A stretch of 64,000 bases of DNA, taken from positions 8,383 through 72,382 of the forward strand of contig LBWB01000007.1 of NCBI GenBank assembly GCA_000993405.1. Direction: 5' to 3'. Below the pieces are notes generated by a model. That model made no database searches. It saw nothing but the letters and a program-made list of their open reading frames with translations, and had not been told where the DNA came from. The translations under genes were made by a program, and so were the position numbers. This document shows positions 1 to 64,000 of this stretch, piece by piece (the first letter of the stretch is position 1; the number at the start of each line of letters is the position of its first letter). Source of the DNA: Candidatus Woesebacteria bacterium GW2011_GWB1_39_12. Lineage in GTDB: Bacteria; Patescibacteriota; Microgenomatia; UBA8517.

Positions 1-2
1 GA

Positions 3-200
3 ATGGAAGGACACGGAGACAAAAATCCTCCTGTAAATATCGAGATTGGTCCCGGTCAAAGCGGAAAAGTAGTAACTCGGTTTGACCCAGCAGCTCATGG
101 ACCTCAAGGAGTTGGACCTTTTGATAGAAGTATTTATCTTACCTTCAGCGATCCGGCAGGAGTGAAGGAATTGAAATTTAATGGAGTGGTTGTCAAATGA
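3..200 (+). CDS. C-terminal fragment of a DUF1573-like protein; the start lies upstream of the window
   Basis: The ORF is open from the window edge. Its C-terminal motif (FDPAAHGPQGVGPFDRSIYLTFSDP) parallels FDPAVHKDDTDIGEVTRFIYVETDNP in the 5560..6048 ORF. Confidence 0.5.
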   Translation: MEGHGDKNPPVNIEIGPGQSGKVVTRFDPAAHGPQGVGPFDRSIYLTFSDPAGVKELKFNGVVVK

Positions 201-724
201 AGAAAGCAATAATATTTATAAAAGTTATAACGATTATAAATATTATATTGCTTGGATTTCCGAAGGAAATCCAAGCGCACTGTCCTTTATGTGTTGCCGG
301 AGCTGCAGCGGGAATAACTTTGACCCGATGGGTTGGGGTTGACGATTCAATAACTGGGATCTGGATTGGCGCGTTTTTAGGTGCCAGTGCCTTTTGGCTA
401 TTAAGGTTGTTAGGTCAAAGAAACAAGATCTTTTTTAATCGTTTCGTGGGGGCCGGAATATATATTTTGATTTTTATTACCACCCTTTGGTCCTTTTATA
501 AATTCAAACTAGTTATAAGGATGGATAGTATATTCGGCTTCGATAAACTCACTTTTGGCATGGTTCTGGGAAGCGCGGTTTTTTATTTAGTTGACCTCGT
601 TAACATTATTCTGAAAAGGAAAAACGGTAAATCTCTTTTTCCATACCAATCGATGGTTTTCAGTTTAGGTTCAATTGTTGTTACAAGTTTAGGAGTTTTT
701 GTTCTCATAAACTATTTTATTTAA
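197..724 (+). CDS. Hypothetical polytopic membrane protein
   Basis: 175-aa ORF with several hydrophobic segments and an HCPLC motif. The ATGA overlap with the upstream ORF suggests translational coupling. Confidence 0.5.
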   Translation: MKKAIIFIKVITIINIILLGFPKEIQAHCPLCVAGAAAGITLTRWVGVDDSITGIWIGAFLGASAFWLLRLLGQRNKIFFNRFVGAGIYILIFITTLWSFYKFKLVIRMDSIFGFDKLTFGMVLGSAVFYLVDLVNIILKRKNGKSLFPYQSMVFSLGSIVVTSLGVFVLINYFI

Positions 725-727
725 AAG

Positions 728-1936
728 TTGCGGCTTAAAAATATGACTATAAAAAAGAAAAAAAATAAAGATTTACTGAAATTTGGTGCCTTTGTTTTAT
801 TGATAATCTTTGGTTTTTTGCTTGGGACAGGTAGACAGAAAATAACAAAGAGTTTATTTTCAGGGAAAGTACTGGTCTCCGAAGAAATTTCGGCAAAGGA
901 ACTAAATAAGCTTCTAAAAAATAAAAACTTCACCTTCATTAATGTCCACACGCCTTATGAAGGAGAGATTGAAAAAACTGACATGTTTATTGACTACGAT
1001 ATGATTACAGCAAGTAAAGATAAATTACCAAAAGATAAAAACGCCGAAATTGTTCTTTACTGCAAGAGTGGCAAAATGAGCGCCGATGCTCTTACAACTT
1101 TAAAAAGTTTAGGATATAAAAACGTACGTCACCTAGCCGGCGGAATGGATTCTTGGAAAGATGAAGGCTTTAATCTCCTTGACTTATCAAATCTTTCCAA
1201 TCAGATATTGCCAGAAGAAGGATTTGAATTGCCGATTTCCTGGAGTGACATGGGGCCCAAGCTCGTTTCTTTGGGCGTTATTGATAAAAGTAAATTTGAA
1301 AAGGCCGTAAAAATGGATGAAGGACAAAAAGAGATTCTATCTGAAGGTTCTAATGATCCTATTAGAATTAATTCCGCCAATTCCCAGTTTGTTGTAGATA
1401 TGCTCTGGGCATTTGGTCTTGCTCAAAAATCAAAAGTTTATGACGAGGGTCCGATGGGTAAAGAATATAATAAGGATATTGGAAATTTCGCTTCCACTGG
1501 AGGTTGGAGTTTGGCAAAGGGCGATGCGGTTAATTACCTTAATAAAGAGAATCTAATTCCTCTTAATGAGGAGCAGCAGGGTAAAGTTGCTGAGATTTCA
1601 AAATACGTTTTCAGGCCATGTTGTGGGAATCCTACTTGGTTTCCAGATTGTAATCACGGAATGGCTGCTCTTGCCGCAATTGAACTCATGGTCTATCGGG
1701 GAATTTCTGATGATGAAATTTACAAAAATGTTCTCAAGTTAAATTCTTTTTGGTTTCCAAGTCATTATTTAACCCTTGGGACATACTTTGCACGGCAAGG
1801 AATAGGCTGGGATAAAGTTGATGCAAAACTTGCTTTGAGCGAAGAATATTCTTCAGGCCAAGCAGCCGGGAAGCTATTACAAAAAGTGGGACCGCTACCT
1901 TTCGATACGAAGTTCGGAGGAGGCTGCGGAGCGTAA
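728..1936 (+). CDS. Rhodanese-domain protein with an uncharacterised Cys-rich C-terminal domain; the true start is probably the ATG at 743
   Basis: The rhodanese active-site region (VLYCKSGKMSADALTTLKSLGYKNVRHLAGGMDSWKDEG) follows an N-terminal TM/signal segment. The C-terminal segment contains CCGNPTWFPDCNHG. Confidence 0.6.
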   Translation: MRLKNMTIKKKKNKDLLKFGAFVLLIIFGFLLGTGRQKITKSLFSGKVLVSEEISAKELNKLLKNKNFTFINVHTPYEGEIEKTDMFIDYDMITASKDKLPKDKNAEIVLYCKSGKMSADALTTLKSLGYKNVRHLAGGMDSWKDEGFNLLDLSNLSNQILPEEGFELPISWSDMGPKLVSLGVIDKSKFEKAVKMDEGQKEILSEGSNDPIRINSANSQFVVDMLWAFGLAQKSKVYDEGPMGKEYNKDIGNFASTGGWSLAKGDAVNYLNKENLIPLNEEQQGKVAEISKYVFRPCCGNPTWFPDCNHGMAALAAIELMVYRGISDDEIYKNVLKLNSFWFPSHYLTLGTYFARQGIGWDKVDAKLALSEEYSSGQAAGKLLQKVGPLPFDTKFGGGCGA

Positions 1937-1975
1937 AGAAAGTTTGGCAAAGAAAACGAGAGGAAGTGAGAGATT

Positions 1976-2245
1976 ATGAAATTTAATGAGAAAGTATGGG
2001 CAAACACGACCGCCGTGTTTGTAGGCGTAGTTTATCTTTTTTGTAGGTTTGCTATTGCACTTTTCCCCGGATTTAGTATGGCGGTTACAAGAAGTTGGTT
2101 CCATGGTTTTGATGTAGCCAGAATATGGACACCTCGCGCATTTTCAGAAAATTTTCTACTGGGATTTGTGACGGCAGTTGCCCTTTCATGGTTGGCAGGC
2201 TGGCTTTTTGCATGGCTATATAACTATTTTTCGGTAAAAAAGTGA
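1976..2245 (+). CDS. Small membrane protein (hypothetical)
   Basis: 89-aa ORF with two or three hydrophobic helices, sitting inside the copper-related gene cluster. Confidence 0.45.
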   Translation: MKFNEKVWANTTAVFVGVVYLFCRFAIALFPGFSMAVTRSWFHGFDVARIWTPRAFSENFLLGFVTAVALSWLAGWLFAWLYNYFSVKK

Positions 2246-2418
2246 CCAGAATTAAGATAGAAAAAGTACGCGATCCTGTTTGCGGGATGATAAAGCCCAA
2301 AAGTAAAATGAGGGCTATTTCTATTTATATGGGGAAAAAGTATTATTTTTGTACGGAAGGTGACAAGAGAATGTTTGATAGACATCCAGAACATTGGATT
2401 CCAAAAGGTGGTGAGTAA
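2242..2418 (+). CDS. TRASH/YHS-domain metal-binding peptide with a GTG start; absent from the ORF track because it is shorter than 60 aa
   Basis: My own translation gives VTRIKIEKVRDPVCGMIKPKSKMRAISIYMGKKYYFCTEGDKRMFDRHPEHWIPKGGE. The CGM...YYFC pattern is typical of the YHS/TRASH copper-handling domain. The GTG overlaps the upstream stop codon. Confidence 0.5.
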   Translation: MTRIKIEKVRDPVCGMIKPKSKMRAISIYMGKKYYFCTEGDKRMFDRHPEHWIPKGGE

Positions 2419-2419
2419 T

Positions 2420-2845
2420 ATGGATAAAACTTTAACTTACGCAATAATTGGGGGGTTGGTGGGTGTTGTCGCGACCCTTCTAATCACTAACTACTCAGTT
2501 AATAACAGGAATTACGGTATGATGAGAATGATGGGTATGGGAGGTGGAATAGAGACTATGATGCAGGGAGAGAAGTGCCCTATGATGAAAGAGGGAGAGA
2601 AAAATGAAAATATGGGAATGAGTATAAATGAAATGACAGGGAGTTTAATCGGAGTGCGCGGTGAGGAATTCGAAAAAGCTTTTATCGAGACAATGATTGC
2701 GCATCATCAGGGGGCAATTGACATGGCAAAGCTCATCCCGTCACGAACAGACAAGCCTGAATTAAATAAACTTGGTGAGGATATCATAAGCGCTCAGTCG
2801 AAAGAGATTGAGATGATGGAAGGTTGGATGGAGGACTGGTTCTAA
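2420..2845 (+). CDS. DUF305-family (metal-binding four-helix) protein; the track ORF starts at 2360 but the likely start is the ATG at 2420
   Basis: MDKTLTYAIIGG forms an N-terminal TM segment. The conserved HHQGAIDMA motif marks DUF305. A ggtggtgag Shine-Dalgarno-like sequence sits just 5' of the 2420 ATG. Confidence 0.55.
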   Translation: MDKTLTYAIIGGLVGVVATLLITNYSVNNRNYGMMRMMGMGGGIETMMQGEKCPMMKEGEKNENMGMSINEMTGSLIGVRGEEFEKAFIETMIAHHQGAIDMAKLIPSRTDKPELNKLGEDIISAQSKEIEMMEGWMEDWF

Positions 2846-2912
2846 AATGGGAATGGATAAGCAAAGCTTGGCCGAGTCAGACTCGGTAAGCAAAGCTTGG
2901 CCATAATAAATT

Positions 2913-3266
2913 ATGGATAAAATTTTAGTTACAACGGTTGGTATGGGATTAATTGGTTTTATCTGGTGGTTTTTCTTTGGAAAAAAAGAAAAAGCTATTG
3001 TTGCAGGTGATGTGTTGGAGATTCTTGTAGATGGGGGATATAAACCTGCCTTGATAAGGCTTAAGAAAGGTAAAAAGACAACCCTAAAAATTACACGGCG
3101 TGATCCTAACAGTTGTTTGGAAGAAATAATATTACCCGATTTTAAGATTAAAAAGTTTTTATCTCTTAACAAAGAAGTGGAAATATCTATTATTCCTCAA
3201 AAAACAGGTGAATTCGGATTTCACTGTGGAATGAATATGTATCATGGAAAAATCATTGTCGAATAA
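2913..3266 (+). CDS. Cupredoxin-like small protein
   Basis: An N-terminal TM segment is followed by a C-terminal ...[15 protein letters not shown], a candidate type-1 copper ligand set (H, C, H, M). It overlaps the start of copA. Confidence 0.5.
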
Positions 3267-5550
3267 TAAGTTTGTTAAGAAATCGTTTCCCATAGTTGGG
3301 ATGCACTGTGCTAGTTGTGCGAAGCTTATTGAAAGAAAACTTACGGGAACTCCAGGTGTTTTAAGCGCTTCCGTGAACTATGGCAGTGAGCAAGCCTCGG
3401 TTGATTTAGATCCAACGGTTACTGATGAGCAACTGGCAAAATCCGTTGAAGAGGCTGGATATAAAGCAATAATAGGGCAAAGCATAGAGGACAAAGGTCA
3501 GAGAACTCCGGAAGAAATAAAAGAGGAAGAGAAGAAGAAAGAACTTAAAAGTCTAAAGAATAAAGTCATATTATCATCCATACTTTCTGCCCTTGTATTC
3601 GTTGGAAGTTTTCCAGAGTGGTTTACTTTTGTACCCAGATTTTTAACCAATCCATATGCACTCCTTTTGTTGTCGACACCCGTACAATTTTGGGCTGGGT
3701 GGGGTTTTTATCAAGCAACTTGGTCTGGACTTCGGAATAGAACGGCCAGCATGGATACTTTAATTGCTATCGGAACCTCAGCGGCATTTGGTTATTCGTT
3801 AATATCCGTATTTTTTGGAGGACATATGTACTTTGATACAGCGGCCGTTATTATAACTTTAATTCTTCTGGGCAGATTTTTAGAAGCGAAAGCAAAAGCC
3901 CATACATCTGACGCTATAAAAAAGCTTCTGGGACTTCAAGCAAAAACTGCCCGTGTCAAGCGCGGTTCGAAAGAAATTGATATCCCAATAGAAGAAGTTG
4001 TAGTGGGGGATTTAATTCGAGTTAGACCGGGAGAGAAAGTTCCTACGGACGGTGTGATTGTGGAAGGCATAAGCTCAATTGACGAATCAATGGTAACTGG
4101 AGAATCTATTCCGGTTGATAAGAAAGCTGGAGACAATGTGATCGGTGCGACCATCAATAAATCCGGAAGCTTCATTTTTAAGGCTACTAAAATTGGGAAT
4201 GACACGATGCTTGCCCAAATTGTAAAAATGGTTGCTGAAGCCCAAAGTTCCCGTGCTCCCATTCAAAGATTGGTGGATGTAATCTCCTCGTATTTTGTAC
4301 CTGCAGTTTTAATGATGGCTGTCGCGACTTTTGTGATTTGGTATGTTATAACCCCGAGCGGAGTCGAGGGGATTTCTTATGCTCTTTCGAACATGATTGC
4401 AGTCCTTATTATCGCTTGTCCCTGTGCAATGGGGCTGGCAACTCCAACAGCCATTATGGTCGGGACCGGAAAAGGTGCAGAAAAAGGAATTTTGATTAAG
4501 GACGCAGAGGCACTTGAGACAGCAAATAAGGTAAAAACAATAATTTTTGACAAAACGGGAACATTAACAGAAGGGAAACCGAAGGTTACAGATGTGATTA
4601 AAGTGGACAGTGGACAGTGGACAGTGGACAGTGTTTTAAGGGTAGCTGCATCGTTGGAAAAGGGATCGGAACATGCTTTAGGTGAAGCCATTTTGAAAAA
4701 AGCTGAAGAGGAAAAGATAGTTTTCAAAAAGGTTGGAAGCTTTCAAGCAATTCCGGGGCACGGTATTGAAGGAAATATCGATGGAAAAAGATATTTTCTT
4801 GGAAATAGAGCCTTAATGGAAAAAGAAGGTGTGGAATATAAAAATTCAGAAAATCAGATCGCAAAATTAGAAGAAGAGGGGAAGACTGTCATGCTACTAG
4901 CCACTGTCAGTCATCCTGAACTTGTTTTAGGGTCTAAGATGCTGAAAAAGTTTCAGCATGACAAAGGAGTAGTATTAGGCATTATTGCTGTTGCTGATAC
5001 TCTTAAAATTGGAGTTGAGGAAGTGATTAAGCGATTAAGTGAGAAGGGAATTGAGGTTTGGATGATAACCGGGGATAACGAAAGGACGGCTAAAGCTATC
5101 TCAGAGGAGGCAGGAATTAAAAACGTCATGGCGGGAGTATTGCCGGATCAAAAAGCAGAGAAAGTTAAAGAATTTAAACACCGATCACTAACCATTGCTT
5201 TTGTTGGCGATGGAGTTAATGATGCACCTGCGTTGGCCGCGTCTGACGTCGGGATAGCAATGGGAACAGGAACTGACGTTGCAATTGAATCCGCTGGGAT
5301 AACTCTTCTTAATCGTGACATTCATTCGGTTTTAACGGCTTTGAATCTAAGCCGTGTGACGCTTTCCGTCATAAAGCAGAATCTTTTCTGGGCATTTGGT
5401 TATAATATTGTTTTGATTCCTGTAGCAATGGGAATTCTTTATCCCTTCTTTGGTTGGCTTCTTAATCCTGCTCTTGCTGCCTTCGCCATGGCCGCAAGTT
5501 CCATTTCGGTTGTTACAAACTCCCTGAGACTTAAAAAAGTTAAAATCTAA
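3244..5550 (+). CDS. copA: Copper-translocating P1B-type ATPase
   Basis: N-terminal HMA domain ([12 protein letters not shown]), membrane CPC motif ([11 protein letters not shown]), phosphorylation site FDKTGTLT and hinge [10 protein letters not shown]. Confidence 0.9.
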
Positions 5551-5559
5551 GATATAATA

Positions 5560-6048
5560 TTGGACATGAACTTTAATAGAATCATCAAACTGATTGTGGT
5601 TATAGTTCTGACTTTCGCAGCCGTGTTTATGGCCAGATCGGTAATAATTCAAAACGATCTGAAGGAGACTAAGAATTCTCCGAGTCAGGAAGCATCTGGG
5701 GAATCAAATTCAATCGTTCTAATTACTCCATCAAGTCAAAACTTGGGAAAGGTTATTTACGGCGATGTTGCCACCACCACGTTTACTTTGACGAATTCTA
5801 CGTCAAAAACCCTGAAGATTACCCGTGTTTCAACGTCATGTGGTTGTACAAAAGCTGAAGTTGAAAAGAAAGACTTGGGTGCCAATGAGATGACGGTAGT
5901 AAAGGTATCCTTTGATCCTGCCGTACACAAAGATGATACAGATATTGGGGAAGTAACTAGGTTTATCTATGTTGAGACTGATAATCCTGACTTTCCTCAA
6001 CTAACAAGTACTATAACCGCAAATGTCATCAAGGAAGCTTCACAGTAA
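5560..6048 (+). CDS. DUF1573 domain protein, N-terminally anchored
   Basis: N-terminal TM, then TSCGCTKAEV...VSFDPAVHKDD...IYVETDNP, typical of DUF1573. Paralogous to the fragment at 3..200. Confidence 0.6.
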   Translation: MDMNFNRIIKLIVVIVLTFAAVFMARSVIIQNDLKETKNSPSQEASGESNSIVLITPSSQNLGKVIYGDVATTTFTLTNSTSKTLKITRVSTSCGCTKAEVEKKDLGANEMTVVKVSFDPAVHKDDTDIGEVTRFIYVETDNPDFPQLTSTITANVIKEASQ

Positions 6049-6161
6049 ACTATCAAAAGACATGGTGGTGCAAAAAGATTAATTACCGGTAGTGGATTTA
6101 GATTACCGAGGGTATCTGGTGGTTGACTTGAAGCTATCCTTAACGGTATAGTGAAAACCGT

Positions 6162-6485
6162 ATGGCTACTCTTGATGTTAGCGATTCAGAATTTGAAGAA
6201 AAGGTTTTGAAATCACAGATTCCCGTCTTGGTAGACTTTTGGGCGGTTTGGTGCGGACCCTGCAAGATGGCTGAACCTGTTCTCAATGAACTTTCAGATG
6301 AATATAAGGACAAACTTGTTATAATGAAATTAAACGTTGACGAGAATCAAGGAAGCACGCTTAAATACCAAGTTATGTCGATTCCTACAACCATTCTTTT
6401 TAAAGGAAGTCAGGAAGTAGGACGTCAAATTGGTTTTGCAGGTAAAAATGCATATGAAGATTTAATCAAGAAGGGGGTGAATTAG
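6162..6485 (+). CDS. trxA: Thioredoxin
   Basis: 107 aa with the WCGPC active site and the thioredoxin fold motifs (VDFWA...PT). Confidence 0.9.
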   Translation: MATLDVSDSEFEEKVLKSQIPVLVDFWAVWCGPCKMAEPVLNELSDEYKDKLVIMKLNVDENQGSTLKYQVMSIPTTILFKGSQEVGRQIGFAGKNAYEDLIKKGVN

Positions 6486-6486
6486 G

Positions 6487-6861
6487 ATGGATCCAAATGA
6501 CACAAAAGTTAAAGGTTCAACTCCCGCAATGGGCACACCATTAGCATCGGATGATACGGGTATGGCGAGCGGTGGTGGACCTACGTCGACAACAGCGGAC
6601 GAACCCAAAATGCCAACGGGGATGCCAACAGGTGGTATGGGAATCAGTGTTCAACCTACGGACGAACCGGTAGCACCACTTCCTGGTGATCAACCTTCGG
6701 GAGGTATGGGTGGTTCAATGGGTGCAGAACCCGCTGAAGAAACACCGGAAACAACGTCTGAAAGTACTCCTTTAGGAGGTCTTCCTCCCACAAAAGAACC
6801 TGAAGAGGGTACTGGTACCGGGGTTCCGCCAGCAGGTGGAATGATGGGAGGAACAGTCTAA
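6487..6861 (+). CDS. Gly/Pro/Thr-rich low-complexity (probably disordered) protein
   Basis: 124-aa ORF that starts 2 nt after the trxA stop. It contains PTGMPTGGMG repeats, and the segment is locally GC-rich. Confidence 0.4.
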   Translation: MDPNDTKVKGSTPAMGTPLASDDTGMASGGGPTSTTADEPKMPTGMPTGGMGISVQPTDEPVAPLPGDQPSGGMGGSMGAEPAEETPETTSESTPLGGLPPTKEPEEGTGTGVPPAGGMMGGTV

Positions 6862-6923
6862 AGATATAGGACTTCATTTGTTTTAGAAATATATTTTTCT
6901 AAAGTTTTGTATGCTCGGAAAGT

Positions 6924-7892
6924 ATGACTGATAAAGACATATTTACGATCAAACCCAAAGAAGGTGAAGCTTGGGATGTGGTAATTATTGGGTCTGGTCC
7001 TGCAGCTTTGACTGCGGCGATATATACCACGCGTGGTGCTGCCTCTACACTAATTTTGGGAGGAGAGAGTTGGGGAGGACAGCTCATGCTGACTACAACG
7101 GTTGATAACTTTCCCGGTTTTCCAGATGGTATTCAAGGGCCTGACTTAATGAATTTGATGAGAAAGCAGGCTGAGCGTTTTGGGGCGGAGTTTGTACAAA
7201 AAAATGTGGAAACAGCGGACTTAGGTAAAAAACCCTTTGAATTAATTGCAGACGGAAAAAAATATTTATCTCGAACAGTAATAATTTCTACGGGAGCGAG
7301 CGATAAATGGCTTGCTATTCCGGGGGAGAAAGAGTTGGTAGGAAGAGGCGTTTCTACTTGTGCTCCATGCGATGCCCCGTTTTTTAAAAATAAAAAAGTA
7401 GCTGTCATTGGAGGTGGAGATTCTGCTTTAACTGAAGCGCTGGTTCTTACCAAATACGCAACCGAAGTTTTTATTATTCATAGAAGAGATCAATTTAGGG
7501 CTTCGGCCGCAATGCAGCAAAAAGTGCTAGATAATAAGAATATTAAGATTTTGTGGAATACTGAGGTTACTGAAATTGTCGGAAAAGACAAGGTAGAGAA
7601 GATACTTATCAAAAGTAATAAAGAGAATACTTCTGGAGAAATGGTTTTGGATGGAGTTTTTGTCGCTATCGGCCATGTTCCTGAAAGCAGGGTGTTCAAA
7701 GGACACATTGAACTTGATGAAAAGGGTTATATAAAAGTTAACGATCACACAAAGACAAACATAGAGGGAGTTTTTGTTGCGGGTGAAGTACATGATCAGC
7801 ATTATAAGCAGGCGATAACAACGGCGGGTTTTGGTTGTATGGCCGGAATGGACGTCCTACGTTACTTAGACAAAAGCGTTCCGAGTTGGTAA
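6924..7892 (+). CDS. trxB: Thioredoxin-disulfide reductase
   Basis: FAD-binding GSGPAALTAAIY, redox-active CAPC, and NADPH-binding GGGDSALTEA. Confidence 0.85.
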   Translation: MTDKDIFTIKPKEGEAWDVVIIGSGPAALTAAIYTTRGAASTLILGGESWGGQLMLTTTVDNFPGFPDGIQGPDLMNLMRKQAERFGAEFVQKNVETADLGKKPFELIADGKKYLSRTVIISTGASDKWLAIPGEKELVGRGVSTCAPCDAPFFKNKKVAVIGGGDSALTEALVLTKYATEVFIIHRRDQFRASAAMQQKVLDNKNIKILWNTEVTEIVGKDKVEKILIKSNKENTSGEMVLDGVFVAIGHVPESRVFKGHIELDEKGYIKVNDHTKTNIEGVFVAGEVHDQHYKQAITTAGFGCMAGMDVLRYLDKSVPSW

Positions 7893-7901
7893 AGGACGGG
7901 G

Positions 7902-8714
7902 TTGACATATTCATTTCTTTCTTGCAGAATAGCTGATATGGCAAAATTGAAAGGCGGACTTCTTGAAAAACTTGTTCCTGTTCTTCTTGTTGCTTCGATA
8001 GGATTAGCATTTGCTGTTGGTGTTTTGTGGCAGAAGGTAAGCCAGTTGGAAGGCGGGGGAACGAAGGTTCCAACGACAACTACTGGAGCTAATGATTCAG
8101 GTAATGCAGCGGCGCAGCCCCAAGCTGCTTCAAAACTCAGTAATTTGGAAGGTGTTGTTTCGACAATAGGAGTTGATGTAAATAAGTATAAATCTTGTGT
8201 TGAAGCCGGAAAATATAAAGATAGAGTAGAGAATGACTATCAAGGTGGAATACAAGCAGGCGTACAAGGAACTCCCGGAAGTTTTATAGTCAACAAAAAG
8301 GGTGAAGTTTGGTTTGTTGCAGGAGCATATCCATACGAGAGTGTCAAACAAGTTATTGATATGGCTTTAGGCAAGGGAACTGGAACACTTCCGCAAGGAG
8401 TAGAGAAATATTCCGCTGATAAGGCGGCAAAGCTTCCTAAACTAACTAGTAGCGATCATGTTCGTGGAGATAGGAATGCGGATGTTCTTTTGATCGAATA
8501 TTCAGACTTTCAATGTCCTTTCTGTCAGAGATTTCATCCGACTGCGCAACAAGCTTTGGACGAAAACAAGGAGGTTGCTTGGGTTTACCGCCATTTCCCG
8601 TTAGATCAACTTCATCCGCTTGCGCGCCCGGCTGCTTTGGCTTCAGAATGTGTAGCTGAAATTGGCGGGGATGAAGCTTTCTGGAAATTTGCAGATGAAG
8701 TATTTGGTAGTTAG
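7902..8714 (+). CDS. DsbA-family thiol:disulfide oxidoreductase, membrane-anchored; the likely start is the ATG near 7941
   Basis: N-terminal TM, CPFC active site (DFQCPFCQRFHP), and the FRHFPL motif of the DsbA fold. Confidence 0.7.
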   Translation: MTYSFLSCRIADMAKLKGGLLEKLVPVLLVASIGLAFAVGVLWQKVSQLEGGGTKVPTTTTGANDSGNAAAQPQAASKLSNLEGVVSTIGVDVNKYKSCVEAGKYKDRVENDYQGGIQAGVQGTPGSFIVNKKGEVWFVAGAYPYESVKQVIDMALGKGTGTLPQGVEKYSADKAAKLPKLTSSDHVRGDRNADVLLIEYSDFQCPFCQRFHPTAQQALDENKEVAWVYRHFPLDQLHPLARPAALASECVAEIGGDEAFWKFADEVFGS

Positions 8715-9235
8715 TTTAAAGATTCTAGAATCTTATAAGCAACAACCGCTGCTGAGCCCCAGACATTAAAGGATCGATTTACTCCAAACATCGGTAATTC
8801 TACAATTAGGTCCGCTTCGTCTAAAACTTTCTGGTCTATACCTTCTGTTTCGTTTCCGACAACTATGGCGCAAGGAAAATAAGGTTTGAGATTTGAGTAA
8901 GAGACAGAGAGGGAGGATTGTTCAACTGCGATGATTTGGATACCTTCTTTTTTAAGTTTTTTAGCTGTTTCTAAAGTTGATTCAGATTTTTCCCAAGGAA
9001 CCCAAGTTTCTGTTCCGACCGCCGCTTTGTGAATTCTTGACGAAGGGGGATATTCCATTTCTCCACATAAATACATTTTGGTAGCTGCAATAGCATCAGC
9101 CAGTCGGAAAAGTGAACCGATATTGTATGTATCGATAATTTGGTCGAGTACCAAATAAATCGGATTTCTTTTAATTTTTTTAAGCTCGTTTTGCGCGGGT
9201 ACAGACTTTCTTAATTGTTTCGCGTTTAATTTCAT
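8711..9235 (-). CDS. SpoU/TrmH-family RNA 2'-O-methyltransferase
   Basis: 174 aa with SPOUT motifs (NIGSLFRLADAIAA, IVVGNETEGI, LPMFGVNRSFNV). Confidence 0.7.
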   Translation of the reverse strand: MKLNAKQLRKSVPAQNELKKIKRNPIYLVLDQIIDTYNIGSLFRLADAIAATKMYLCGEMEYPPSSRIHKAAVGTETWVPWEKSESTLETAKKLKKEGIQIIAVEQSSLSVSYSNLKPYFPCAIVVGNETEGIDQKVLDEADLIVELPMFGVNRSFNVWGSAAVVAYKILESLN

Positions 9236-9256
9236 ATGAAGAGTTAATTAGTAGAG

Positions 9257-9329
9257 TGACCCCACCCGGATTCGAACCGGGGTTTACGGGATGAAAACCC
9301 GCCGTCCTAGGCCTCTAGACGATGGGGCC
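9257..9329 (-). tRNA. tRNA-Glu (anticodon TTC)
   Basis: Folded by hand on the minus strand: acceptor GGCCCCA/TGGGGTC, anticodon loop TTTTCAT, T-loop GGTTCGAATCC. Confidence 0.7.
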
Positions 9330-9386
9330 AAGTCTAACCTGACTCGCTTACAAATACGTCTTCATGCGAAGCCGCGTTTGACGCGG

Positions 9387-9458
9387 TGAGCCCGGAGCGG
9401 ATCGAACGCTCAACCATCACCTTAAAAGGGTGTTGCTCTACCATTGAGCTACGGGCCC
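9387..9458 (-). tRNA. tRNA-Lys (anticodon TTT)
   Basis: Minus-strand cloverleaf: acceptor GGGCCCG/CGGGCTC, D-arm GCTCAATGGTAGAGC, anticodon loop CTTTTAA, T-arm GTTCGATCC. Confidence 0.7.
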
Positions 9459-9754
9459 TCGTCGAAATAGACTACGCTTGCCGCAAACCGCGAACGCTTT
9501 TTGCTTAACGCTTCGTTATTTCTCCTCTCAAAATTTCTTCGAAATTTTGTGTGTTTTTTAAAGAAAGACAGTAGATATTATACAGCACCAAGCTCATATG
9601 GTAAAATATCAAAGCTAGATTTGCTTATTACGGAGTCGTCTGGCGCGAAGCGCAAAGGAAAGACTTTTAGTCTTGACGCCATGGTAAGCAAAGCTTGGCC
9701 ATTTGGAATACTAAATGGTAGGACTCCTGCGAAGCAGGAGTAAAACTATTACGT

Positions 9755-9826
9755 TGCGGAGTCGTCTAATGGTAGGACGTCACCCTTTGGAGGTGAATAT
9801 TCTTGGTTCGAATCCAAGCTCCGCAG
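9755..9826 (+). tRNA. tRNA-Gln (anticodon TTG)
   Basis: Acceptor TGCGGAG/CTCCGCA, anticodon stem TCACC/GGTGA with loop CTTTGGA, T-arm CTTGGTTCGAATCCAAG. Confidence 0.7.
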
Positions 9827-10048
9827 CTCTTCGACAAACTCAGTGCTTTAGCACTAAAGTTGTTGAAGTTATAACTGGGATGAGAAGTTTACCCTGAACA
9901 GAGTCAAGGAGAGTTCTCTTTCCGCAGCAAAACCAGAATGCTCCAGAAGTCTTAATACCCGAAAAAAATCTTAAGGCGTTGTCTCTGAATAAAATTGCCC
10001 TTGACATATATATAGTTATAGATCGATAATTGTCCTATAAGTGAAGTT

Positions 10049-11443
10049 ATGAATAATATAAAAATTTATTTCATCGCGTTACTTCCACTTTTATTGCTTC
10101 TCGCTTCGATTATCTTCCCCCAACCAGTATCAGCAGTGTTAGGTGTTGGGATAGGATCGTTTTATTTAGGAAGTTCAAATAAAACTGAGGGGTCTGGTCG
10201 CTGTGATGTTATGCACTTCAGGCCGGACGGGTGGCAATTATGGAATACTGTAACCACTCTTGGACCCTTGGAAACCAAGGGGTTTGGGAATATTCCTGAA
10301 CTGCCACTAAATCATTATAATAGCCAAATTGTTTGCACTAACGGGACAACCTCAATTATGGGTATTTGGCGAAATCCCACCCAAACTGCTATTGGAGCGT
10401 ACGGAGGTGATCAAGGAGCAATTAATGCCGCCTTTATTCCTGGATTGGTAAAAAATTATTATAATCAGACAAGTAGCGTTTTTGTTTCTGCAGAATTATG
10501 GGACTTGTCACTTCACATATCTTTTTACGATATAAACGGCACCAAAGTCGGTTCCACTTATTTTACAACCGTACCATTTTTAGGAATGGCAGAAATAGAT
10601 TTAAAGGATTACCCTTCTTTACCTGACGGGAGATATTCAGTTGGTATTGGAACGGATGGACTTGATCAATTATTCACAGCCACTGTAGTTACAAGGAATG
10701 TCAGCGGTCCCGATCGGGTAATCGCTTGGCGTGTAGATCCTCTGGGAGGATATAAACTTTACGCACCCAGTGTCAGAAAAAATTATTACGGATATAATTC
10801 CACGCTGGTAATAAATAATTGGACAGATAGCGCAGGATATGTAACTGTTTCTTTATTACCGGGTCCATATTTAGTAAGTTCAGGAAATTTAGCAGGTCAC
10901 GCTACACTTGCACTTAACAGTTCGAATTTTAATATACCGGATGGCGATTATACGGCTGTTGTCACTTCGTCGGGTGCAATGGTCGTTGGGATGAGCTCAA
11001 CTTTTCACTCTACGAATAATTCCCGTGGGGCATATGCTTTGGCATCCCCCACATTTACCTCAAAATACCGAGCATTACCAGCTTTATGGAATTATACCCC
11101 CAATAATGATCCCAGAATTTCATCAGTAAAATGCATGAATACTAGTCAAACCCAGGGAAAAATTAGGTTAACTATTCAGGGCGGGGCATATGCCGAATCA
11201 GGAGATTTGGGCGTTAACCAAGGGCAAGAGTTTGTATTACAGAATATCCCTCAATTTCCACTTCACACCATGTTTGCAGGCTTGGCCGAAAGTATGAGTG
11301 GTGGGACTATTGCTTGTGTAGCCACCTCCAACGTATCCGGCTCGAGTAATGATAGATTCTTCCAATATGAGAGCAATATCTCCAATAATGATAACAACCA
11401 GAATTACTCGTCAAAAATTCTGACTTTATACGACGACCAGTAG
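10049..11443 (+). CDS. Secreted hypothetical protein with an N-terminal signal peptide; N/S/T-rich
   Basis: 464-aa ORF with a hydrophobic signal (IYFIALLPLLLLLASIIFP) and many N-x-S/T sites. A TTGACA...TATAAG promoter-like sequence lies at about 10003-10040. Confidence 0.6.
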   Translation: MNNIKIYFIALLPLLLLLASIIFPQPVSAVLGVGIGSFYLGSSNKTEGSGRCDVMHFRPDGWQLWNTVTTLGPLETKGFGNIPELPLNHYNSQIVCTNGTTSIMGIWRNPTQTAIGAYGGDQGAINAAFIPGLVKNYYNQTSSVFVSAELWDLSLHISFYDINGTKVGSTYFTTVPFLGMAEIDLKDYPSLPDGRYSVGIGTDGLDQLFTATVVTRNVSGPDRVIAWRVDPLGGYKLYAPSVRKNYYGYNSTLVINNWTDSAGYVTVSLLPGPYLVSSGNLAGHATLALNSSNFNIPDGDYTAVVTSSGAMVVGMSSTFHSTNNSRGAYALASPTFTSKYRALPALWNYTPNNDPRISSVKCMNTSQTQGKIRLTIQGGAYAESGDLGVNQGQEFVLQNIPQFPLHTMFAGLAESMSGGTIACVATSNVSGSSNDRFFQYESNISNNDNNQNYSSKILTLYDDQ

Positions 11444-11581
11444 ATCTTAGTTAAGCAAAATGACATCCTCCCCGCTTTAAAATAAGACTGGGTTGTCGTC
11501 ATGAAGAATGTTCGAACCTGGTCCACAGTCCGCAGCCATTCGACTCATTTCATTCACTCATGGCCTTCGGCCCTATAGATA

Positions 11582-11908
11582 ATGTCGAGTGTCTCGAGCG
11601 TAGTCGAGAGAATTTTTCTGATGGAATATTTTCTTTACATTCTCCGAACTTCATCTGACACTCTTTACATTGGCCAAACAAATAATTTAGAAAAACGTCT
11701 AAAAGAACACCAAAGTAAATCCAATAAATCTGCAAAATATATCCGCTATTTTAACTCATTTAATTTAGTTTATTCGGAAAAATACTCAACCAGAAAAGAA
11801 GCAATGCAAAGAGAATGGCAGTTGAAAAAGTGGTCTAGAGAAAAGAAAGAACTATTAATACATGGAACTATAGTCCCAAGCCAAGTCGAGGGGAAAAATA
11901 AGAGTTGA
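11582..11908 (+). CDS. GIY-YIG nuclease-domain small protein (UPF0213/YhbQ-like)
   Basis: YFLYILRTSSDTLYIGQTNNLEKRLKEHQS matches the GIY-YIG motif. The likely start is the ATG near 11621. Confidence 0.65.
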   Translation: MSSVSSVVERIFLMEYFLYILRTSSDTLYIGQTNNLEKRLKEHQSKSNKSAKYIRYFNSFNLVYSEKYSTRKEAMQREWQLKKWSREKKELLIHGTIVPSQVEGKNKS

Positions 11909-12040
11909 TTAATGGTGATAAGATGCATTAAGGAAATCGTAGGTCCCGACCAACCTGCTCAGCATATGAAATACACAATGCATTTACCCGAAAGACCATT
12001 TTATGCAATTAAAAATGGGACTTAACAAGTTGAGGGACGG

Positions 12041-12316
12041 GTGCCGAAGTCCAAAAGGAGCCGATATTTTAAAATCAAATCCGGGGACGCTATCGTTTTT
12101 TTATTAGTGACGGGAAAAGAAAAAGTTTATACAATTGTCCAGTTTGTGCATCATTATCCTGATTTTAGAACAATGCTTCAAAAAGAAGGTCCTAAAAAAG
12201 TTTTATCCAGCGGAGGGAATATTGAGCAAGGTGTGGCAAGCTATAATTCTTTATCAGGATATAAAGAATTGGTTAAAAAATACGGTGTTTTTGCATTCGG
12301 AATTAAAGCGACGTGA
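12041..12316 (+). CDS. Hypothetical small protein
   Basis: 91-aa ORF with no recognisable motif. Confidence 0.35.
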   Translation: MPKSKRSRYFKIKSGDAIVFLLVTGKEKVYTIVQFVHHYPDFRTMLQKEGPKKVLSSGGNIEQGVASYNSLSGYKELVKKYGVFAFGIKAT

Positions 12317-12400
12317 GTAACCCCAAAGGAATGTTCTAAACCCGCTTGCTCAGCCATACGATTTACCGCTCACTTTGTGCTACACTTTTAGTGATTTTCC

Positions 12401-12748
12401 ATGTTAATTTTGACAGTAATATTTGCACAATCAATCAATATACAGCCGGGTGGTCAATTCGGTGGTTTAAATAACATAACGATTGCAAACCTGATAAGCG
12501 CAGGAATTCAGATATTGCTGGTTGTAACCGCCATAATTCTTATTGTTATTCTTGTCGCGGGAGGTATAGCCGTAATGACCTCGGGTGGCGGCGATCCGCA
12601 AAAAAAGGCTGGTGGACAGAAAGCAGTAACAGGTGCGATTATAGGCTTAATGATTGTATTTGGTGCCTGGGCAATTATAAATTTGGTCAATCTTTTCTTT
12701 GGAATAAATATTTTGCAGCTGAATATTCCTAACGCTCAGGCTCCTTAA
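12401..12748 (+). CDS. Small two-helix membrane protein; VirB2/TrbC-pilin-like topology (speculative)
   Basis: 115 aa with a signal-like N-terminus, two long hydrophobic helices and a Gly-rich loop (TSGGGDPQKKAGGQK). Confidence 0.4.
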   Translation: MLILTVIFAQSINIQPGGQFGGLNNITIANLISAGIQILLVVTAIILIVILVAGGIAVMTSGGGDPQKKAGGQKAVTGAIIGLMIVFGAWAIINLVNLFFGINILQLNIPNAQAP

Positions 12749-12762
12749 ACGATCGACATGCT

Positions 12763-13422
12763 TTATCCCAGCCAATTTTCTTTTAGCTTCAGAAGATATG
12801 CGAAGACCTTGTTTCTTCTGGCAAATTTTTTTATGTCTTCCCTCATATGAATTATTCCGGGAAGTACTGAGGCAAAAATTATTACGGCGATTATTGGTAG
12901 GAGATATTTGTCAACATCCGGAATTAAACGCCCAAGATAATATCCTGCAAGTGTCATTCCCGCTCCCCAGAAAAGACCTCCGAATACGTTGTAGCTTATG
13001 AATTTTTTATACTCCATATCTGCCATTCCGGCAACGATTGGGACGAAAGTGCGCACAGCCGGGACAAAACGGGCGAGAATCAATGCCTTTCCTCCGTATT
13101 TGTCATAGAATTTATGGGCGCGTTCAATATATTCTTTTTTGAAGAAAAAACTCTCGCGTCTTTCCATCAGCCATTTTGCGAACTTTCCTCCCATCCAGAA
13201 CCCTGTTGAATCTCCGACAATAGCACCGATGACAACCAGAGGTAATAGAATTTTAATATCAAGAATATTTTGAGACGCTAAAAACCCCGCAGTAAAAAGA
13301 AGTGAATCTCCCGGAAAGAAAAATCCGAAAAATAATCCGCTCTCGGCAAAGATCATAAAAAAGATCCCGGCGTAGCCGATTGTTTTAACAAGCTCGATAA
13401 GGTCAATTCCCAAAAATGACAT
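12763..13422 (-). CDS. DedA/VTT-family membrane protein
   Basis: GYAGIFFMIFAESGLFFGFFFPGDSLLFTAGFLAS matches the DedA/SNARE-associated domain. Confidence 0.75.
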   Translation of the reverse strand: MSFLGIDLIELVKTIGYAGIFFMIFAESGLFFGFFFPGDSLLFTAGFLASQNILDIKILLPLVVIGAIVGDSTGFWMGGKFAKWLMERRESFFFKKEYIERAHKFYDKYGGKALILARFVPAVRTFVPIVAGMADMEYKKFISYNVFGGLFWGAGMTLAGYYLGRLIPDVDKYLLPIIAVIIFASVLPGIIHMREDIKKFARRNKVFAYLLKLKENWLG

Positions 13423-13655
13423 ACAAACTATAATTGTAGGGAACCTTAAATCCTAATACAATGGCATTTGTTATATAATAATCCCAACATGTATCAATAT
13501 GTTAAAGGTTTCTCTTCATCCAAAATCGCGTCCCGGATAGCGGCAAGATCAAAAGTGCATTCATTTCTTGGTCGTTTAAAGTACAGAATTTTTCTCAAAA
13601 AAGTATATGGTAAGAAACAAGATGAAGGTACTATAACGTAATGGTTCCTTATTAG

Positions 13656-14129
13656 CTAAGAGTATTTTTTCTTCTTTTCTTCCAATGCCTTTTCGATAAA
13701 GATAAGTTGGTCTTTGGGAAGAAGGGGAAGGGAATCGAAGGCAAAAAAGGCCGCTTTTGAAACTTCCTTCGAGGGAGTGAATTCTCCTCCTATAAATGTG
13801 CCGACGTAAGTTATATCAAGCCTTGCGCTATCCCTGTCCGTCCTTATCTTTAGTCTTTCATCAGCGCTTACTACTAAACCCGATTCTTCTTTAACCTCCC
13901 TCTCCAATCCTTCTTTGGGGTGTTCTTTGGCTTTAACATAGCCTCCGGGAAGACTCCAACTGTTTGTGTTTCTATAGGTATGTTTGAAAAGAAGTATTTC
14001 GTTACGATCATTCAAAAATATTCCCGTTGCCCCAACCAGGAATTGGTCATTTAGCCTTCGCATTATAAAAAGCTGAAGGTTATAGGGAAGTTTGAGGACT
14101 TTCCAGAAGCTTAGTAATAATCCTTGCAT
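13656..14129 (-). CDS. NUDIX hydrolase
   Basis: Nudix box GGYVKAKEHPKEGLEREVKEESGL. Confidence 0.8.
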   Translation of the reverse strand: MQGLLLSFWKVLKLPYNLQLFIMRRLNDQFLVGATGIFLNDRNEILLFKHTYRNTNSWSLPGGYVKAKEHPKEGLEREVKEESGLVVSADERLKIRTDRDSARLDITYVGTFIGGEFTPSKEVSKAAFFAFDSLPLLPKDQLIFIEKALEEKKKKYS

Positions 14130-14473
14130 TATTGTATTGAGTCTTCATCAAAACCTCGGCCGTTTGTGGCATTTAGTTTAGTATTCTCTAGCTCAAGTTT
14201 GTGAACCATTTTGGTTAGTTCTGCATTTTCTGTCCTCAACTTTTTTAACCCCTTTTTCATATCAGACTCGGTTAGCCTTGCAGATAAATCGCGAGAGACA
14301 TAGATGATAAAAGAAGCTAATAGTCCGACGAGAAGGGGAGTAAGTACAACCAAATAAAGCGGTACGTCGGGAATATAAAATTGACCGAAGTTAAGAGTAA
14401 CGACGTTCGTGTTTTGTGTAGCAAAAATCGCAAATCCTAATCCGAGTATTACTGTAACGATTAGAGTTATCAT
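14129..14473 (-). CDS. LapA-domain (DUF1049) inner-membrane protein
   Basis: N-terminal TM pair with ...NTNVVTLNFGQFYIPDVPLYLVVL... and a C-terminal coiled-coil segment. Confidence 0.55.
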   Translation of the reverse strand: MITLIVTVILGLGFAIFATQNTNVVTLNFGQFYIPDVPLYLVVLTPLLVGLLASFIIYVSRDLSARLTESDMKKGLKKLRTENAELTKMVHKLELENTKLNATNGRGFDEDSIQ

Positions 14474-14518
14474 ATTTTAATAATAACATATGAAAAAAAT
14501 CGATGGAACTTTTTGCCA

Positions 14519-14547
14519 TTGACCCTCTTTACTTCTTTGGTATAATA
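14519..14547 (+). promoter_or_regulatory. Near-consensus sigma70-type promoter (TTGACC, roughly 17 bp spacer, TATAAT)
   Basis: ttgaccctctttacttctttggtataat. The intrinsic-terminator hairpin at 14603-14628 lies downstream. Confidence 0.45.
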
Positions 14548-14602
14548 CGAATGCACATATGGAAAATGGATAGAAACAGATGGTCAATTTCTCGTGCAAC
14601 CC

Positions 14603-14628
14603 ACCCATCTGGTGGGTTTTTTGATTCT
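14603..14628 (+). terminator. Rho-independent terminator-like hairpin (AACCCACC-loop-GGTGGGTTTTTT)
   Basis: aacccacccatctggtgggtttttt. A near-identical hairpin recurs at 17553-17582. Confidence 0.5.
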
Positions 14629-14742
14629 CATCAGGTTGAAGAGCACTTTAACCCCGAATAAAACTTAGCTCGAGCCACGAATTACATTTGTGCTCTCGAG
14701 ATGCGTTTATACGGGGTCTGCAGAGCTCAAATGCCTTGAATT

Positions 14743-14757
14743 TTCGCTCTTTGACAA
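14743..14757 (+). promoter_or_regulatory. boxA-like rRNA antitermination element
   Basis: gctctttgacaa against the boxA consensus GCTCTTTAACAA, about 100 nt upstream of the 16S 5' end. Confidence 0.5.
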
Positions 14758-15016
14758 TTGAAGATTAATTTAGGTTAATAAGCTAATAGCTTATTATTCA
14801 AAATATGGTTGGAAGCGAATCCCATTAATTGCGTAAGCTAATTAATTGGGAACTTTTTGAGGATTTGATCCTGGTCCAGGACGAACGCTAGCGACGTGCT
14901 TTAAGCATGCAAGTAGAGCGAGCCCGCAAGGGCAAGCTGCGAACGGCTGAGTAACACGTAGGAACCTACACTTTGGTGGGGTACAGCTCGCCGAAAGGCG
15001 GGGTAATACCGCATGA

Positions 15017-15204
15017 CCTCGTGCTTTGCACAAGGAAATTACGAATAACACAATAAATTCCAAATAACAAATTACAAACAATTATCAATTAATAAATAAC
15101 AAATAATTAACATTGTTTTTTTCATTGAAAATTGGAACTTGAATTTTGTTTGTATATTGGAATTTGTGATTTGTTACAAGTGATTTTCTCGCGCAGAGTG
15201 CGAG
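15017..15204 (+). repeat. IVS-like quasi-palindromic AT-rich insertion element A1 in 16S (helix 10/V2 region)
   Basis: Bounded by GC hairpins cctcgtgctttgcacaagg and ctcgcgcagagtgcgag. The two halves are complementary (ttccaaat... / ...atttggaa). Same family as the 23S elements. Confidence 0.6.
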
Positions 15205-15809
15205 AAAAGGATGTAACTGTCCGCCGAAGAAGGGGCCTGCGGCCTATCAGCTTGTTGGTGGGGTAACGGCCTACCAAGGCTACGACGGGTAGGGGGCGTG
15301 AGAGCGTGTTCCCCCAGAATGGGACTGAGACACGGCCCATACACCTACGGGTGGCAGCAACTGGGAATCGTGCGCAATGGACGAAAGTCTGACGCCGCGA
15401 CGTCGCGTGTGGGATGACGGCCTTCGGGTTGTAAACCACTTTTGCCAAAGAGTGATTACTTTGGAGAATAAGCACCGGCTAACTACGTGCCAGCAGCAGC
15501 GGTAATACGTAGGGTGCAAGCGTTGTCCGAATTTATTGGGCGTAAAGAGTTCGTAGGCGTTTCCTTACATCTTGTTTCAAATACCGGAGCTCAACTTCGG
15601 GAAGGGGCAAGAGATGGAGGAAATTGGAGAGTGCAGGGGCTACTGGAACTTGCGGTGTAGGAGTGAAATCCGTTGATATCGTAAGGAACACCGAGGGCGA
15701 AGGCAAGTAGCTGGGCACACCTTGACGCTGAGGAACGAAAGCTAGGGTAGCGAAAGGGATTAGAGACCCCTGTAGTCCTAGCCGTAAACGATGCTCGCTA
15801 GGGATTTGC

Positions 15810-16012
15810 CACGCAAAGGATATGTCCTTTGCGGGAATTTCTAAGCACAAATATCTAAATTCTAAGTAATATCCAATTTCCAATTTTCCAAATTCAAAAC
15901 AGACTAAAGTGTTATGTATTTGGAGTTTGGAATTCGAGATATTTGAATTTGTTTAGGATTTCGAATTTGGGATTTAGAGTTTCCACGCAAAAACGACACA
16001 TTTTTTGCGTGG
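15810..16012 (+). repeat. IVS-like quasi-palindromic insertion element A2 in 16S (near position 840, V5 region)
   Basis: Flanked by ccacgcaaagg..cctttgcgg and ccacgcaaaaa..tttttgcgtgg hairpins. The interior is AT-rich with complementary halves. Confidence 0.55.
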
Positions 16013-16070
16013 TGAGTCCCGTAAGCTAACGCGTTAAGCGAGCCGCCTGGGGAGTACGAGCGCAAGCTTA

Positions 16071-16102
<32 letters not shown>

Positions 16103-16398
16103 CCAGTGGAGCATCGCAACCCCTGCCGTATGTTAAATTATTCATACGGGACTGGCCAGCTTAGCTGGCAGGAAGTGGGGACGATGTTAAGTCCGCATGG
16201 CCCTTATGTCTAGGGCAACACACATGCTACAATGGAGCCGACAATGGGTTGCCAAGTGGTAACACGGAGCTAATCCCATCAAACGGCTTCTCAGTTGGGA
16301 TTGAGGGCTGCAACTCGCCCTCATGAACGCGGAATTGGTAGTAATCGGAAATCAGCTAAGTTCCGGTGAATACGTTCTCGGGTCTTGTACACACCGCC

Positions 16399-17278
16399 GA
16401 AATTAAAACGCGCGTGGCAGTCATATTTTCTAACAAGTTAAAATCTTGTCTTTGTTGGATAACTTTAATTGTCTAATGGAGTAGCCAAAAAAATATATAA
16501 GCAGTCCTAGTCGGGTAACTGACTAGGGTGGAGGGCTTGAGGCAAAGAACAGGGATAGAATACAAAAAGATAGACGACTTCTGTTGGGCGGTCAGAAGGA
16601 AGTCGTTTTTACAAATCTTACTATTCATGTTTGGAACAGAAAGTATGATGACCCATGGAGATCCTTACAGGATTGAGGTAATTGCCTGTAAGGAAGTCAG
16701 CTTTTCCATAATAGGTAATTGAGCAAGTCTGACTTGCTTGACATTTTCGGGTTATATTTGTAATCTGAAATTACAATTACTGAAGGGAAAAACGTAAATG
16801 TTATTAACTCCAGATTATATAGTTGGTCTTACTGAAGGGGAAGGATGTTTCTTAGTATGCTTGAGACGCGATAATCGGATTGAATTTCGATTTTTTATAG
16901 CTCAGGCAATAGGGAATAGACCTCTTCTTGAAGAAATTAAAAAGTTTTTCAAAGTTGGAAGTGTTTACCAAAAGTCTAATGTAAAGGGAAAGTTACCGGC
17001 ATATGTCTTTGAAATTTCGAAAAGAGATGACATATATAAAGTACTTATTCCATTTTTTCAAAAAAACAAATTGAAAGGCATTAAATCTAAGTCGTTTGCA
17101 GTTTTTGAAGAAATTGCAAAATTAGTTAAAGGTAGACAAGATAAACGTAAACTAACTTCTGAAGAACTGAACTACATAACCAACTTAAGATTTGGAATGA
17201 ATAAACATTACGGCTCGCTAAGTGCGGAAAAACCGCTCGCTTAGTGGGAACGCGCAATAGCCTTAATGAAGCGCAATC
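16399..17278 (+). mobile_element. Intron in 16S at the site equivalent to E. coli position 1397-1400, carrying a LAGLIDADG homing endonuclease gene; probably group I
   Basis: The conserved tgtacacaccgcc...cgtcaag is interrupted by about 880 nt that contain the 16798..17244 ORF. Boundaries are approximate. Confidence 0.65.
16798..17244 (+). CDS. LAGLIDADG-family homing endonuclease, intron-encoded
   Basis: LLTPDYIVGLTEGEGCFLV matches the LAGLIDADG motif. 148 aa, embedded in the 16S insertion. Confidence 0.75.
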   Translation: MLLTPDYIVGLTEGEGCFLVCLRRDNRIEFRFFIAQAIGNRPLLEEIKKFFKVGSVYQKSNVKGKLPAYVFEISKRDDIYKVLIPFFQKNKLKGIKSKSFAVFEEIAKLVKGRQDKRKLTSEELNYITNLRFGMNKHYGSLSAEKPLA

Positions 17279-17552
17279 CGTCAAGTTAGTGAAGTTGGGG
17301 GCACCCGAATCCCGGATGTTCCGGGGCAAGGTGAAACCAGCGACAAGAATTAAGTCGTAACAAGGTATCCGTTCTGGAAGGAGCGGATGGATCACCTCCT
17401 TTCTAAGGAGTGTGAACTCCGATTAAATCGGAGATTACCCCTCAGTTTTCAGGTCGCAGTTTGCTGATAAACTAAACTGGACTCGCGCCTTCTGCGATAG
17501 TGGGCGTTTCCGACCATATTTTGGAGGCCAACCTAAATTATAAATGTCATAA

Positions 17553-17582
17553 AAAAACCCACCGTTTAAGGTGGGTTTTTTA
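17553..17582 (+). terminator. Terminator-like hairpin immediately downstream of 16S
   Basis: aaaaaacccaccgtttaaggtgggtttttt. It has the same stem as 14603-14628. Confidence 0.45.
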
Positions 17583-18078
17583 GTGGTAGAAATTAATATC
17601 CGAAAGTGTGGGGGCAAACATCCCGACTTCGCTTCCCCGAATTTAACCTCGGGGCGGCAAAGTTGCTTTAGAGGATTTTTAGTTCACCCCCACGCTTCCG
17701 GATACAAAAATAAGTTATATCCTTTCTATATTTATTTTAGCATTTTTAAAGAACCGCCGAGTCAAACTCGGCTGGTGCGTTAGACGCTCCGCACTGTTAC
17801 GGATCGAAAGTATTTCAATCCGTAAGTTGTGCGGCGGATTTAAAAGATTATGGAAAAAAGATGAGTGGTTATTGTGTAGCAGAAGCTACAAAATAATTTG
17901 TTCAGGCGCTTGTGCCCAAACTTCCCATCCCCATATTCTTAATAAATCCTTTGTCCCGATAAAATCGGGACAGCCGCTGTCCCAAGTCAAGCTTGACGTA
18001 AGCCGAGTATGACTCGGGTTGTGCCCCTGAAGTCAGGTTCCTCCTAAGGTCCTTTGGACCTCAGGGGCACTATAAATA

Positions 18079-18336
18079 TTACAAACTTTTCTTCCTCGTG
18101 CTCATAAGAAAAAGAGCAATGAGGATAATAATGACTACGGGCACGCTTATAGATCGCCATGCGTTGGTAGTAAAAAATGGCAGCACATAAGCAGCCCACG
18201 ATTTCCAGCTAAGGAATGAAACTAAAATCCCTAGCCCAAGGAAAATACAAAAAATCTTGTACCCGACACTGTCGGGTTTCCGAACCGGTCTATCGTTCAT
18301 TGCCTTTACTCCTTTTGAAAAAGATTTTTTCCTCAT
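18079..18336 (-). CDS. Small two-TM membrane protein (hypothetical) inside the rRNA spacer
   Basis: 85-aa ORF with two hydrophobic helices. Confidence 0.35.
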   Translation of the reverse strand: MRKKSFSKGVKAMNDRPVRKPDSVGYKIFCIFLGLGILVSFLSWKSWAAYVLPFFTTNAWRSISVPVVIIILIALFLMSTRKKSL

Positions 18337-18853
18337 ACGAGGAGAGAGGGGGGGAAAAGTTTTTTCTTCTCCCTCTTTTTCCTCGCAAGAGGCGAGAAAG
18401 GATTCCTAACACACAAATTTTTAATGTGCTAATTCCGCATTATTGACCCTCAAAATTAATTGAGAATCAAGTGGTGCGGGGGAGAAAGAAAAGATAGATA
18501 GTGGAAAGGGGGTTTTAGGTTGCAATAATAATTGCAAAATAAAATAATGATTTGAACGCAACGTTCAAATCCCCAATTCCTTTTCTTTTCGATCTCCCTG
18601 ATCCGTATTATTGTGTGGCAATCCGCCAGCAAGATGCTTTCGCAATCTCGAGGGCAATTTTGCCTCACTCAACGGATATTTCCGCATTTTCAGGTACCAG
18701 TCGGTACCTGATTTTATTCTTTGTTTTTCTCATCCGAAGATGAGTCTCCCACCAAGCTAAGCTTGGTAAACAAAGAGGGGAGAAGGGGGCGGTACCCTTC
18801 CGAGCTGCGTTTCCAACGCAATTCGGGGTGCTGACCGCCCCATAAGGCTCTAT

Positions 18854-19540
18854 TTATTTGACACGAACAACAATGTTCGCGTCATTTCCTGTTGAGCCAT
18901 CAGGCCCGTGGCCATAGATCGTGTAGGTACCGGGTTCAAGGACGAACCCAAGATATAGCCACCCGATGTGGTGGTTGTCCTTGTTGACCCATACCGCTGG
19001 GGGTTCGAGGGGGATGCAATGCATCCCTTTGGTGCAGATTCGCACCTTCTCGAGGGTCCCAAGCCACGTGATCGTGAGCCCGCCACTACCGCTCGGGTAG
19101 TACGTTGCCCGCTTGGGGGCAACGATTTTTGTGACGTCCTTGTCGGACTTCACATAGACGGGGGGGACGGGGGTGCCGGTCGGAACAGGGGTCGGGTTGG
19201 GGACGGGAGTTGGATCAGGGCAATCAGGGCGCTGAATTTTCAGCTGATCTTTTTCGACGTGAGTCGGATTCGACCATTTAGCCGTCGCATTGACGACTGC
19301 CTGTTTCTGGCCGCCCTGCCAGCTTCCCGACTGGTGATTCCAGTGTATTGAAGCCCCAGAAGGGCTTAACTTGGAAACCCAGGAATCCCAGCCTTGGCAG
19401 TTTGCGTTGCCATCGATCTGAAAAATGTAACCCCCGCCCTTGGCGGACGCTGAATCCGACATAGTGCCGGCCAGCATAACGGTCAGGATTAGAGTGGCGA
19501 CCAGCCACTTTTTAATACGGTTGGCGTTCATTATGAACAC
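18854..19540 (-). CDS. Secreted hypothetical protein with a signal peptide and a Pro/Thr linker (PTPVPNPTPVPTGTPVPP)
   Basis: 228 aa with signal MFIMNANRIKKWLVATLILTVMLAGT. The gene is markedly more GC-rich than its surroundings. Confidence 0.6.
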   Translation of the reverse strand: MFIMNANRIKKWLVATLILTVMLAGTMSDSASAKGGGYIFQIDGNANCQGWDSWVSKLSPSGASIHWNHQSGSWQGGQKQAVVNATAKWSNPTHVEKDQLKIQRPDCPDPTPVPNPTPVPTGTPVPPVYVKSDKDVTKIVAPKRATYYPSGSGGLTITWLGTLEKVRICTKGMHCIPLEPPAVWVNKDNHHIGWLYLGFVLEPGTYTIYGHGPDGSTGNDANIVVRVK

Positions 19541-19865
19541 CTCCTATCGATATTCTCCGCTCTACGGCTGGAGTGAGGCCGACTTTCAAAATTGCTGAAA
19601 GCGGTGTAGAAGCAAATAAAGTTAAATAAGTTAATTAAGTTAACTAAGAGATTAAGTAATATTTAGATTTTTGTGCTCCTAATTAACCGATTAACAGATC
19701 ACTATTCTTGCTCGCAAAGCGAGTACTTACTCCCACAAAGCTTCCAGCAATAATTTGTTAATGTGCGACACCCTCCTTATCTTCGCACTTGGCTTTTCAA
19801 TACTATTCGTATACGCCTCCTGCCAAGATTGGTCGGAGGGTTGTGTACTATTTTTATTTATTAAG

Positions 19866-19885
19866 GAACACAAAAAAGCCGCGGC
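19866..19885 (-). terminator. Hairpin plus T-run when read on the minus strand, downstream of the 20245..22497 gene
   Basis: aaaaaagccgcggcttt on the plus strand, which reads aaagccgcggcttttttt on the minus strand. Confidence 0.35.
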
Positions 19886-20244
19886 TTTAGAGGCCACGGC
19901 TTTAATACAAACCGTTAACGGTTAATCAAAATTTTTGATTAACTTAAATTACTTCACCTCTAAAGCATTTACCCTAAGAATGTATCCTAGAGTATTGGCA
20001 CTATAACACAGTAAGTGCTATTTGTCAAGCCCCCCGTGCTCTTGTGCGAGTAAATATTACATTCAAAACACTTTGAGGGGCGAGTTTTTGCAATACTTTG
20101 AATTCACTCGATAATTGCAAATCAAAAAACACACGGGATTTGAAATCGAAAATTTCTGAGTGCGCCAATACAAAATTAGATTGTACCGGTGGTACAATAA
20201 ACTTGGAGAGTACGTTTTCACGAAGTTTTCACGGTAAACTGAAG

Positions 20245-22497
20245 CTAATTTTCGTCTTCAATCTTGCCCTCAAATATTGTCCCTGAAGACTCATTTTGGG
20301 CAGGTTCGGAATCTGATTTCACTTTCTTGGCATATCTTTCCCTTGATACCCGGATAACTTTATCTTTATTCTGATTTCGGGAAACCGGAAGGGGAAGAGT
20401 ATTGGCCAAGAATGGCCTTGTCGTATGTCCATCTATTGTTAGTTTTAGCGCGATTTGGAAATTTTGCAAGTTCACCAGATCGTTTTGCGAGAACACCTCG
20501 GCAAACTCTTTAAAAATTACGTTTGCGTCTTCCGCCCCAACGGCAAAAGAAATTAAAGTTCCGGCATTTCCCAAAATTGCTTTTTGGACATATTCGGGAA
20601 TTTGTGCCATGTATTGGTTTGCTAAAGTTAACGCCAGGCCGAATTTTCTTGCCTCGGACAAAATTTTTATAAATGAATCGGTTGCAAAATTCTGAAATTC
20701 ATCAACATATAAATAAAAAGGGACCCGGGTCTCTTTGGGAATATCGACACGGTGCATTGATGCCAATTGAAACTTTGTAATAAGCATTGCACCAAGAAGA
20801 CTTGAGTTGTCTTCGCCAAGGCGACCTTGGGAAAGGTTTGCGATGAGAATTTTTTTGCCGTTAATTATTTCATCAATAGAAATGGTTGACTTGGGTGCGC
20901 CGATTATTCTGCGTATCAAAGGAGAAGTCACGAACTGTCCGACTTTATTTTGGATGGGAGCTATTGCTTCTTTTTGAAGGGCCATGGGCATTTTGTCGAA
21001 TTCTTCTTTCCAGAAATGAACTAGTGACGGATCGGTTAGTCTGGCAACGATTTTATTTCTGAAAGACTGGTTTGCAAGCATTTTTAAAACGTCTGCCAAA
21101 GTTGAATTGGGGATTTCGGTCAGCGTTAAAAATGAATTTCTTAAAATGTATTCCATTCGGGCAGACCAGACGTTTGCCCAGACTTTTGTAAATATACTCA
21201 TTAAACCCGAGGCGACGAGTTCTGCTTCCTCGCGATTTGTGACTTCCAGGGGATTTAAAACAATGGGGAAGTCACGGTCGGCCGGGTTAAAGTAAATGGT
21301 ATCGTTGATTCTTGAAGCCGGAATATAGTTTAAGATATCGTCGCAAAGGTCCCCATGCGGGTCAATTACGGCAACACCTCTGCCTTTTTTAAAGTCATCA
21401 ATTGCCATATTGGCAATCATTGTTGATTTACCGGTTCCCGTTTTTCCGACGGTCCAGATATGGCGAAGTCTGTCAGATTCTTTTATGCCGAAGATGCTTT
21501 CTTTATTTTTAAAAGGAGTCTTAGCAAAAAAATTGATTTTTCTTTTTTCCTCGTCAGTAAGCCCTTCAGAAACAGGGAGTTTTTCGGGGGGCTCTGTAAG
21601 AACCGATGTCCCCCAGGTAATTCCCGGAACTTTGATTTTTTCCGAAGGCAAATGCCATAAAGTTGCCAGCTCAATGATATTTAAAATTTGTTTATCGGAA
21701 ACACGCCTTGCCCTTAGAGCTTTAGTTTCCGAGGTTTTGTTAAAACGGTTAGGGGATTTGACAGAAAAAGAATTTGCATCTGATCTGGCAAAGACTCCGA
21801 AGGCGTCTGCAATACCTTTCAGGGTTTTATTTGTATTGCCGGCTATCCTTAAAGTAGTTCTGAAACCTGGGTAAGAAATTTTTTCTTTAATGATATTTGC
21901 GTCCGTCCTTTGGGAAAAAGTTCCATCGGCGTTTTTAGCACCTTTATCAGAGAAAACTTGTCCTTGGGTCTGCCAGTTGGGTGTTATTGACTCCAATGCG
22001 ATTTGGATGAGAACCACTTCATCCGGATCTCCTTTTGAAAGGACAGAAAGAATGGATGATAGAGGATCAACGTCCTGGAAATTAGAGTAAGTTTGGATGG
22101 AGTAAAAACTTCCCTTGGCAAGTTTTAGAAAAAACACTTTGATATCTTGATTCTCCAGAGGGCTCGCCTCGATTCGACCGAGTCGGAGCGGGCTCGCCTC
22201 GCTGAAGCTTTGGCGAAGCGGGTCTTCAATTTTTTCAATTATTACCAAAGGATAGTTTGAGCGGATCTGAGTCTCAATAAAAGATACTAATGACGCATGG
22301 CATGTAACAAGAAACCTGATTTGCTGGTTAACTAATGCAATCTCAAGAGCAAAAGCAGGTGGTTTTTTGCCGAGAAGTTTATCCAATGTTGATGCATAAT
22401 TAATTTGGGTTAAAGCGGCAAGAAATGTTTTTGCCGCCTCAGGAGTGACCTCGATATTTCGAGGTAGTTTAAGAGAAAGAGTTATTAATCCTTCCAC
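20245..22497 (-). CDS. TraD/VirD4-family (T4SS coupling-protein-like) P-loop ATPase; HerA/DUF87-like is the alternative
   Basis: Walker A TVGKTGTGKST, ...AVIDPHGD..., Walker B FYLYVDEFQNF, and ...LALTLANQYMAQ... as found in the conjugative coupling protein / T4SS-DNA-transfer domain. Confidence 0.55.
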   Translation of the reverse strand: MEGLITLSLKLPRNIEVTPEAAKTFLAALTQINYASTLDKLLGKKPPAFALEIALVNQQIRFLVTCHASLVSFIETQIRSNYPLVIIEKIEDPLRQSFSEASPLRLGRIEASPLENQDIKVFFLKLAKGSFYSIQTYSNFQDVDPLSSILSVLSKGDPDEVVLIQIALESITPNWQTQGQVFSDKGAKNADGTFSQRTDANIIKEKISYPGFRTTLRIAGNTNKTLKGIADAFGVFARSDANSFSVKSPNRFNKTSETKALRARRVSDKQILNIIELATLWHLPSEKIKVPGITWGTSVLTEPPEKLPVSEGLTDEEKRKINFFAKTPFKNKESIFGIKESDRLRHIWTVGKTGTGKSTMIANMAIDDFKKGRGVAVIDPHGDLCDDILNYIPASRINDTIYFNPADRDFPIVLNPLEVTNREEAELVASGLMSIFTKVWANVWSARMEYILRNSFLTLTEIPNSTLADVLKMLANQSFRNKIVARLTDPSLVHFWKEEFDKMPMALQKEAIAPIQNKVGQFVTSPLIRRIIGAPKSTISIDEIINGKKILIANLSQGRLGEDNSSLLGAMLITKFQLASMHRVDIPKETRVPFYLYVDEFQNFATDSFIKILSEARKFGLALTLANQYMAQIPEYVQKAILGNAGTLISFAVGAEDANVIFKEFAEVFSQNDLVNLQNFQIALKLTIDGHTTRPFLANTLPLPVSRNQNKDKVIRVSRERYAKKVKSDSEPAQNESSGTIFEGKIEDEN

Positions 22498-22559
22498 AGT
22501 AATTTATTATATATCAGGGGGTTGGAGAAAGAAGAGGGAAACAAACTCGTTGGTTATGG

Positions 22560-22922
22560 CTACCGCCGGAGAATTTCTGCTAGTTTATCAATAAAATCTT
22601 GTGTCTCTTTTGGGTGGGTATATATCCAGTAGGTGGCTGTACTCCCAACGCAGAGAAACGTAAGAAAAGCACTCACAGCAACTATGGCAGCCGATTTTCC
22701 TTCACCGGGTTCTGGTTGGTCTGGAATCACTTCTTTCGATATTTCTGTAGGGTCAAGTTCGTGCATAAAAAACTCGTAGTAAATTATAGGATTAATTGAG
22801 TTCGATGTCAAATTGTGGTAAATTAATCGTACTCGGGTGGTTAGTTCACCGGTTAGAACGCTTACCTGATGACAAACGAAGTTTGACATAACAAAAATTG
22901 CAAACGGGGGCACGTAGTTCAC
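22560..22922 (-). CDS. Possible small membrane protein; overlaps the tRNA-Ile fragment and gene
   Basis: 120-aa ORF with one TM. The overlap with tRNA sequence makes it doubtful. Confidence 0.25.
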   Translation of the reverse strand: MNYVPPFAIFVMSNFVCHQVSVLTGELTTRVRLIYHNLTSNSINPIIYYEFFMHELDPTEISKEVIPDQPEPGEGKSAAIVAVSAFLTFLCVGSTATYWIYTHPKETQDFIDKLAEILRR

Positions 22923-22979
22923 TGGTAGAACGCTTACCTGATAAGTAAGAAGTAGATAGTTCGATTCTATCCGTGCCCA
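22908..22979 (+). tRNA. tRNA-Ile (anticodon GAT) in the 16S-23S spacer
   Basis: Acceptor GGGCACG/CGTGCCC, anticodon stem CTTAC/GTAAG with loop CTGATAA, T-arm GATAGTTCGATTCTATC. Confidence 0.7.
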
Positions 22980-23195
22980 CTCAAAAGTAAGAGGTGTAAG
23001 GCTTGCCCTGAGCGAAGTCGAAGGGTTCGATTCCTTGCGCGCCCACAGAATGGATTTTTTACCTGTTGACGGAGTTCGATATTTTGTAATATAATTCCTT
23101 TTACCTTTTTAAGGCCGTTTACTTAATGAGAATCCGAAAATTAATATTAATCTATAACCCACAGGAATTCTGTGGCTAAATTAGGGAAAGATTAG

Positions 23196-23222
23196 GATCA
23201 TTAGGTAATCCCGCCTTAAAGC
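23196..23222 (+). terminator. Terminator-like hairpin between tRNA-Ile and tRNA-Ala
   Basis: aatcccgccttaaagcgggatttttt. Confidence 0.4.
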
Positions 23223-23283
23223 GGGATTTTTTATTGCACATTTGAAAATTAATATTAGGGAGATAGGGAAGATTAGGGATTAA

Positions 23284-23357
23284 GGGCCCGAAGTTTACCC
23301 GGTTTGAACGCGTCATTTGCAATGACGAGGCAGAGGGTTCGACTCCCTCCGGGTCCA
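23284..23357 (+). tRNA. tRNA-Ala (anticodon TGC) in the spacer
   Basis: Acceptor GGGCCCG/CGGGTCC with the G3:U70 identity pair, anticodon stem CGTCA/TGACG with loop TTTGCAA, T-arm GAGGGTTCGACTCCCTC. Confidence 0.7.
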
Positions 23358-23581
23358 CAACGAAAGAAATTGCTTTGCAATTTCAACGTTGTAGGAACGT
23401 TTAAATTCGAAAGAATTTATTACGTTCCACCCCATTGGTACTTGGAAAGTGGCGGTTGGTGACTGGATATTTTTTCGTCACGAGCCGCCAATTTCCAAAT
23501 ACTAATAATTATATTTGCACTTTGAAATCTGAAGACCATGAAGTGAGCTTTTGCTCTACTTCATGAGGAAAGTAAGGCCAT

Positions 23582-23760
23582 GCCTTGTGCATAGCACAAG
23601 GAATTTCTAATTTCTAATTCCTAATTTCTAAACAAATCCAAAGCACTAAATTCAAATGTTCAAAACTTTTTAATTAGTTTTGAATTTTGGATTTTAAAAT
23701 TTGAGAATTGTTTTGGATTTAGGATTTTGGATTTAGGATTTCCTCGCGCTGTGCGCGAGG
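23582..23760 (+). repeat. IVS-like element B1 at or near the 23S 5' end
   Basis: Hairpins gccttgtgcatagcacaagg and cctcgcgctgtgcgcgagg flank complementary ttctaatttc / ggatttagga halves. Confidence 0.5.
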
Positions 23761-24063
23761 CTATAAGTCTGATATTAACGCAGACAGTGAATGCCTTGGT
23801 GTAAGTTGCCGAAGAAGGACGCACATGGTAGCGATATTCGTCGGGGAGGAGCCACGATCCTGTGATCCGGCGGTGTCCGAATGGAGAAATCCGACCGAGT
23901 TCATACTCGATCACTCCGTGATAAAAATAATTTACGCAAGTAAGTTGTATAGTCGCGGTAGAGGGAACCGTCCAAACTGAAACATCTAAGTAGGGCGAGG
24001 AAGAGAAATCAATAGATATTCCGTCAGTAGCGGAGAGCGAAAGCGGAAAAGCCCAAACCCGCC

Positions 24064-24242
24064 CGTGCGTAGCACTGGAAGTTCCAATTTCCAATCACCA
24101 ATTTCCAAATAATTTCAAATTTCAAATGACAAATTTTCAAAACATTTCTAATCTTAAAGGAGTTTTGAGTTTTTGATTTTGAATTTCGAGTTTGTTTGGG
24201 ATTTGGAATTTGGGTTTTGGAATTTCTCATGCTGCGCATGAG
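24064..24242 (+). repeat. IVS-like element B2 (23S helix-9 region)
   Basis: The 3' hairpin is ctcatgctgcgcatgag. The two halves are complementary (ttccaatttccaa / ttggaatttgg). Confidence 0.55.
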
Positions 24243-24427
24243 TGGGGGTTGTAGGAGCCCGATGTGGGAGTCGACTTGGTAGCAGAATTATCTGGAATGG
24301 TAGATCATAGAGAGTGAAAATCTCGTATGCAAAATTAAGTCGACCTCTAGGGATTTCCTGAGTACCACGATTTAAATCTTCGTGGGAAGCTGGGGGAGTC
24401 ATCCTCCAAGGCTAAATACAACTTGCA

Positions 24428-24468
<41 letters not shown>

Positions 24469-24523
24469 GGGCGAGACGCCCAGTGAAATAGAACCTGAAA
24501 CTGTTTGCGGACAAACCGAGAGA

Positions 24524-24682
24524 GCCTTCGAACAGGAAATTTCAAAAGACAAATAACAAATTACAAACAAGTTCCAAATAACAGAACCCAATATATAGTT
24601 TTAAAAAGTTTTGCAATTTGTGAATTAATTATTGTTTGTATATTGGAAATTGGTAATTGGAGTTTCCCGCTCGGAGAGCGGG
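24524..24682 (+). repeat. IVS-like element B3 (23S helix-25 region)
   Basis: It follows cagtgaaatagaacctgaaac. The 3' hairpin is cccgctcggagagcggg. Confidence 0.55.
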
Positions 24683-24916
24683 TGATCTCGTGCCTATTGA
24701 AGAATGAGCCGGCGAGTTACCGCGTAGCGCATAGTCTAACCGAGTCTGACTCGGGGAGGCGTAGGGAAACCAAGTCTGAATAGGGCGATTAGCGCGAAGT
24801 GGTAGACCCGAAACCGGGTGATCTATCCATGAGCAGGGTGAACCCCGACGAAAGTCGGGGGGAGGCCCGAACCGGTGTAAGTTGCAATTTGCTCGGATGA
24901 CTTGTGGATAGGGGTA

Positions 24917-24950
<34 letters not shown>

Positions 24951-25179
24951 CCCGAAAGGTCTATAGGGACCGTGGTACGTAAGGTGTTGCCGATGGTAGA
25001 GCTACTGAATGGGTAAGCGAGGGTAACCGAGTTTACTCAATCAAACTCCGAATAGCGGTAAACATTAACGTACTAAACAGTCGCATCGGGCTAAGCTGAT
25101 GCGGCGAAAGGGAAACATCCCAGACTCTCAGCTAAGGCCTCTAAATTACAGCTAAGTTTCAAAGGAAGTTCACGTCCGT

Positions 25180-25230
<51 letters not shown>

Positions 25231-25300
25231 CAGCTCACTGGTCGAGGTTGTGGGCGCCGAAGATTTATCGAGGATAAGCTGTATGCCGAAGCTGGAGATG

Positions 25301-25506
25301 CCTGTTCGTAGAACAGGAAATTTCAAATAATAAATGCCAAGTAACAAACCCTTCGATTTTACTCAGGGTCCTGAGCAGGTCGAAGGACAAATTCCAAATA
25401 ATAAAATCCCAATGAATAAAAAAGTTTTTAGATTTTAAGATTTGTGATTTAAATTTTGTTTGTAAATTGGATATTGAAAATTGGAGTTTCCCGCTCTGCG
25501 AGCGGG
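25301..25506 (+). repeat. IVS-like element B4 (23S helix-45 region)
   Basis: 5' hairpin cctgttcgtagaacagg; 3' hairpin cccgctctgcgagcggg. Confidence 0.55.
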
Positions 25507-25746
25507 TGTGGTAGGGGAGCGTTCCGTATCCAGTGAAGTTAAGCCGTAAGGCTTGGTGGAGGATACGGGAGTGAGAATGCCGGCATGAGTAGCGTACTAT
25601 CCCGGAGAGAATCCGGGACACCGAATGCCCGAGGATTCCGTCGCGAGGTTCGTCCCCGACGGGTTAATCGGTACCTAACCTAAGGCCAAATGGCGTAGGG
25701 GATGGATAACTGGTCAAAATTCCAGTATTTATTTTGAATCGAAAGC

Positions 25747-25904
25747 CCTTGTGCTTTGCACAAGGAAATTACAATAAACAAACACCAATTTCCAAACAAA
25801 TTCCAAATTGCAATTAAGAAAAATAAAATAATTGTGATTTGTTAATTAATATTTGTTTGTAATTTGTAAATTGTGTTTTGTGATTTTCTCGCGCAGAGCA
25901 CGAG
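25747..25904 (+). repeat. IVS-like element B5 (23S, domain III region)
   Basis: Its 5' hairpin ccttgtgctttgcacaagg and 3' hairpin ctcgcgcagagcacgag are almost identical to the ends of 16S element A1. Confidence 0.55.
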
Positions 25905-26979
25905 GTAATTGGGGGTTGACTGGATAGGATGGTTGAAGCCTCATAACGATTTGGGGTGTAAGTTATAAGATAGTGTCAGCAGGAAAATCCGCTAATACGT
26001 TTAATCAAGTAGCGATGCAGAGTCTTGCGCAAGCAAGACAATTTCATCCCATTCAATCTACAAGAAAAGACTCGCAGTGAGATTCAAGGTAAGCCGTACC
26101 GCAAACCGACACAGGTGGGCTGGTCGAGAAGACTAAGGTGATCGAGAGAAAGAGGTTCAAGGAACTCGGCAAAAAATCTGGACGTAAGTTCGCAAGATGT
26201 CCTCCCTGAAAAATCTTCGGATTTTTTAGGGTACAACAAAAGAGTGCTAACCGACTGTTTATCAAAAACACAGGTCCGTGCAAAAGCGAAAGCTAAGGTA
26301 TACGGGCTGACGCCTGCCCAGTGCCGGTAAGTGAAGGGGATGGGTTTTACGGATTTATCCGTAAGGCCTTGAACTCAAGCTCCGGTAAACGGCGGCTTTA
26401 ACTATAAGAGTCCTACGGTAGCGAAGTTCCTTGTCGTGTAAGTTACGACCCGCACGAAAGGCGTTACGAGTTAGCAACTGTCTCGAGCCTCTACTCGGCG
26501 AAATTGCGTTGGCTGTGAAGACGCGGCCTACTTCCACCAGGACAAAAAGACCCCGTGGAGCTTTGTTTTGTGCGAGCCAATTGTTTAGAGTAGGAGGGAC
26601 CCTGAGAGCAATCGAAGGGGACACTGAAACACCTCCCTTTGGAACGTGGCAAGACTTACCTAACGTCCTTGCAAACAGGTCGAGGAAAAGTGCTAGGTGG
26701 GCAGTTTTACTGGGGCGGTACCCTGCCAAAAGGTAACGCAGGGGTACAAAGGTTGGCTTAGCACGGATGGACATCGTGCTGAATGTATAAAGGCATAAGC
26801 CAGCTTGATAGCGACTGCGACGGCAGAAGCTAGTACGAAAGTAGGTCTTAGTGATCCTCCGATTGCCTAGTGATAGGCACGGAGCTTAACGGATAAAAGC
26901 TACCCCGGGGATAACAGAGTAGTCGCACCCGAGAGTCCATATCGACGGTGCGGTTCGCTACCTCGATGTCGGCTCACCG

Positions 26980-27010
<31 letters not shown>

Positions 27011-27023
27011 GGTCTGTTCGCCC

Positions 27024-27068
<45 letters not shown>

Positions 27069-27502
27069 GAGTCCGATAACATATCGGACTGACACCAAGC
27101 GGTCTCATCCCTTGACTGACTGAAATACACATCGAAGGATTAGTAACTAATTTGTTATCAACAATCGTTTATAAGGATATATTAAACGGTTTAATTTAAA
27201 TATTTAAATTTGATCTTTTTGTCTAAATAGGAAAGAGGGAATATAAATCTGACTATATGCTGGAAACTCCGGTGTATCCTGTGCTACTCTTGAAAAAGAG
27301 TGAAAAAGCAACAGGTGCGGACAATCAGCAGGAAAGGCCTCATTAGATATGGAATTATCTAATGGGGAATCCTCAACGACTATACGTCAGAATACGTTCA
27401 GTTTACATGAACGTATAAGATATAGTCTGATCTCCATGGCGACTTGGAGGGTTGAAAATCGTTCAGCCGTAAAAACAAGCGGAGTATTGATATACTAAAT
27501 GT
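27069..27502 (+). mobile_element. ORF-less insertion of about 430 nt in 23S just upstream of the sarcin-ricin loop, equivalent to about E. coli position 2590; putative intron
   Basis: The conserved gtcgtgagacagtt ... cggactctatccggtgg...cagtacgagaggacc is interrupted by AT-rich sequence that contains no ORF of 60 aa or more. Confidence 0.45.
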
Positions 27503-27630
27503 CGGACTCTATCCGGTGGAAGCGTTCGAGTCTTGAAGGGAGCTGGCCTCAGTACGAGAGGACCAGGCCGGGGGAATCCCTGGTGTGCCGGTTGTGGCAT
27601 CAGCCGCAACGCCGGGTAGCTACATTCCCA

Positions 27631-27662
<32 letters not shown>

Positions 27663-27847
27663 GCCCCCCCTAAGATTAGGACTCGTTATTAGATCCCTAG
27701 AAGAATACTAGGTTGTTCGACAGGCGGTGGAAGTCGCGTAAGCGATTAAGCCTACCTTGTACGAATCGATCGATTTCAGACTTACTTACTCCTAATGAAG
27801 TATTGTATAAGCTCACTTTATGGTCTTTAGATGAGAAGCAAAGCTTT

Positions 27848-27966
27848 GGTCTGGTGATGATAGCGGTGCGGAACTACCTGATCCCATTCCGAACTCAGTC
27901 GTCAAACACACCTGCGGCGACGATAGTAAGCGGGCAACTGTTTGCGAAAATAGCACGTCGCCAGGC
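27848..27966 (+). rRNA. rrf: 5S rRNA
   Basis: ggtctggtgatgatagcggtgcggaactacctgatcccattccgaactcagtcgtcaaacac...gcacgtcgccagg resembles bacterial 5S. Confidence 0.65.
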
Positions 27967-28165
27967 TAAAGTTTTGCTCTGATAGTTAGGCAAATTTTAG
28001 ATCATCTGATTTAATCCGCTTTCAGCGGATTTGCGAAAATAAGCATAGCTTGGCACCGCTATGCGTTGTAAGTGATCTCTGCTTTGCAGAGCTCCACTTG
28101 GCCAAGTCTGACTTGGTAGCACGTCGCCAGGCTAAAGTTTTGCTTGAACATTAAATTGTAGAAAG

Positions 28166-29317
28166 GTGGTCCCGATTGAATCGGGGCGGTTATGCAAAGT
28201 GGTTTCGAAAAAACATCCAAAAACTTCAAGTAAAAAACGTGGGGAACCTCAGACAATGGAGGAGCTTCTTTCTCTTTATGGAGGTCCGAAGTTTTCTTTT
28301 TCTGTGGGAAATATGATCAAGGGTAAGATTATTCGGATCGAACCACAAAGAGTTGTAGTTGATATTGGAGGGAAAAGTGAAGGAATTGTAGCCGAGAAAG
28401 CTTTTAATGAGGCAGGAGAATTTATTAAAACCCTTAAAGTCGGGGATGAAATAGAAGCAAGAGTTCTGGTTTCCGAGACAAAAGACGGTTATACAATTCT
28501 ATCTTTAAGACGCGCAAAAGAAGAGGCTGTTTGGAAGAGAATTGAGGAAGCTCAAGAAAAACAAACGCCAATATCAGTTGAGGGAAAGGGAGTAACTTCC
28601 GCAGGAGTAACGGTTGATATCGAAGGAATGACAGGGTTCATTCCTGCTTCCCAGCTGGGTAAAGAAGTCTCGGAGAATCTGCAAAGATTAATCGGTCAGA
28701 AATTTGAGGTTATTGTTATTGATTTTGATAAGACGGTAAAAAAAATAATTCTTTCGGAGAAAGAGGTTTCTGAAAAAGAAGAAGTAGCAGCTGCAAGAAG
28801 TGCTATAGAAAATATTAAAGAAGGTGAAACTTTTGAAGGAGAGGTTACGACGATTTTTGACTTCGGAGTTTTCGTTAAAATAGAATGGGGTAGCGGTAAA
28901 ACAAAGATTCCACTTGAAGGTTTGGTGCACATTTCTGAACTTTCTTGGGAAAAGGTTAGTTCTCCTAATGATGTGGCTACTCCCGGAGATAAAGTGAAAG
29001 TCAAAGTTATAGGTAAGAGAAATGGTAAGCTTGCCTTTTCAATAAAACAGGCCTTGGAGGATCCATGGATAAAGGTTGAAGAGAAATATAAAAAGGACAA
29101 AAAAGTGGGGGCAAAAATTACTCGGGTGACGGATTTTGGTGTATTTGTTCAGTTAGAGAGCGGCATTGAAGGTTTAATACATATGACAAAAATTCCGCCT
29201 GGTAAAAAGCTTGTCAGAGGTGACGCGGTAGATGTTTATATAGAGGAAATTGACAAGGAAAATCGAAAAATTGCGCTGGGGTTAGTGTTAACAGAAAAGC
29301 CGGTGGGGTATAAGTAA
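28166..29317 (+). CDS. rpsA: 30S ribosomal protein S1 (short, about four S1 domains); the likely start is the ATG near 28246
   Basis: Repeated S1 OB-fold signatures (GKIIRIEPQRVVVDIGGKSEGIV; GEVTTIFDFGVFVKIEWG; AKITRVTDFGVFVQLESGIEGLIHMTKI). Confidence 0.75.
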   Translation: MVPIESGRLCKVVSKKHPKTSSKKRGEPQTMEELLSLYGGPKFSFSVGNMIKGKIIRIEPQRVVVDIGGKSEGIVAEKAFNEAGEFIKTLKVGDEIEARVLVSETKDGYTILSLRRAKEEAVWKRIEEAQEKQTPISVEGKGVTSAGVTVDIEGMTGFIPASQLGKEVSENLQRLIGQKFEVIVIDFDKTVKKIILSEKEVSEKEEVAAARSAIENIKEGETFEGEVTTIFDFGVFVKIEWGSGKTKIPLEGLVHISELSWEKVSSPNDVATPGDKVKVKVIGKRNGKLAFSIKQALEDPWIKVEEKYKKDKKVGAKITRVTDFGVFVQLESGIEGLIHMTKIPPGKKLVRGDAVDVYIEEIDKENRKIALGLVLTEKPVGYK

Positions 29318-29445
29318 GTGATTAGTGATTGGATATAATTCTTCTTGATGGCTAAGTCTTTATTGTTATTTGTTTGTCAGCAATATATTCACTTATTGAA
29401 ATCATTTGTAAATAGTCCTAAGATGAATTTGTCCGGCTGAATTCT

Positions 29446-30621
29446 ATGGCTAAAAGTAATTTTCAAACTAAATCTTCCTTTATGAGTTTTCTTCTAGTTG
29501 CTTTTCTTCTCGTGGCCTTATTTACAAGTGTTTCTGTTGTAAAACAAAAACAGGATTTGCGAAGCAGGGCCCAAGTTGAATGTTTTGTGTGGCCTATCTT
29601 TGGTCCTGTCTCTCAAAGAGCGGAGTCGCCATCGCTTCAGGATGCTGTGAATTCCCATAATTGTGTGCGTGTGAGAAAGGGAACTTACAATCTTACTGGA
29701 CCTTTAACTTTATGGTCAAATAAAACCTTGAAAGGAGAAAGTAGAGACGAAACTATACTCAAAGCAAGTGGAGCCTGGCCCAATAATGGTTTAGAAGGAG
29801 TTGTACAAATGATTCGCAATGATGTCTCTGGAGTTAACGTCTCAAATTTAACAATTGATGCCAACCAAATTTCCACCCACGCTATAGTTATTCGGGGAGC
29901 TGTTGTGGATAGTGTTAGAGCTAAAAATGGTAAATGTACAGGAATTACAATACCGGGTCCTGCAGCTATAGTTAATAACAGTATTATCGAAAGAAACGGT
30001 AATACTTGTCCTGTGGCACCACCCGGAGCAGGAATTTATGCCGACGGAACCGATGATAAAAGTAAAGTTCCTCCTCAATATGCGCCTCGGATTACCAATA
30101 ATACTATTAGAGACAATTACGGACCGGGAATTGATATTAATACAGTTTGGAATGGCGTTATACAAGACAATACTATAACCAATAATAAAGGATGGGCAGG
30201 AGTTAGTTTGTATTCTTCCAGTTACTGGAACATTAGTGGAAATATAATCAATCAACCCGCAACTAGTGACTATCAGAAATATCACCCACGTTGTGCAGGA
30301 GGACCTAATGGTGCGAAATCTGCCGGGATCTTTCTTTGTGAAGATTATGACCAGAACGAGGGACAACCCAATACTGTAACAATTTATAACACCATAGAAA
30401 ACAATAGGTCAGCAAGTTGGTATGGAATATTATTAATAGGGAATGATGAGCAAACACCTTATCTGGTACCTCGCTTCAATACTATTAAGAATAACAACGT
30501 TTTTGGGTCAACACATGGTTGTGCGGACGATTTCAAGGTGGGTCAATGGATGGATGGAGCCAATACCTGGACGAACAATAATTGTAGCGGTACCTCAAAT
30601 ACTCCACCCTCTTATTATTAG
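29446..30621 (+). CDS. Secreted right-handed parallel beta-helix repeat protein (pectate-lyase fold)
   Basis: Signal peptide followed by repeated NNTIxxNxGxGI units (NNSIIERNGNTC; NNTIRDNYGPGIDIN; DNTITNNKGWAGVSL). Confidence 0.6.
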   Translation: MAKSNFQTKSSFMSFLLVAFLLVALFTSVSVVKQKQDLRSRAQVECFVWPIFGPVSQRAESPSLQDAVNSHNCVRVRKGTYNLTGPLTLWSNKTLKGESRDETILKASGAWPNNGLEGVVQMIRNDVSGVNVSNLTIDANQISTHAIVIRGAVVDSVRAKNGKCTGITIPGPAAIVNNSIIERNGNTCPVAPPGAGIYADGTDDKSKVPPQYAPRITNNTIRDNYGPGIDINTVWNGVIQDNTITNNKGWAGVSLYSSSYWNISGNIINQPATSDYQKYHPRCAGGPNGAKSAGIFLCEDYDQNEGQPNTVTIYNTIENNRSASWYGILLIGNDEQTPYLVPRFNTIKNNNVFGSTHGCADDFKVGQWMDGANTWTNNNCSGTSNTPPSYY

Positions 30622-30724
30622 TTATCCAATAAACCATATTTATATTGCTACAGAATTCGTTTGTACTTAAAAAAACCGCCTCAGTTATTGACAATTATTC
30701 AGTATGACAATATAACAATAAGCA

Positions 30725-32083
30725 ATGGTTAAAACTCGCTCTCATTTTGTTTGCCAACAGTGCGGTTATGAGTCATCCCGTTGGTTCGGTAAGTGTCCCG
30801 AATGCGGAACTTGGGGAAGTGGAGTGGAAACTGTGGCTTCAGATAAAAGGCAAGAGGTAAAAGGTAAAAGAGGAACAGCCTCAAAACCGGTTTCTTTGAC
30901 CTCAATTCCTTCAAAGGCGACTTCAAGAACTTCAACTAAGATATCGGAATTAGATAGGGTTTTGGGTGGAGGATTGGTTCCCGGCCAGGTTGTCTTAATT
31001 GCGGGGGAACCGGGAATCGGAAAGTCAACAATTTTACTTCAACTTGCGGACAAACTCGGAGACTTCTTGTATGTTTCAGGCGAGGAGTCGGTTAGTCAAA
31101 TAAAAATTAGGGCAGAGAGGTTGGGGATTAAAAGTAAATCGATACAAGTACTGGAAGAGACGGATGTGGATGGAATAGTAGAAGCGGTTGAACAGATGAA
31201 CCAAAGAACAAGTAAACCGAAAAACGATTCAACAGTTCAACGGGTAATCAATTTATCAGGTATTGTTATCGATTCGATTCAGACCATGGCAACTTCTGAT
31301 TTATCCGGCATGGCGGGATCCGTCGGTCAGGTTCGGGAATGTGCGTTTCGTCTGGTTCGGTTGGCAAAATCGCAAAATATTCCAATATTTATGGTCGGTC
31401 ACGTTACTAAACAAGGTTCGGTTGCGGGTCCTGCAGTACTCATGCATATTGTCGACACGGTTTTGTGGTTTGAGGGCGATAAAAGCCTGACTCTCAGGCT
31501 TCTGCGGGCGGTTAAGAATCGTTTTGGTCCTACTGACGAGGTAGGGGTTTTTGAAATGGAAGATAAAGGTTTGATATCGGTTAGTGATCCGGAAAAGCTG
31601 TTTCTGACTCTTGATAAAAAAACTACGCCAGGCAGCGTGCTTACTTCAATTCTCCAGGGCACAAGACCGCTTCTTGTAGAAATTCAAAGTTTGGTTGTTC
31701 CAACTAAAATGGCTTTTCCAAAAAGAATTGCTCAAGGAGTTGATGTAAGACGTTTTGAACTTCTTTTAGCAGTACTTCAGCGCCGCTCAGGTCTTCCGCT
31801 TTATGAATTTGACTGTTTTGTGAATATTGCAGGCGGAATAACCATTAAAAATGATCCTTCGGCTGATTTGGCGATATGCTTATCTGTCGCTTCAGCCTAC
31901 TTTGACAAGACCCTACCCAAGGGTTCGATAGCAATCGGCGAGGTAGGACTATTGGGGGACATACGTGAGGTTATCGCTCAAGAAAAAAGAACCAAAGAAG
32001 CAAAGAGATTAGGATATAGAGTAATGATTACAAATAGAGAAGTTAGATATCTTCAGGAAGCGATTAGAAAATACCTGAAGTAA
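30725..32083 (+). CDS. radA: DNA repair protein RadA/Sms
   Basis: N-terminal zinc ribbon CQQCGYESSRWFGKCPECGTWG, Walker A GEPGIGKST, the KNRFG motif, and a C-terminal Lon-like domain. Confidence 0.9.
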   Translation: MVKTRSHFVCQQCGYESSRWFGKCPECGTWGSGVETVASDKRQEVKGKRGTASKPVSLTSIPSKATSRTSTKISELDRVLGGGLVPGQVVLIAGEPGIGKSTILLQLADKLGDFLYVSGEESVSQIKIRAERLGIKSKSIQVLEETDVDGIVEAVEQMNQRTSKPKNDSTVQRVINLSGIVIDSIQTMATSDLSGMAGSVGQVRECAFRLVRLAKSQNIPIFMVGHVTKQGSVAGPAVLMHIVDTVLWFEGDKSLTLRLLRAVKNRFGPTDEVGVFEMEDKGLISVSDPEKLFLTLDKKTTPGSVLTSILQGTRPLLVEIQSLVVPTKMAFPKRIAQGVDVRRFELLLAVLQRRSGLPLYEFDCFVNIAGGITIKNDPSADLAICLSVASAYFDKTLPKGSIAIGEVGLLGDIREVIAQEKRTKEAKRLGYRVMITNREVRYLQEAIRKYLK

Positions 32084-32136
32084 CTGGTGAACGGATAAAC
32101 GGCTTAACTGATGAACTGGATGAATTGTCGGACCTT

Positions 32137-32500
32137 TATTTTTTAAGATTTTTGGCAGTATTTGCAATCAGATAGTTTATTTCTTTTGGTAGTTGATCTA
32201 ATAAATCCTTAATTTCTACATATTCTTTGTCTGCTACTAGTTTTCTAACTTTGGCTTTCTCTAGCCAGTGAATACTTTCAAAAGCAGAGCCTCTAGCTTG
32301 GTAAAAGAATTTCATCTTATCTTTTTTGAAATATCGACCTTCACCCTCAATTATATTTGCGGCAATTGAATCTATAGATCTTACAAACTGTTCACCAAAG
32401 GTCTTTTGTGCTAAAAAGCTCCATTTTATTACTATAAACCAAACCTTATCCGATAAAAATGAAGCTAATTTGTAAGCAGTAATTTTATCTGGGGTGATCG
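32137..32500 (-). pseudogene. Degraded four-helix-bundle protein gene of the 23S-rRNA-intervening-sequence-protein family (TIGR02436-like); no ATG and an N-terminal deletion
   Basis: My own minus-strand translation gives ...KVWFIVIKWSFLAQKTFGEQFVRSIDSIAANIIEGEGRYFKKDKMKFFYQARGSAFESIHWLEKAKVRKLV...* with the family signature S-I-x-x-N-I-x-E-G-x-G-R...D...F...A-x-G-S-x-x-E. It is absent from the ORF track because it has no Met start. Confidence 0.5.
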
Positions 32501-33295
32501 TTATTTTCAGTTTATCAGTTATCTGTTCAGCAGTTCAACAGTTATTCCCAACTTATCCACAAACTTTTTTCCTACCAAATAACTGGCGAAAGTTAGATTC
32601 GGAAATTTTTAGACTTAAACTATGGGAGGATATACTATATATAGTAGTTAGATTATAGGGTTTGACAGAGTTGACAGATGGTGTTAGACTAAATTTGTTT
32701 AAAAATCGCATGTTTTATTGCTCCCTTGCGGGACGGGTGGTGTGTAGGGCAGGCATACTACCCGTTCCTTGAGGGTTCAATCCATGCGATTTTTTTATGG
32801 GAAGACTTCTCGGGTGGCCCCGCACAGCTCTTATTTCTCGCCACGAACTACGTTTGTGCTCTCGAATTGCGAGTGTGCGGGGTAAATGTGTAGGCGAAGT
32901 CCCGCACAATCCTGTAAGGATCTGTGCGGGAGCAGGCATACTACCCGTTCCTTCAGGCTAGAAAAAGCTCGGCTCTTTTTTTATCGCACAAAAAAACCGA
33001 GTCTAACTCGGCTCCACTTGTCTCTAGGCCCTCCTAATTTTAGCACTCGGCTTTTCAATACTATTCGTATACGCCTCGTGCTGCAATTTTAGAAGGGCAG
33101 AGCAGGCAATAGACAAGTATTATCACTATCAGACTATTATCTTAGTTAAGTGTTTGTCAAGTGCCTCTTGTCGCCGAAAGTTTAATTTCTCATTCCTTGA
33201 AAATCCTATAAGAGGTTAAAATAAGCTTGTGTACGGAAACTTGACATGCTTATAACTCTCACATATAATTGGCTTCGAACTGCTCCCAAGTGTGA

Positions 33296-34192
33296 ATGAA
33301 AAATAAGTTTTTCAAACAAGGTGTGATTACTGCTCTTCTTTTGCTCACTTCAGTTTTTTTGGGAAGAATTTTCGGTTACGAAGCTTTTGCCGAAAGTTCA
33401 GTAACTCCGCCAAGCTTTCCGACATGTTCAGAGAAGATATTTGTTGCTGATGGTGATTGGGCTCATTATGATTCCGGGATCCATGGGATCCCTGGGGTAG
33501 GTAACTTCGAAGGAAGCGATGATGTTTATTCGTTGGGTTCTGGAAACTTTTTACAGTGTTTTTGTCCGGCCGGCGGGGGAGAGGGAACTCAAACTAACTG
33601 GTGGGATGTAGAGAATCTTAATCAAGAAGATATTAATTCATTCTTATCACAGAGTTGGTTTTTTGAATCAAGTGGTGATGGATGGAATTTATTAGACGAT
33701 CCATACCTAGTTAAGAATTCAAACTTTAGTTGTGCAGTACCTACCCCGACACCTCCGCCTTCAGGTGGTGGGGGTGGTGGTTCGCCTGGAGCACCTGTTT
33801 GTAATGCACCCGCAGTTACAAAAGCACCTCTTTATTCGAGTGCGAATTTATCAAGAATCGATAGCGATAGTATTAAAATAAGCTGGATAGTAACAGATGA
33901 TCGTGCTCAAAGGTACGGTATTTACTATGGTACGAATTCGGATAAACTTTCTTGGTATACCGAAGTTAAAGGACACGATACAAATGAGGCAATAATTAAT
34001 TTAGTACCCCAGGGTAATATATTTTTTAAGGTTTGTAGTATTGGAGAATGTGGAGATCAGGTGTGTGGGAGTGATATTCCTACAGTTCTGGGGGTGGCCA
34101 AAGGATTACCAGCTACAGGAACCATTGCACTTACTATTTTAGTCTTTGCACCAATTGGATATTATTTATATAGGCGCTTCAGGTTAGTATAA
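33296..34192 (+). CDS. LPXTG-anchored cell-surface protein
   Basis: Signal peptide, Gly/Pro linker (PTPTPPPSGGGGGGSPGAP), and a C-terminal LPATG sorting motif followed by a hydrophobic stretch and RRFRLV. Confidence 0.7.
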   Translation: MKNKFFKQGVITALLLLTSVFLGRIFGYEAFAESSVTPPSFPTCSEKIFVADGDWAHYDSGIHGIPGVGNFEGSDDVYSLGSGNFLQCFCPAGGGEGTQTNWWDVENLNQEDINSFLSQSWFFESSGDGWNLLDDPYLVKNSNFSCAVPTPTPPPSGGGGGGSPGAPVCNAPAVTKAPLYSSANLSRIDSDSIKISWIVTDDRAQRYGIYYGTNSDKLSWYTEVKGHDTNEAIINLVPQGNIFFKVCSIGECGDQVCGSDIPTVLGVAKGLPATGTIALTILVFAPIGYYLYRRFRLV

Positions 34193-34268
34193 AGATATTA
34201 GGATATTAGGAAAAGTTTTGCTAATTACTTAATATCTTAATATCATAATCACTTGATATCCTCAAAAT

Positions 34269-35009
34269 ATGCACCCTAAAGGAATAATTTATCAAAACGG
34301 ACGTTCAGGTACACATGGTGAAATAATTCTGTTTTTACCTGTCATTGCCCGTTTGGTCTTTCATTTCATTCGTGGCTTAGGAGCGGGTCTGATTGCCTTT
34401 TCTTTTTTAACCTTTGCTTTTTCATTCGGACCGGTTATTCAGCAGGAGATATCATACAATCTTGAAAAAACCGGTCTGAAGACGCAGGAGGAGTCAGTTA
34501 ATGAAGGTTTTTCTTTAAGTATTGCAGAAGCGGATAGAATTCTGGCGGTACAGAAAGAAGCGCAAAGCTATGAAGTTAATTCCTATTTTTCCGTTGTTAT
34601 TCCCACAATTGATGCTAAAGCTAATGTAATTGCAAATGTAGATGTGTCAAATAAATCGGATTATCTTGAGGCGTTAAAGAAGGGGATCGCTCATGCGAAA
34701 GGCACTTACTTTCCGGGACAGGGCGGAAGAATATTTCTTTTTTCCCATTCAACGGATTCTCCTTTAAACTTTGCCCGCTACAATGCAATTTTTTATCTTT
34801 TAAAGAAACTTGAAAAAGGTGACACAATTATTGTCTTTTTTGCAGACAAAAAATATGAATACGAGATTGTCGACAAAATCATTGCTGATGCCGGTGATAC
34901 GTCTTGGCTAATGCCCAAGAAAGAGGGAGAGGAATTGATACTCATGACCTGTGATCCGCCGGGTACTACATGGAACAGACTTTTGGTTGTCGCGAAGCCA
35001 AAGGCATGA
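34269..35009 (+). CDS. Sortase-family transpeptidase
   Basis: N-terminal TM and the catalytic LMTC motif (EGEELILMTCDPPG) near the C-terminus. It is adjacent to its putative LPXTG substrate. Confidence 0.65.
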   Translation: MHPKGIIYQNGRSGTHGEIILFLPVIARLVFHFIRGLGAGLIAFSFLTFAFSFGPVIQQEISYNLEKTGLKTQEESVNEGFSLSIAEADRILAVQKEAQSYEVNSYFSVVIPTIDAKANVIANVDVSNKSDYLEALKKGIAHAKGTYFPGQGGRIFLFSHSTDSPLNFARYNAIFYLLKKLEKGDTIIVFFADKKYEYEIVDKIIADAGDTSWLMPKKEGEELILMTCDPPGTTWNRLLVVAKPKA

Positions 35010-35171
35010 CTCTAATCAATAGTTGACAAGTCGGGGAACTTAGGAATACAATACAGTTGTTCCTCGGAAAATATTCACTTCCGCGATTATTCAAATGGAC
35101 TTTTAAGCGTTTGATTTAATATTTACTTTTGTGAGAAAACTTATTAATTGGCTTTCGAAACTTAAGCTATT

Positions 35172-36485
35172 ATGCCTATAAAGAAGAAAGATAAAGATCC
35201 CGGTTTAGATTTACCTCAGAAGGAAACTATTTCGGCAGCAACGTTTACCCAACCACCAGCTTTTACCAGAGAACCTCAAAGATCTTTGGTTGTTGACGAC
35301 CGAGTACTTCCTGATTCAGGTTTACCTACCGAATTTGTTGAGGGAGTTTTGGATATTGCCCAAGAAGGATCGGGTCTTTTACGTCCCAATTTTCATCCCT
35401 CTGATCATGATATTTATATTTCCGCAAGCCAAATAAGAAGATTTAATTTAAGAATTGGAGATGTTATTGGAGGTCAGGCCAGGCACCCCAAAGAAAACGA
35501 GCGCTACTGGGGACTTTTGAAAGTGGAGAATGTAAACGGAGATCCTGCTGAAGAGCTTTTTCAAAGGCCATCTTTTGACGATTTGCTTGCAGTATATCCT
35601 AATGAACATATCGTTCTCTCTACAGAGAAGGAAGTATTGACCACACGAATAATTGATCTTATTGCACCAATTGGATTTGGACAAAGGGGTTTAATTGTTT
35701 CTCCGCCAAAAGCAGGTAAAACCTGGCTAATCAAAGATATTATTGCCGGAATTGCCAAGAATTATATAGTAGGTAAGAAACAAGGGGCGAAAGCTAAAAG
35801 GAAAACAGAGGTACATTTAATGGCCGTACTTATTGGAGAACGTCCGGAAGAAGTAACCGACATAGTAAGACACATGAAGGAAGTTACTGGCGGTCAAGGC
35901 GAGGTTGCTGCTAGTAATTTTGACGAACAAGCAGACGCACAAACTGCTGTGGGAGAACTTGCTCTCGAGAGGGCTAAAAGACTGGTCGAGAAAGGATATG
36001 ATGTTGTTATTGTTCTTGACTCCATAACCAGAATGGCGCGGGCTTATAACTTAGCTCTTCCAACCTCGGGTAGGACTCTATCTGGTGGTTTTGACCCTGC
36101 CGCGCTTTTTCCTGCTAAGAAATTTTTTGGCGCAGCGAGAAAAATTGAGGATAACGGTTCTCTAACAATTATTGGTACGTGCCTTGTTGATACAGGATCC
36201 CGAATGGATGATCTCATCTATGAAGAGTTTAAAGGTACCGGTAATATGGAATTGCATTTGGACAGAAGACTTGCCGATAAAAGGATTTTCCCGGCAATTA
36301 ATGTCACAAGAAGCGGTACAAGACAAGAAGAACTTCTCTACGGCAAAGATGCTTTGCAGCAAATTTATACTTTAAGACGAATGCTTGATATGGTTTCTGA
36401 AGATGAAAGAACAGAGACGCTTCTGGAAAGGCTTAAAAAGTCTGAATCAAATGCGGACTTTTTAGAAAGCCTCAAAACTGCTTAG
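35172..36485 (+). CDS. rho: Transcription termination factor Rho
   Basis: RNA-binding CSD-like region (RFNLRIGDVIGGQAR), Walker A GQRGLIVSPPKAGKT, and the Rho Q/R loops. Confidence 0.85.
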   Translation: MPIKKKDKDPGLDLPQKETISAATFTQPPAFTREPQRSLVVDDRVLPDSGLPTEFVEGVLDIAQEGSGLLRPNFHPSDHDIYISASQIRRFNLRIGDVIGGQARHPKENERYWGLLKVENVNGDPAEELFQRPSFDDLLAVYPNEHIVLSTEKEVLTTRIIDLIAPIGFGQRGLIVSPPKAGKTWLIKDIIAGIAKNYIVGKKQGAKAKRKTEVHLMAVLIGERPEEVTDIVRHMKEVTGGQGEVAASNFDEQADAQTAVGELALERAKRLVEKGYDVVIVLDSITRMARAYNLALPTSGRTLSGGFDPAALFPAKKFFGAARKIEDNGSLTIIGTCLVDTGSRMDDLIYEEFKGTGNMELHLDRRLADKRIFPAINVTRSGTRQEELLYGKDALQQIYTLRRMLDMVSEDERTETLLERLKKSESNADFLESLKTA

Positions 36486-36681
36486 TCTCAGGTACCTTCC
36501 ATTATAGTAATTGGGTACAAAAAGTTCACTTCGCCATTATTTGACCCCGCACGAAGTTAGCATGAATATGCTCCCAAATTTTTATTCAACTTTAATTAAT
36601 GCTTGATTAAATATTTCGAGTCTGACTTCACTTAAACTCAAACTCGGATATTTAAAAATTAGATGCCCATTTGGTGCTGGG

Positions 36682-37947
36682 TTGACCCACAACTCTTCAT
36701 GTGTTATCTTCTTGAGTGTCACTCAATTTTTGGCTATGTTGAAACTACCCTTCAAATTGAAAGTGCGTAAGGCTTTGAAAGAAAAGGAACCATACTCAAA
36801 CGGCCTCTCTGATTCTCAGGCTAAAGAGTACAGAATTCTGACCTTTTTTGAGGACGTATTACCCAGATTAAACGAAATCTTCTCTGAATTTAAGAATTTT
36901 GCCTTCGAACTTACGAATTATCTTGCAAGAATTCTTCACCTGTCTTTTTTAAGGTTTGAAATGGGCAAGAGTTTATTTGCTGCTATTTTGTACCGACAGC
37001 GGGGTAAGTATGCTAAAAGATTTGTTCACTCGGGAATGGCAGGCCTCGCTGCTTTGGGAGTAATGATTGCACCAGTTATTGCAAAGGAATTTCCGGGGAG
37101 AACTTTGGATCCGTGGGATATTCCGTCTCCATCATCGGTACTTTCGGCATCTGTTGAGGAAACAGGGATCTCAACAGATATATCTTCAAAACCCAGAGAT
37201 AAAATTATTGAATACGAAGTGCAAGAAGGAGATACTGTTTCGGGGGTTGCCGATAAGTTTGCTGTCTCGCAGGATACGATTCTTTGGCAAAATGATTTAT
37301 CAGCGAGAGACCGAATAAAACCGGGTCAGACTTTGGAAATCTTGCCGGTATCGGGAATTTCACATAAGGTCGCTAAAGGCGACACAGTATATTCCATTGC
37401 CAAAAAGTATGATTCTTCACCTCAGGCAGTTGTGGACTTTCCTTTTAATACATTTGTTAACGATGAAACCTTTGAACTCGCAATAGGTCAATCGATAATT
37501 GTTCCGGACGGTATTAAGCCGGAGGAGAGACCTACTGCACCTCGTACCAGGAGAATTACTCCGGATGCAGGTACCGTTGTTGCATCAGGCGCTTTTGTCT
37601 GGCCTGCTAGCGGAACAATTTCACAAAACTTTGTTTGGTATCACAAGGGGATTGATATCGCAAATCGAGCCGCTCCGGATATACTGGCTGCGGATGCCGG
37701 AACTGTTATAACTGCCGGGTGGCCGGATAATTATGGGTACGGTAATAGGGTAGTAATAGATCACGGTAACGGCTATAGAACTCTATACGGTCATCTATCA
37801 AGAATATATGTTACTCCCGGGCAAACTGTGGTAAGAGGCGCAGCGGTTGGTAAAATGGGGTCAACTGGTCGTTCTACAGGCATTCACCTTCATTTTGAAG
37901 TTACCAAGGAAGGTGCATATCTAAACCCGCTCAGCGTGCTACGTTAA
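36682..37947 (+). CDS. LysM-domain M23 family metallopeptidase
   Basis: Two LysM motifs (YEVQEGDTVSGVADKF; HKVAKGDTVYSIAKKY) and the M23 motifs HxxxD (IDHGNGYRTLYGH) and HLHFEV. Confidence 0.8.
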   Translation: MTHNSSCVIFLSVTQFLAMLKLPFKLKVRKALKEKEPYSNGLSDSQAKEYRILTFFEDVLPRLNEIFSEFKNFAFELTNYLARILHLSFLRFEMGKSLFAAILYRQRGKYAKRFVHSGMAGLAALGVMIAPVIAKEFPGRTLDPWDIPSPSSVLSASVEETGISTDISSKPRDKIIEYEVQEGDTVSGVADKFAVSQDTILWQNDLSARDRIKPGQTLEILPVSGISHKVAKGDTVYSIAKKYDSSPQAVVDFPFNTFVNDETFELAIGQSIIVPDGIKPEERPTAPRTRRITPDAGTVVASGAFVWPASGTISQNFVWYHKGIDIANRAAPDILAADAGTVITAGWPDNYGYGNRVVIDHGNGYRTLYGHLSRIYVTPGQTVVRGAAVGKMGSTGRSTGIHLHFEVTKEGAYLNPLSVLR

Positions 37948-38046
37948 TTTTCAATATCAATTTTTTAATTTTAATTCAATTGATAATTATTTAATTAGTT
38001 AATTCATTGAAAATTAGTAATTAAAAATTTAAAATTAAGATGTTTT

Positions 38047-38108
38047 AGGGCCGTTAGTATAGTCCCGCCAGAGGCGGGCAGGGGTAATGTAAACCCTTAC
38101 GAATATTC
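38047..38108 (+). other. tRNA-like fragment (GGGCCGTTAGTATAGT...) immediately upstream of tRNA-Ala
   Basis: It shares its first 6 nt (GGGCCG) with the downstream tRNA and contains the hairpins cccgccagaggcggg and gggtaatgtaaaccc. No complete cloverleaf could be drawn. Confidence 0.3.
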
Positions 38109-38180
38109 GGGCCGATAGGTAAACGGTATACCGTACCCTTCGCATGGGTAAGTTCTGGGTTCAATTCCCAGCCGGTCCAC
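38109..38180 (+). tRNA. tRNA-Ala (anticodon CGC)
   Basis: Acceptor GGGCCGA/CCGGTCC with G3:U70, D-arm GGTA-AACGGTA-TACC, anticodon stem TACCC/GGGTA with loop TTCGCAT, T-arm CTGGGTTCAATTCCCAG. Confidence 0.65.
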
Positions 38181-38239
38181 AAAACAGTTTCGTCCAGAGG
38201 ACGATCAATCTTTGGCTGGCGATTCTGCACGGTCCACTT

Positions 38240-38842
38240 TTAGGGAATGGGCGAGATGATTTTGGGTGGAGAGAAGACAATAATTAGAAGAGTAATCAAG
38301 GCGATAAGAGCAATAGTTATAGAAATTGTGACAAGTCCAAATCTTTCATTCGATAGAAGAAAAATTGGTTTTTTAGTTACCTCAGGATTTGTCGATGGTT
38401 CAAGAATTGACGGGTGAGAGAGGGGTGGTGTTGAAATAGAGTCAATATTTGTTGAAAGAGTAAGGAGCTTATCATATTTAGAAGGTCTTTGAACTGTAAA
38501 ATAACGGGGCACTATCAGTTTAGACTTTTCTTCCAGGGGTCGATCGATCTCCGACTTAATCTGATCCGTAACTGTGGCCGTGTCTGCTATTTCTATTTTT
38601 GTAGTTTTTTCATCCGACTTACTTTTAAGATCTACTTTTGCTAATTCATCTCTTTCATATTTACTCCCAAAAAGATTGTCCAGATCTTCCTTCTTAAAAT
38701 ATCTATGACCTCCCGGGGATCTATATACTTCAACTTTTTCTCTTTTTTCCCAACGACGTAACGTGTCTATGGAAATTCCTAGATAGTTTGAAGCCTCTCC
38801 AATACTAAGTAATTTTTTTGCTAAATCTGCCCTTACTTTCAT
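38240..38842 (-). CDS. MerR/excisionase-type HTH DNA-binding protein with a C-terminal membrane anchor
   Basis: LLSIGEASNYLGISIDTLRRWEKREKV forms an HTH_17-type helix-turn-helix. The C-terminal hydrophobic helix reads LVTISITIALIALITLLIIVF. Confidence 0.55.
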   Translation of the reverse strand: MKVRADLAKKLLSIGEASNYLGISIDTLRRWEKREKVEVYRSPGGHRYFKKEDLDNLFGSKYERDELAKVDLKSKSDEKTTKIEIADTATVTDQIKSEIDRPLEEKSKLIVPRYFTVQRPSKYDKLLTLSTNIDSISTPPLSHPSILEPSTNPEVTKKPIFLLSNERFGLVTISITIALIALITLLIIVFSPPKIISPIP

Positions 38843-38960
38843 TTGAGGGTATTGTTTAGAATTTGCATAGATTTGTCAAGTGTTTAAGTGATAAGTCAAT
38901 ATTCCAAATAGCGGGAAGATATCACTTAATGACTGGAGGATTATTCAATCTGTCAAGAAA

Positions 38961-39722
38961 TTATGACAGGCCGGACTTATGTCTTTTTCTTTCGGAAATA
39001 CGATTTAAAAGCAACGTAAATTCAAAAAGTAAAATGAGTGGCAAAGAAAGAAATATATCAGCAATGATTGAGTCGGGAGGAAGAAGAAGGGCAAAGATAA
39101 AAGAACCTAGATAAATCCAGAGGCGCTTTTTACTTAAGGCGTGATGCTTGATGACTCCGATACGCAGAAGAAGTAATAAGACGATAGGAAATTGGAAACC
39201 AATTCCCATAAAAGCCGATGTTAGAAAGACGGTTGTTAAAAGGCCGCTGATATCTAAAATGTTGCCGATACCCAAAGAGATTGACCTGGCTAAAAAAATC
39301 TCGATTTGCCATTTCATGATGACCGCTCCAAGGGAGAACCCCATTAAAAAAAGAAAGATAGAGAAAGGCACGAAGCTAACCACTGTTTTAAACTCTTTTT
39401 TTCTAAGCGCTGGTTTTAAAAAATGCAAAACTTGAAGAATAAAGAGAGGTAGAGCTATAACAAGCCCTGTAACAATACCACAGCTTATGGCAAGGTTGAT
39501 AAACTGGAAAGGTGAGGTAAAGACAATATTAATGCCTTCGAGTGAAAGGGCGCCAATAAAGAATCTAATTATATCTTCATAAAAAGCAAAACCAATTAGT
39601 GTTGAAGCTGCGAAAATTGAAAGCGTAAAAAAGATTCTTTTTCTGACTTCCCTAAAGTAATGTGAATATTTGTTTGTTATTGCAGTTAACTCAGAAGATT
39701 TGAAAGATTTGATATTTTCCAC
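38961..39722 (-). CDS. tatC: Twin-arginine translocase subunit TatC
   Basis: Six predicted TM helices; N-terminal ...HLEELRKR-like region (HYFREVRKRIFF). Confidence 0.7.
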   Translation of the reverse strand: MENIKSFKSSELTAITNKYSHYFREVRKRIFFTLSIFAASTLIGFAFYEDIIRFFIGALSLEGINIVFTSPFQFINLAISCGIVTGLVIALPLFILQVLHFLKPALRKKEFKTVVSFVPFSIFLFLMGFSLGAVIMKWQIEIFLARSISLGIGNILDISGLLTTVFLTSAFMGIGFQFPIVLLLLLRIGVIKHHALSKKRLWIYLGSFIFALLLPPDSIIADIFLSLPLILLFEFTLLLNRISERKRHKSGLS

Positions 39723-39742
39723 GGCAGTAGCGCTCTAATAAA

Positions 39743-39911
39743 TTTAACCTTCAACATTTTTTTCTTGTTCATTATCTTTTGAAGCTTTTTTAAATTCTTT
39801 GACTGCGTCTGCCAAACCTTTAAAAAGTTCCGGGATTTTCTTGCCTCCGAAGAGCAAAATGACTACGGCTGCGATAATAAGTAGTTCAGTAGTTCCTAGT
39901 GATCGAAACAT
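39743..39911 (-). CDS. tatA: Twin-arginine translocase subunit TatA/E; shorter than 60 aa and absent from the ORF track
   Basis: My own translation gives [55 protein letters not shown], a TM helix followed by FGxKKxPE. Coordinates are within about 2 nt. Confidence 0.6.
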
Positions 39912-39917
39912 TTTCTA

Positions 39918-40121
39918 TTATGTCACCTCCTCATTTTTTTTACTTGGTTGATCGTCTTCAATAGCTTCGGTAAAGTTCTTTTTTATTTTTTTGATCTCTT
40001 TGAGACTTTGCCCTGCAGTTCTACCAAACGAGATAAATGCTTTTGCACCAAAAAGTAATATCAAAATTGAAACAAGAATAATTATCTCTGTCGTACTGAT
40101 ATTTTTAAGAAAGCCTGGCAT
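39918..40121 (-). CDS. Second TatA/E-like protein
   Basis: IIILVSILILLFGAKAFISFGRTAGQSLKEIKK has TatA-like topology. Confidence 0.55.
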   Translation of the reverse strand: MPGFLKNISTTEIIILVSILILLFGAKAFISFGRTAGQSLKEIKKIKKNFTEAIEDDQPSKKNEEVT

Positions 40122-40179
40122 CTAATTAATTAGACTATATTACTTGGGGGAATAAAAAACAATAGGTAAAAATGAACAA

Positions 40180-40380
40180 CTATACTTCTGTCATTGACGC
40201 TGCCAGCCAAAAGGATCCGTTATAATATTCCAGACTGTTTGTTTGTGAGTTAAAGCCGATTGTTCCGCGCTTGGGTTTTTTCGGCCTAGCGTCTGTTTCC
40301 CAGGAGCTAATTCTTGGTAAACCAAGCATTAGTGATAAACCTTGGCCTATGTCCATTAAAACTGTGGATTTACTTTCCAT
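40180..40380 (-). CDS. Small protein consisting of the conserved C-terminal module shared with the giant repeat protein
   Basis: ISSWETDARPKKPKRGTIGFNSQTNSLEYYNGSFWL aligns with [36 protein letters not shown] at the end of the 40594..44532 protein. Confidence 0.5.
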   Translation of the reverse strand: MESKSTVLMDIGQGLSLMLGLPRISSWETDARPKKPKRGTIGFNSQTNSLEYYNGSFWLAASMTEV

Positions 40381-40593
40381 CTTGTTGAAATCATTATATC
40401 GATCAAAGTAACTTACATCAAGTGTTAAGGAACCAACTATACTTGCTTTTCTTTAGGTGGTTTAGGTAAAACTTGTAAGGTGTTCACTTGCAAGGTTTAA
40501 GAACAATATTTAAGCATGAAATACCTTGCAAGTTTTGCAATTGAAGACCGATCCTTACAAGATAAGTGAGTTTGAAACTACTACTTGCAAGGA

Positions 40594-43500
40594 TTATATT
40601 TTTTTCATTGGTAGAGTCAGCCAGCTAGATCCGTTCCAAACTTCAATATTATTTGTTTGAAGATTAAATCCAAACGTTCCTGTTTTTGGGTTTTTAGGTC
40701 TGCCTGAGATATTCCAAGAGGGGATTCGTTTCTGGATATTAGACACCGTTGCACCCAAAACCTTTTTATTGTTTGTATTAAAAATCGTATGGTTTCTGAA
40801 AAGAATAGGCGGTTCTGGAATAGGAGCAACATAAGCTTCCGATGGACTTACCGAAGGTGAGACGCTAAAACTTGCTGAGTATATGATAGCAGGAGAAGGG
40901 GAAGGAGATGCAGAGGGGCCGCTTGGGGCCACGGAGGGACTAGCTGATGGTGAAAGAGAAGCTGAACCACTTTCTCCACCTAGAGAAGGACTGGCAGACG
41001 GTGATAATGATCCGGAAGGACTCCCGCTGGCTGACGGACTAAGAGACAGAGATGGGGAGACCGAAGCGCTGATGCTTTCTGACGGTGAGAAAGAGGCCGA
41101 TGGTGAAAGAGAGGCGGATGGTGAAACCGAAGGACTTCCTGATCCAGAAGGACTAAATGAGGCACTTGGTGAAATAGATGCCGACGGCGAGACAGAAGGG
41201 CTAAGGCTTGCTGATGGACTCAAGGAAGCCGAGGGTGATAATGATGCCGACGGCGAGACAGACGGCGAGGCAGATGCACTGGGTGAAAGAGAGGGAGAGA
41301 CGGATGCAGAAGGAGAAATTGACGCACTTCCGGCTTGTGAAGGGCTTACCGATGCGCTGGGAGAAATTGACGGTGACACTGACGCAGACGGACTAACCGA
41401 TGCACTGGGAGAAACAGAAGGAGAAACACTGGCCGATGGCGATTCCGATGGACTTACACTTGCTGATGGAGAAAGAGATGCCGATGGGCTAACAGAAGCA
41501 CTTGGACTAACCGACGGAGAAACTGAAGCAGACGGGCTGACACTAGGACTGATGCTTGCGCTCGGACTGACAGATGCAGACGGACTGGCGCTTGCGCTTG
41601 GAGAGACCGAAGCACTTGGTGAGAGTGAAGCGGACGGTGACATACTTGCTGATGGTGAGACAGAGGCGGATGGACTAATGGATGCACTTGGACTAAGCGA
41701 TGGCGATACGGATGCAGAAGGAGAAACAGAAGGCGATTCCGATGCCGACGGACTCAAACTAACCGAGGGAGAAAGAGAAGGAGAAACAGAAGCTGATGGT
41801 GATACCGATGGACTGAGACTTGCAGAAGGTGAGACTGATTCTGAAGGTGATACCGATGCTGACGGACTTACTGATGCACTAGGCGAGACAGATGCAGACG
41901 GACTCAAAGATGCCGAAGGTGATACTGATGCCGATGGCGATACAGATGCACTAGGACTGACTGATGGAGACACAGAGGCTGAGGGTGAAACGGAAGGACT
42001 TACACTTGCAGATGGGCTAACAGATTCACTCGGACTGACAGAAGCCGACGGAGAAATAGACGCAGACGGCGAGACCGAGGCCGATGGAGAAAGTGATGCC
42101 GATGGTGAAACGGAGGCAGAAGGTGAAAGAGACGCAGACGGGCTAACAGATAGTGAAACCGACGCGCTTTCTGCTTGAGAGGGACTCACAGATGCGCTGG
42201 GGCTGATACTCGCAGACGGCGAGATGGATGCGCTGGGTGACACTGATGCCGACGGGCTAAGCGATGCAGAAGGTGATAAAGATGCTGATGGACTGATGCT
42301 AGCGGAAGGACTAAGTGACGCAGAGGGGGAAACTGATGGAGAAACAGAAGCAGATGGAGACACTGATGGACTTTCACTTGCAGATGGAGAGAGTGATGCC
42401 GATGGTGACACCGAAGCAGAAGGACTAACACTTGCCGAAGGACTGACAGATGCGCTAGGTGAAAGAGAACCTGAGGGGCTGGCACTTGCAGACGGCGAGA
42501 CCGATGCAGATGGACTAATCGATGCACTTGGACTAACCGACGGAGAAATAGATGCTGATGGTGACACCGATGGACTAAGACTGGCAGAAGGAGAGACTGA
42601 TTCAGATGGCGATACTGATGCGGAGGGAGAAACACTGGCTGATGGGCTAAGAGATGCACTAGGCGAGACAGATGCAGACGGGCTAACTGATTCACTTGGT
42701 GACACAGAGGCTGATGGAGAAAGGGATGCACTTGGACTTAAAGAGGGAGAAACAGATGCCGATGGGCTGACAGAAGGCGATTCCGATGCCGACGGACTTA
42801 AAGAGGCCGAAGGGCTGACAGAAGCCGATGGAGATACGGATGCAGATGGAGAAAGACTAGCAGATGGAGACACTGATGCAGATGGACTGACACTTGCCGA
42901 CGGGCTGACTGATTCACTAGGCGAAACTGAAGCTGATGGACTAACAGACCCGCTGGGACTTAGAGAAGGAGAAATAGAGGCAGACGGTGAGACTGATGGA
43001 CTTTCACTCGCAGAAGGACTCAAAGAAGCCGATGGAGAAACTGAGGCAGAAGGCGAAACAGAAGCTGATGGGCTAAGACTCGCAGAAGGACTGACACTTG
43101 CAGATGGGCTAACTGATTCACTTGGTGACACCGACGCAGATGGACTCAAACTTGCAGAAGGACTGAGAGATGGAGAAACAGATGCACTTGGCGAGACAGA
43201 AGGACTCTCACTAGCTGATGGAGAGAGTGAGGCTGATGGTGATACTGATGCGCTAGGCGAGACAGACTCCGACGGTGAAAGAGAAGCAGAAGGAGAAACT
43301 GAAGGGCTAATAGATGCCGATGGTGAAAAAGAAGGTGACTCCGATGCCGACGGACTTAAAGAGGCCGAAGGGCTGACCGATGCCGATGGGCTTACCGAAG
43401 CAGATGGACTAAGGCTAGCGGATGGACTAACCGATGCACTAGGTGATATCGATGCAGACGGACTTAGACTTGCAGAAGGACTGACAGATGGAGACATCGA

Positions 43501-44532
43501 GGCAGAAGGTGAAACAGAAGGACTTTCACTGGCAGATGGGGAGAGTGAGGCAGAAGGAGAGACAGAAGCTGATGGTGACACTGATGCGCTAGGCGAGACA
43601 GACTCCGACGGTGAAAGAGAAGCACTAGGGCTTACTGATGGCGAAATAGAAGCAGATGGAGATATAGAAGGACTTTCACTAGCAGAAGGAGAGAGTGAGG
43701 CAGAAGGACTGAGAGATGCAGATGGACTTAAAGAAGCTGATGGACTGACAGAGGCCGATGGTGACAAAGAAGCACTGGGTGATACCGATTCCGATGGCGA
43801 TACCGAAGCGCTAGGTGATAGTGATGCTGAGGGAGAAAGCGACGCGCTGGGACTCAAAGATGCAGATGGGGAAATACTGGCAGATCCTTGCACCGGTTTA
43901 AGCGCGATGACAACTTCAACAAGTGGGCCGGCAGAGCTACTGCGTACCCAAGATATACTTTGGTTAGCAGGGGGAGTCACGGGTATTGTACTCATTCCCG
44001 AGAAGGTTGTTGCACCTGCAACCGTTACTCGCTCTGTTTGGCCTGCTGTTGCAGTAGAAGTGAGTGTTCCTCCTGTACTGGCCTTCGCGATCATGGCGTC
44101 AACAACCCATGCGTTATCTGTGATTGTTTGCAAGCTGACCGGGGTTGCCGAAGAAGTAGCAGGATTTATAGCTAAAAATGTACTTGCTTCCGGCGCTTGC
44201 TGTGCCACACCGCTTAAGGCGATTGCTCCGACTGAAGTCTCGGTATTAGTATCTGTACTTGCAAAAGTTGCCTGGACGGTGTATGTACCGGTACCAGGCA
44301 ACTGGGCAGACAGCATATAGAAAATGCCGGCGGCATTTACTCCGGCAGCGTTATTGGCACTTTCGGCCGAAGTCATTGCTACACCGTTGAAATTTATGCC
44401 AGTTGGAGGGTTAAAGCCTGCCGCATAGGCAACCACCATATCGTACGCGGAGCCAATCGTGATATCTACACTCGGGCTGGCTGAAGCAGAGGCTGCTGCT
44501 ATTCCTGCCGCTGCGACGAATGCAATTGCCAT
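40594..44532 (-). CDS. Giant (1312 aa) secreted or surface protein made of about 150 tandem SPSAS[VLIE] hexapeptide repeats, with distinct N- and C-terminal domains
   Basis: Continuous minus-strand ORF with a signal-like N-terminus ([18 protein letters not shown]), a non-repetitive domain of about 200 aa, an 18-nt periodic repeat core, and a unique C-terminal module. The plus-strand ORFs are mirror artefacts. Confidence 0.75.
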
Positions 44533-44533
44533 T

Positions 44534-45700
44534 TTAGCGCCCTCCTCCCGCTAAACGGATACTTAGCTTGAGAGAATCTACATAGTATTGATTTTCTTCT
44601 ATTGCTCCAACAATATGTAAAAGCAGCATATTCTTATTCATAAGCTGGGCAACCATATTTCCGAACTCGGTTAACGCCCTTTGGCGTTTTTTGGATCCTT
44701 TCTTTAGGTTTAATAATTTCTTAAGATGTATGTTAATTTGTGCATTCAGGTTAAATGCCTCTGATTGAACTTCTATATATTGCTTTTTAAATGAAAACCG
44801 TGCACCATCAAATTCCCCCACTGAAAATACAGATGCTCCGGCCGTTCCTTCCATTGCGCGGGCCTTCTCCAAGTATCTTTGACTCTCTCTGATCCTTCCA
44901 TTAAGAATTCCGGCTTGTTCACTTCTTTTGTTGAGTTCGTTTAGCTCCTTTTGAATTTCAACACTTGTATCAGCCTTTAAAAGACCAGACAGACTTTCCA
45001 GAAAGATTTTTGCTTCTTGGTTGTAGCGATCCTTATCGTCACCCAGTTCGGTAGTTAATTCGGCAATCCTTTTCTCGATCTTGGTTGTAGGTAATGCCAC
45101 ATCTCCTTCGTAGCCGTACATTGGGGAATCAAAAATTGAATTGTAAAGAATTATTTTTACTCCGAGTGCGGTAAGGTAACCGATCCAAAAGCCGAAACCA
45201 GTTAACTGGTATCGGTATTCGCTTTCCGTCTCCAACTCAATCCCGTGAATCTCAACGCGCTCATAGCGTTTCCCTTGTTTCCACATGTCAGCAACCAGCG
45301 CAAATGCATAGTCCGGTGAAGAACTAAAAAATTTAAAGTTTTTTTCTTCCCCCTTAACGACCACACTGACGTTTTCGGAAAGTGAGAGCACACGCTCAAT
45401 AGGGTATTTTTTTGATTTCGGGATATCAGTGTAGTGCTTTTGCATGTAAACAGTTGGTGTTATACCGGATTTAAGCCAAAGGTAATGCTCTTCGTCGCTT
45501 CTATTTTTTGGATTTTTCCAAATTGCCTCATGGTGCAATTGGAAGACTGTATCGCACTTTGGATATTTCAGTTCGCCATTTTCTTTCTTTGCATTTGGGG
45601 CTTCATTAAACATCCAGATATCGCAGTCGGTTCTTGACCAGTCGAACGTTTTCAATCCGTTCGGGTGCGTACCCATTATTACGAGCGTTTTTTTCATCAC
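44534..45700 (-). CDS. Hypothetical protein in an operon with the giant repeat protein; C-terminal coiled coil
   Basis: 388-aa ORF that overlaps the GIY-YIG gene in ATGA fashion and ends 2 nt before the start of the repeat protein. Confidence 0.5.
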
Positions 45701-45978
45701 GTTAGAAATAGAAAACGTTTCATACGGTTTTTAAGATATCTTCTACCCATTCCAGTCTTGAGGTATTTTTCTCGAGCAACCCCGTCTAATTTATTTTTAC
45801 ATCCTTCAAAATAGATTATTTCGAATGGTCCTCGGCCTTTGGTGTATCTGGACAATCCTTTCTGATGTTCCTGTAAACGTTTTCGAAGATTGTTAGTGCA
45901 ACCAATATACCACTTTCCAGATCTAGTACCTCTTAAAACATAAACATATTGATAATTGAAATTTCTAACGTGATTCAT
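45697..45978 (-). CDS. GIY-YIG nuclease-domain small protein; second copy in the window
   Basis: YVYVLRGTRSGKWYIGCTNNLRKRLQEHQKG. Confidence 0.65.
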   Translation of the reverse strand: MNHVRNFNYQYVYVLRGTRSGKWYIGCTNNLRKRLQEHQKGLSRYTKGRGPFEIIYFEGCKNKLDGVAREKYLKTGMGRRYLKNRMKRFLFLT

Positions 45979-46129
45979 TTTCTTTCAGTCCATTGTTTAT
46001 ATACAACACACTAGCCGTGACTTTCGACGGCTAAAAACTATTTACGCATTCATTATAGTAGAAGTTATCCCCAAAGAATATTAGAAGATTCTTTGATTAC
46101 AGTCCTTTTACTCTATGCTAAAATAAATT

Positions 46130-47878
46130 GTGAAGATTCCTGCAATTCTCCTATTGGTTTTTGTCCTTTTTATTTCTTCCTTTCCAATATTTTCAAGAAG
46201 TGCGACGGGTCAGGAAGGCGGGCCTGTCATTTCTGATATCAGCGTTTCTACTTCGGGAGACTCTGCAACAATAACATGGACAACCGACGTACCAGCCGAG
46301 TCTGACGTTGACTGGGGAACAAATCCAGATGACAATGATTTTACAACTGGAAATGACCATACATTTGTTACTTCTCACTCAGTTACAATATCATCCCTTT
46401 TACCCAGTACGGTATACTACATTAAAATATTCAATAGGAATGAAGCTGGTTATGAGACAATTTCTGATATCCAATCCTTTACGAGCGCCAGTCAAAATCC
46501 TACGGCTACCGAGGCACCGGCTACAAGTACTACCACCACTACCACCGCTTCTACTACGACTACAACGACAAAAAAGGTTGTTGATACCACGGCGCCCAGT
46601 CTTTCTTTAACAACCAACCTTTCTCACCCGTACGTTAAAGCACCGATTCTTACCGGGTCTGCCACTGATGAGATTGATGTAAGCTCTGTTGAGTACTCAA
46701 CCGATGGGGGAGCGAATTGGATTGCTGCAAGTCTTGAAGGAAAGGGTACGAAAAGCGCGACATTTAATTTTTCTTTGGGGGTTTTGGATGATGGAAATTA
46801 TCCTTTTCAGATCCGTGCCAAAGATTCTGCTGGCAACACTTCGGAAACGAAATCCTATACCCTTATTATTGACAGACTTCCGCCTCAGGTTGGCGGGGTT
46901 GTCTTTTCATTAGGTCCCCAGACATTTGCCCCAACCAAAGACGGGACACTTGTAACCGTCGCAGGATTGGAACAAAAACTCACTCTTTCCGCAATTGGCG
47001 GTCCGACTTCGTTAGAAGTTTCGGCGGGTGACAATAAATTTAGTTTGACCAAAAATATTGAGAGCGGTTTATGGTCAGGACTAATTAAATTCGACAGTCC
47101 TGGGGTATATGATCTGACGACAAAATCTATAGACGGAGCCAAAAATGAGACCGACCAGGTCCTCGTTAAGATAGAAGTTTTGCAAGCAGGATCGGTTTCG
47201 TACTCAGGAAAGTCAATTAATGGGGCTGAGGTTTTAGTCTATATTTTTGAGCCCACATTAGGTGAGTTTATTGTCTGGGATGGCGCTTCCTATAGCCAGT
47301 CTAACCCACAAAAAACCGGTGAAAACGGTAACTATAGCCTTCTTTTACCTTTCGGAAAGTATTATCTTGAGGTTAAAATTTCCAGAATAATTAAATTGAG
47401 AAGTCAAATTTTTGAAATTACCAACCCATCTGTTATTAATGCCGACTTTGAAAGCGGTACATTATCTCTACCCTTCATAACTAAAGAAGTTAAAGTCACC
47501 CCAACAAAGGGCTTTACTGAAGTACCTATTGAGAACGGACTTGTTGGCCGCGACTTTCCATTTGAACTTGTCGAATCGGCCAAGGGAAAGCGTCTTATAA
47601 GCTTTGTGGCTACTTGGCTCCCCGATACTGCCCAACAAATTCAAATGTTAGAGGTAGTGGCTGACGATACCAAAAATATCGTTATTGTTCCTCAGGAATC
47701 AGCGGCAACTGTTGAAATCTACCGCAAGAGGGGAGGCTACACCCTGGAAATGTTTTCCGATCCTGATGGGAAGCTTGTTGAACCACTTAGGTTACGTTTT
47801 CTCCCTGTCCATTTTTTCTTAGATGAAGGTGGTAAGATTAGTAAAATAAAATACGGGATATTAAGTTTAGAGCAATGA
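46130..47878 (+). CDS. Secreted fibronectin-type-III / Ig-like repeat protein with a poly-Thr linker
   Basis: Signal peptide, an Fn3-like segment (ATITWTTDVPAESDVDWG...YYIKIF) and a TTTTTTASTTTTTT linker. Confidence 0.6.
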   Translation: MKIPAILLLVFVLFISSFPIFSRSATGQEGGPVISDISVSTSGDSATITWTTDVPAESDVDWGTNPDDNDFTTGNDHTFVTSHSVTISSLLPSTVYYIKIFNRNEAGYETISDIQSFTSASQNPTATEAPATSTTTTTTASTTTTTTKKVVDTTAPSLSLTTNLSHPYVKAPILTGSATDEIDVSSVEYSTDGGANWIAASLEGKGTKSATFNFSLGVLDDGNYPFQIRAKDSAGNTSETKSYTLIIDRLPPQVGGVVFSLGPQTFAPTKDGTLVTVAGLEQKLTLSAIGGPTSLEVSAGDNKFSLTKNIESGLWSGLIKFDSPGVYDLTTKSIDGAKNETDQVLVKIEVLQAGSVSYSGKSINGAEVLVYIFEPTLGEFIVWDGASYSQSNPQKTGENGNYSLLLPFGKYYLEVKISRIIKLRSQIFEITNPSVINADFESGTLSLPFITKEVKVTPTKGFTEVPIENGLVGRDFPFELVESAKGKRLISFVATWLPDTAQQIQMLEVVADDTKNIVIVPQESAATVEIYRKRGGYTLEMFSDPDGKLVEPLRLRFLPVHFFLDEGGKISKIKYGILSLEQ

Positions 47879-47934
47879 CGGACTAATGTCCTTTGGACTT
47901 TGTCCCAGAAATTAGTATTTAGAAATTCTAGATT

Positions 47935-49500
47935 ATGTGGATACAGTTTATTCTTGAAAACTTGAGGTTTGCCATTAGCCTTTTTGCCGGACTGATCTTT
48001 TTTGGCGTCGGCTGGCTCTATTTTGACGCTTGGTTGGAAAAACACGAGAAAAAGGAGCTCTTAAGATATCTTGGTTTTTTCCTGCTTGCTTTCTCTTTTG
48101 CCTTTTCCGCGACCCAGGTAGAATCCACTCTAATTGAGGTACCGTTTTCTGCAATTTTAGGTAACATTCTGGCTTCTACTTCGATTTTAGCCAAGATTTC
48201 CGGCTTGATTTTAATTACCATAAGTTTGGTGATTGATCCGATTCAGCCTCGTCCTGATGTCTCAAAATTTGCGAGTTCTGGTATTTTTGGAATACCTTTG
48301 CCGTTTTCTTTGCTGCACCCTTTTCTTGCACTATCTGTTGGCTTTTTGTACTTCAGGCGCGCAACAATCGGGCTTGAGAGGCACTTAAGGCCGGTTGCCA
48401 TTGCCTTTTTTGTCCTGGGTTTCTCTGAATTCTTATCTCTTGGAAGCTTTTTTAGATCCACGACCAACGTTGGTCTCTACAATCTAGTTGCCGTTTTCGG
48501 ACCAATCTGGTTTGCCCGCTACATTTCACTTGCCGTTGCCACTTTTATTCTTGGTAAGTGGGTATTTGGCTATCTTCTTAAGCGCTTTCTTACTCAACTC
48601 TTTATGATTTTTACCTCCAGCATTTTGGTTATTTTCTTGGTGACAGCGGTTACTTTTAGTGGAATCTTGCTTAATAATATCCAAAAGGAAACGTTTGTTC
48701 GGCTTGAAATTGATGCTCGTGTCCTTGCGTATGCAATTGATGCCAGGAAAGCCCAAACTCTCTCTGATGCCCAGCTGGCTGCCCAAAATTCACAAATTGT
48801 CACATCCCTTGGTTCACGCAAGAGCCTCGCGACTAACTTGGAGAACTTCCTTCTTTCCAAAGATCAAAGTTTCCTTTGGGCACTTGATTCTAGTGGTACG
48901 GTTCTTGCCAGGGGAGAAGATAGTGAAAAATTCGGCGATTCGGTAGCAGGAGATCCCTTGGTCCAAAAAGCTCTTGAGGGCACGGCAGTTACTTCAATTG
49001 GTTCCCGTGATGGTGCTTTTGCACCAATTATTACCATACAGGCAGCCGTGCCGATAAAGTCTCGGGGTGCGATTGTCGCCGGTACAACCATAGATAATGC
49101 CTTTGCCGATGGTATCAAAAAAGCCACTGGTTTTGAGACTTCTATCTATGGTGGAAATACTCTTTCGGCGACAACATTTGTTACGGCTGACGGCAAAACC
49201 AGGCCAGTGGGAATAAAGGAGGAAAATGCTCAGGTAAAATCGCAAGTTCTAGAAAAAGGTGAATCTCTTAATCTAGCTTTAAAAATCCTTGGAGTGCCTT
49301 ATTTGGGAGTATATCTGCCCCTCAAGGACATTACCGAAAAGCCAGTTGGGGTGATATTTGTCGGTGAGCCTCAAACTGAGGTACTCCAGACTGCCGGGGC
49401 GTCAATTGAGTTGACATTCATTTCGACCGTAGCCTTACTCCTCTTGTCGGTCATTCCTTCCTACCTTATTGCCAAGTATATTGCAAAACAAGTAGAGTAG
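47935..49500 (+). CDS. Polytopic membrane protein with an extracytoplasmic sensor-like domain and no output domain
   Basis: About six N-terminal TM helices, a soluble domain of about 230 aa, and a C-terminal TM. It lies upstream of the response regulator. Confidence 0.5.
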   Translation: MWIQFILENLRFAISLFAGLIFFGVGWLYFDAWLEKHEKKELLRYLGFFLLAFSFAFSATQVESTLIEVPFSAILGNILASTSILAKISGLILITISLVIDPIQPRPDVSKFASSGIFGIPLPFSLLHPFLALSVGFLYFRRATIGLERHLRPVAIAFFVLGFSEFLSLGSFFRSTTNVGLYNLVAVFGPIWFARYISLAVATFILGKWVFGYLLKRFLTQLFMIFTSSILVIFLVTAVTFSGILLNNIQKETFVRLEIDARVLAYAIDARKAQTLSDAQLAAQNSQIVTSLGSRKSLATNLENFLLSKDQSFLWALDSSGTVLARGEDSEKFGDSVAGDPLVQKALEGTAVTSIGSRDGAFAPIITIQAAVPIKSRGAIVAGTTIDNAFADGIKKATGFETSIYGGNTLSATTFVTADGKTRPVGIKEENAQVKSQVLEKGESLNLALKILGVPYLGVYLPLKDITEKPVGVIFVGEPQTEVLQTAGASIELTFISTVALLLLSVIPSYLIAKYIAKQVE

Positions 49501-49517
49501 TACTACGATCTAATTGA

Positions 49518-49913
49518 ATGGCAAAAATTCTCATCATTGAAGACGACCCGTTAATGCAGCGGATGTACAATAAGATTTTTACTTTCGAAAAGTACGATGT
49601 AGATGTGGCTGCAAATGGTTCTGAAGGTCTCTCCAAAGTTAAATCAGGCAAACCCACACTTATTCTTCTTGATATCATGATGCCCAAAATGAATGGCCTC
49701 GAGGTTCTCAAATCCCTCAAGGCCAGCGAAGCAACTAAAAAGATTCCTGTCGTCATGTTGACAAACCTTGCCGGCCAAGAAGACGCCGAGACGGCTCTCA
49801 AGCTCGGCGCCGTGCGCTATATTGTCAAATCTGAACACGAGCCCGAAGAGGTAACTAAAATTGTCAAGGGGATTCTCAAGGGTTACACAAGAGAAGAAGT
49901 TCCCACGGGATGA
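49518..49913 (+). CDS. Single-domain (CheY-like) response regulator
   Basis: KILIIEDDP...LILLDIMMPKMNGLEVLK...VVMLTN...K is a receiver domain with the conserved Asp. Confidence 0.8.
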   Translation: MAKILIIEDDPLMQRMYNKIFTFEKYDVDVAANGSEGLSKVKSGKPTLILLDIMMPKMNGLEVLKSLKASEATKKIPVVMLTNLAGQEDAETALKLGAVRYIVKSEHEPEEVTKIVKGILKGYTREEVPTG

Positions 49914-50692
49914 AGTTTATTGTCACCTTCAGATATTTGTTTCATCGACAGGACAGAAATTATGGCCGTTGCAAATAAACCGCCTGCGATTAGGTATAGT
50001 GTGTCTACCACGTCCCCATTCCAGTAAGTATCCTGCAAAGATCTGTAGCTAAATGCAGTATCGGCAATGACCATAAAAAGTGAGGCAAAAACAAAAAGTA
50101 ATAAATTGGGGTGCAAACTTCCTTTAGTGGTTCTGATGCCAGTAATGGCAAGGGCAACTAGAAACGAATCCAACAAAGGGTATGTGATATCTAGAATCCG
50201 CTCAAGTGTCGGCAAACTTTCCAGCCCACTTTCCTGGTTCAAAAAAGAATATAAAATTGCAAACATAATTCCAGATAACACGACGAGCTCGACAACCAGT
50301 CTGAAAGTGAATTTTCCGCCGAGGCTAAATATCAAAAATACGAATCCTAACGATGACATCGGAACAAATAATAACCATAAAATATCGGCTATACTTGGAT
50401 AGGGTACCTCAACATTGAGGACCAAGTTATAGAGTGCCCAAATAAATAGAGCTAAAGTGTAAGAGGTCAAGGCGGTTGCATAAAAGACAAGGCTTTTGCC
50501 CAACCAAGATGAGAATTTGTTTTTCTTCATTCCCCACAAAGCAGCTGCAGCTCCGAAAAGATAGATAATGCCGTAAGAGACATTAAAAAGATAATTAAAT
50601 GGAGTTTGTTTATCCGGGTTTAGAAAAAGTAAAATGTTCCAGATAACGTTTATCAAGACAATAACAATTAGCAAGTTTTTCGCTCGGCTCAT
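49883..50692 (-). CDS. Polytopic membrane protein (hypothetical)
   Basis: 269 aa with about eight hydrophobic helices. Confidence 0.45.
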   Translation of the reverse strand: MSRAKNLLIVIVLINVIWNILLFLNPDKQTPFNYLFNVSYGIIYLFGAAAALWGMKKNKFSSWLGKSLVFYATALTSYTLALFIWALYNLVLNVEVPYPSIADILWLLFVPMSSLGFVFLIFSLGGKFTFRLVVELVVLSGIMFAILYSFLNQESGLESLPTLERILDITYPLLDSFLVALAITGIRTTKGSLHPNLLLFVFASLFMVIADTAFSYRSLQDTYWNGDVVDTLYLIAGGLFATAIISVLSMKQISEGDNKLHPVGTSSLV

Positions 50693-50753
50693 ATTAACTC
50701 ACTTTAATCCTTTTTGTGAAGGCCGTCAATTTTAGGTATATACTTAAAATGTT

Positions 50754-53717
50754 ATGCATGCTGCCCAAAAATTCACGTCAAGTTGGAGAGACTCTCTTGA
50801 TTTTATCGTTCTTATAATAGCTTTGTTGCTGACCTTCTTCGCTTGGAAATTTACCCAGGGTTTTGTCGAAGAACAAGGAGAGAACAAACTGGTTTCTGAA
50901 TTAGACGTGATCGAAAATTCGATTAAGTCTGACATTGCGGGTTACGACAACGCACTCGCGGGAGTGAAGGGCTTGTTTTCGGCAAGTCTTGAAGTTGAGC
51001 GTGATGAATTTGACGCCTATTTTAAGGGGATAGATGTTCCATTCCAATATCCGGGAATATACTCTTTTGTCTACGTAAGTCGTGTTTCCGATACAGATCT
51101 AGCTAATTTTACTGAAAGGCTTAAATCAGAGTTTAGTGAAAAAGAGATCCCTGGGGAATTAAACTTTCAGATTTCCGAAGACCCCGAACACTATATAGTT
51201 AACTTTATTGCTTACCAGCATGAAGCCTACCCTGTTGCATACGGCTTGGATTTGAAATTAGACACAAACAGAAGACAAACTCTTGAGAGAGCCAGAGACA
51301 TCGGAGAGTCGGTGGCTTCGGCGCCTCTAATCCTTCGAGGGCCTGAAAAACCCGGATTTATCATAACTGCCCCGATTTACAAAAATGGCGAGCCAACAGA
51401 GAGTCTTGACGAGAAAAGAGAAGCTATCGTCGGATTCGTCAACGCAACATTTATTTACGAAGATTTGTTAAAAAACGTCTTTGAAGAAAGTAGGCATGCT
51501 GATTTGGAAATTCATATAAAAGACGGTAGTGATTTAATTTATGATTCTATTCCGGCCGAAGACCATACTCCCGATGGAGGACATGTCCCGGGTTTCGAAA
51601 GCGCCGCGAAAAGGCCTATTGAAGTCGCAGGTAGAAACTGGGAAATCGAGTTTTTTGGCGATCCCATGATCCACGTCAGCGAAGTTGAAAGAAGACTTCC
51701 TATTGGAGTTTTGTTGACAGGGATAGCCTTTAGCGTTCTTCTTTTTGGTATTATCTACACCCTTTCCAGCTCTCAAGCGAGGGCCGAAGCGCTTGCCAAT
51801 CAAATGACTGCAACTTTGCGGTCCGAAAGAGACCGAGTAAACTTGATCGTTTCTTCCATGGGCGAGGGACTTTTAGTGGTTGACGATCGTCATGATATTG
51901 TAATGGTGAATCCTGTTGCCGAGAAACTTCTTGAAATTTCTCAAAAAGATGCTTTGGATAAGAGTTGGTCTGAAATTACCTCAACCTTTAAGGGCGACAA
52001 GAAAGTTCCTATCGAAGAACGCTCTTTTACCCAAGCAGTTCAAGAAGGCAAAACGATCATTACCAATTTAGAGGATGATCACTATTATCAAACGTCATCA
52101 AGTAGAAAGTTTCCAATAGTTTCTGTAACTGCGCCCCTAACCTCCGGCGGCAAACAAATTGGCGCGGTCAAAGTTTTCAGAGATGCAACCCACGAGAAAG
52201 ATTTGGAAGGGAAGCTGAAAGGAGAAAGAGATCGCGTAAAGTTAATTATTTCTTCCATGGGCGAGGGACTGATAGTCATCGATAAAGATTACAGAATTTC
52301 AGCAATGAATCCAAAGGCAGAAACTTTACTGGAGGTAAAAGAAGAAGATGTTAAAGGAAAACTCTGGTCAGATTTCACAAGGGCTTACGAGGGTGAGAAT
52401 GAAATAACCTTTGAGAATAGGGTGACTGTGAAGGTAATAAAGACTGGTAAGTCAATTGTTACAAAAATAGACGATGACCATTATTACATGACTTCATCAG
52501 GTAAGAAATTTCCTATATCCTCGATAACCGCACCACTTTTTGCTAGTGATGGAAAAACGATTAGTGGTGCAGTTAAGGTTTTTAGAGACGCAACTCATGA
52601 CAAGGAGGAAAGGGCCCTTATCGAGAAAGAAGTTCAGGATAAAACCTTTGAACTTTCTGAAGAAAAAGCAAGGCTCATTGCCTCAATAAATAGCCTTTCT
52701 GTCGGCTTTTTAGTTGTCGATAGAGAGACTCACTCATTGGTAATTAAAAACCTCGCTCTTGAAAAAATCTTAGGACTTCCACCAGAAGTAAAATTAGAAG
52801 AGATCGAAGAGAAGTTAAAAATAAAAGGCAAAGTTGATTTTCATTCATACGGTCAAGCCAGCATGAGAGATGGAAAACCTTGTGAGTGCAAAGATATCGA
52901 CTACGAAGGAAAAATATTAAGGATCTTTATATCCCCGATTAAAGTACCCGAAACCCATGAAATCATCGGCCTTGTCGCCCTTGTCGAAGATACAACCGAA
53001 ACCAAACTACTCGAGCGTGCCAGAGATGAGTTTTTCTCTATTGCTTCCCATGAACTTAGAACTCCTCTAACTGCAATTCGCGGAAATACCTCAATGATCG
53101 AGCGGTACTTTAAGGCCAAATTAAAAGATCCCGATCTGGTTGAAATGATAGATGATGTAAAAGAGTCTTCTGAAAGGCTTATAAATATCGTAAATGATTT
53201 CTTAGATATCGGGCGCTTGGAGATGAGACGGATGGAGTTTAAAAAAGAGGAAATTGATGTTGTTTCTCTCATTGATGATGCCTTAAAGCAATATCAAGTC
53301 ACAGGTTCCCGTCAAAAACTTTCATTAGCTCTCCAAAAGCCGGAGGTTAATATTCCGAAAGTTAATGCTGATAAAGATAGGGCCCGCGAAGTCCTGGTGA
53401 ACCTCATAGGAAATGGAATAAAATTTACCGAAGTAGGTGGTGTTACAATTTCACTTGTTCCGAAAGAAGGTTTTGTTCAGATTAATATCACAGATACGGG
53501 CCGTGGAATTTCAAAAGAGCTGCAAAAACTGCTATTCAGAAAATTCCAGCAAGCGGGTTCAAGCCTCTACACGCGAGATACGACCAAAGGGACGGGCCTA
53601 GGGCTTTATATAAGTAAACTCATGGTAGAAGGAATGGGTGGAAAAATCTGGCTTGAAAAATCAGAGGTTGGTCGTGGTTCGACCTTCAGTTTTACCTTAC
53701 CAGTATTCCACGCTTGA
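50754..53717 (+). CDS. Multi-sensor histidine kinase with an extracytoplasmic domain, PAS repeats, HisKA and HATPase_c
   Basis: N-terminal TM, repeated PAS-like blocks (VSSMGEGLLVVD / ISSMGEGLIVID), H-box FFSIASHELRTPLTAIRG, and G-boxes (IGNGIKFT; GTGLGLYISK). Confidence 0.8.
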   Translation: MHAAQKFTSSWRDSLDFIVLIIALLLTFFAWKFTQGFVEEQGENKLVSELDVIENSIKSDIAGYDNALAGVKGLFSASLEVERDEFDAYFKGIDVPFQYPGIYSFVYVSRVSDTDLANFTERLKSEFSEKEIPGELNFQISEDPEHYIVNFIAYQHEAYPVAYGLDLKLDTNRRQTLERARDIGESVASAPLILRGPEKPGFIITAPIYKNGEPTESLDEKREAIVGFVNATFIYEDLLKNVFEESRHADLEIHIKDGSDLIYDSIPAEDHTPDGGHVPGFESAAKRPIEVAGRNWEIEFFGDPMIHVSEVERRLPIGVLLTGIAFSVLLFGIIYTLSSSQARAEALANQMTATLRSERDRVNLIVSSMGEGLLVVDDRHDIVMVNPVAEKLLEISQKDALDKSWSEITSTFKGDKKVPIEERSFTQAVQEGKTIITNLEDDHYYQTSSSRKFPIVSVTAPLTSGGKQIGAVKVFRDATHEKDLEGKLKGERDRVKLIISSMGEGLIVIDKDYRISAMNPKAETLLEVKEEDVKGKLWSDFTRAYEGENEITFENRVTVKVIKTGKSIVTKIDDDHYYMTSSGKKFPISSITAPLFASDGKTISGAVKVFRDATHDKEERALIEKEVQDKTFELSEEKARLIASINSLSVGFLVVDRETHSLVIKNLALEKILGLPPEVKLEEIEEKLKIKGKVDFHSYGQASMRDGKPCECKDIDYEGKILRIFISPIKVPETHEIIGLVALVEDTTETKLLERARDEFFSIASHELRTPLTAIRGNTSMIERYFKAKLKDPDLVEMIDDVKESSERLINIVNDFLDIGRLEMRRMEFKKEEIDVVSLIDDALKQYQVTGSRQKLSLALQKPEVNIPKVNADKDRAREVLVNLIGNGIKFTEVGGVTISLVPKEGFVQINITDTGRGISKELQKLLFRKFQQAGSSLYTRDTTKGTGLGLYISKLMVEGMGGKIWLEKSEVGRGSTFSFTLPVFHA

Positions 53718-53729
53718 AACTACAACCCC

Positions 53730-55592
53730 TTAATTAACTCTTTTGTCTTTCCCCAGCCAAGTCAGACTTGGCCAGCCGGGGATATCCGAATCGCTTTCAA
53801 TCCAGCCTTTGAGAAGATTCTGGTTTCGAAATTCGCCTTTCTTCCACCTTTGACCGGTAACATTGCCTGTGTGGCGGATATCTATGTTGGGATATTTGGA
53901 TTTCCAGGTTCCCAGCTTAAACACGTTTTTCCATTTGATCCGATTATGGGTCATCGGCTCAAAACCCATTTTGCGGCTGAAACCTTCTTTTTGAATCAGT
54001 TCGTAGCGTTCTCGGAAATGGGTTAAAAGTTCCTCGCGATATCCGCAAAGGCCGGAAAGCTGATTAACGTCATAATGAAGCGCATGACCGTCGGTAGTTC
54101 TTAAGAACCAGACATTCTGATTATAGTAAAAAGTATTTTTATCCTGCGGAGTAAAGTCAAAATGGGTAGGGTGATAGAGAACATCGTGTTCACAAAAGAA
54201 GATGATATCAGCGGTACTATGTTCTAAAGCAGCCACAATTTGTTTAAACATTGCAGGATAGCCTTTTTTTAAAGAAGGAAAGTGGATGTTTTTAACGCCA
54301 AAATCCATTTTCTTGAGAGTTGCACTGACAATCGGGACACTTTTTTCCTGACTGATCTTGAGAAGCTGATCCCGAACAGGCTTAGCAATTTTTTCATCAA
54401 GTGTACAATCGCTGTAATAGATCATTCCCTTGTTTGGTAAATCACTCTCTACTTCGCTGACTACTGGTTCGGGAGCTTCGGGTAGGGCGGCATAATCCCC
54501 AGCAAAATATATGATACCTTCAATTGGACCATTCTTATTAGGTTCACTTTCAGCAGGATTAATAATTATTTCTTTCGATGAAAATCTGAAAGTATTTGCC
54601 TTTAGTTTTTTTAGGTCTTCCTCAGTCCAGCCCTTGACCGGCCAGAATTTTTCGACTAACCACGAAAGGGGACGCACCTGTTGAGGCCAGTTGTTATTAA
54701 AGAAAAGATTGCGGGCATAAGATTTGGCTTTTTCCTGATCCCTTCCTGAAATTGGGTAGGGGAAGCCAAAATCACCGCCTTGAGTGCGAAACATATGGGC
54801 ATACCAAGTTTTTTTGTTTACCATAACACTTCCTCCGGAGAGCCATGTTTTTACAGCAACTTCAATTCCCTGTGAACCCCAACTACCAAAATTCTCGTCA
54901 CAAACACCAAGTTCCCAATATTTGTTTCGTGTCAGCATCCAGCATGAACCCTGAAGAGACATGGTTTCGGTTATTTCACCTTGCCCTTCAGGACGCTTGG
55001 TCCAATCACCGAAATACTGGAAGTGGGGTTCAGAGTCGAAACAATAAGAAACGCTGTTAGGACTTTTCTTAGGTTGCCAGAGAATGTCCCTGACCGTTTC
55101 TTTTCCGCAATCCCGACATGGGCCGCTTGGTCCCTGGTACCTGTGGTGACCGTCAGGACAAATCCAGTCAAAAGCGTGAAGATTTTTCATCAAGGGAGCC
55201 ATCGTCCAATCGTCGTGCATCTCCTTCATCATTTTTATGTCAAACCCCTTATCAAATGCACAATGTGCATCACACTTCATCAAATATTTTGCCTTTGACA
55301 GTTTAGCCGCCTGATTGGTTGCTGCCCGCTGTCCTATTGACTCGGGGTTATAAATTACTGTTACTCGCTCATGCTGGGGGATGGGAGGATCTGTCCAGTA
55401 GCCGTCCATAACTGCAATAATTTCGGTATTGCCTTCGATATTATTTAGGATATCTTCTATTGTTCTTGCCAGGAACATTTCGTTTCTGGCTGGTATGAGA
55501 ATACTTAAATCGTAATTTGCCCCGTTAGAAATCCGACCCACCTTTGGTGTTTCGGCATTAATTTCAACTGTATTTCTAACGGGGTTTGCCAT
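53730..55592 (-). CDS. Two-domain glycosyltransferase-like protein: an N-terminal GT-A domain with a DxH (CDAHC) motif plus a C-terminal domain related to the 58499 and 59273 paralogues
   Basis: The N-terminus (LSILIPARNE...IAVMDGYW...CDAHCAF) is paralogous to 55675..56550. The C-terminal ADIIFFCEHDVLYHPTHF matches EADFLYPPEYF and DDDTLYVAEHF in the 235-aa paralogues. Confidence 0.5.
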   Translation of the reverse strand: MANPVRNTVEINAETPKVGRISNGANYDLSILIPARNEMFLARTIEDILNNIEGNTEIIAVMDGYWTDPPIPQHERVTVIYNPESIGQRAATNQAAKLSKAKYLMKCDAHCAFDKGFDIKMMKEMHDDWTMAPLMKNLHAFDWICPDGHHRYQGPSGPCRDCGKETVRDILWQPKKSPNSVSYCFDSEPHFQYFGDWTKRPEGQGEITETMSLQGSCWMLTRNKYWELGVCDENFGSWGSQGIEVAVKTWLSGGSVMVNKKTWYAHMFRTQGGDFGFPYPISGRDQEKAKSYARNLFFNNNWPQQVRPLSWLVEKFWPVKGWTEEDLKKLKANTFRFSSKEIIINPAESEPNKNGPIEGIIYFAGDYAALPEAPEPVVSEVESDLPNKGMIYYSDCTLDEKIAKPVRDQLLKISQEKSVPIVSATLKKMDFGVKNIHFPSLKKGYPAMFKQIVAALEHSTADIIFFCEHDVLYHPTHFDFTPQDKNTFYYNQNVWFLRTTDGHALHYDVNQLSGLCGYREELLTHFRERYELIQKEGFSRKMGFEPMTHNRIKWKNVFKLGTWKSKYPNIDIRHTGNVTGQRWKKGEFRNQNLLKGWIESDSDIPGWPSLTWLGKDKRVN

Positions 55593-55674
55593 AAAGATAA
55601 ATTATAGGATTTTCATAAAATTCTAACTTGTAAGGTAATACCTTGCAAGTATATTAGACCTGATAACATAAATA

Positions 55675-56550
55675 CTATAAGCTGTTCTTTTCGCCGACCC
55701 AGGTAGGAACCGGCCAAAATCTCTTGACTAGCCAGGAAAGGGGAAGCGTTTGTTTATGCCAACCCTTATTTTTCCACTTATCAACCGCTGCCAGTGCCTT
55801 TGGTTGGTCATCCCTACTCAAACTATATCCTCGTCCATAGTCGCTACTTTTGTGCCAGTGAGCATACCAAGTATTCTTATTGACCACAACACGCCCTCCC
55901 GATAGCCAGCACTTTAAGCCAATTTCCTGAAATTCATTCCAAAAAGTTCCATAAGTTTTTTCGTCCATAAGCTCAAGCTCATTGAAGTAGTCGTGAGTCA
56001 TAAACCAGACACTTCCTTGATTACTCATGGTTTCATCAATTAATTTCTTCTTAAGTTCAGGATCTTTGTTCTTTTCATTCCAGACGACTCCGTGCAGGTC
56101 CTGAGATAAATACATATAGTCAATGGGATACTTTGGATTGTCAACCAACTCCCATTTTTCAGGGTCCAGTGCATATCTTCTGGGGACGACAACCCAGTTA
56201 TCCGAACAGTCTGCGGCTAATACTGTATCAAATCCATTAGCAAACATACAATGTGCATCAGTTTTCATTAAAAATTTGCCTTTTGCGATGACAGCTCCTG
56301 CATTGATTGCTGCTCGCATTCCAAGGGGTTTTCCGCGGTGAATAATTTTTAGGCGGGTATCTTCAATTAATTGGGGAGTAGGCCAGTAACCGTCGAGGAT
56401 AACGATGACTTCAATATCTCCTTCGGCTTTTGTCAATAAGTCAGTAACGGTTTTTTGAAGAAACAACTCATTTCGGGCGGGGACGATTACACTTAAATCA
56501 CAAGTTGCCATAACACACCCATATTTAGCGTAAATTGAAGTAAAAAGCAA
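55675..56550 (-). CDS. GT-A fold glycosyltransferase (GT2/GT27-like) with a ppGalNAc-T-like DAHC motif
   Basis: LSVIVPARNE, VILDGYW and KTDAHCMF. Confidence 0.5.
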   Translation of the reverse strand: MLFTSIYAKYGCVMATCDLSVIVPARNELFLQKTVTDLLTKAEGDIEVIVILDGYWPTPQLIEDTRLKIIHRGKPLGMRAAINAGAVIAKGKFLMKTDAHCMFANGFDTVLAADCSDNWVVVPRRYALDPEKWELVDNPKYPIDYMYLSQDLHGVVWNEKNKDPELKKKLIDETMSNQGSVWFMTHDYFNELELMDEKTYGTFWNEFQEIGLKCWLSGGRVVVNKNTWYAHWHKSSDYGRGYSLSRDDQPKALAAVDKWKNKGWHKQTLPLSWLVKRFWPVPTWVGEKNSL

Positions 56551-56564
56551 CCTATAGAAAAAGT

Positions 56565-56867
56565 CTATTTTGCAGAAATTTTTGCTTGGAGTTCTCTCTC
56601 AACCCTTTCCGCTAAAAATATTTTCATTAGAGATTGATATGGAACATCGCGGGAATTGGCAATTTCTTTTATTCTCATAAGTAGATATGCAGGAAGTCTT
56701 AAAGATATTGTTTCGGTTGTTGGTTTGAGTTTGGATAGATCCAATTCCACTGGTACAAATTGATCTAAATAGTCAGTTAGGTCGTGATTTGCCCAAAATT
56801 CACGCTCTTCGTCTTCAGTTCTGAACTTTGGGATTTGTTTTGAGATTTTAGCTTTATTCTTTGGCAT
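56565..56867 (-). CDS. brnA: BrnA-family antitoxin (CopG/RHH-like)
   Basis: EDEEREFWANHDLTDYLD matches the BrnA signature. It overlaps the upstream brnT. Confidence 0.6.
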   Translation of the reverse strand: MPKNKAKISKQIPKFRTEDEEREFWANHDLTDYLDQFVPVELDLSKLKPTTETISLRLPAYLLMRIKEIANSRDVPYQSLMKIFLAERVERELQAKISAK

Positions 56868-57144
56868 AATATTTCCTTTCTTTTTTACTTTGATTTCTAG
56901 CTGAGATTATTCTAATATTGCTATTTCTTATAGTAAAGACTATATGTAATTTTCTCTTCTGACTTGTCATACCTAGGGCAATATATCTTTCTTCTGACTG
57001 CGAATGTTTTTTATCCCTAAGCAGGCTTAAGGGTTTATTTAGGAAAGCCTCTTCAGCTTCTTTGTAATGAACTTTATGCTTTTGCCAATTTTTGTCGATA
57101 TTACCTTTGTTCCAATCAAATGATAATGGAACAGGTAATTTCAT
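56854..57144 (-). CDS. brnT: BrnT-family toxin (DUF497 ribonuclease toxin)
   Basis: FDWNKGNIDKNWQKHKVHYKEAEEAF...RYIALGMTSQKRKLHIVFTIRNSNIRIISARNQSKKERKYY matches the DUF497 pattern. Confidence 0.6.
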   Translation of the reverse strand: MKLPVPLSFDWNKGNIDKNWQKHKVHYKEAEEAFLNKPLSLLRDKKHSQSEERYIALGMTSQKRKLHIVFTIRNSNIRIISARNQSKKERKYYAKE

Positions 57145-57364
57145 ATATTCTTAAGTATATGATGGTAATATACATTTGTCAAGAGATCAAATGAATTATT
57201 TTCTTCAGTATTTAGCGTAAATTGAATTAAAAAACAACAAAGAAGTTGCACACGAGGCAATTCTATTTTTTGACAAAATACCAGCAGGGTTGTCTATCGT
57301 CTCTTGAGACAGCGTCCCAATCTTGCTCAGTTGTGTATAAGCGGTAGTCTTTTTTCTTTTAATA

Positions 57365-58021
57365 TCAGCTTTTTACCCACATCCAGGATCTTGTTGCGTC
57401 TCTTACCATACCATTTCCTTTTGCTTTTAATCCCAAGATAAACCAAGGTCTAATATTTTTTTCTTTGATAAATCTTTGTGTTGCATCTATAACGTTACAA
57501 ACAAAATCCTTTCTTCCTCTTCTTGCAGGTTGTATATAATCGTGCCCCGATAAGATGCCTCCGACTCTAAGCTTTTTATACCACTCAGTTATATCTTGGG
57601 TGATATATGGTTCGCTGTGGTTGGCGTCTATATAGACAAAATCCAAAGATTCGTTGGGAAAATCTCGGACGGCATCCATGCTGAGTTTTCGGATTTCTTT
57701 ATAGTTTGGGTAGGGGGCAATAACCTCCTTGAATTTTCTATATAGTTTTTTTAACGTTGCCGCGTCCACGTATTCGATACCGCCCTCGTAAGGAATCCAC
57801 GGATCTATGCCGTAAAATTGCATCTGAGGATTAGTTTTTGCCAGTATGACCCCATACTCTCCGGCTCCGACACCTATCTCCACGCCTGTTTTGAAATTAA
57901 GCTCATTTAACCACTCGGGTATGTTATTTCTGCCAACGTTCGGTATTTCAATTGGCATTAATGACCCTTCGTCATAAATGATTTTAATTTTTTTTAATAT
58001 GTATTCAAGAGTATTAGTCAT
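57365..58021 (-). CDS. TylF/MycF-type class I SAM-dependent O-methyltransferase
   Basis: GVEIGVGAGEYGV...YIDANHSEPYITQDI...GGILSGHDY. Paralogue of 60849..61556. Confidence 0.6.
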   Translation of the reverse strand: MTNTLEYILKKIKIIYDEGSLMPIEIPNVGRNNIPEWLNELNFKTGVEIGVGAGEYGVILAKTNPQMQFYGIDPWIPYEGGIEYVDAATLKKLYRKFKEVIAPYPNYKEIRKLSMDAVRDFPNESLDFVYIDANHSEPYITQDITEWYKKLRVGGILSGHDYIQPARRGRKDFVCNVIDATQRFIKEKNIRPWFILGLKAKGNGMVRDATRSWMWVKS

Positions 58022-58544
58022 TTTTTTTAAGCCATAATAAATCCTTCTTATTGCTTAAAACAGTTGTATTGGGCACAGCTTTTGTATAATCATACCTATA
58101 TTTAAATAGAGGGAATATTTCATCAATATGATAATAATCATATTCTTCACTATCATGGATAATGACGTAGTTAGTATTATTCGCAATTTTTTTAATGACA
58201 GACGCTCTCATTTTCCGCTCGTTATCGACAAAGACCACATCCCACTTTCGATTAAAATCGAAGTCATCCCAGTTTTTGATTAAATGAATTTCGTGTTTTT
58301 CAGATGCAAAGCGGCGATTGAGTTGAATGAATTCCTCATTACTATCGAGTGAAATTAGTTTTCGTCCTTGGTCAAAGCATAACCAGTGCATAATAGGAGT
58401 ACTGAATGGACCCATACCTACTTCAAGAACCGTACCTTTGGTAACCGATAAGACTTTCACTAATACTGGAAAATGTGAACAGTATCTCGGATTAAATTTC
58501 ATAATCCAAACATCGCTTTTCTCATTTCTACTGCTGTCCCCCAA
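58014..58544 (-). CDS. Class I SAM-dependent methyltransferase-like protein
   Basis: LEVGMGPFSTPIMHW...VVFVDNE... is a Rossmann-type MTase motif I / post-I. Confidence 0.4.
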   Translation of the reverse strand: MGDSSRNEKSDVWIMKFNPRYCSHFPVLVKVLSVTKGTVLEVGMGPFSTPIMHWLCFDQGRKLISLDSNEEFIQLNRRFASEKHEIHLIKNWDDFDFNRKWDVVFVDNERKMRASVIKKIANNTNYVIIHDSEEYDYYHIDEIFPLFKYRYDYTKAVPNTTVLSNKKDLLWLKKND

Positions 58545-59203
58545 TAGGGCAAGGAAGGAACGGAATGAGTCGAGATTGCGGAGTATTTATGCAAGGATTG
58601 ACCAGTTTTAAAAGTTACACAGGCGTTATTTCCAGTAAACATCTCAAAACTAATATTTTTGTATGGATCAAGCTTGCGGAAGTGCGGAGAGTCTTCTTCG
58701 AACCACTCCGGGCAGGCTTTAAGGGCATTTTCCAATACGGAAATTAAATACTTGCGACCGGCTATCTGGGCTCCCTCTGAATATTGTTTTGGGAAAAATC
58801 CCCAATGGTACTTATACATAAGTCTTATATTGCCATATCGGTAAATTTTTTCTTCCTCTTTTGGTAGAAATGAAAAGTATTCAGGTGGATATAAAAAATC
58901 AGCTTCGGCATTAGCAACAAATGTTGTTTTTGCGGCTTTTGCTCCGATTAAAAGTTGTCTGTAAAGTGTAAGGTTACTTGGATAATGAACCCCAACACAA
59001 ATATTTCTCCCCAATTTAATAGGTTTATGGGAGACGCTTATAATAGGTATGTTTTTCGCAGTTTCGAGAAGTCTTTGCCGAACTTTATTTTCAAAAGACT
59101 TTTCTTCCCGGTTACACGTATAGTAGATAATTGTAAGATCTTCTCTTTGCATTTTATTAATGCTGTAAATGCCCAAAGAGGAAACCAAATTACTGATGCG
59201 CAA
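58499..59203 (-). CDS. Putative glycosyltransferase-like protein (paralogue family A)
   Basis: About 235 aa. Paralogous to 59273..59992 and to the C-terminal domain of 53730..55592, with the conserved acidic-x-D-x-LY motif. Confidence 0.45.
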   Translation of the reverse strand: MRISNLVSSLGIYSINKMQREDLTIIYYTCNREEKSFENKVRQRLLETAKNIPIISVSHKPIKLGRNICVGVHYPSNLTLYRQLLIGAKAAKTTFVANAEADFLYPPEYFSFLPKEEEKIYRYGNIRLMYKYHWGFFPKQYSEGAQIAGRKYLISVLENALKACPEWFEEDSPHFRKLDPYKNISFEMFTGNNACVTFKTGQSLHKYSAISTHSVPSLPYWGTAVEMRKAMFGL

Positions 59204-59272
59204 GCTGATATCTTAATTCAGGAAGCACAGGAAATAATTAACCACATTTCATTATAGTTCCTCTTTTAGCCT

Positions 59273-59992
59273 TTAGCTTTGATTTCTAACGGGAGACTCA
59301 TCCCAGTACTTCTTTCTTAAGCTTATGGCACTTCCGTAAGGTTCTAAATAATCAGTTTGGTTATCCGGATCAAGGGGGCCAAATCTTTTTCTTTTGCCGT
59401 TAAGTGAGCCTCTGTATTCGAAAGAGATTAGGGGAAATTTTGTAGAAAACTTTTCTACTTTTGCGTTTGGAATACCAAATTCAATATCGAATTTTCCTGG
59501 TTCACCCCAGTGATGGTCATCACGGGGTTTGGTCGGATACATTTTGAACCGAGCGGAGAGGTTTTCTATGAGGGCTTTGGTTGGGGAAATATGACAAAAC
59601 ATTCCAGAAAGCTCTTCTTTCGGGTGCCAGAAAAGTTTATCTCCACCGATCCAGGCATTTGTATTCCAAGTAAATGTGTCTAGCCCGCTTGGGCGATGTT
59701 CAAAATGCTCAGCTACATATAATGTATCATCGTCGATATGGGTAATGTAGTCAGTTTTTACCTTGAGTGCTCCAAGAAGAATTTGTTTGAAAAAGTTGTA
59801 GCAAGATTTGCCGATTTCGCCAACGCAGATATTAGTCCCAAAATCTATAGGTTTTTGGGAGACGCTAATAGTAGGGAATTTAGCTTGCGTAACTTCAAGC
59901 AGGTTCTGTCTGATTTTCTTGGCAGTAATATCTGGAATTACGTTCGCTGTGCAATAAAGTAAAGTTAAATCTACCATAGCGCTAATTTCCAA
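59273..59992 (-). CDS. Putative glycosyltransferase-like protein (paralogue family A)
   Basis: See 58499..59203. Contains THIDDDTLYVAEHFEH. Confidence 0.45.
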   Translation of the reverse strand: MEISAMVDLTLLYCTANVIPDITAKKIRQNLLEVTQAKFPTISVSQKPIDFGTNICVGEIGKSCYNFFKQILLGALKVKTDYITHIDDDTLYVAEHFEHRPSGLDTFTWNTNAWIGGDKLFWHPKEELSGMFCHISPTKALIENLSARFKMYPTKPRDDHHWGEPGKFDIEFGIPNAKVEKFSTKFPLISFEYRGSLNGKRKRFGPLDPDNQTDYLEPYGSAISLRKKYWDESPVRNQS

Positions 59993-60840
59993 AATCCTCT
60001 ACATATTTTTTCCCAGTCGAAATTTTTTTTAACATAGTCTTTTTCAGATTTGCTAACTGGTCTAGCACCTTTCTGGAATAGTTTAATCAGGTTTTCTACT
60101 TTTTTTTTATCCTCGGGAATATACTCGGCAAATTCATTAAACCATTTGCGGTAGTGTGGTTTGTCGAAACAAATCGGCCTGGCTCCGCAAAGAAGTCCTT
60201 CCAAAACAGGTAATTCAAAGCCCTCAATACGTCTTAGTCCGGATACAAACTGACACTGGCTGTAGTATTGGGCAAGAGTCGTATCATTCATACCGTTGCT
60301 GTAAAACACTTCTTTGCTACTCTCTCCGGTACCAAGTTGAAACACAGTTTTTTTGACTGATCTTGCAGCCTCAAGGATTTCATTTTTGCATTCTCTGTTC
60401 CATCTTTTTCCTGTACCTGTACCGGCAATAATAAATCTGCGTTCGGCTTTAGTTTCTTTGAAAATTTCAGCGTCAACCCCCAAAGGTGCCCAGTAAAATT
60501 TAAAATTGGGAGTATTCCCGTCCTCGCGGCAAAGCTCAGGAAGATTATAATAACTCCAGGTCAGTTCTGCCTTTTCCCAAATGGGTAGCCAGTCGAGGGT
60601 GTTAGGATTTGGAGTGCTTCTTACCGAGAGTTGTATAATGGCGTAGCGTTTTTTTTGTTCTATTAATTTTTGAGTGTACCAAAGCGTTTTTCTTCGTCGA
60701 CCATAGTCGCAGACAACAACAAAATCAGCTCCTTCGGGATTTTCAGTAAGTGTGTGCTCTAATGATAAATATTTTTTCAGCGCATTAGTTATTCTTGATA
60801 TTGCGTTATCCGGCAGAAATTTTTCGACGTAAACGTTCAT
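59971..60840 (-). CDS. Hypothetical protein, paralogue family B (possible glycosyltransferase)
   Basis: 289 aa, clearly paralogous to 61541..62407: YTPLGADAAIFKP / YWAPLGVDAEIFKE; FEGFELPAAEGFLCGARPIMFDRPHYRAWFNEFA / IEGFELPVLEGLLCGARPICFDKPHYRKWFNEFA. Confidence 0.5.
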   Translation of the reverse strand: MNVYVEKFLPDNAISRITNALKKYLSLEHTLTENPEGADFVVVCDYGRRRKTLWYTQKLIEQKKRYAIIQLSVRSTPNPNTLDWLPIWEKAELTWSYYNLPELCREDGNTPNFKFYWAPLGVDAEIFKETKAERRFIIAGTGTGKRWNRECKNEILEAARSVKKTVFQLGTGESSKEVFYSNGMNDTTLAQYYSQCQFVSGLRRIEGFELPVLEGLLCGARPICFDKPHYRKWFNEFAEYIPEDKKKVENLIKLFQKGARPVSKSEKDYVKKNFDWEKICRGFWKLALW

Positions 60841-60848
60841 ATTTATAA

Positions 60849-61556
60849 TTAAAATGAATGCGGTCGCAGTATAATTTCAGAATTCTTAACAAACATAAAG
60901 GAGCGAGGCCTGTCTCTTACTTCGCCGTCAACAACACTTTTTCTTCCCAAAATAAACCAGGGTGAGATATTGTAGGCCGCAACATAACCATGAAGTGCAT
61001 CAACAACATGGCTTTGATAGCCGGGATCAGTTTTTTTGATGTAGTCATGTCCGGCTACTATTCCGCCGGGGCGTACTCTTTTGGACCACTCAACTAAGTC
61101 GTGTGCTACATGACTGAATTCGTGACTGGCATCAATATAGACAAAATCGAGGGATTCGTATTTAAAACTTTTGACCGCATCAGCGCTTAATTTTTTTATG
61201 AGTTTGCAATTGTATTTGGCGAGTCTTTTTTTGGCTTCTTTGTAAATCTTGTCCATTGTCTTTTGGTTAGTATGATCCCGGTAGCCATTGTATACCTGCC
61301 AAGCGTCGACAGAAAATAATCTTAGTTTGGGATTGGAACGGAGTAGAATTTCTGAGTATTCTCCTCGTTCTATGCCGACTTCAGTTCCTATTGTAAAGCC
61401 TAATTCGTTAAAGAGTTTAGCCAATTCCACACGGCCAAAGTTAGGAATTTCAATAGGGGATTTTGTTGTCAAGTCTAGATTAAATTTATTGGCAATGTGG
61501 TCCAATGTTTTGTCTATTTCATTCATGATATTTTTCGATGTCATAGTCGTTCCCAA
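60849..61556 (-). CDS. TylF/MycF-type class I SAM-dependent O-methyltransferase
   Basis: GTEVGIERGEYSE...YIDASHEFSHVAHDL...GGIVAGHDY. Paralogue of 57365..58021. Confidence 0.6.
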   Translation of the reverse strand: MGTTMTSKNIMNEIDKTLDHIANKFNLDLTTKSPIEIPNFGRVELAKLFNELGFTIGTEVGIERGEYSEILLRSNPKLRLFSVDAWQVYNGYRDHTNQKTMDKIYKEAKKRLAKYNCKLIKKLSADAVKSFKYESLDFVYIDASHEFSHVAHDLVEWSKRVRPGGIVAGHDYIKKTDPGYQSHVVDALHGYVAAYNISPWFILGRKSVVDGEVRDRPRSFMFVKNSEIILRPHSF

Positions 61557-62407
61557 AAACCGGATGCGATTCGCTCCCAGTTAAAACGTTCTTTAGCAAG
61601 ATTAATTTCGGATGGGGTTATGGGTCTTGCACCATTACGAAAAATGACTTCCAGAGAGTCAATGACTTCAGCCCGGGAGTTTTCCGGAATAAATACGGCA
61701 AATTCATTAAACCAAGCTCGGTAGTGAGGTCGATCAAACATTATTGGCCGAGCCCCGCAGAGAAACCCCTCGGCAGCTGGCAGTTCGAAACCCTCAAATC
61801 TCCGTAATCCGGATACGAATTCGCAGGCGCTGTAATGTTCGGCGAGTAGGTTGTCACTAATTCCTTTGCTGCATTCTACATCTTCCCCCAAGTGGAGTTC
61901 GCGACCGACGTGGAAAACCGGCCTACCAACTTTTCTGGCGGCCTTCACCGCTTCGCGTACACCCTCGGTTAAATAATCCGGGCCGCTTGTGGCTATAATA
62001 AATTTCTTCTCTACATTTGTAGGTTTAAATATAGCAGCATCAGCCCCAAGCGGTGTGTAATAAAAATTAAAGTTAGCCAGTTCTTGGTCTTCACGGCAGA
62101 GTACGGGTAGATTTAGGAAACTAACTACAACCTCAGCTTTTTGCCATAAAGGAAGCCAGCTTTCAGTCGAAGGCTTGAGAGTGCGACGCAAAGCGTGTTG
62201 TAAAACTGCGAATTTTTTACCTTCATTTGCCAAATGTTCAGCCAAGCTTAACACCCGGTCGTGGCGTCCGACTACATGGATGATTACCAAGTCTGCGTTG
62301 TCCCTGTTATCAACTATCTGAATAGATTCGGGTGCATATAGGGTAAATGCGTTATTAATCCGTGCCAGTGCCCGGTCGTCGGGTGGAGTTTCGAAATAGA
62401 CTCTCAT
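61541..62407 (-). CDS. Hypothetical protein, paralogue family B (possible glycosyltransferase)
   Basis: See 59971..60840. Confidence 0.5.
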   Translation of the reverse strand: MRVYFETPPDDRALARINNAFTLYAPESIQIVDNRDNADLVIIHVVGRHDRVLSLAEHLANEGKKFAVLQHALRRTLKPSTESWLPLWQKAEVVVSFLNLPVLCREDQELANFNFYYTPLGADAAIFKPTNVEKKFIIATSGPDYLTEGVREAVKAARKVGRPVFHVGRELHLGEDVECSKGISDNLLAEHYSACEFVSGLRRFEGFELPAAEGFLCGARPIMFDRPHYRAWFNEFAVFIPENSRAEVIDSLEVIFRNGARPITPSEINLAKERFNWERIASGFWERL

Positions 62408-63121
62408 TTAATTTTTCTTCCTTAAAACCAAATGATAACTTTTTCGTTCATTACGGACCCACTGGTTGTCAAAATTTGCTTCGGTTTGGCTATCGCGACG
62501 GAAACCGAGTTTGGAAATTTTATCTAGCCACCAGTTTAAGTCCTCATGGATCCGGTGCATGTCAACCTGATACTTCGGATTTATGGATTTTTTGTTGGCA
62601 ATACTTATCACAAACATTCCGTCTGTCTTCAGGTGATTGGCAACATTGGTAAAAAGTTGTTCTAGGTCAGGTTCGGGGATGTGTTCCATAACTTCCCAGG
62701 CCGTGATAACGTCAAATTGATAAAGCTTTTCATCACCTCGATGGATTATAAATGGTTTGGTAATGTCGCAGGTAAAAAGGTTATCGGGTATTATTGACCA
62801 ATCACCCCAAGCGGTTTTTTGGTATCGATCAGTACCTTCGAGTCCTATCGCTATGCGGCCTTCATCAATACAATCTTTGATAAAACCACCACCGCCACAT
62901 CCCAGGTCTAATACAGAGGCGGTTTTAGGTAGACGAGCATTAAACTTAGAATTACGAGAGTTGTATTTGGTGTGCATTGTCGGCATTGGATAGCGATACT
63001 CGTATGAATCTAGTGCTAAGGGGTAATTTGTCTTTAAGTAGAATTTCATCGCGTTAGAGATCCGACTCGCTTTAGGCGTGTCGGCAAAAATTTCTAATTT
63101 TTTATCTCTAACGGGATTCAT
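62408..63121 (-). CDS. Class I SAM-dependent methyltransferase
   Basis: Motif I VLDLGCGGGGF and motif II region ...FDVITAWEVMEHI. Confidence 0.65.
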   Translation of the reverse strand: MNPVRDKKLEIFADTPKASRISNAMKFYLKTNYPLALDSYEYRYPMPTMHTKYNSRNSKFNARLPKTASVLDLGCGGGGFIKDCIDEGRIAIGLEGTDRYQKTAWGDWSIIPDNLFTCDITKPFIIHRGDEKLYQFDVITAWEVMEHIPEPDLEQLFTNVANHLKTDGMFVISIANKKSINPKYQVDMHRIHEDLNWWLDKISKLGFRRDSQTEANFDNQWVRNERKSYHLVLRKKN

Positions 63122-63125
63122 TTAT

Positions 63126-63842
63126 TTATATTACCTTGAGCATTGTACCCTCCTTGATCATCTTGACTCCATCATTCCATCTACCTAGAGCGATTTTTAC
63201 TCTTGCGCGAAGTCCGTTTTCTGTGTACCTGGCAGTATTGATATATAGTCGCTCTAATGAAGTGTTTCTGGAAATGTAGCGGTAGTGAAGTAGTAGTATC
63301 TTTGCCCAGGAATGACTAGCACCTTTTGGAAGATAAGTAATATGCTTTCCCATATTAAACCTTACATTTATCTCCGGGTTAAAGATGATCATTTTGTCGT
63401 ATAAATGGGACCTAACCCCGAAGTAGCATTCTTCATAAATCTGCCCTTTTGTTGTGGGAAAGTTTTCCGAAAACATTGTCATTCCTGAGGCCTTTATTGC
63501 TTTTATACCCCTTTCTTGTTGTTGCGATAATACGCCGATAATATCTTTGTTGTAGAGAAATTCGTCACCGTCTGGGCACATTACCCAGTTTGCAACACCC
63601 CGGCTGTATTTTTTGTAAAACTTATAGAAGCAGGCATTATGGTATTTACTGAAATCTCCCCTGAAGTTATAACTCAATAACGTGACTTTGGGATTTTTCT
63701 TTGCAATCTCAATGGTTTTGTCTGTGCTGCCGTCATCAGTGATAAATATCCTGTCTGCAAAAGTTGAGTAGTAACGCAAGAAATAGGGGAGTAGACGTTC
63801 CTCATTTTTCATTACACTATAGACGTGTATTATCATTGACAT
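63126..63842 (-). CDS. GT-A fold (family 2-like) glycosyltransferase
   Basis: IIHVYSVMKNEERLLPYFLRYYSTFADRIFITDDGSTDKT has the GT2 N-terminal pattern with a DDG motif. Confidence 0.5.
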   Translation of the reverse strand: MSMIIHVYSVMKNEERLLPYFLRYYSTFADRIFITDDGSTDKTIEIAKKNPKVTLLSYNFRGDFSKYHNACFYKFYKKYSRGVANWVMCPDGDEFLYNKDIIGVLSQQQERGIKAIKASGMTMFSENFPTTKGQIYEECYFGVRSHLYDKMIIFNPEINVRFNMGKHITYLPKGASHSWAKILLLHYRYISRNTSLERLYINTARYTENGLRARVKIALGRWNDGVKMIKEGTMLKVI

Positions 63843-64000
63843 ATTGCTATTGCTACACCTTTATCATCAGGCTTACATGGGTATATGATTCCCAGATCGT
63901 TTTTTTGGATAAACATCTCGGTGTTTGAGAAATGCTTTTTTAAGGCTTCGGAAAACTCGTTCAGTCTATATTCGAATAAATGGAACTTGCTTCTTGCAAA

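Follow-up and report, generated by a model that had tools for sequence, protein, structure and literature searches.

A putative co-transcribed hairpin repeat around the rRNA operon of a Woesebacteria genome, and a related structured module

The Candidate Phyla Radiation (CPR, Patescibacteria) comprises bacteria with tiny genomes and unusual, often split rRNA operons, in which, to our knowledge, almost no non-coding RNAs have been described. The question raised by the stretch considered here (64 kb of a Woesebacteria genome, hereafter the window) concerns the nature of a short sequence that occurs both in the leader of the 16S rRNA gene and in a non-coding region downstream of radA. An inspection of the letters alone (the sequence-only reading) had described it as an element of about 40 nt, conserved upstream of 16S and repeated within a seemingly unannotated structured RNA locus, and had proposed either a leader or antitermination RNA or a tiny conserved ORF. 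The repeated sequence is in fact the apex of a larger hairpin, designated type I, which has relatives in other Woesebacteria loci (cited below by their L numbers) and shares part of its sequence with a second module, designated type II.

The type I hairpin

The core of the repeat, GCCACGAAYTACRTTTGTGCTCTCGA, matches the window at two sites only (14674-14699 and 32840-32865; up to three mismatches, both strands) and none of 100 dinucleotide-preserving shuffles, for a chance expectation of 0, so that the repeat of about 40 nt can be considered real. Each copy is preceded, as had been noticed, by a hairpin and a run of T: at the first site the T-run ends at 14625, the type I hairpin begins at its base at 14652 and the core at 14674, while at the second site the corresponding positions are 32801, 32818 and 32840. 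Both copies fold, on the plus strand, into the same 65-nt imperfect hairpin (Table 1), whose apex corresponds to the repeated sequence; the full hairpins are identical at 48 of the 65 positions and a weaker similarity extends about 15 nt further upstream.

From a structural perspective, the first copy is made up of a base CCCCG/CGGGG, an internal loop CUUAG/AUGCG, a middle stem CUCGAG/CUCGAG, an inner stem CACGAAU/AUUUGUG and a triloop UAC. The base, the internal loops and the triloop are found in both copies, as is the 7-bp inner stem, which can be written CACGAAY/RUUUGUG. The folding z-score of each window copy is about -3, and the inner stem is lost on the minus strand because a G.U pair is present in both copies. 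Terminal inverted repeats are present as well, namely the base CCCCG...CGGGG and further complementary segments, although trivially so, as in any hairpin. The helix counts 24 pairs broken by internal loops and reaches, in length, what is expected of an RNase III substrate (about 20 bp or more); cleavage by RNase III can be put forward as a candidate activity. Two of the substitutions that distinguish the copies, T to C (14682/32848) and A to G (14686/32852), face each other in the stem as a single base pair, which passes from U-A to C-G; the change is therefore compensatory rather than a pattern of synonymous codons.

Table 1. Coordinates of the features discussed, in window positions unless another locus is named
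Feature	Position	Strand	Support or remark
Sigma-70-like promoter of the 16S leader (TTGACC, 16-nt spacer, TATAAT, with TG)	14519..14546	+	11/12 matches
Conserved leader hairpin and U-tract AACCCACCCAUCUGGUGGGUUUUUU	14598..14625	+	Compensatory changes in L008, L011, L014, L016, L020
BoxA-like remnant GAGCACTTTAAC, left insertion edge (GCACTTT at 14643-14649)	14641..14652	+	Alignment to L011 leader AAAGCACTTTGACAATTGAAG
Type I hairpin, copy 1	14652..14716	+	82.6 bits, type I covariance model
BoxA GCTCTTTGACAATTGAAG, right insertion edge (GCTCTTT at 14746-14752)	14746..14763	+	Homologous boxA in L011, L008, L020
5' strand of the 16S processing stem	14799..14814	+	16 contiguous pairs with 17508-17523, downstream of the true 16S 3' end
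Type II module downstream of the T4SS coupling-protein gene	19762..19848	-	73.9 bits
Promoter-like site of locus 2 (TTGACA, 17-nt spacer, TAGACT, with TG)	32662..32690	+	100% conserved in L002, recognisable in L033
Hairpin 1 and U7, sRNA-like/terminator-like	32701..32801	+	Conserved in L002; expanded form in L033
Type I hairpin, copy 2	32818..32882	+	86.7 bits, type I covariance model
Hairpin 3 (GUCCCGCACAAUCC UGUAA GGAUCUGUGCGGGA), preceded by GGCGAA	32897..32931	+	97% conserved in L002
Direct repeat GCAGGCATACTACCCGTTCCTT, second copy	32932..32957	+	First copy (32749-32774) is the 3' arm of hairpin 1
Convergent small-RNA gene: promoter 33160-33133, type II module 33105-33020, terminator CCGAGTTAGACTCGGTTTTTTT 33014-32990	33160..32990	-	Module 87.6 bits
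Type I copy	L002 11845-11917		
Type I copies	L011 9369-9441, 12525-12597, 9791-9862		
Type I copy	L047 1514-1586		
Type I copy	L016 244-315		
Type I short form, directly upstream of tRNA-Ala	L011 8324-8362		

Genomic setting of the two copies

The 16S gene starts at 14853, and its leader is organized in the order promoter, hairpin with U-tract, GAGCACTTTAAC, hairpin repeat, 29-nt tail, boxA and 5' strand of the processing stem. Promoters are found at the equivalent position in the L011 and L008 leaders. The boxA located between promoter and 16S fits GCTCTTTAACAA, which we take to be the established consensus of bacterial rrn operons, and it is the neighbour of the hairpin, not the hairpin itself. 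The two strands CAAAAUAUGGUUGGAA (14799-14814) and UUCCGACCAUAUUUUG (17508-17523) likely form the RNase III processing stem of 16S; the hairpin repeat lies upstream of this stem and therefore within the discarded part of the leader. The true 3' end of 16S, GGATCACCTCCTTTCT, is at about 17403, while the Rfam 16S hit stops at 16470; an insertion of about 900 nt near this end carries an ORF for a LAGLIDADG endonuclease (16798-17244; Pfam E = 4e-17).

In L011 and L008 the boxA comes directly after the U-tract, about 10 nt downstream. Compared with these leaders, that of the window has 103-115 extra nt, flanked by GCACTTT and GCTCTTT, an imperfect 7-nt duplication around a 103-nt insertion. The same slot between U-tract and boxA is filled by other inserts, unrelated or related, in L014, L016 and L020; in L014 the layout is a boxA-like sequence, a type II module and boxA. 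The type I hairpin is absent from six distinct 16S leaders of other Woesebacteria (L008/L009/L015, L011/L012, L014, L016 and L020), and the covariance model R1 gave no copy beside a 16S leader in about 100 loci, the window species excepted. Scans for the 16S leader of a relative of the L002 type reached at most 72% identity among the matches listed in metagenomes and peaked at 72% in the genome collection. Within the species the leader does not vary: 10 further independent assemblies match it at 100% over 407 nt, and no presence/absence polymorphism of the insertion was seen among them. On the basis of these alignments, the 16S-leader copy is a lineage-specific insertion in a variable slot between the leader hairpin/U-tract and boxA. 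The proposal of a leader RNA element has thus been retained in part: the element is structured, belongs to the plus strand of the 16S leader and adjoins boxA, but to call it conserved upstream of 16S is misleading. Likewise, the idea that absence of conservation in related genomes would refute the element has received a divided answer, since its position is not conserved while the hairpin family is. A role of the hairpin as a second (P2) promoter was rejected, its hexamers being poor and the promoter scan having returned nothing.

Downstream of 16S, the operon is split by a gene encoding a T4SS coupling-protein-like ATPase (TrwB/TraG-D/DUF87; 20245-22497, minus strand), located between 16S and tRNA-Ile; this split is conserved in many Woesebacteria (L002, L007, L008 and L011). 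The rest of the operon consists of tRNA-Ile, tRNA-Ala, a 4-kb 23S gene with a group I intron, and 5S. 5S is followed by genes encoding S1, a beta-helix protein and RadA; beyond them are the non-coding region named locus 2 and then genes encoding an fn3-like protein, sortase and Rho. Three proteins of the window (RadA, the coupling-protein homologue and a NUDIX protein) agree in assigning it to the Woesebacteria, and the NUDIX protein is identical to one from Ca. Woesebacteria bacterium GW2011_GWC1_43_10b. Several small duplications accompany the RNA genes. After tRNA-Ile its 5' half is partially duplicated (22854-22870 = 22926-22942) and fragments resembling a tRNA 3' half follow (22985-23050), while several tandem tRNA 3'-half repeats are found in L011 (9230-9600); these fragments look like scars of repeated integration events. 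Moreover, the 3' end of 5S shows an exact 28-nt duplication (27951-27978 = 28117-28144) about 165 nt downstream of the gene.

Locus 2 covers about 1.2 kb of non-coding DNA (32084-33295) after radA. The description of its 32.56-33.29 kb part as an unannotated structured-RNA locus has held up: the region 32695-33020 folds far better than shuffled sequence (z = -8.25) and the locus has no Rfam match. The direct repeat reported there has also been recovered, a few bases off the positions first given to it, as two 26-nt copies with 96% identity. The promoter-like site is followed by hairpin 1, which carries the motifs GGGACGGGUGG, GUAGGGCAGGC and CUACCCGUUCC and is closed by the stem AAAAAUCGCAUG/CAUGCGAUUUUU; the type I hairpin, hairpin 3 and the second copy of the 3' arm belong to the part that would be transcribed by read-through past hairpin 1. 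A small-RNA gene on the opposite strand, ending in a strong terminator, converges on this region, and L002 keeps its promoter, its module (12046-12131, minus strand) and its terminator. A promoter with 12/12 matches (33241-33269) is located directly 5' of the downstream protein gene.

The comparison with L002, a syntenic relative with a RadA identity of 71%, shows that most 30-nt blocks of locus 2 are 80-100% identical, which exceeds the nucleotide identity of about 75% in the neighbouring radA. The least conserved segment of the locus is the type I hairpin, with 60% versus 80-100% in its flanks; its positional homologue in L002 (87.9 bits) has the same base and a diverged apex. In L033, the region downstream of radA in the L011 genome, the promoter and hairpin 1 are kept and the type I hairpin is missing. 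No recognisable boxA is found beside the locus-2 type I copy.

Further observations concern the same region. The segment 32697-32801 (plus strand), right after the conserved promoter, resembles an sRNA of about 100 nt. Hairpin 1 has one 5' arm and two 3' arms in the window, so that alternative pairings are possible, and both of its arms are duplicated in L033. Two motifs of locus 2, GGCGAAGUCCCGC and CGGCUUUU, resemble CR-I and CR-V of RNase P RNA; this identity was rejected, as P1, P2 and P4 could not be mapped, the 5' and 3' ends do not pair and not even a weak Rfam hit was obtained. In the left part of the locus, a minus-strand ORF of 59 aa (32136-32315) aligns with the C-terminal part of PF05635, the 23S rRNA intervening-sequence protein (E = 9e-6, short of the curated cut-off), and appears to be a gene fragment. 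A 17-nt reverse match between 16659-16675 and 32907-32923 (E about 0.004-0.012) was judged to be possibly due to chance.

The type I family and the type II module

Pattern and covariance-model searches over about 660 kb of Woesebacteria loci gave eight long copies of type I in four related genomes, besides the short form of L011 (Table 1). The covariance model finds just two copies in the 64-kb window, but six or more within about 35 kb of L011. Among the eight long copies, 87% of the cells that should pair do so, versus 69% in shuffles and 33-48% when the partners are slid, both sides have changed in 16 of the 24 pairs, and the triloop is UAC in seven copies. On this alignment, the helix is kept by compensatory change, although covariation in a palindromic DNA repeat can equally persist at the DNA level or through copying between repeats. 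In the sense orientation G.U pairs outnumber A.C mismatches (12 vs 6), a weak bias. According to our own reading of the flanking genes, eight of nine copies run along the local transcription, the L011 copy at 9369-9441 being antisense to the rRNA operon.

The copies resemble one another in a patchwork manner. The two window copies share a species-specific apex (76% identical), while each of their apices shares only 47% with that of L002; this last apex is 85% identical to that of the L011 copy at 9369, which occupies a different site in a more distant genome. At the 5' base, conversely, the copy of the window rRNA operon is closest to L002 (88%). Such mosaic similarity fits repeats copied or recombined among sites, rather than a single vertically inherited element. 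A flanking duplication like GCACTTT/GCTCTTT was not seen at locus 2, nor at the sites of L002, L011 or L047.

The type II module shares with type I the sequence of the base and of the middle stem and differs in its apex. It is characterized by the core CGAGCCGUAUACGAAUAGUAUUGAAAAGGCGAG, by near-invariant loops (GAAUAG and UGAAAAG) and by tandem G.A pairs between two stems. In 18 distinct copies, 95% of the cells are paired and both sides change in all 14 modelled pairs, figures obtained on an alignment fitted to the model and hence biased towards structure. Copies are known from the window and from L002, L007, L008, L011, L014 and L016, and the module recurs within a unit made up of a hairpin with U-run, a boxA-like sequence and the module itself. 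It occupies the Ile-Ala spacers of L002, L008 and L011, the 16S leader of L014, the positions after 16S and after 5S in L011, and the DNA downstream of the coupling-protein gene in the window, L011 and L007. In this last position a promoter (20028-20000) and a hairpin with U-run (19900-19872) precede the module on the minus strand of the window, and the boxA-like sequence GCACATTAACAAATT (19766-19752) overlaps its 3' end. Together with the stand-alone small-RNA gene of locus 2, the type II module can be regarded as a candidate structured RNA and, although a by-product of this analysis, as a more interesting one than type I.

Two features of these units deserve mention on their own account. On the minus strand, GCUUUAGAGG (19966-19957), upstream of the hairpin with U-run, is perfectly complementary to CCUCUAAAGC (19893-19884), which runs from the 3' end of that hairpin's 5' arm across the loop into the start of the 3' arm; L011 and L007 have this arrangement too, and the complementarity suggests a pseudoknot or an antiterminator. 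Furthermore, a terminator-like hairpin with U-run is followed within about 10 nt by a boxA-like sequence at several places, namely 14598-14625, 23209-23250 and 19900-19752 (minus strand) in the window, as well as in L002, L008, L011 and L014. In the usual antitermination layout the order is the opposite, with boxA ahead of the terminator.

Neither type I nor type II matches an Rfam family. A scan of the window with Rfam 15 at gathering thresholds gave only rRNAs, tRNAs and the group I intron, and permissive searches (E up to 10) of 14400-14900, 32400-33400 and L011 12700-13450 gave chance-level hits only, such as a snoRNA, a miRNA and a Phe leader (21 bits vs a cut-off of 55); in the regions proposed at the outset for an Rfam check (covered as 14400-14900 and 32400-33400), no known family accounts for the element. 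Other identities were also discarded: ARAGORN found no tmRNA; SRP, 6S, K-turn and hammerhead RNAs were judged by eye to have motifs that do not match type II; and, as to a phage or viral origin, a scan of viral contigs for the type I core gave no match, while for type II a single contig carried a 19-nt core without the structure, which was attributed to chance. Literature searches on structured RNAs or MITEs of the CPR yielded nothing relevant, and no palindromic repeats of this sort were found described for CPR genomes. From these searches and alignments, the type I hairpins constitute a small, previously undescribed family of one subclade of Woesebacteria (CPR), with members in the leaders and spacers of rRNA operons and in a handful of further leaders.

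Possible role, rival explanations and likeness to known systems

Somewhat probably, type I is a co-transcribed hairpin repeat with a structural role at the RNA level. The element bearing GCCACGAAYTACRTTTGTGCTCTCGA is the apical half of an imperfect hairpin of roughly 65 nt, and members of the family, most of them sense-oriented, lie in non-coding DNA around the rRNA operon or in a few further leaders, where they are presumably transcribed from the upstream promoters. New copies would arise by duplication or insertion and would exchange segments by recombination or gene conversion, which would account for the mosaic similarity as well as for sites that are filled in one genome and empty at the equivalent place in another; selection would keep the helix because the copies would be co-transcribed. 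In the precursor the hairpin would act as a double-stranded module, either a site of RNase III-type cleavage or anchoring, or a boxA-accessory ('boxB-like') hairpin. We infer an RNA-level function of this kind (processing or boxA-accessory), and the hairpin is probably not a sequence-specific regulator. Two sets of data pull in different directions. The association of the family at large with boxA and with all junctions of the rRNA operon speaks for a processing or antitermination-accessory role, while the differences in presence between genomes, together with the antisense copy, favour a largely neutral or selfish repeat; presence and absence at equivalent sites also argue against an essential role.

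Should the repeat be purely selfish, that is, a miniature palindromic DNA element of the MITE/REP type whose hairpin serves its own mobilisation, no RNA role would be needed. The varying presence at equivalent sites of related genomes, the imperfect duplication at the 16S site, the mosaic copies, the occurrence of both orientations and the break of a same-species assembly (L001, ending at window position 32821) 4 nt into the repeat would all agree with this. However, the flanking duplication was seen at that site alone, no transposase is linked to the copies, only two of them occur in 64 kb, eight of nine lie on the sense strand, the conserved apical triloop and internal-loop motifs would be superfluous for terminal inverted repeats, and the insertion is fixed and invariant in the 10 further assemblies; on balance we regard this explanation as unlikely. 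Distinctly unlikely, in our view, is a dedicated boxB-like antitermination hairpin, which would bind a factor acting with NusB/NusE-boxA and whose locus-2 copy would control the surface-protein, sortase and rho genes. The 16S copy does lie 29 nt upstream of boxA and just past a boxA-like remnant, the L014 leader has an equal layout with type II in the slot, and the loop nucleotides are conserved, but most 16S leaders of the clade work without the hairpin, no recognisable boxA follows the locus-2 copy, the promoter with 12/12 matches directly precedes the downstream gene and one copy is antisense to the rRNA operon.

The palindrome might instead act as double-stranded DNA, as an inverted-repeat operator through which a transcription factor co-regulates the rRNA operon and locus 2. 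Its presence in two promoter-proximal regions and a symmetry kept by compensatory changes are compatible with this, yet its location, some 100-125 nt downstream of the -10 hexamers, is not that of an operator, its 65 nt with asymmetric internal loops and G.U pairs are unlike an operator, and members of the family occur at many non-promoter sites, so that we consider an operator highly improbable. A tiny conserved peptide, finally, had been suggested by the sequence-only reading on the grounds that three of the four internal substitutions would be synonymous or conservative in one frame (ATNY[IV]CALE[ML]R); two of the four, however, are the compensated base pair described above. In the copy of the 16S leader, this frame is interrupted by a TAA (14659-14661) five codons before the core, and none of ATG, GTG and TTG is found ahead of the core. 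Moreover, the homologues differ by indels and would yield unrelated peptides, their substitutions follow the pairing of the stem and have no codon periodicity, and a 55-aa ORF in the second region (32726-32893) has no Pfam match; the peptide is hardly conceivable, and this option has been dropped.

Among known systems, type I appears to work most like the Correia, ERIC and BOX repeats and the boxB/boxC hairpins of rrn operons. In the boxB-boxA-boxC leaders of E. coli a hairpin is likewise found between the promoter and the processing stem, adjoining a canonical boxA, and type II, the related module, is found repeatedly next to boxA-like sequences, in a leader and in the spacer upstream of 23S. 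Unlike boxB, type I is much larger (65 nt with internal loops), its position is not conserved in close relatives, one of its copies (locus 2) has no recognisable boxA beside it and another is antisense. The Correia elements of Neisseria, the ERIC elements of enterobacteria, the BOX/RUP elements of pneumococci and the REP/BIME elements are likewise intergenic imperfect palindromes of 65-90 nt, modular or mosaic, present in several copies per genome, variable in their presence among relatives and able to fold into stable hairpins within mRNA; the Correia elements among them are substrates of RNase III. In contrast to them, type I has a very low copy number, is concentrated around the rRNA operon, lacks a consistent target-site duplication, is biased to the sense strand and has a conserved apical loop, in a CPR host with a genome of about 1 Mb. 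The intervening sequences of rRNA and the RNase III stems are also extended helices of rRNA precursors removed on maturation; the type I hairpin differs from them in lying outside both the mature rRNA and the 16S processing stem, and its cleavage is only presumed. By the criteria for membership, type I is part of none of the described families.

A more far-reaching explanation, which we hold to be quite unlikely, is that types I and II are recognition modules for a CPR-specific factor acting at boxA leaders and at all the junctions of the split operon (the 16S leader, after 16S, the Ile-Ala spacer and after 5S), the small RNA of locus 2 being a decoy or titrator in trans; if true, it would represent a previously unknown layer of RNA-based control over rRNA processing or antitermination in Patescibacteria. 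Returning to the co-transcribed hairpin repeat, covarying modules at rRNA junctions would offer a handle on how rRNA is processed and transcribed when a protein gene separates 16S and 23S, and types I and II also bear on whether small palindromic repeats spread in streamlined genomes. There is, moreover, a practical side, as the type I repeat breaks metagenome assemblies (the contig L001 being the example from the same species) and the neighbouring rRNA genes yield chimeric contigs, so that care is needed in binning such regions. L005 (JGI Ga0209727_1001053) is an assembly chimera of this sort with its junction inside 23S: over positions 1-6073 it agrees with L002 at 99.95% identity, and over 5878-12397 with the window at 99.6%. 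A different case is that of L004, from the same species as the window, in which 167 extra nt (9524-9690) are found within 16S relative to window position 16114/16115, a difference that is a strain-level insertion polymorphism.

Follow-up and report, generated by a model that had tools for sequence, protein, structure and literature searches.

The 880-nt insert that interrupts the 16S rRNA gene of Candidatus Woesebacteria bacterium GW2011_GWB1_39_12 is very probably a mobile intron of group II type (IIC-like) whose usual reverse transcriptase has given way to a single-motif LAGLIDADG homing endonuclease. More tentatively, and at somewhat under even confidence, we propose that it represents an uncatalogued bacterial IIC-like LAGLIDADG family at C1402/C1403, invisible to Rfam, within a radiation in which a single exon-binding loop has been redirected to four or more sites among eight bases of the 16S decoding centre, some of them occupied in tandem. 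Members of this family would splice by hydrolysis, use an 11-bp loop-loop helix between domains II and VI in place of a tetraloop-receptor contact, and hold the promoter, ribosome-binding site and start codon of the endonuclease inside ribozyme helices. Positions refer to the window, which is the whole 64,000-nt stretch of DNA analysed.

Sequence reading and the Rfam SSU model place the 16S gene at 14853-~17400 (+), split at the decoding centre by the insert. The Rfam bacterial SSU model tracks the gene up to ACACCGCC and loses it beyond; the genuine 3' minor domain (h44/h45, anti-Shine-Dalgarno CACCUCCUUUCU) picks up again at 17279-17400. The 5' exon side reads ...cttgtacacaccgcc, with 16398 as its last base, and the 3' exon side cgtcaagttag..., with 17279 as its first, giving the junction ...ACACCGCC|CGUCAAG at C1402/C1403/C1404 in E. 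coli numbering. The border slides by one C, between 16399-17278 (C1403|C1404) and 16398-17277 (C1402|C1403), and the register 16398-17277 is favoured because relatives with unambiguous borders finish in ...AAU. Two further AT-rich inserts lie in the 5' exon, at ~15030-15195 and ~15830-16010.

14853..16397, + strand: 16S rRNA 5' exon (Rfam SSU_rRNA_bacteria, 980 bits; alignment to the 16S of relatives)
16399..17278 (alternative register 16398-17277), + strand: intron, 880 nt (sequence; ends in relatives)
17279..17400, + strand: 16S rRNA 3' exon with h44, h45 and anti-Shine-Dalgarno (sequence; Rfam SSU model)

A matching insert was found at the identical junction in 53 of the 57 related loci examined, representing 38 distinct sequences, 37 of which hold the ORF motif. 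The carriers are Woesebacteria, Blackburnbacteria, Microgenomatus and unnamed Patescibacteria, with more than 50 Woesebacteria/Microgenomates contigs among them. Judged from sequence, the insert is not a chance feature, because it recurs at the same junction in so many loci. These loci, together with the sequence, the Rfam SSU model and Pfam, bear out the original prediction that about 880 nt with a 148-aa LAGLIDADG ORF split the decoding-centre sequence. Its further view, that such an intron with its endonuclease fits a CPR lineage, finds support in the Woesebacteria/Microgenomates copies and in published work (PMC11270868).

The RNA fold was examined on an alignment of 35 distinct insert sequences (A1), in which a model of 136 pairs was tested against shuffles and against slid partners. 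The modelled pairs are formed in 95.8% of cells, versus 83.9% in shuffles and 39-47% with partners slid. Compensatory changes occur at 78 of the 136 pairs, the covariation score is 0.399 versus 0.174, and none of 500 shuffles reached any of these measures. RNAalifold on a composite alignment recovered the local hairpins and missed the long-range and pseudoknotted pairs, which came from a custom covariation scan. The resulting fold has the anatomy of a group II intron, with six helical domains around a central junction and the ORF looped out of domain IV.

16393..16398, + strand: IBS1, last 5' exon bases ACCGCC (helix 1)
16399..16409, + strand: 5'-terminal linker GAAAUUAAAAC (alignment A1, columns 21-81)
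16410..16414, + strand: GCGCG, leading straight into stem I(i) (GCGC invariant in A1)
16413..16657, + strand: domain I (helices 2-13)
16413-17/16653-57 and 16420-31/16638-49, + strand: domain I closing stems I(i) and I(ii)
16433-49, + strand: domain I hairpin, plus a variable hairpin
16484-86/16541-43 and 16500-02/16535-37, + strand: domain I stems
16504-29, + strand: domain I GUAA-capped hairpin
16547-58/16621-32, + strand: domain I stem with extensions
16578-98, + strand: domain I EBS1 hairpin
16584..16592, + strand: EBS1 loop UUGGGCGGU (GGGCGGU, 16586-92, invariant in A1)
16662..16694, + strand: domain II hairpin, 10-bp stem and 13-nt loop (helices 15, 16)
16695..16701, + strand: J2/3, AGUCAGC (GUCAGC invariant in A1)
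16702..16791, + strand: domain III (helices 17-19), with basal stem UUUUCC/GGAAAA and internal loop AUAAUAG/GAA
16714-21/16774-81, + strand: domain III distal stem; 16745-50/16765-70, inner hairpin
16793..16800, + strand: domain IV stem, 5' strand CGUAAAUG, pairing with 17206-17212 (CAUUACG) (helix 20)
17214..17248, + strand: domain V (helices 21-22)
17252..17278, + strand: domain VI and tail, 4-bp stem GCGC/GCGC, 15-nt loop, tail AAUC (helix 23)

The helices of domain I are paired in 76-100% of cells, with compensatory changes at most pairs. The stem of domain II (helix 15) is 98.6% paired, 8 of its 10 pairs being compensatory, and its loop pairs with the loop of domain VI (helix 16; 84.6% paired, four pairs compensatory). 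The domain VI stem itself is 100% paired with all four pairs compensatory, and the fold shows no bulged branch-point A in domain VI, where group II introns typically have one 7-8 nt from the 3' splice site. The J2/3 motif also occurs in the consensus of Rfam group-II-D1D4-1, as aligned in loci L004 and L087, and the domain III motif CAUAGUA...GAAGG fits RF01998 in relatives. The 5' linker varies from ~7 to ~68 nt among relatives and frequently folds into a hairpin; its first base is not conserved. GUGYG is not found as the first five intron bases; GCGCG, which we take to be the conserved counterpart of this group II 5' motif, stands 11-12 nt inside instead. The terminal AY is likewise missing, an AU 3' end being obtained only in the register 16398-17277.

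A canonical group II domain V measures ~34 nt and has an AGC/CGC triad with a central G.U near its base, five base pairs, a 2-nt bulge in the 3' strand and an upper stem-loop. Domain V of the window intron shows this geometry, but with a pentaloop instead of GNRA. Its 10-bp lower stem holds C17216-G17217-C17218 with G17217.U17245, and above the triad follow five pairs, the 3'-strand bulge (U17237 C17238), a 4-bp upper stem and the 5-nt loop. The two helices are 98.6-99.1% paired, the exchange between CUAAG/CUUAG and CCCGG/CCGGG is fully compensatory, and the central pair of the triad is GU in 32 sequences and GC in 3. In 4 of the 35 relatives (L086, L087, L088 and L098), the 3' strand is broken between the triad pairs by a 45-50-nt insertion, which is not easily squared with a catalytic helix of fully canonical form.

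The exon-binding loop lies ~190 nt inside the intron. Its EBS1 bases GGCGGU pair with ACCGCC on the 5' exon side of the junction; on the 3' side, the first exon base, a C, pairs with the G just before GGCGGU. All six EBS1-IBS1 pairs are standard in 35 of 35 sequences, yet invariant; since they never vary in introns of the 1402/3 site, they offer no covariation of their own. Support for the proposed EBS1 assignment comes from retargeted loops in introns at 1396, 1398 and 1399. The loop is CGGUGUGU in the intron of L013 at A1398|C1399, reads ..GGUGAG in the introns of L014 and L015 at C1399|C1400, and contains GUACA in the upstream intron of L004 at 1396, each complementary to its own exon junction. 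At least four distinct sites (1396, 1398, 1399 and 1402/3) are found under the label 'position 1400', and five loci (L004, L006, L064, L071 and L092) have two introns 6-7 nt apart in one 16S gene.

Database models see little of this family. The Rfam group II models (RF00029 and the D1D4 families) found no match in the window copy, even when short stretches of it were scanned at E <= 10, and an Rfam scan of 11 relatives gave no match inside the homologous insert. For the same-site intron of L087, which has a short domain III, the stretch DII-J2/3-DIII had group-II-D1D4-1 (RF01998) as the best of 4227 families, with 23.9 bits against a gathering threshold of 35 (E = 0.012). The sister intron in L004 reached 41.6 bits with group-II-D1D4-1, above the 35-bit gathering score. 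The original prediction had suggested a scan with Infernal group I and group II models for a P1-P9 core, taking the absence of a core and of spliced junction reads as refutation. That scan came back empty for the window, whereas comparative analysis brought out a group II-type core; a core thus exists where Infernal finds none, and absence of a match, read literally, would wrongly dismiss the intron. Among LHE-bearing group II families, 5' linkers are a known exception (PMC13190283) and branch-point loss recurs.

The ORF product matches Pfam LAGLIDADG_1 (PF00961) with E = 4e-17 and 63.4 bits (cutoff 23.1). It has the single motif GLTEGEGCF, with the acidic residue of the motif present, and 201 homologues of up to 98% identity. 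The nearest solved structures are I-OnuI-type domains, with homology reaching E = 3e-25. The protein belongs to the LAGLIDADG homing endonucleases of the single-motif homodimeric type, with predicted cleavage activity; the sole CPR enzyme assayed so far is I-ShaI, from a 23S group I intron.

16798..17244, + strand: LAGLIDADG homing endonuclease gene, 148 aa (ORF list; Pfam LAGLIDADG_1)
16738..16766, + strand: candidate internal sigma-70-type promoter, TTGACA-17 nt-TAATCT (conservation)
16783..16788, + strand: ribosome-binding site AAGGGA (GAAGGG conserved in alignment A1)

Gene and ribozyme are closely interlocked. The basal stem of domain III includes bases of the ribosome-binding site in its 3' strand (paired, helix 17), the start codon sits inside the domain IV 5' strand, and the domain IV stem and domain V share sequence with the final 13 codons. 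The start codon, AUG or GUG, covaries with CAU or CAC ~400 nt downstream (AU:25, GC:5). TTGnnn followed by TAnnnT at 17-18-nt spacing is kept in 30 of the 35 relatives, and this conservation suggests an internal promoter for the endonuclease gene. A consensus promoter scanner did not report the candidate at 16738..16766, as its -10 hexamer fits at 3 of 6 positions only.

The intron might instead be a group II-derived element that has lost self-splicing. Host RNases would then cut it out, and an RNA ligase such as RtcB might or might not rejoin the ends; alternatively, the endonuclease would be needed as a maturase. The fold would then serve as a scaffold for processing or assembly. The degenerate 5' motif, the absent branch-point A, the non-GNRA loop of domain V, the insertion within domain V in four relatives and the failure of Rfam to see the window copy all speak for it, and bacterial intervening sequences processed by RNase III, which leave fragmented rRNA, are known (PMC11270868). 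However, across copies with endonucleases as far apart as 62% amino acid identity, no change is seen in the triad, its G.U pair, the bulge, J2/3 or the exon-binding loop, which points to selection on catalysis. Unlike in RNase III substrates, the ends of the insert are not mutually complementary: the variable 5' linker does not complement the conserved 3' end, and the 3' hairpin loop pairs with domain II and not with the 5' end. A break in the decoding centre at C1402-C1404 would also be unlikely to be tolerated. Loss of self-splicing is accordingly an unlikely reading.

A group I self-splicing intron with the homing endonuclease gene in a peripheral loop is very improbable. LAGLIDADG genes do reside mostly in group I introns, their usual partners in rRNA; the 23S gene of the window has an Rfam group I intron at 27196-27449 (80 bits), and weak group I matches occur in other 16S inserts of relatives. 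A group I intron, however, would require a U at the end of the 5' exon, for the U.G pair in P1, and a G as its own last base. The 5' exon here closes with C, the final intron base is C or U, and no G lies within reach. RF00028 (group I) gave no match to the window insert at E <= 10, and the covariation-supported fold has no P3-P7 pseudoknot but a domain V-type hairpin and an exon-binding loop. We reject the group I reading because of the C at -1 and the missing terminal G, together with this fold.

The window 16S lacks 167 nt at 16114|16115, corresponding to E. coli ~947-1099 in the head domain, and the segment was not found in the window or among the fetched loci. Two independent assemblies of the same strain, L136 (100% identity) and L137 (99.4%), carry the full 167 nt and the identical intron. 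The hole is a record artefact, since an exact-protein look-up yielded these assemblies with the segment present; the exact endonuclease protein is found in NCBI assembly GCA_000993365.1, from Rifle aquifer samples. It is scarcely credible that the insert itself arose in assembly or is a defunct copy inside a 16S pseudogene: the missing head-domain segment and the failure to find the motifs elsewhere in the window would fit, but L136 and L137 have the segment together with the intron, and the intron recurs with an intact ORF in dozens of independent assemblies.

Based on the fold of the group II-type intron, we propose the following course of events. The ~470 nt of non-ORF RNA in the pre-16S transcript would fold into a six-domain ribozyme, whose domain I loop GGGCGGU would pair across the exon junction, with 5-6 bases at the end of the 5' exon and 1-2 at the start of the 3' exon, and would thereby define both splice sites. 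Domain V and the AGUCAGC junction would form the catalytic centre. The first splicing step is probably hydrolysis rather than lariat formation, because the variable linker lies between the GUGYG-like motif and the 5' splice site, and no A bulges from domain VI. Ligated exons would restore the universal decoding-centre sequence ACACCGCCCGUCA. With its ribosome-binding site and start codon buried in domain III/IV stems of the folded precursor, the endonuclease gene in the domain IV position would probably be expressed from its own domain III promoter, or from unfolded or excised RNA. The homodimeric enzyme is predicted to cut intron-less 16S rDNA at the insertion site, and repair would then copy the intron in, which is homing at the DNA level.

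The insert has practical consequences. The original prediction had warned of anomalous products with standard primers, and this was right in spirit: the insert falls within the target TGYACACACCGCCCGTC of 1391R/1392R/1406R, and amplification with 27F-1492R would give a product lengthened by ~880 nt, plus the two further inserts. Split universal-primer sites and longer amplicons account for part of the under-detection of CPR bacteria in 16S surveys. Curated covariance models overlook a whole well-conserved group II-type family, so the number of rRNA insertions counted as 'unclassified' in CPR genomes is likely too high, and the label 'position 1400' conceals several distinct, at times tandem, introns. 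The family also offers a compact set of natural variants, with a ~470-nt ribozyme, retargeted loops, a 5' linker and no branch-point A, useful for studies of hydrolytic group II splicing and of the endonuclease-ribozyme partnership.

Elements of this kind are already documented in CPR bacteria, and the window intron is a further example. The CPR 16S insertion class '16IS9' at position 1400, first catalogued by Brown et al. 2015, is group II intron-like and encodes LAGLIDADG_1, and transcripts have been reported to lose such insertions (Tsurumaki et al. 2024, PMC11270868). The window intron resembles it in lineage (CPR/Microgenomates), 16S region, single LAGLIDADG_1 domain and group II-like RNA. 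It differs in that group II status there came from Rfam matches on whole rRNA genes, whereas the window copy gives none. The 'position 1400' of 16IS9 lumps the four or more sites described above, and with tandem introns 6-7 nt apart in some genes, a 'group II + LHE' call may in some cases stand for two introns taken as one.

A second comparison is the rns-1396 group IIC-LAGLIDADG family of Thiomargarita/Thiotrichaceae (Salman et al. 2012; Liu et al. 2026, PMC13190283). A 5' linker is present in all its members, EBS2 is absent, and domain IV holds a single-motif endonuclease (PMC13190283). The window intron agrees with it in the linker and in the type and place of the endonuclease, as well as in the bacterial 16S host gene, compact IIC-like RNA and exon recognition via EBS1; its 3' end GCGCAAU is common to an rns-1396-site intron in L092. 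That family, however, sits at A1396|C1397 with EBS1 GUGUACA, complementary to UUGUACA, whereas the window intron sits at C1402/3 with EBS1 GGCGGU. In the 2026 census, rns-1396 is the sole family from bacteria (PMC13190283), so the 1402/3 family is missing from it. A nhmmer search of the 1402/3 family against the upstream 1396-site introns gave marginal domain V matches only (E ~0.02); the case for kinship between the two is mainly their common architecture and motifs.

Group I rRNA introns with LAGLIDADG genes (I-CreI, I-CeuI and the CPR 23S I-ShaI) share the homing logic and the single-motif homodimeric endonuclease. They differ in ribozyme class, the window intron having no U at -1, terminal G or P1-P9 core.

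Mitochondrial rRNA group IIB1 introns also have LAGLIDADG ORFs, 5'-terminal insertions and a lost branch point (Toor & Zimmerly 2002; Mullineux et al. 2010). They differ from the window intron in being organellar, in their IIB1 backbone, in their usually double-motif endonucleases and in their sites (rns-788, rns-952, rnl-2059 and others). Work of Li, Costa and Michel from 2011 reportedly deals with these introns as well. Both sides combine a group II ribozyme with a LAGLIDADG endonuclease in rRNA genes, and both have extra nucleotides between the 5' splice site and GUGYG as well as a non-canonical domain VI. The window endonuclease, moreover, is closest to the fungal I-OnuI-type clade.

The 16S rRNA gene of the window reads normally as far as ...CUUGUACACACCGCC, which ends at 16398, and picks up again with CGUCAAGUUAG... 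at 17279, leaving an insert of 880 nt between the two parts. The rRNA operon and the coding content of the insert are as follows:

14853-~17400, 16S rRNA gene
23764-27786, 23S rRNA gene
27850-27966, 5S rRNA gene
16798-17244, + strand, LAGLIDADG_1 ORF of 148 aa, the sole long ORF in the insert

By E. coli numbering, the insertion is at C1403/C1404 or C1402/C1403, as derived from the universal 16S sequence A1396-CACCGCCCGUC-A1408; the insert therefore lies in the decoding centre. Owing to a run of C's at the boundary, 16398-17277 is an equally valid placement. However, retargeted relatives (loci L013, L014 and L015, and the upstream intron of locus L004) have unambiguous ends, ...AAU, favouring the 16398-17277 register, which gives the window intron the group II "AY" 3' end. 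The encoded protein matches LAGLIDADG_1 (PF00961, E = 4e-17), carries a single LAGLIDADG motif (GLTEGEGCF) and shows homology to endonuclease domains of the I-OnuI type. Thus, the original prediction, that the 16S gene is split near position 1400 by an insert of about 880 nt encoding a 148-aa LAGLIDADG protein, was correct in every detail, and it rightly identified the insert as an intron of the kind typical of CPR bacteria, with a homing endonuclease.

The insert recurs widely. Its protein has 201 detectable homologues, many of them 62-98% identical, and Woesebacteria is the label of most of the few that come with a source name; 21 public contigs, NCBI GCA_000993365.1 among them, carry the exact protein. 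Scanning species-representative genomes and metagenomes yielded 133 loci. Among the 57 closest, 53 carry the same insert at exactly the same junction, ACACCGCC/...AAUC/CGUCAAG (slashes mark the boundaries), amounting to 38 distinct sequences of 821-929 nt, all but one with the LAGLIDADG motif (37/38). Loci L012 and L100-L105 have part of the endonuclease gene (residues 1-47, at 85% identity) in a non-rRNA context. ACCGCC/GAUAAU... and GAAGGGAAGAAC precede this fragment, which resembles an intron copy at an ectopic site after extensive deletion.

The non-coding parts of the insert are strongly conserved among relatives. A secondary structure was built from covariation by eye and a custom scan, and then tested on an independent MAFFT alignment (A1) of 35 distinct sequences. 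Over 136 pairs, 95.8% of the cells are standard pairs versus 83.9% in column shuffles, falling to 39-47% when the partners are slid by 1-3 columns. Changes on both sides occur in 78 pairs (50 in shuffles), with a covariation score of 0.399 (0.174 in shuffles), and none of 500 shuffles reached the observed value on any measure. The fold has the following parts:

16399-16409, 5' linker directly after the 5' splice site, its length and sequence varying between relatives
16410-14, invariant 5' motif GCGC(G/C), running directly into stem I(i)
16413-17 with 16653-57, domain I closing stem I(i)
16420-31 with 16638-49, domain I closing stem I(ii)
Inside domain I, three hairpins (one conserved, one variable, one capped by GUAA at 16504-29) and a long arm
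16578-98, hairpin at the end of the long arm, loop UUGGGCGGU
16662-94, domain II, a 10-bp hairpin preceded by GAGAU
J2/3, invariant AGUCAGC
16702-91, domain III, internal loop AUAAUAG/GAA
16793-16800 with 17206-12, domain IV, a 7-bp stem closing off the ORF
17214-48, domain V
17252-74, domain VI, a 4-bp hairpin after the 3-nt linker AAC, followed by the tail AAUC

The original prediction had also proposed a scan with group I and group II intron models. The Rfam models matched neither the insert in the whole window at gathering thresholds, nor its sub-stretches at E <= 10, nor the homologous inserts of 11 relatives; it is the covariation in A1 that supports a group II-type fold. The splice-site bases, C at the end of the 5' exon and C or U at that of the intron, exclude a canonical group I intron.

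Several features point to group II. From its base, domain V (about 34 nt in total) has a C-G-C triad, with the central G in a G.U pair (GU n = 32, GC n = 3), followed by five pairs, a 2-nt bulge in the 3' strand, an upper stem of 4 bp and the loop. This geometry is canonical for group II domain V. As a triad, CGC represents the IIC variant. Halfway up the lower stem, CUAAG/CUUAG alternates with CCCGG/CCGGG in a fully compensatory manner. The loops of domain VI (15 nt) and domain II (13 nt) form a helix of 10-11 bp that shows compensatory changes (helix 16). A DII-DVI (eta-eta') contact is known in group II introns, and the loop pairing is its Watson-Crick equivalent. The Rfam family group-II-D1D4-1 covers DII-J2/3-DIII (consensus ..AGAAgUCAGC..CAUAGUA..GAAGG). 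Out of 4227 families it gives the top hit on the relative L087, whose intron shares the window intron's site and has a short domain III (23.9 bits, E = 0.012, under the 35-bit threshold), and it exceeds the threshold on the L004 sister intron (41.6 bits). The model's motifs are also present in the window intron, which escapes the model probably because of its 67-nt distal domain III.

The loop GGGCGGU is complementary to the ligated-exon junction ACCGCC/C. Because the exons are universal, this pairing cannot covary within the family; related introns at neighbouring sites were thus used as a test:

L013, site ACACA/CCGCCC (1398/1399), homologous hairpin loop CGGUGUGU
L014 and L015, site CUCAC/CGCCC (1399/1400), homologous hairpin loop ..GGUGAG
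L004 upstream intron, site UUGUACA/CACC (1396/1397), homologous hairpin loop containing GUACA

In all of these, the loop is the complement of about five last 5' exon bases plus 1-2 first 3' exon bases. The L110 intron also lies at 1399/1400. The intron RNAs of L013, L014, L015 and L110 are more distant from that of the window (nhmmer E = 4e-15 to 5e-4), their endonucleases are 34-39% identical, and their sites are other positions in the same 8-nt 16S stretch, to which their exon-binding loops are retargeted.

The window intron departs from the group II canon in its domain V pentaloop and in its protein, a LAGLIDADG endonuclease in place of a reverse transcriptase. It neither begins with GUGYG nor has a bulged branch-point A. 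Li, Costa and Michel (2011) reportedly described a 5' linker, branch-point loss and possible hydrolytic splicing in mitochondrial rRNA group II introns. In the relatives L086, L087, L088 and L098, domain V is interrupted on its 3' strand, between the catalytic-triad pairs, by an insertion of 45-50 nt that comprises one or two hairpins (A1 columns 1074-1120). The window intron is of group II type (IIC-like), not group I.

The ribosome-binding site of the endonuclease gene, AAGGGA, is part of the basal stem of domain III (3' strand), and its start codon is part of the domain IV stem, where a change between AUG and GUG is matched some 400 nt downstream by one between CAU and CAC (helix 20 of the tested fold). 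From this placement, ribozyme folding and endonuclease translation should be mutually exclusive. A candidate promoter, TTGACA-17 nt-TAATCT (16738-66), is located inside domain III, and TTGnnn plus TAnnnT at 17-18 nt are kept in 30 of 35 relatives. A simple promoter scanner did not report it in the window, as the -10 hexamer there matches at only 3/6 positions. The conserved hexamers suggest a plausible but unproven internal promoter for the endonuclease; mRNA from this putative promoter would be free of the upstream strands of the domain III and IV stems.

The rRNA genes show other irregularities. Between 16114 and 16115, about 167 nt of the head domain are missing from the 16S gene (E. coli ~947-1099; h31-h36, including GCAUGGCUGUCGUCAGCUCGUG), and their conserved motifs were not found elsewhere in the window. 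A pseudogene reading is rejected, as independent same-strain assemblies L136 (100% identity) and L137 (99.4%) contain the full 167-nt segment; 107 nt of it are present in the NCBI record L135. The hole is an artefact of the record or assembly with no bearing on the intron. Two AT-rich 16S inserts of about 165-180 nt may be IVS-like elements:

~15030-15195, insert 1, 5' domain, fold not significant (z = -1.8)
~15830-16010, insert 2, central domain, long hairpin (z = -4.1)

A shorter insert occupies the first site in L002, and none of four compared 16S genes has an insert at the second. In L138, a LAGLIDADG_2 ORF lies ~220-920 nt upstream of the position equivalent to insert 2. The 23S gene has 4023 nt against a 2925-nt model, with an Rfam group I intron at 27196-27449 (80 bits) and a further ~800 nt of extra sequence; no endonuclease-like ORF of at least 90 aa was found in it. 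The 16S and 23S genes are about 6.3 kb apart, and much closer in the relatives L004 and L010. The gap (17400-22900) contains minus-strand ORFs, of 750 aa (20245-22497) and 228 aa (18854-19540), and two tRNAs directly ahead of the 23S gene.

"Group II intron-like" insertions in CPR 16S genes have been reported only for "position 1400" (16IS9), 39 of 53 encoding LAGLIDADG endonucleases (Tsurumaki et al. 2024, PMC11270868), and that study also notes the finding by Brown et al. of their removal from transcripts. The window intron, which goes undetected by current covariance models, belongs to this documented phenomenon but to a site family (C1402/3) that the latest census does not list. LAGLIDADG-bearing group II introns comprise 13 families, of which rns-1396 (Thiomargarita; IIC backbone) is the sole bacterial one; all its members have a 5'-terminal linker, with no EBS2 and no IC2, a single-motif endonuclease in domain IV, the site UUGUACA/CACCGC and the EBS1 GUGUACA (Liu et al. 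2026, PMC13190283). For mitochondrial group II introns of rRNA genes, a 5' linker goes together with branch-point loss and perhaps a change to splicing by hydrolysis (PMC13190283). Loci L004, L006, L064, L071 and L092 each have a second group II-type intron upstream of the LAGLIDADG intron, at the rns-1396 site UUGUACA/CACCGC, with just the 6-7-nt exon CACCGC(C) between the tandem introns. The upstream intron of L004 (1113-1590), which is the sister intron matched by group-II-D1D4-1, has no ORF, and that of L092 has one. Compared with rns-1396, the window intron shares the architecture but lies 6-7 nt downstream and has a different EBS1; it is a sister family rather than a member.

Follow-up and report, generated by a model that had tools for sequence, protein, structure and literature searches.

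An antisense coupling-protein-like ATPase gene in the 16S-23S rRNA spacer of a Woesebacteria clade

[quoted passage not shown] In Candidatus Woesebacteria bacterium GW2011_GWB1_39_12 the 3′ end of 16S (17404) and the start of 23S (23764) are separated by a spacer of 6359 nt holding antisense ORFs, tRNA-Ile, tRNA-Ala, tRNA fragments and hairpins (coordinates are those of the window, the whole 64-kb stretch of DNA that was analysed). The initial annotation saw in this what was left of a mobile or conjugative insertion aimed at the spacer tRNA. Preferred here, with a probability of about 0.75, is a split rRNA operon that has been assembled correctly and inherited vertically within a Woesebacteria clade, with no recent insertion.

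Composition of the locus

The 16S gene (14853..17404, plus strand) is delimited by an Rfam match, which stops at 16470, and by the universal 3′ end (aagtcgtaacaaggta...ggatcacctcctttct) read at 17353-17404. An intron-like insertion of ~880 nt (~16399-17278), with a LAGLIDADG homing-endonuclease ORF inside it (16798-17244; LAGLIDADG_1, Pfam 4e-17), splits the gene before its 3′ end. The 23S gene (23764-27786, plus strand) has ~1.1 kb of insertions, among them a group I intron (27196-27449, plus strand), and 5S follows at 27850-27966 on the same strand. CPR rRNA introns with LAGLIDADG genes have been described (Brown et al. 2015, as cited in 10.1101/705046), and both rRNA genes of the window carry such insertions. 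Those introns sit within rRNA genes and are spliced or excised, whereas the block studied here is intergenic, and the genes that it encodes, on the opposite strand, are cellular ones. Immediately 5′ of 23S is an AT-rich palindromic element with 86-nt arms (23582..23761, inverted repeat I1), related copies of which occur in 16S (15834-15988), in 23S (25747-25807) and in the rRNA genes of relatives. Both tRNA-Ile (GAT; 22908-22980) and tRNA-Ala (TGC; 23284-23358) are on the plus strand and were found by ARAGORN and Rfam.

The extra coding content of the spacer is real, and its hairpins, ORFs and tRNA fragment are where they were first placed. The minus-strand ORFs of 85, 228, 750 and 120 aa are all present as described, those of 85 and 120 aa being doubtful. 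The estimate of about 5 kb of protein-coding DNA was too high: the ORFs total ~3.4 kb, of which ~2.9 kb (the 750-aa gene and a 225-aa gene) is well supported, and ~2.5 kb of the block is non-coding and conserved in part. Since rRNA genes are classic break points of short-read metagenome assemblies, an rRNA contig could have been joined chimerically to unrelated DNA. However, the 16S-23S region is collinear over 7 kb at 99.4-100% identity in at least six independent assemblies, from different samples and assemblers, and many other species show the identical order; a chimeric join is thereby ruled out, and an assembly artefact has a vanishingly small probability.

The ATPase and its place in related genomes

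The conserved core of the block is the 750-aa ATPase gene (20245..22497, minus strand). The profile search proposed for its product gave Pfam matches to TrwB_AAD_bind (1.7e-12), TraG-D_C (1.3e-7) and DUF87 (1.6e-6); the NCBIfam TraD/VirD4 models also match, all with scores far under their cut-offs (46 bits versus at least 366). In precomputed annotation an N-terminal DUF8128 domain of ~330 residues precedes the TrwB/VirD4-type P-loop domain. Hydrophobicity reveals no transmembrane segment, indicating a soluble protein. Its AlphaFold2 model has a mean pLDDT of 75, and the best Foldseek matches are VirB4/TrwK, HerA, TrwB and DotL, with a TM-score of 0.53-0.62, normalised to TrwB. With the canonical coupling proteins TrwB (R388), TraD (F), VirD4 and DotL it shares a P-loop nucleotide-binding domain with a helical insertion, and the TrwB_AAD_bind and TraG-D_C matches tie it to them. 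Unlike them it has no N-terminal transmembrane helices and no relaxase or mating-pair genes near its gene, and over its full length the fold is about as close to VirB4 and HerA as to TrwB.

Homologues number more than 2900, with 65-87% identity among the closest matches listed, several of them named Woesebacteria. At least about 600 matches in each of two contig collections span Microgenomates, Saccharibacteria, Dojkabacteria, Peregrinibacteria and Parcubacteria. The more distant homologues adjoin housekeeping-type genes, by eye resembling those for SecDF, topoisomerase I, a sigma factor, NadD and Pgk, and have no constant partner. The ATPase is the product of a phylum-wide chromosomal gene of Patescibacteria, within the TrwB/VirB4/HerA-FtsK superfamily. 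Its most likely role is that of a hexameric NTP-driven translocase, probably not one that serves conjugation. Orphan coupling-protein homologues in this phylum are already published: of 5713 VirD4-type homologues counted across 2918 genomes of Patescibacteria, just 148 are near virB4, and 'exaptation' was proposed for such proteins, one of which is non-essential in Southlakia (PMC12102498). The present ATPase resembles them in its VirD4/TrwB-like domain, in the distance of its gene from virB4 and in being widespread in the phylum; what is added here is the lack of a membrane anchor, the DUF8128 N-terminal domain and, in one clade, fixation of the gene inside an rRNA spacer.

In ~20 related genomes, with 51-79% protein identity, the ATPase gene lies antisense between 16S and tRNA-Ile/23S in identical orientation, and the 16S of these genomes is only 78-88% identical to that of the window. 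The contigs of five closer homologues (70-74%) were looked up: in all of them tRNA-Ile/Ala and 23S lie a short way upstream of where the gene starts, and in three of the five 16S comes after the gene end. A metagenome scan yielded eight full-length matches at 62-69% (L099-L106) with tRNA-Ile beside the gene start and 23S and/or 16S present wherever the flank extends far enough, two partial matches (L147, L155) with 16S after the gene end, and three loci at 51-56% (L109, L110, L121) laid out as in the window; a genome scan added L009 and L017 with that layout. No locus below 50% identity has the rRNA layout, the 16S fragment of L150 being ~10 kb off at the end of the locus. Linkage tracks protein identity imperfectly, as some loci at 52-54% have no rRNA neighbours while others at 51-52% do. 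The outer flanks are syntenic in relatives, with LapA_dom and NUDIX genes before 16S and S1 and RadA genes after 5S. Compact forms also occur, in which 16S is ~200-900 nt from the ATPase gene end (L109, L110, L121, L017, L101). The searches brought up no relative whose spacer is 'empty', so the insertion event itself can only be inferred.

These comparisons bear on whether the block is a decayed conjugative or integrative element, inserted fairly recently at tRNA-Ile, with the ATPase as its leftover coupling protein. The ATPase does match the TrwB/TraD/VirD4 families, a partial tRNA-Ile copy broken at the anticodon loop adjoins the intact gene, and the 225-aa gene is foreign-looking in composition. 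Yet the ATPase gene is in place across the ~20 genomes despite their divergent 16S, is strongly conserved, phylum-wide and found in housekeeping contexts, and its product lacks the membrane anchor of true coupling proteins. Furthermore, no integrase, relaxase, VirB4 or other T4SS gene is present within the 64-kb window, a search for att-like direct repeats found none bounding the block, and the tRNA fragment, kept in other species, is 25 nt from the intact tRNA and not at the block's far end. A recent insertion is rejected on the shared position in ~20 genomes, and an element of this kind is very improbable. The mobile-remnant claim of the initial annotation is largely refuted by this synteny and finds no support in the phylum-wide family or the lack of repeats; it is partly rescued by the species-specific half of the block next to 16S, with its gene of foreign-looking composition, and by the tRNA fragments around tRNA-Ile.

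On the preferred reading of an inherited split operon, the phylum-wide ATPase gene would have entered the interval from the 16S 3′ end to tRNA-Ile, as an antisense copy, in an ancestor of the clade. Its product is one of the 'orphan' coupling-protein homologues that are encoded in Patescibacteria apart from the T4SS genes. The gene would then have been retained at the site under strong conservation, while the stretch between it and 16S may have grown and turned over, gaining species-specific small genes and a few conserved structured non-coding elements.

The variable stretch and the surroundings of tRNA-Ile

Differences between species are confined to the stretch from the ATPase gene to 16S; this 16S-proximal half of the block (~17.6-20.2 kb) is species-specific. 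Nearest to 16S is a conserved non-coding patch (17588..17705, minus strand; patch A), 72-79% identical to the equivalent interval of L089 and L095, for which no protein homology was found. A doubtful 85-aa gene with two hydrophobic segments follows (18079..18336, minus strand), known from the ORF list and hydrophobicity; it is called as 73 aa in some assemblies, is not called in the NCBI record and has no homologue in the relatives' loci. Element B (18425..18700, minus strand) is non-coding, conserved and structured, 70-78% identical in L089 (two copies), L091 and L095, with a consensus fold of 41 pairs, 11 of them with compensatory changes, and no matching Rfam family.

The 228-aa ORF (18854-19540) more likely starts at 19531, where AGGAGG lies upstream of an ATG, and so encodes a 225-aa orphan, apparently secreted protein (18854..19531, minus strand) with a signal-peptide-like N-terminus and a Pro/Thr linker. 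The gene is GC-rich (GC 56%; GC3 0.65 versus 0.36 ± 0.05 in 41 other ORFs). Its product has no Pfam or NCBIfam match, and the databases contain, besides the protein itself, a single relative, a fragment of 89% identity. Structured repeat motif C (CCCTCC...GGCGTATACGAATAGTATTGAAAAGCC...GGAGGG; 19767..19841, minus strand; covariance model R1, 92.5 bits) has a second copy in the window at 33025-33099 and 15 more matches in other loci, nearly all in the rRNA-linked clade. A candidate small RNA or leader (19868..20028, minus strand) consists of a promoter-like site (20028..20000, 11/12, with TG), ~120 nt of hairpins and a terminator-like hairpin (19903..19875); its fold has -44.6 kcal/mol (z = -6.1), and 19955-20031 is 84% conserved in L093. 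A GC-rich signal-peptide gene recurs in this stretch among relatives, with cargo that is different in each species, has no detectable homology to the window's spacer, is often GC-rich (GC3 0.50-0.69 versus 0.34-0.46 in the neighbouring ATPase gene) and is accompanied by repeated motifs B and C.

The block could be a functional module. The ATPase would then power the export or assembly of its neighbour, a secreted or surface protein that evolves fast, and placement in the rRNA locus would tie expression to ribosome synthesis or let convergent transcription tune 16S output. In the window, as in most clade relatives, a signal-peptide gene follows the ATPase gene on its strand, some of the encoded proteins (L104) have a sortase-type LPxTG end, and in L110 the ATPase gene end abuts the 16S 3′ end (<100 nt). 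The downstream sequence, though, is not conserved, compact relatives (L109, L110, L017) have no such gene, outside the clade it is not a regular neighbour, promoter- and terminator-like sites intervene between the two genes in the window, and signal peptides imply Sec export, for which no such ATPase is needed. We regard such a module as improbable.

Upstream of the intact tRNA-Ile the truncated copy is confirmed, as part of a unit of partial copy, hairpin and conserved leader (22842..22905, plus strand) recognised by alignment and conservation. The fragment at 22842-22882 aligns to tRNA positions 8-46 in 35 of 41 columns with a 17-nt exact run, scoring 54 versus 19 ± 4 (maximum 41) in 500 shuffles, and it diverges right past the anticodon GAT, a hairpin (22870-22888) following. 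The block 22854-22905 is conserved beside tRNA-Ile in L093 (95%) and L097 (92%), with one compensatory change in the hairpin, and so the fragment is not a fresh scar. On the other side is a decayed pseudo-tRNA (22993..23047, plus strand; repeat family D1) made of the 3′ two-thirds, with a recognisable T arm and acceptor 3′ strand, which locally aligns to tRNA-Ile and tRNA-Ala. In L089 the tRNA 3′ half recurs as a 39-nt copy at a distance of 4 nt from tRNA-Ile, and in L093 two genes are enclosed by 27-nt direct repeats that are spaced 1402 nt apart and look T-arm-like by eye. The tRNA fragments of the window and of its relatives speak for old recombination at tRNA-Ile. Those of the window flank this tRNA on either side and show that recombination did take place, which, like the foreign-looking codon usage of the 225-aa gene, counts against the split-operon reading. 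The 120-aa ORF (22560-22922) runs through this region: its N-terminal 52 codons are the antisense of the tRNA-Ile gene and the fragment, a perfect promoter consensus lies within it, and its real part, if any, is a doubtful 68-aa ORF (22560..22766, minus strand) found by gene callers, with one hydrophobic segment and no homologues in the relatives' loci besides antisense-tRNA artefacts.

Integrase-mediated islands use att sites in tRNA genes, and integration normally duplicates the 3′ part of the tRNA. The studied spacer is like such islands in its partial tRNA copies beside an intact tRNA gene and in the variable, compositionally odd cargo nearby, and is unlike them in having no integrase, in copies that adjoin the tRNA and do not bracket an island, and in an upstream copy that is the 5′ half and is conserved between species. 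An ancient tRNA-targeted integration may nevertheless have begun the split, with site-specific recombination at tRNA-Ile first bringing DNA into the spacer, cargo being exchanged again and again afterwards in two intervals, ATPase gene to 16S and tRNA-Ile to tRNA-Ala, and the region still a hot spot for foreign-gene capture. This account concerns origin and dynamics, is compatible with the split-operon explanation and is offered tentatively. The flanking tRNA copies, the tRNA copy of L089, the repeats of L093, inversion of tRNA-Ile in L017, L095, L101 and L104, and the turnover of cargo with motifs B and C speak for it. Against it, no integrase or transposase was seen in any of the loci examined, the fragments fail to bracket variable segments (L093 perhaps excepted), high GC3 could instead mark this class of surface-protein genes, and the ATPase is a core gene, not cargo.

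Transcription signals and known split rRNA genes

Promoters and terminators here are consensus matches only. A small hairpin follows 16S directly, as first reported (~17418-17435), and a strong bidirectional terminator-like one, read from sequence, is at 17551..17581 (A7-CCCACC-gtttaa-GGTGGG-T6), 147 nt past the 16S 3′ end, the terminator part of which is only sub-threshold in Rfam. Between them is the 3′ strand of a 16S processing stem (17505..17524, plus strand), a near-perfect 18-19-nt complement of 14797-14815 upstream of 16S; support is modest, the flank duplex having -62 kcal/mol versus -49 ± 5.4 in shuffles (~2.4 sd). The 23S stem is stronger, its 5′ strand (23474..23570, plus strand) pairing with 27789-27860 after 23S at -76.6 kcal/mol versus -32.4 ± 4.5 for shuffles. 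On the minus strand, a TATATAATA box (22505..22513), 8 nt before the ATPase start codon and invariant in three species (alignment A2), is likely the -10 element of a near-leaderless transcript. A perfect sigma-70 consensus TTGACA-17-TATAAT (22783..22811, minus strand) faces the 68-aa ORF and the ATPase gene, and its region is 74-79% conserved in L089 and L102.

On the plus strand a promoter-like site (TTGACG-18-TATAAT, 11/12; 23066..23095) is between tRNA-Ile and tRNA-Ala, and the second reported terminator-like hairpin, before tRNA-Ala, is present (23207..23236, plus strand; hairpin 23207-23228 and T-run). It falls between this best plus-strand promoter-like site and tRNA-Ala and is therefore a poor fit to a simple tRNA-Ala-23S unit. 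Terminator-like sites are enriched in the region (23 versus 8.6 ± 2.8 in shuffles). 16S has its own stem and terminator, 23S has its own strong stem, and the antisense genes that separate them over 5.3 kb are equipped with promoter-like sites. The sequence thus suggests that 16S and 23S are transcriptionally uncoupled, a part of the original interpretation that gains support. 16S would come from its own unit, ended by the bidirectional terminator; antisense transcription of the ATPase gene would start at the conserved TATAAT box and/or at the perfect consensus 290 nt upstream; tRNA-Ile and tRNA-Ala-23S-5S would have their own promoter(s). In the four relatives where tRNA-Ile is inverted, and in another where it is 6.4 kb from tRNA-Ala, it therefore cannot share a transcript with 23S.

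Opposite-strand genes that part the rRNA genes of CPR bacteria have been reported before. The rRNA genes of CPR bacteria are mostly unlinked, and the 'type D' class (Lui, Nielsen and Arkin 2021, PMC8172020; Brewer et al. 2019/2020, bioRxiv 10.1101/705046) has, as here, 16S and 23S on the same strand and more than 2 kb apart with opposite-strand genes between them, so that a single promoter cannot serve both. Shared as well are a clade-specific, phylogenetically conserved pattern and a small, probably symbiotic genome. No description of the ATPase-in-rRNA-spacer synteny was found in the literature searched. In contrast to 'type D' loci as described, the intervening gene is identified here, as the same orthologue in ~20 genomes, synteny persists in the outer flanks of the old operon, and the distance is 6.4 kb versus the hundreds of kb typical of unlinked genes.

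The rRNA locus and its transcription

The 16S rRNA gene starts at 14853 on the plus strand and its universal 3′ end, aagtcgtaacaaggta...ggatcacctcctttct, lies at 17353-17404. Its Rfam match stops at 16470, 930 nt too early, because of an insertion of about 880 nt near the 3′ end (approximately 16399-17278) that has a LAGLIDADG endonuclease ORF within it (16798-17244); since the true end is at 17353-17404 and not at 16470, the initial annotation had placed the start of the spacer correctly. The 23S (23764-27786) and 5S (27850-27966) genes, both recognized by Rfam, and those for tRNA-Ile(GAT) (22908-22980) and tRNA-Ala(TGC) (23284-23358) are also on the plus strand, and from the 16S end at 17404 to the 23S start at 23764 the spacer is 6359 nt. 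The four minus-strand ORFs previously reported there (85, 225, 750 and 68 or 120 aa, the second having been taken as 228 aa before start correction) are all present, as are the hairpins and the partial tRNA-Ile copy. There is a further 16S insertion of about 165 nt near 15030-15194, and 23S, with a group I intron at 27196-27449, exceeds the model in length by about 1.1 kb. Directly 5′ of 23S is an AT-rich palindromic element of about 180 nt with 86-nt arms (23582-23761). Related copies are inside the window's 16S (15834-15988) and 23S (25747-25807), and in or beside the rRNA genes of many relatives (L097 with three copies, L121, L134, L155 and L171, these being contig loci with a homologue of the 750-aa ATPase); it looks like a small mobile palindromic insert colonizing rRNA loci.

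The possibility that the arrangement is an assembly artefact, a chimeric contig join, can be dismissed. The window is an exact match to GenBank contig LBWA01000004.1 (assembly GCA_000993365.1), the exact 750-aa ATPase occurs on ten contigs from different samples and assemblers, and on six of these ten, again of different samples and assemblers, the 7 kb between the 3′ end of 16S and the 5′ end of 23S is collinear with 99.4-100% identity. Across all strain-level assemblies variation is confined to the 16S insertion and the 23S 5′ region; strain variants as a probe of selection on the ATPase yielded no differences anywhere in the spacer.

Unlinked rRNA genes, those with a spacer over 1500 bp, are common and phylogenetically conserved, including in Patescibacteria (Brewer et al., 10.1101/705046), and 27 of 34 circularised CPR genomes have them (Lui et al., PMC8172020). 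[quoted passage not shown] The window is a member of that class: its 6359 nt exceed both thresholds, minus-strand 750-aa and 225-aa genes likewise lie between, and a predicted terminator follows 16S. An orphan coupling-protein-like ATPase as a fixed spacer occupant in a Woesebacteria clade seems not to be described in the literature searched. The locus is a natural case of an rRNA operon that was split and the split then tolerated, and 16S-ITS-23S amplicon or long-read typing and rRNA-based binning, which assume a short spacer, will fail or mislead for the clade.

The 16S gene has an 18-19-nt complement in its flanks (14797-14815 with 17505-17524) and is followed by a terminator-like site with an A-run, hairpin and T-run (17551-17581), while the flanks of 23S (23474-23570 with 27789-27860) have the potential for a strong stem, -76.6 kcal/mol versus -32 ± 4.5 for shuffles. 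On the minus strand an invariant TATATAATA box is 8 nt before the ATPase start codon and a perfect consensus TTGACA-17-TATAAT is 290 nt upstream of the gene. Between the two tRNA genes is a plus-strand promoter-like site (11/12), and a terminator-like hairpin follows it, at odds with a simple tRNA-Ala-23S unit. Taken at the level of sequence, these candidate processing stems and consensus promoter and terminator sites suggest that 16S is transcribed separately from the antisense genes, and both of them separately from tRNA-Ile and tRNA-Ala-23S-5S; transcriptional uncoupling of 16S and 23S is plausible.

An ATPase gene with a probably inherited position inside the rRNA locus

Homologues of the ATPase (20245-22497, minus strand) number over 2900 in a protein search, where the closest among the matches listed, several of them named Woesebacteria, have 65-87% identity with long invariant stretches. 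Contig scans of genomes and of metagenomes each gave at least 600 matches, and those listed include members from Microgenomates, Saccharibacteria, Dojkabacteria, Peregrinibacteria and Parcubacteria. The matches listed for the genome scan, which was done with an alignment, are mostly distant (35-52% identity), and closer relatives were supplied by the metagenome scan and by exact-protein look-ups. Look-ups of an 84%-identical ATPase (P0002) and of an 89%-identical fragment of the 225-aa protein (P0122), which represent the nearest other species, gave no record, and the comparisons below are with more distant relatives.

Among 80 genome-scan loci, drawn from the at least 600 matches, rRNA is nearby in L009 and L017 only; both have the window arrangement and both are among the three closest of the 80. 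The five closer homologues with looked-up contigs (70-74% identity) all have 23S, tRNA-Ala and tRNA-Ile upstream of the antisense ATPase gene, with 16S beyond its end in three. Among the metagenome-scan matches listed, the eight full-length ones at 62-69% identity (L099-L106) have tRNA-Ile at the ATPase gene start, and 23S and/or 16S where the flank reaches; in the partial matches L147 and L155, 16S comes after the ATPase gene end. L109, L110 and L121, at 51-56% identity, still have the layout of the window, and below 50% no locus among the matches listed does, although at the edge of L150, some 10 kb from the ATPase gene, there is a fragment of 16S. About 20 distinct genomes thus share the layout, their 16S being 78-88% identical to the window's, and the outer flanks are also common to relatives, with LapA-domain and NUDIX genes before 16S and those for S1 and RadA after 5S. 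The distance to 16S varies: the ATPase gene ends approximately 200-900 nt from it in compact relatives, and in L110 (2941-3060) fewer than 100 nt remain between the ends of the two convergent genes, with no conserved terminator recognisable there; in L089, L091, L103 and L111 the distance exceeds 10 kb.

The position of the ATPase gene inside the rRNA locus is inherited. In the simplest history one old event would have put it between 16S and tRNA-Ile, with growth and turnover of the 16S-proximal side thereafter. The initial annotation had taken the same genes at the same place in relatives, with no repeat boundaries, as the sign of ancient, fixed content in place of an insertion, and the ATPase gene shows this pattern. 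The synteny 16S, antisense ATPase, tRNA-Ile, tRNA-Ala, 23S is a simple marker for a Woesebacteria lineage. Many public MAG records with a Patescibacteria-type ATPase gene are titled ‘uncultured Gammaproteobacteria’, ‘Pseudomonadales’ or ‘Nevskiaceae’ (L009, L012, L013, L017 and others). L009 and L017 also have a 16S gene that is 78-80% identical to the window's, and such titles are probably wrong.

Relation to coupling proteins and to mobile elements

A TraD/VirD4-like ATPase had been proposed, and domain and fold searches bear out the likeness. The Pfam match to TrwB_AAD_bind over residues 343-654 (1.7e-12) is accompanied by TraG-D_C and DUF87, DUF8128 is at the N-terminus according to precomputed annotation, Walker A GKTGTGKST is invariant among aligned homologues, and the TrwB P-loop is the sole match in a PDB sequence search. 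An AlphaFold2 model (mean pLDDT 75) has a soluble alpha/beta N-terminal domain of 330 residues and, C-terminally, a RecA-like domain into which a helical block (residues 422-546) is inserted; its Foldseek matches include VirB4/TrwK, HerA, TrwB and DotL, with a TM-score normalised to TrwB of 0.53-0.62. The protein belongs to the VirB4/VirD4/HerA-FtsK translocase superfamily, its ATPase domain being nearest to coupling proteins, with which it shares the TrwB-type P-loop nucleotide-binding domain and the all-alpha insertion. In contrast to type IV coupling proteins (VirD4/TraD/TrwB), it is without two defining features of a working one: it lacks the N-terminal membrane anchor, there being no transmembrane segment (every 19-residue Kyte-Doolittle window is at or below 1.22), and has no relaxase, VirB4 or T4SS neighbours in the window, the neighbours in other genomes being of housekeeping type. 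It falls far under the cut-offs of the curated NCBIfam TraD/VirD4 models, the best reaching 46 bits versus 366 (SXT_TraD), and the CD1115 model gives 33 bits versus a cut-off of 250.

No constant gene partner was found over approximately 160 loci, the best neighbour cluster being in 25, and recurrent neighbours resemble by eye a sigma-factor-like protein, SecDF, topoisomerase I, NadD and Pgk. The 64-kb window itself is ordinary chromosome, with genes for a P-type ATPase, thioredoxin reductase, DsbA, S1, RadA, sortase, Rho, TatC, histidine kinases and glycosyltransferases. A phylum-wide chromosomal gene without T4SS neighbours agrees with a report of 5713 VirD4-type homologues in 2918 Patescibacteria genomes, of which 148 alone are near virB4 (PMC12102498); in the same report the VirD4-type homologue of Southlakia is non-essential and exaptation is considered possible. 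A ‘VirD4/TraD-like’ label in Patescibacteria should not count as evidence of a conjugative element.

The initial annotation had interpreted the block as the remnant of a mobile or conjugative insertion that targeted the spacer tRNA, a reading that the evidence does not support. No ORF of the block or of the 64-kb window has an integrase or recombinase domain, and neither relaxase nor VirB4 is present within the window. No att-type direct repeats link 17.4-18 kb with 22.8-23.1 kb, and none bounds the block. There is no presence/absence polymorphism, the ATPase gene being at the site in every closer relative recovered and only the 16S-proximal cargo varying. Composition gives a mixed picture: the GC3 of the ATPase gene is host-like (0.38), and it is the 225-aa gene alone that deviates (0.65 versus 0.36 ± 0.05 for 41 other window ORFs).

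The partial tRNA-Ile copy (22842-22882; tRNA positions 8-46), which diverges directly after the anticodon, is 25 nt upstream of the intact gene rather than at the far end of the block and is unrepeated at 17.4-18 kb; a decayed pseudo-tRNA (22993-23047) is downstream of tRNA-Ile, all fragments are within 70 nt of the intact gene, and they do not delimit the block. The interval 22854-22905 is 92-95% conserved beside tRNA-Ile in L093 and L097, matching the tRNA's own conservation, and its small hairpin (22870-22888) has one compensatory change, both of which mark it as a maintained element that may belong to the promoter or leader of tRNA-Ile. Recombination at tRNA-Ile has clearly been repeated within the clade, with no integrase in any of the loci examined. 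In L089 a 39-nt copy of the 3′ half of the tRNA adjoins tRNA-Ile, and in L093 two genes are enclosed by 27-nt direct repeats that by eye resemble a T arm. In L017 (7418-7491), L095 (6672-6747), L101 (1564-1637) and L104 (9866-9939) tRNA-Ile is inverted with respect to tRNA-Ala and 23S and is therefore in the same direction as the ATPase gene; some genomes have 2.5-6.4 kb of genes between the two tRNAs.

Variable genes and structured elements near 16S

The 225-aa protein, annotated identically in Candidatus Woesebacteria bacterium GW2011_GWB1_39_12, has among 5.8 billion sequences a single relative other than itself, a fragment of 89% identity. In relatives' spacers a search for counterparts of the three small ORFs (85, 68 and 225 aa) gave antisense-tRNA and non-coding-element artefacts only, and the relatives' cargo proteins, encoded between the ATPase gene and 16S, have no match in the window spacer. 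In the slot of the 225-aa gene, downstream of the ATPase gene and on the same strand, most relatives have a different signal-peptide gene (139-958 aa), a pairing that is merely occasional outside the clade. Most slot genes are GC-rich, with GC3 of 0.50-0.69 versus 0.34-0.46 for the neighbouring ATPase gene; some of their products are weakly related to one another, and an LPxTG sorting signal is present in one or more of them.

Of the non-coding share of the spacer, approximately 2.5 kb, five patches (17588-17705, 18425-18700, 19767-19841, 19955-20031 and 20057-20139) match the corresponding intervals of relatives at 70-84% identity, and Rfam, at E up to 1, has no family for the conserved elements. 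Element B (18425-18700, minus strand) has a conserved fold with compensatory changes in 11 of 41 pairs. A covariance model finds 17 copies of motif C (19767-19841) in total, almost all within the rRNA-linked clade, a second window copy being at 33025-33099. A 120-nt stretch between a promoter-like site (20028..20000) and a terminator-like hairpin (19903..19875) folds strongly (z = -6.1).

The GC-richness of the slot genes may come from repeated foreign capture or from a codon bias of the gene class. An extension of the former, that the spacer is a dedicated variable locus where GC-rich foreign secreted or surface genes are repeatedly captured or replaced beside the fixed ATPase gene, we consider improbable. 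Motifs B and C may then accompany the cargo as cassette-associated recombination or regulatory elements, and the old tRNA-Ile fragments would mark the recombination site. If true, it would be an undescribed gene-capture hot spot in a locus whose transcription normally ranks among the highest in a cell, possibly with a link to host attachment. Two leads, both unproven, deserve closer attention: the GC-rich genes for secreted proteins that recur in the spacer, and its structured RNA motifs, which have no annotation.

The second motif C copy, for which there is no Rfam family, has a TTGACA promoter-like site on one side and a clear intrinsic terminator on the other (32990-33170, minus strand) and looks, from these signals, like a stand-alone small RNA gene of approximately 130 nt. 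In L103 (8736-8810), L105 (2113-2186) and L097 (9136-9249) motif C precedes tRNA-Ala by 23-49 nt and is oriented in the rRNA sense, and in L093 (3594-3667) it ends 12 nt before an 85-aa ORF, where GGAGGG could be a ribosome-binding site masked by a CCCTCC strand.

Genes for 23S_rRNA_IVP four-helix-bundle proteins, 42-78% identical to one another, recur in the variable spacer of L089 (7091-7507), L091 (11461-11889), L095 (13643-13993) and L093 (19153-19515), and those beside the ATPase gene in L089, L091 and L095 we take to be Avd-like. A diversity-generating retroelement, which they suggested, was rejected, no reverse transcriptase being annotated nearby in the relatives and no template/variable repeat pair being present in the window spacer. 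A 59-aa minus-strand ORF (32136-32315) matches 23S_rRNA_IVP weakly and appears to be a truncated gene; upstream of this ORF, in GC-rich non-coding sequence (32749-32953, minus strand), are two 22-nt direct repeats, aaggaacgggtagtatgcctgc, about 183 nt apart.

The 225-aa gene has no similarity to the GC-rich region at 41-44 kb. In that region (40594-44532) a 3-kb stretch of 52-54% GC has a strong plus-strand purine skew (GC skew +0.29, AT skew +0.31). Very long ORFs on opposite strands overlap there, one of 1312 aa on the minus strand and two of 431 and 698 aa on the plus strand, and would encode low-complexity Asp/Gly/Ala/Glu repeats. Immediately after a gene for a surface protein that has a Pro/Thr/Gly linker and an LPATG sorting signal (33296-34192) comes one for a sortase (34269-35009).
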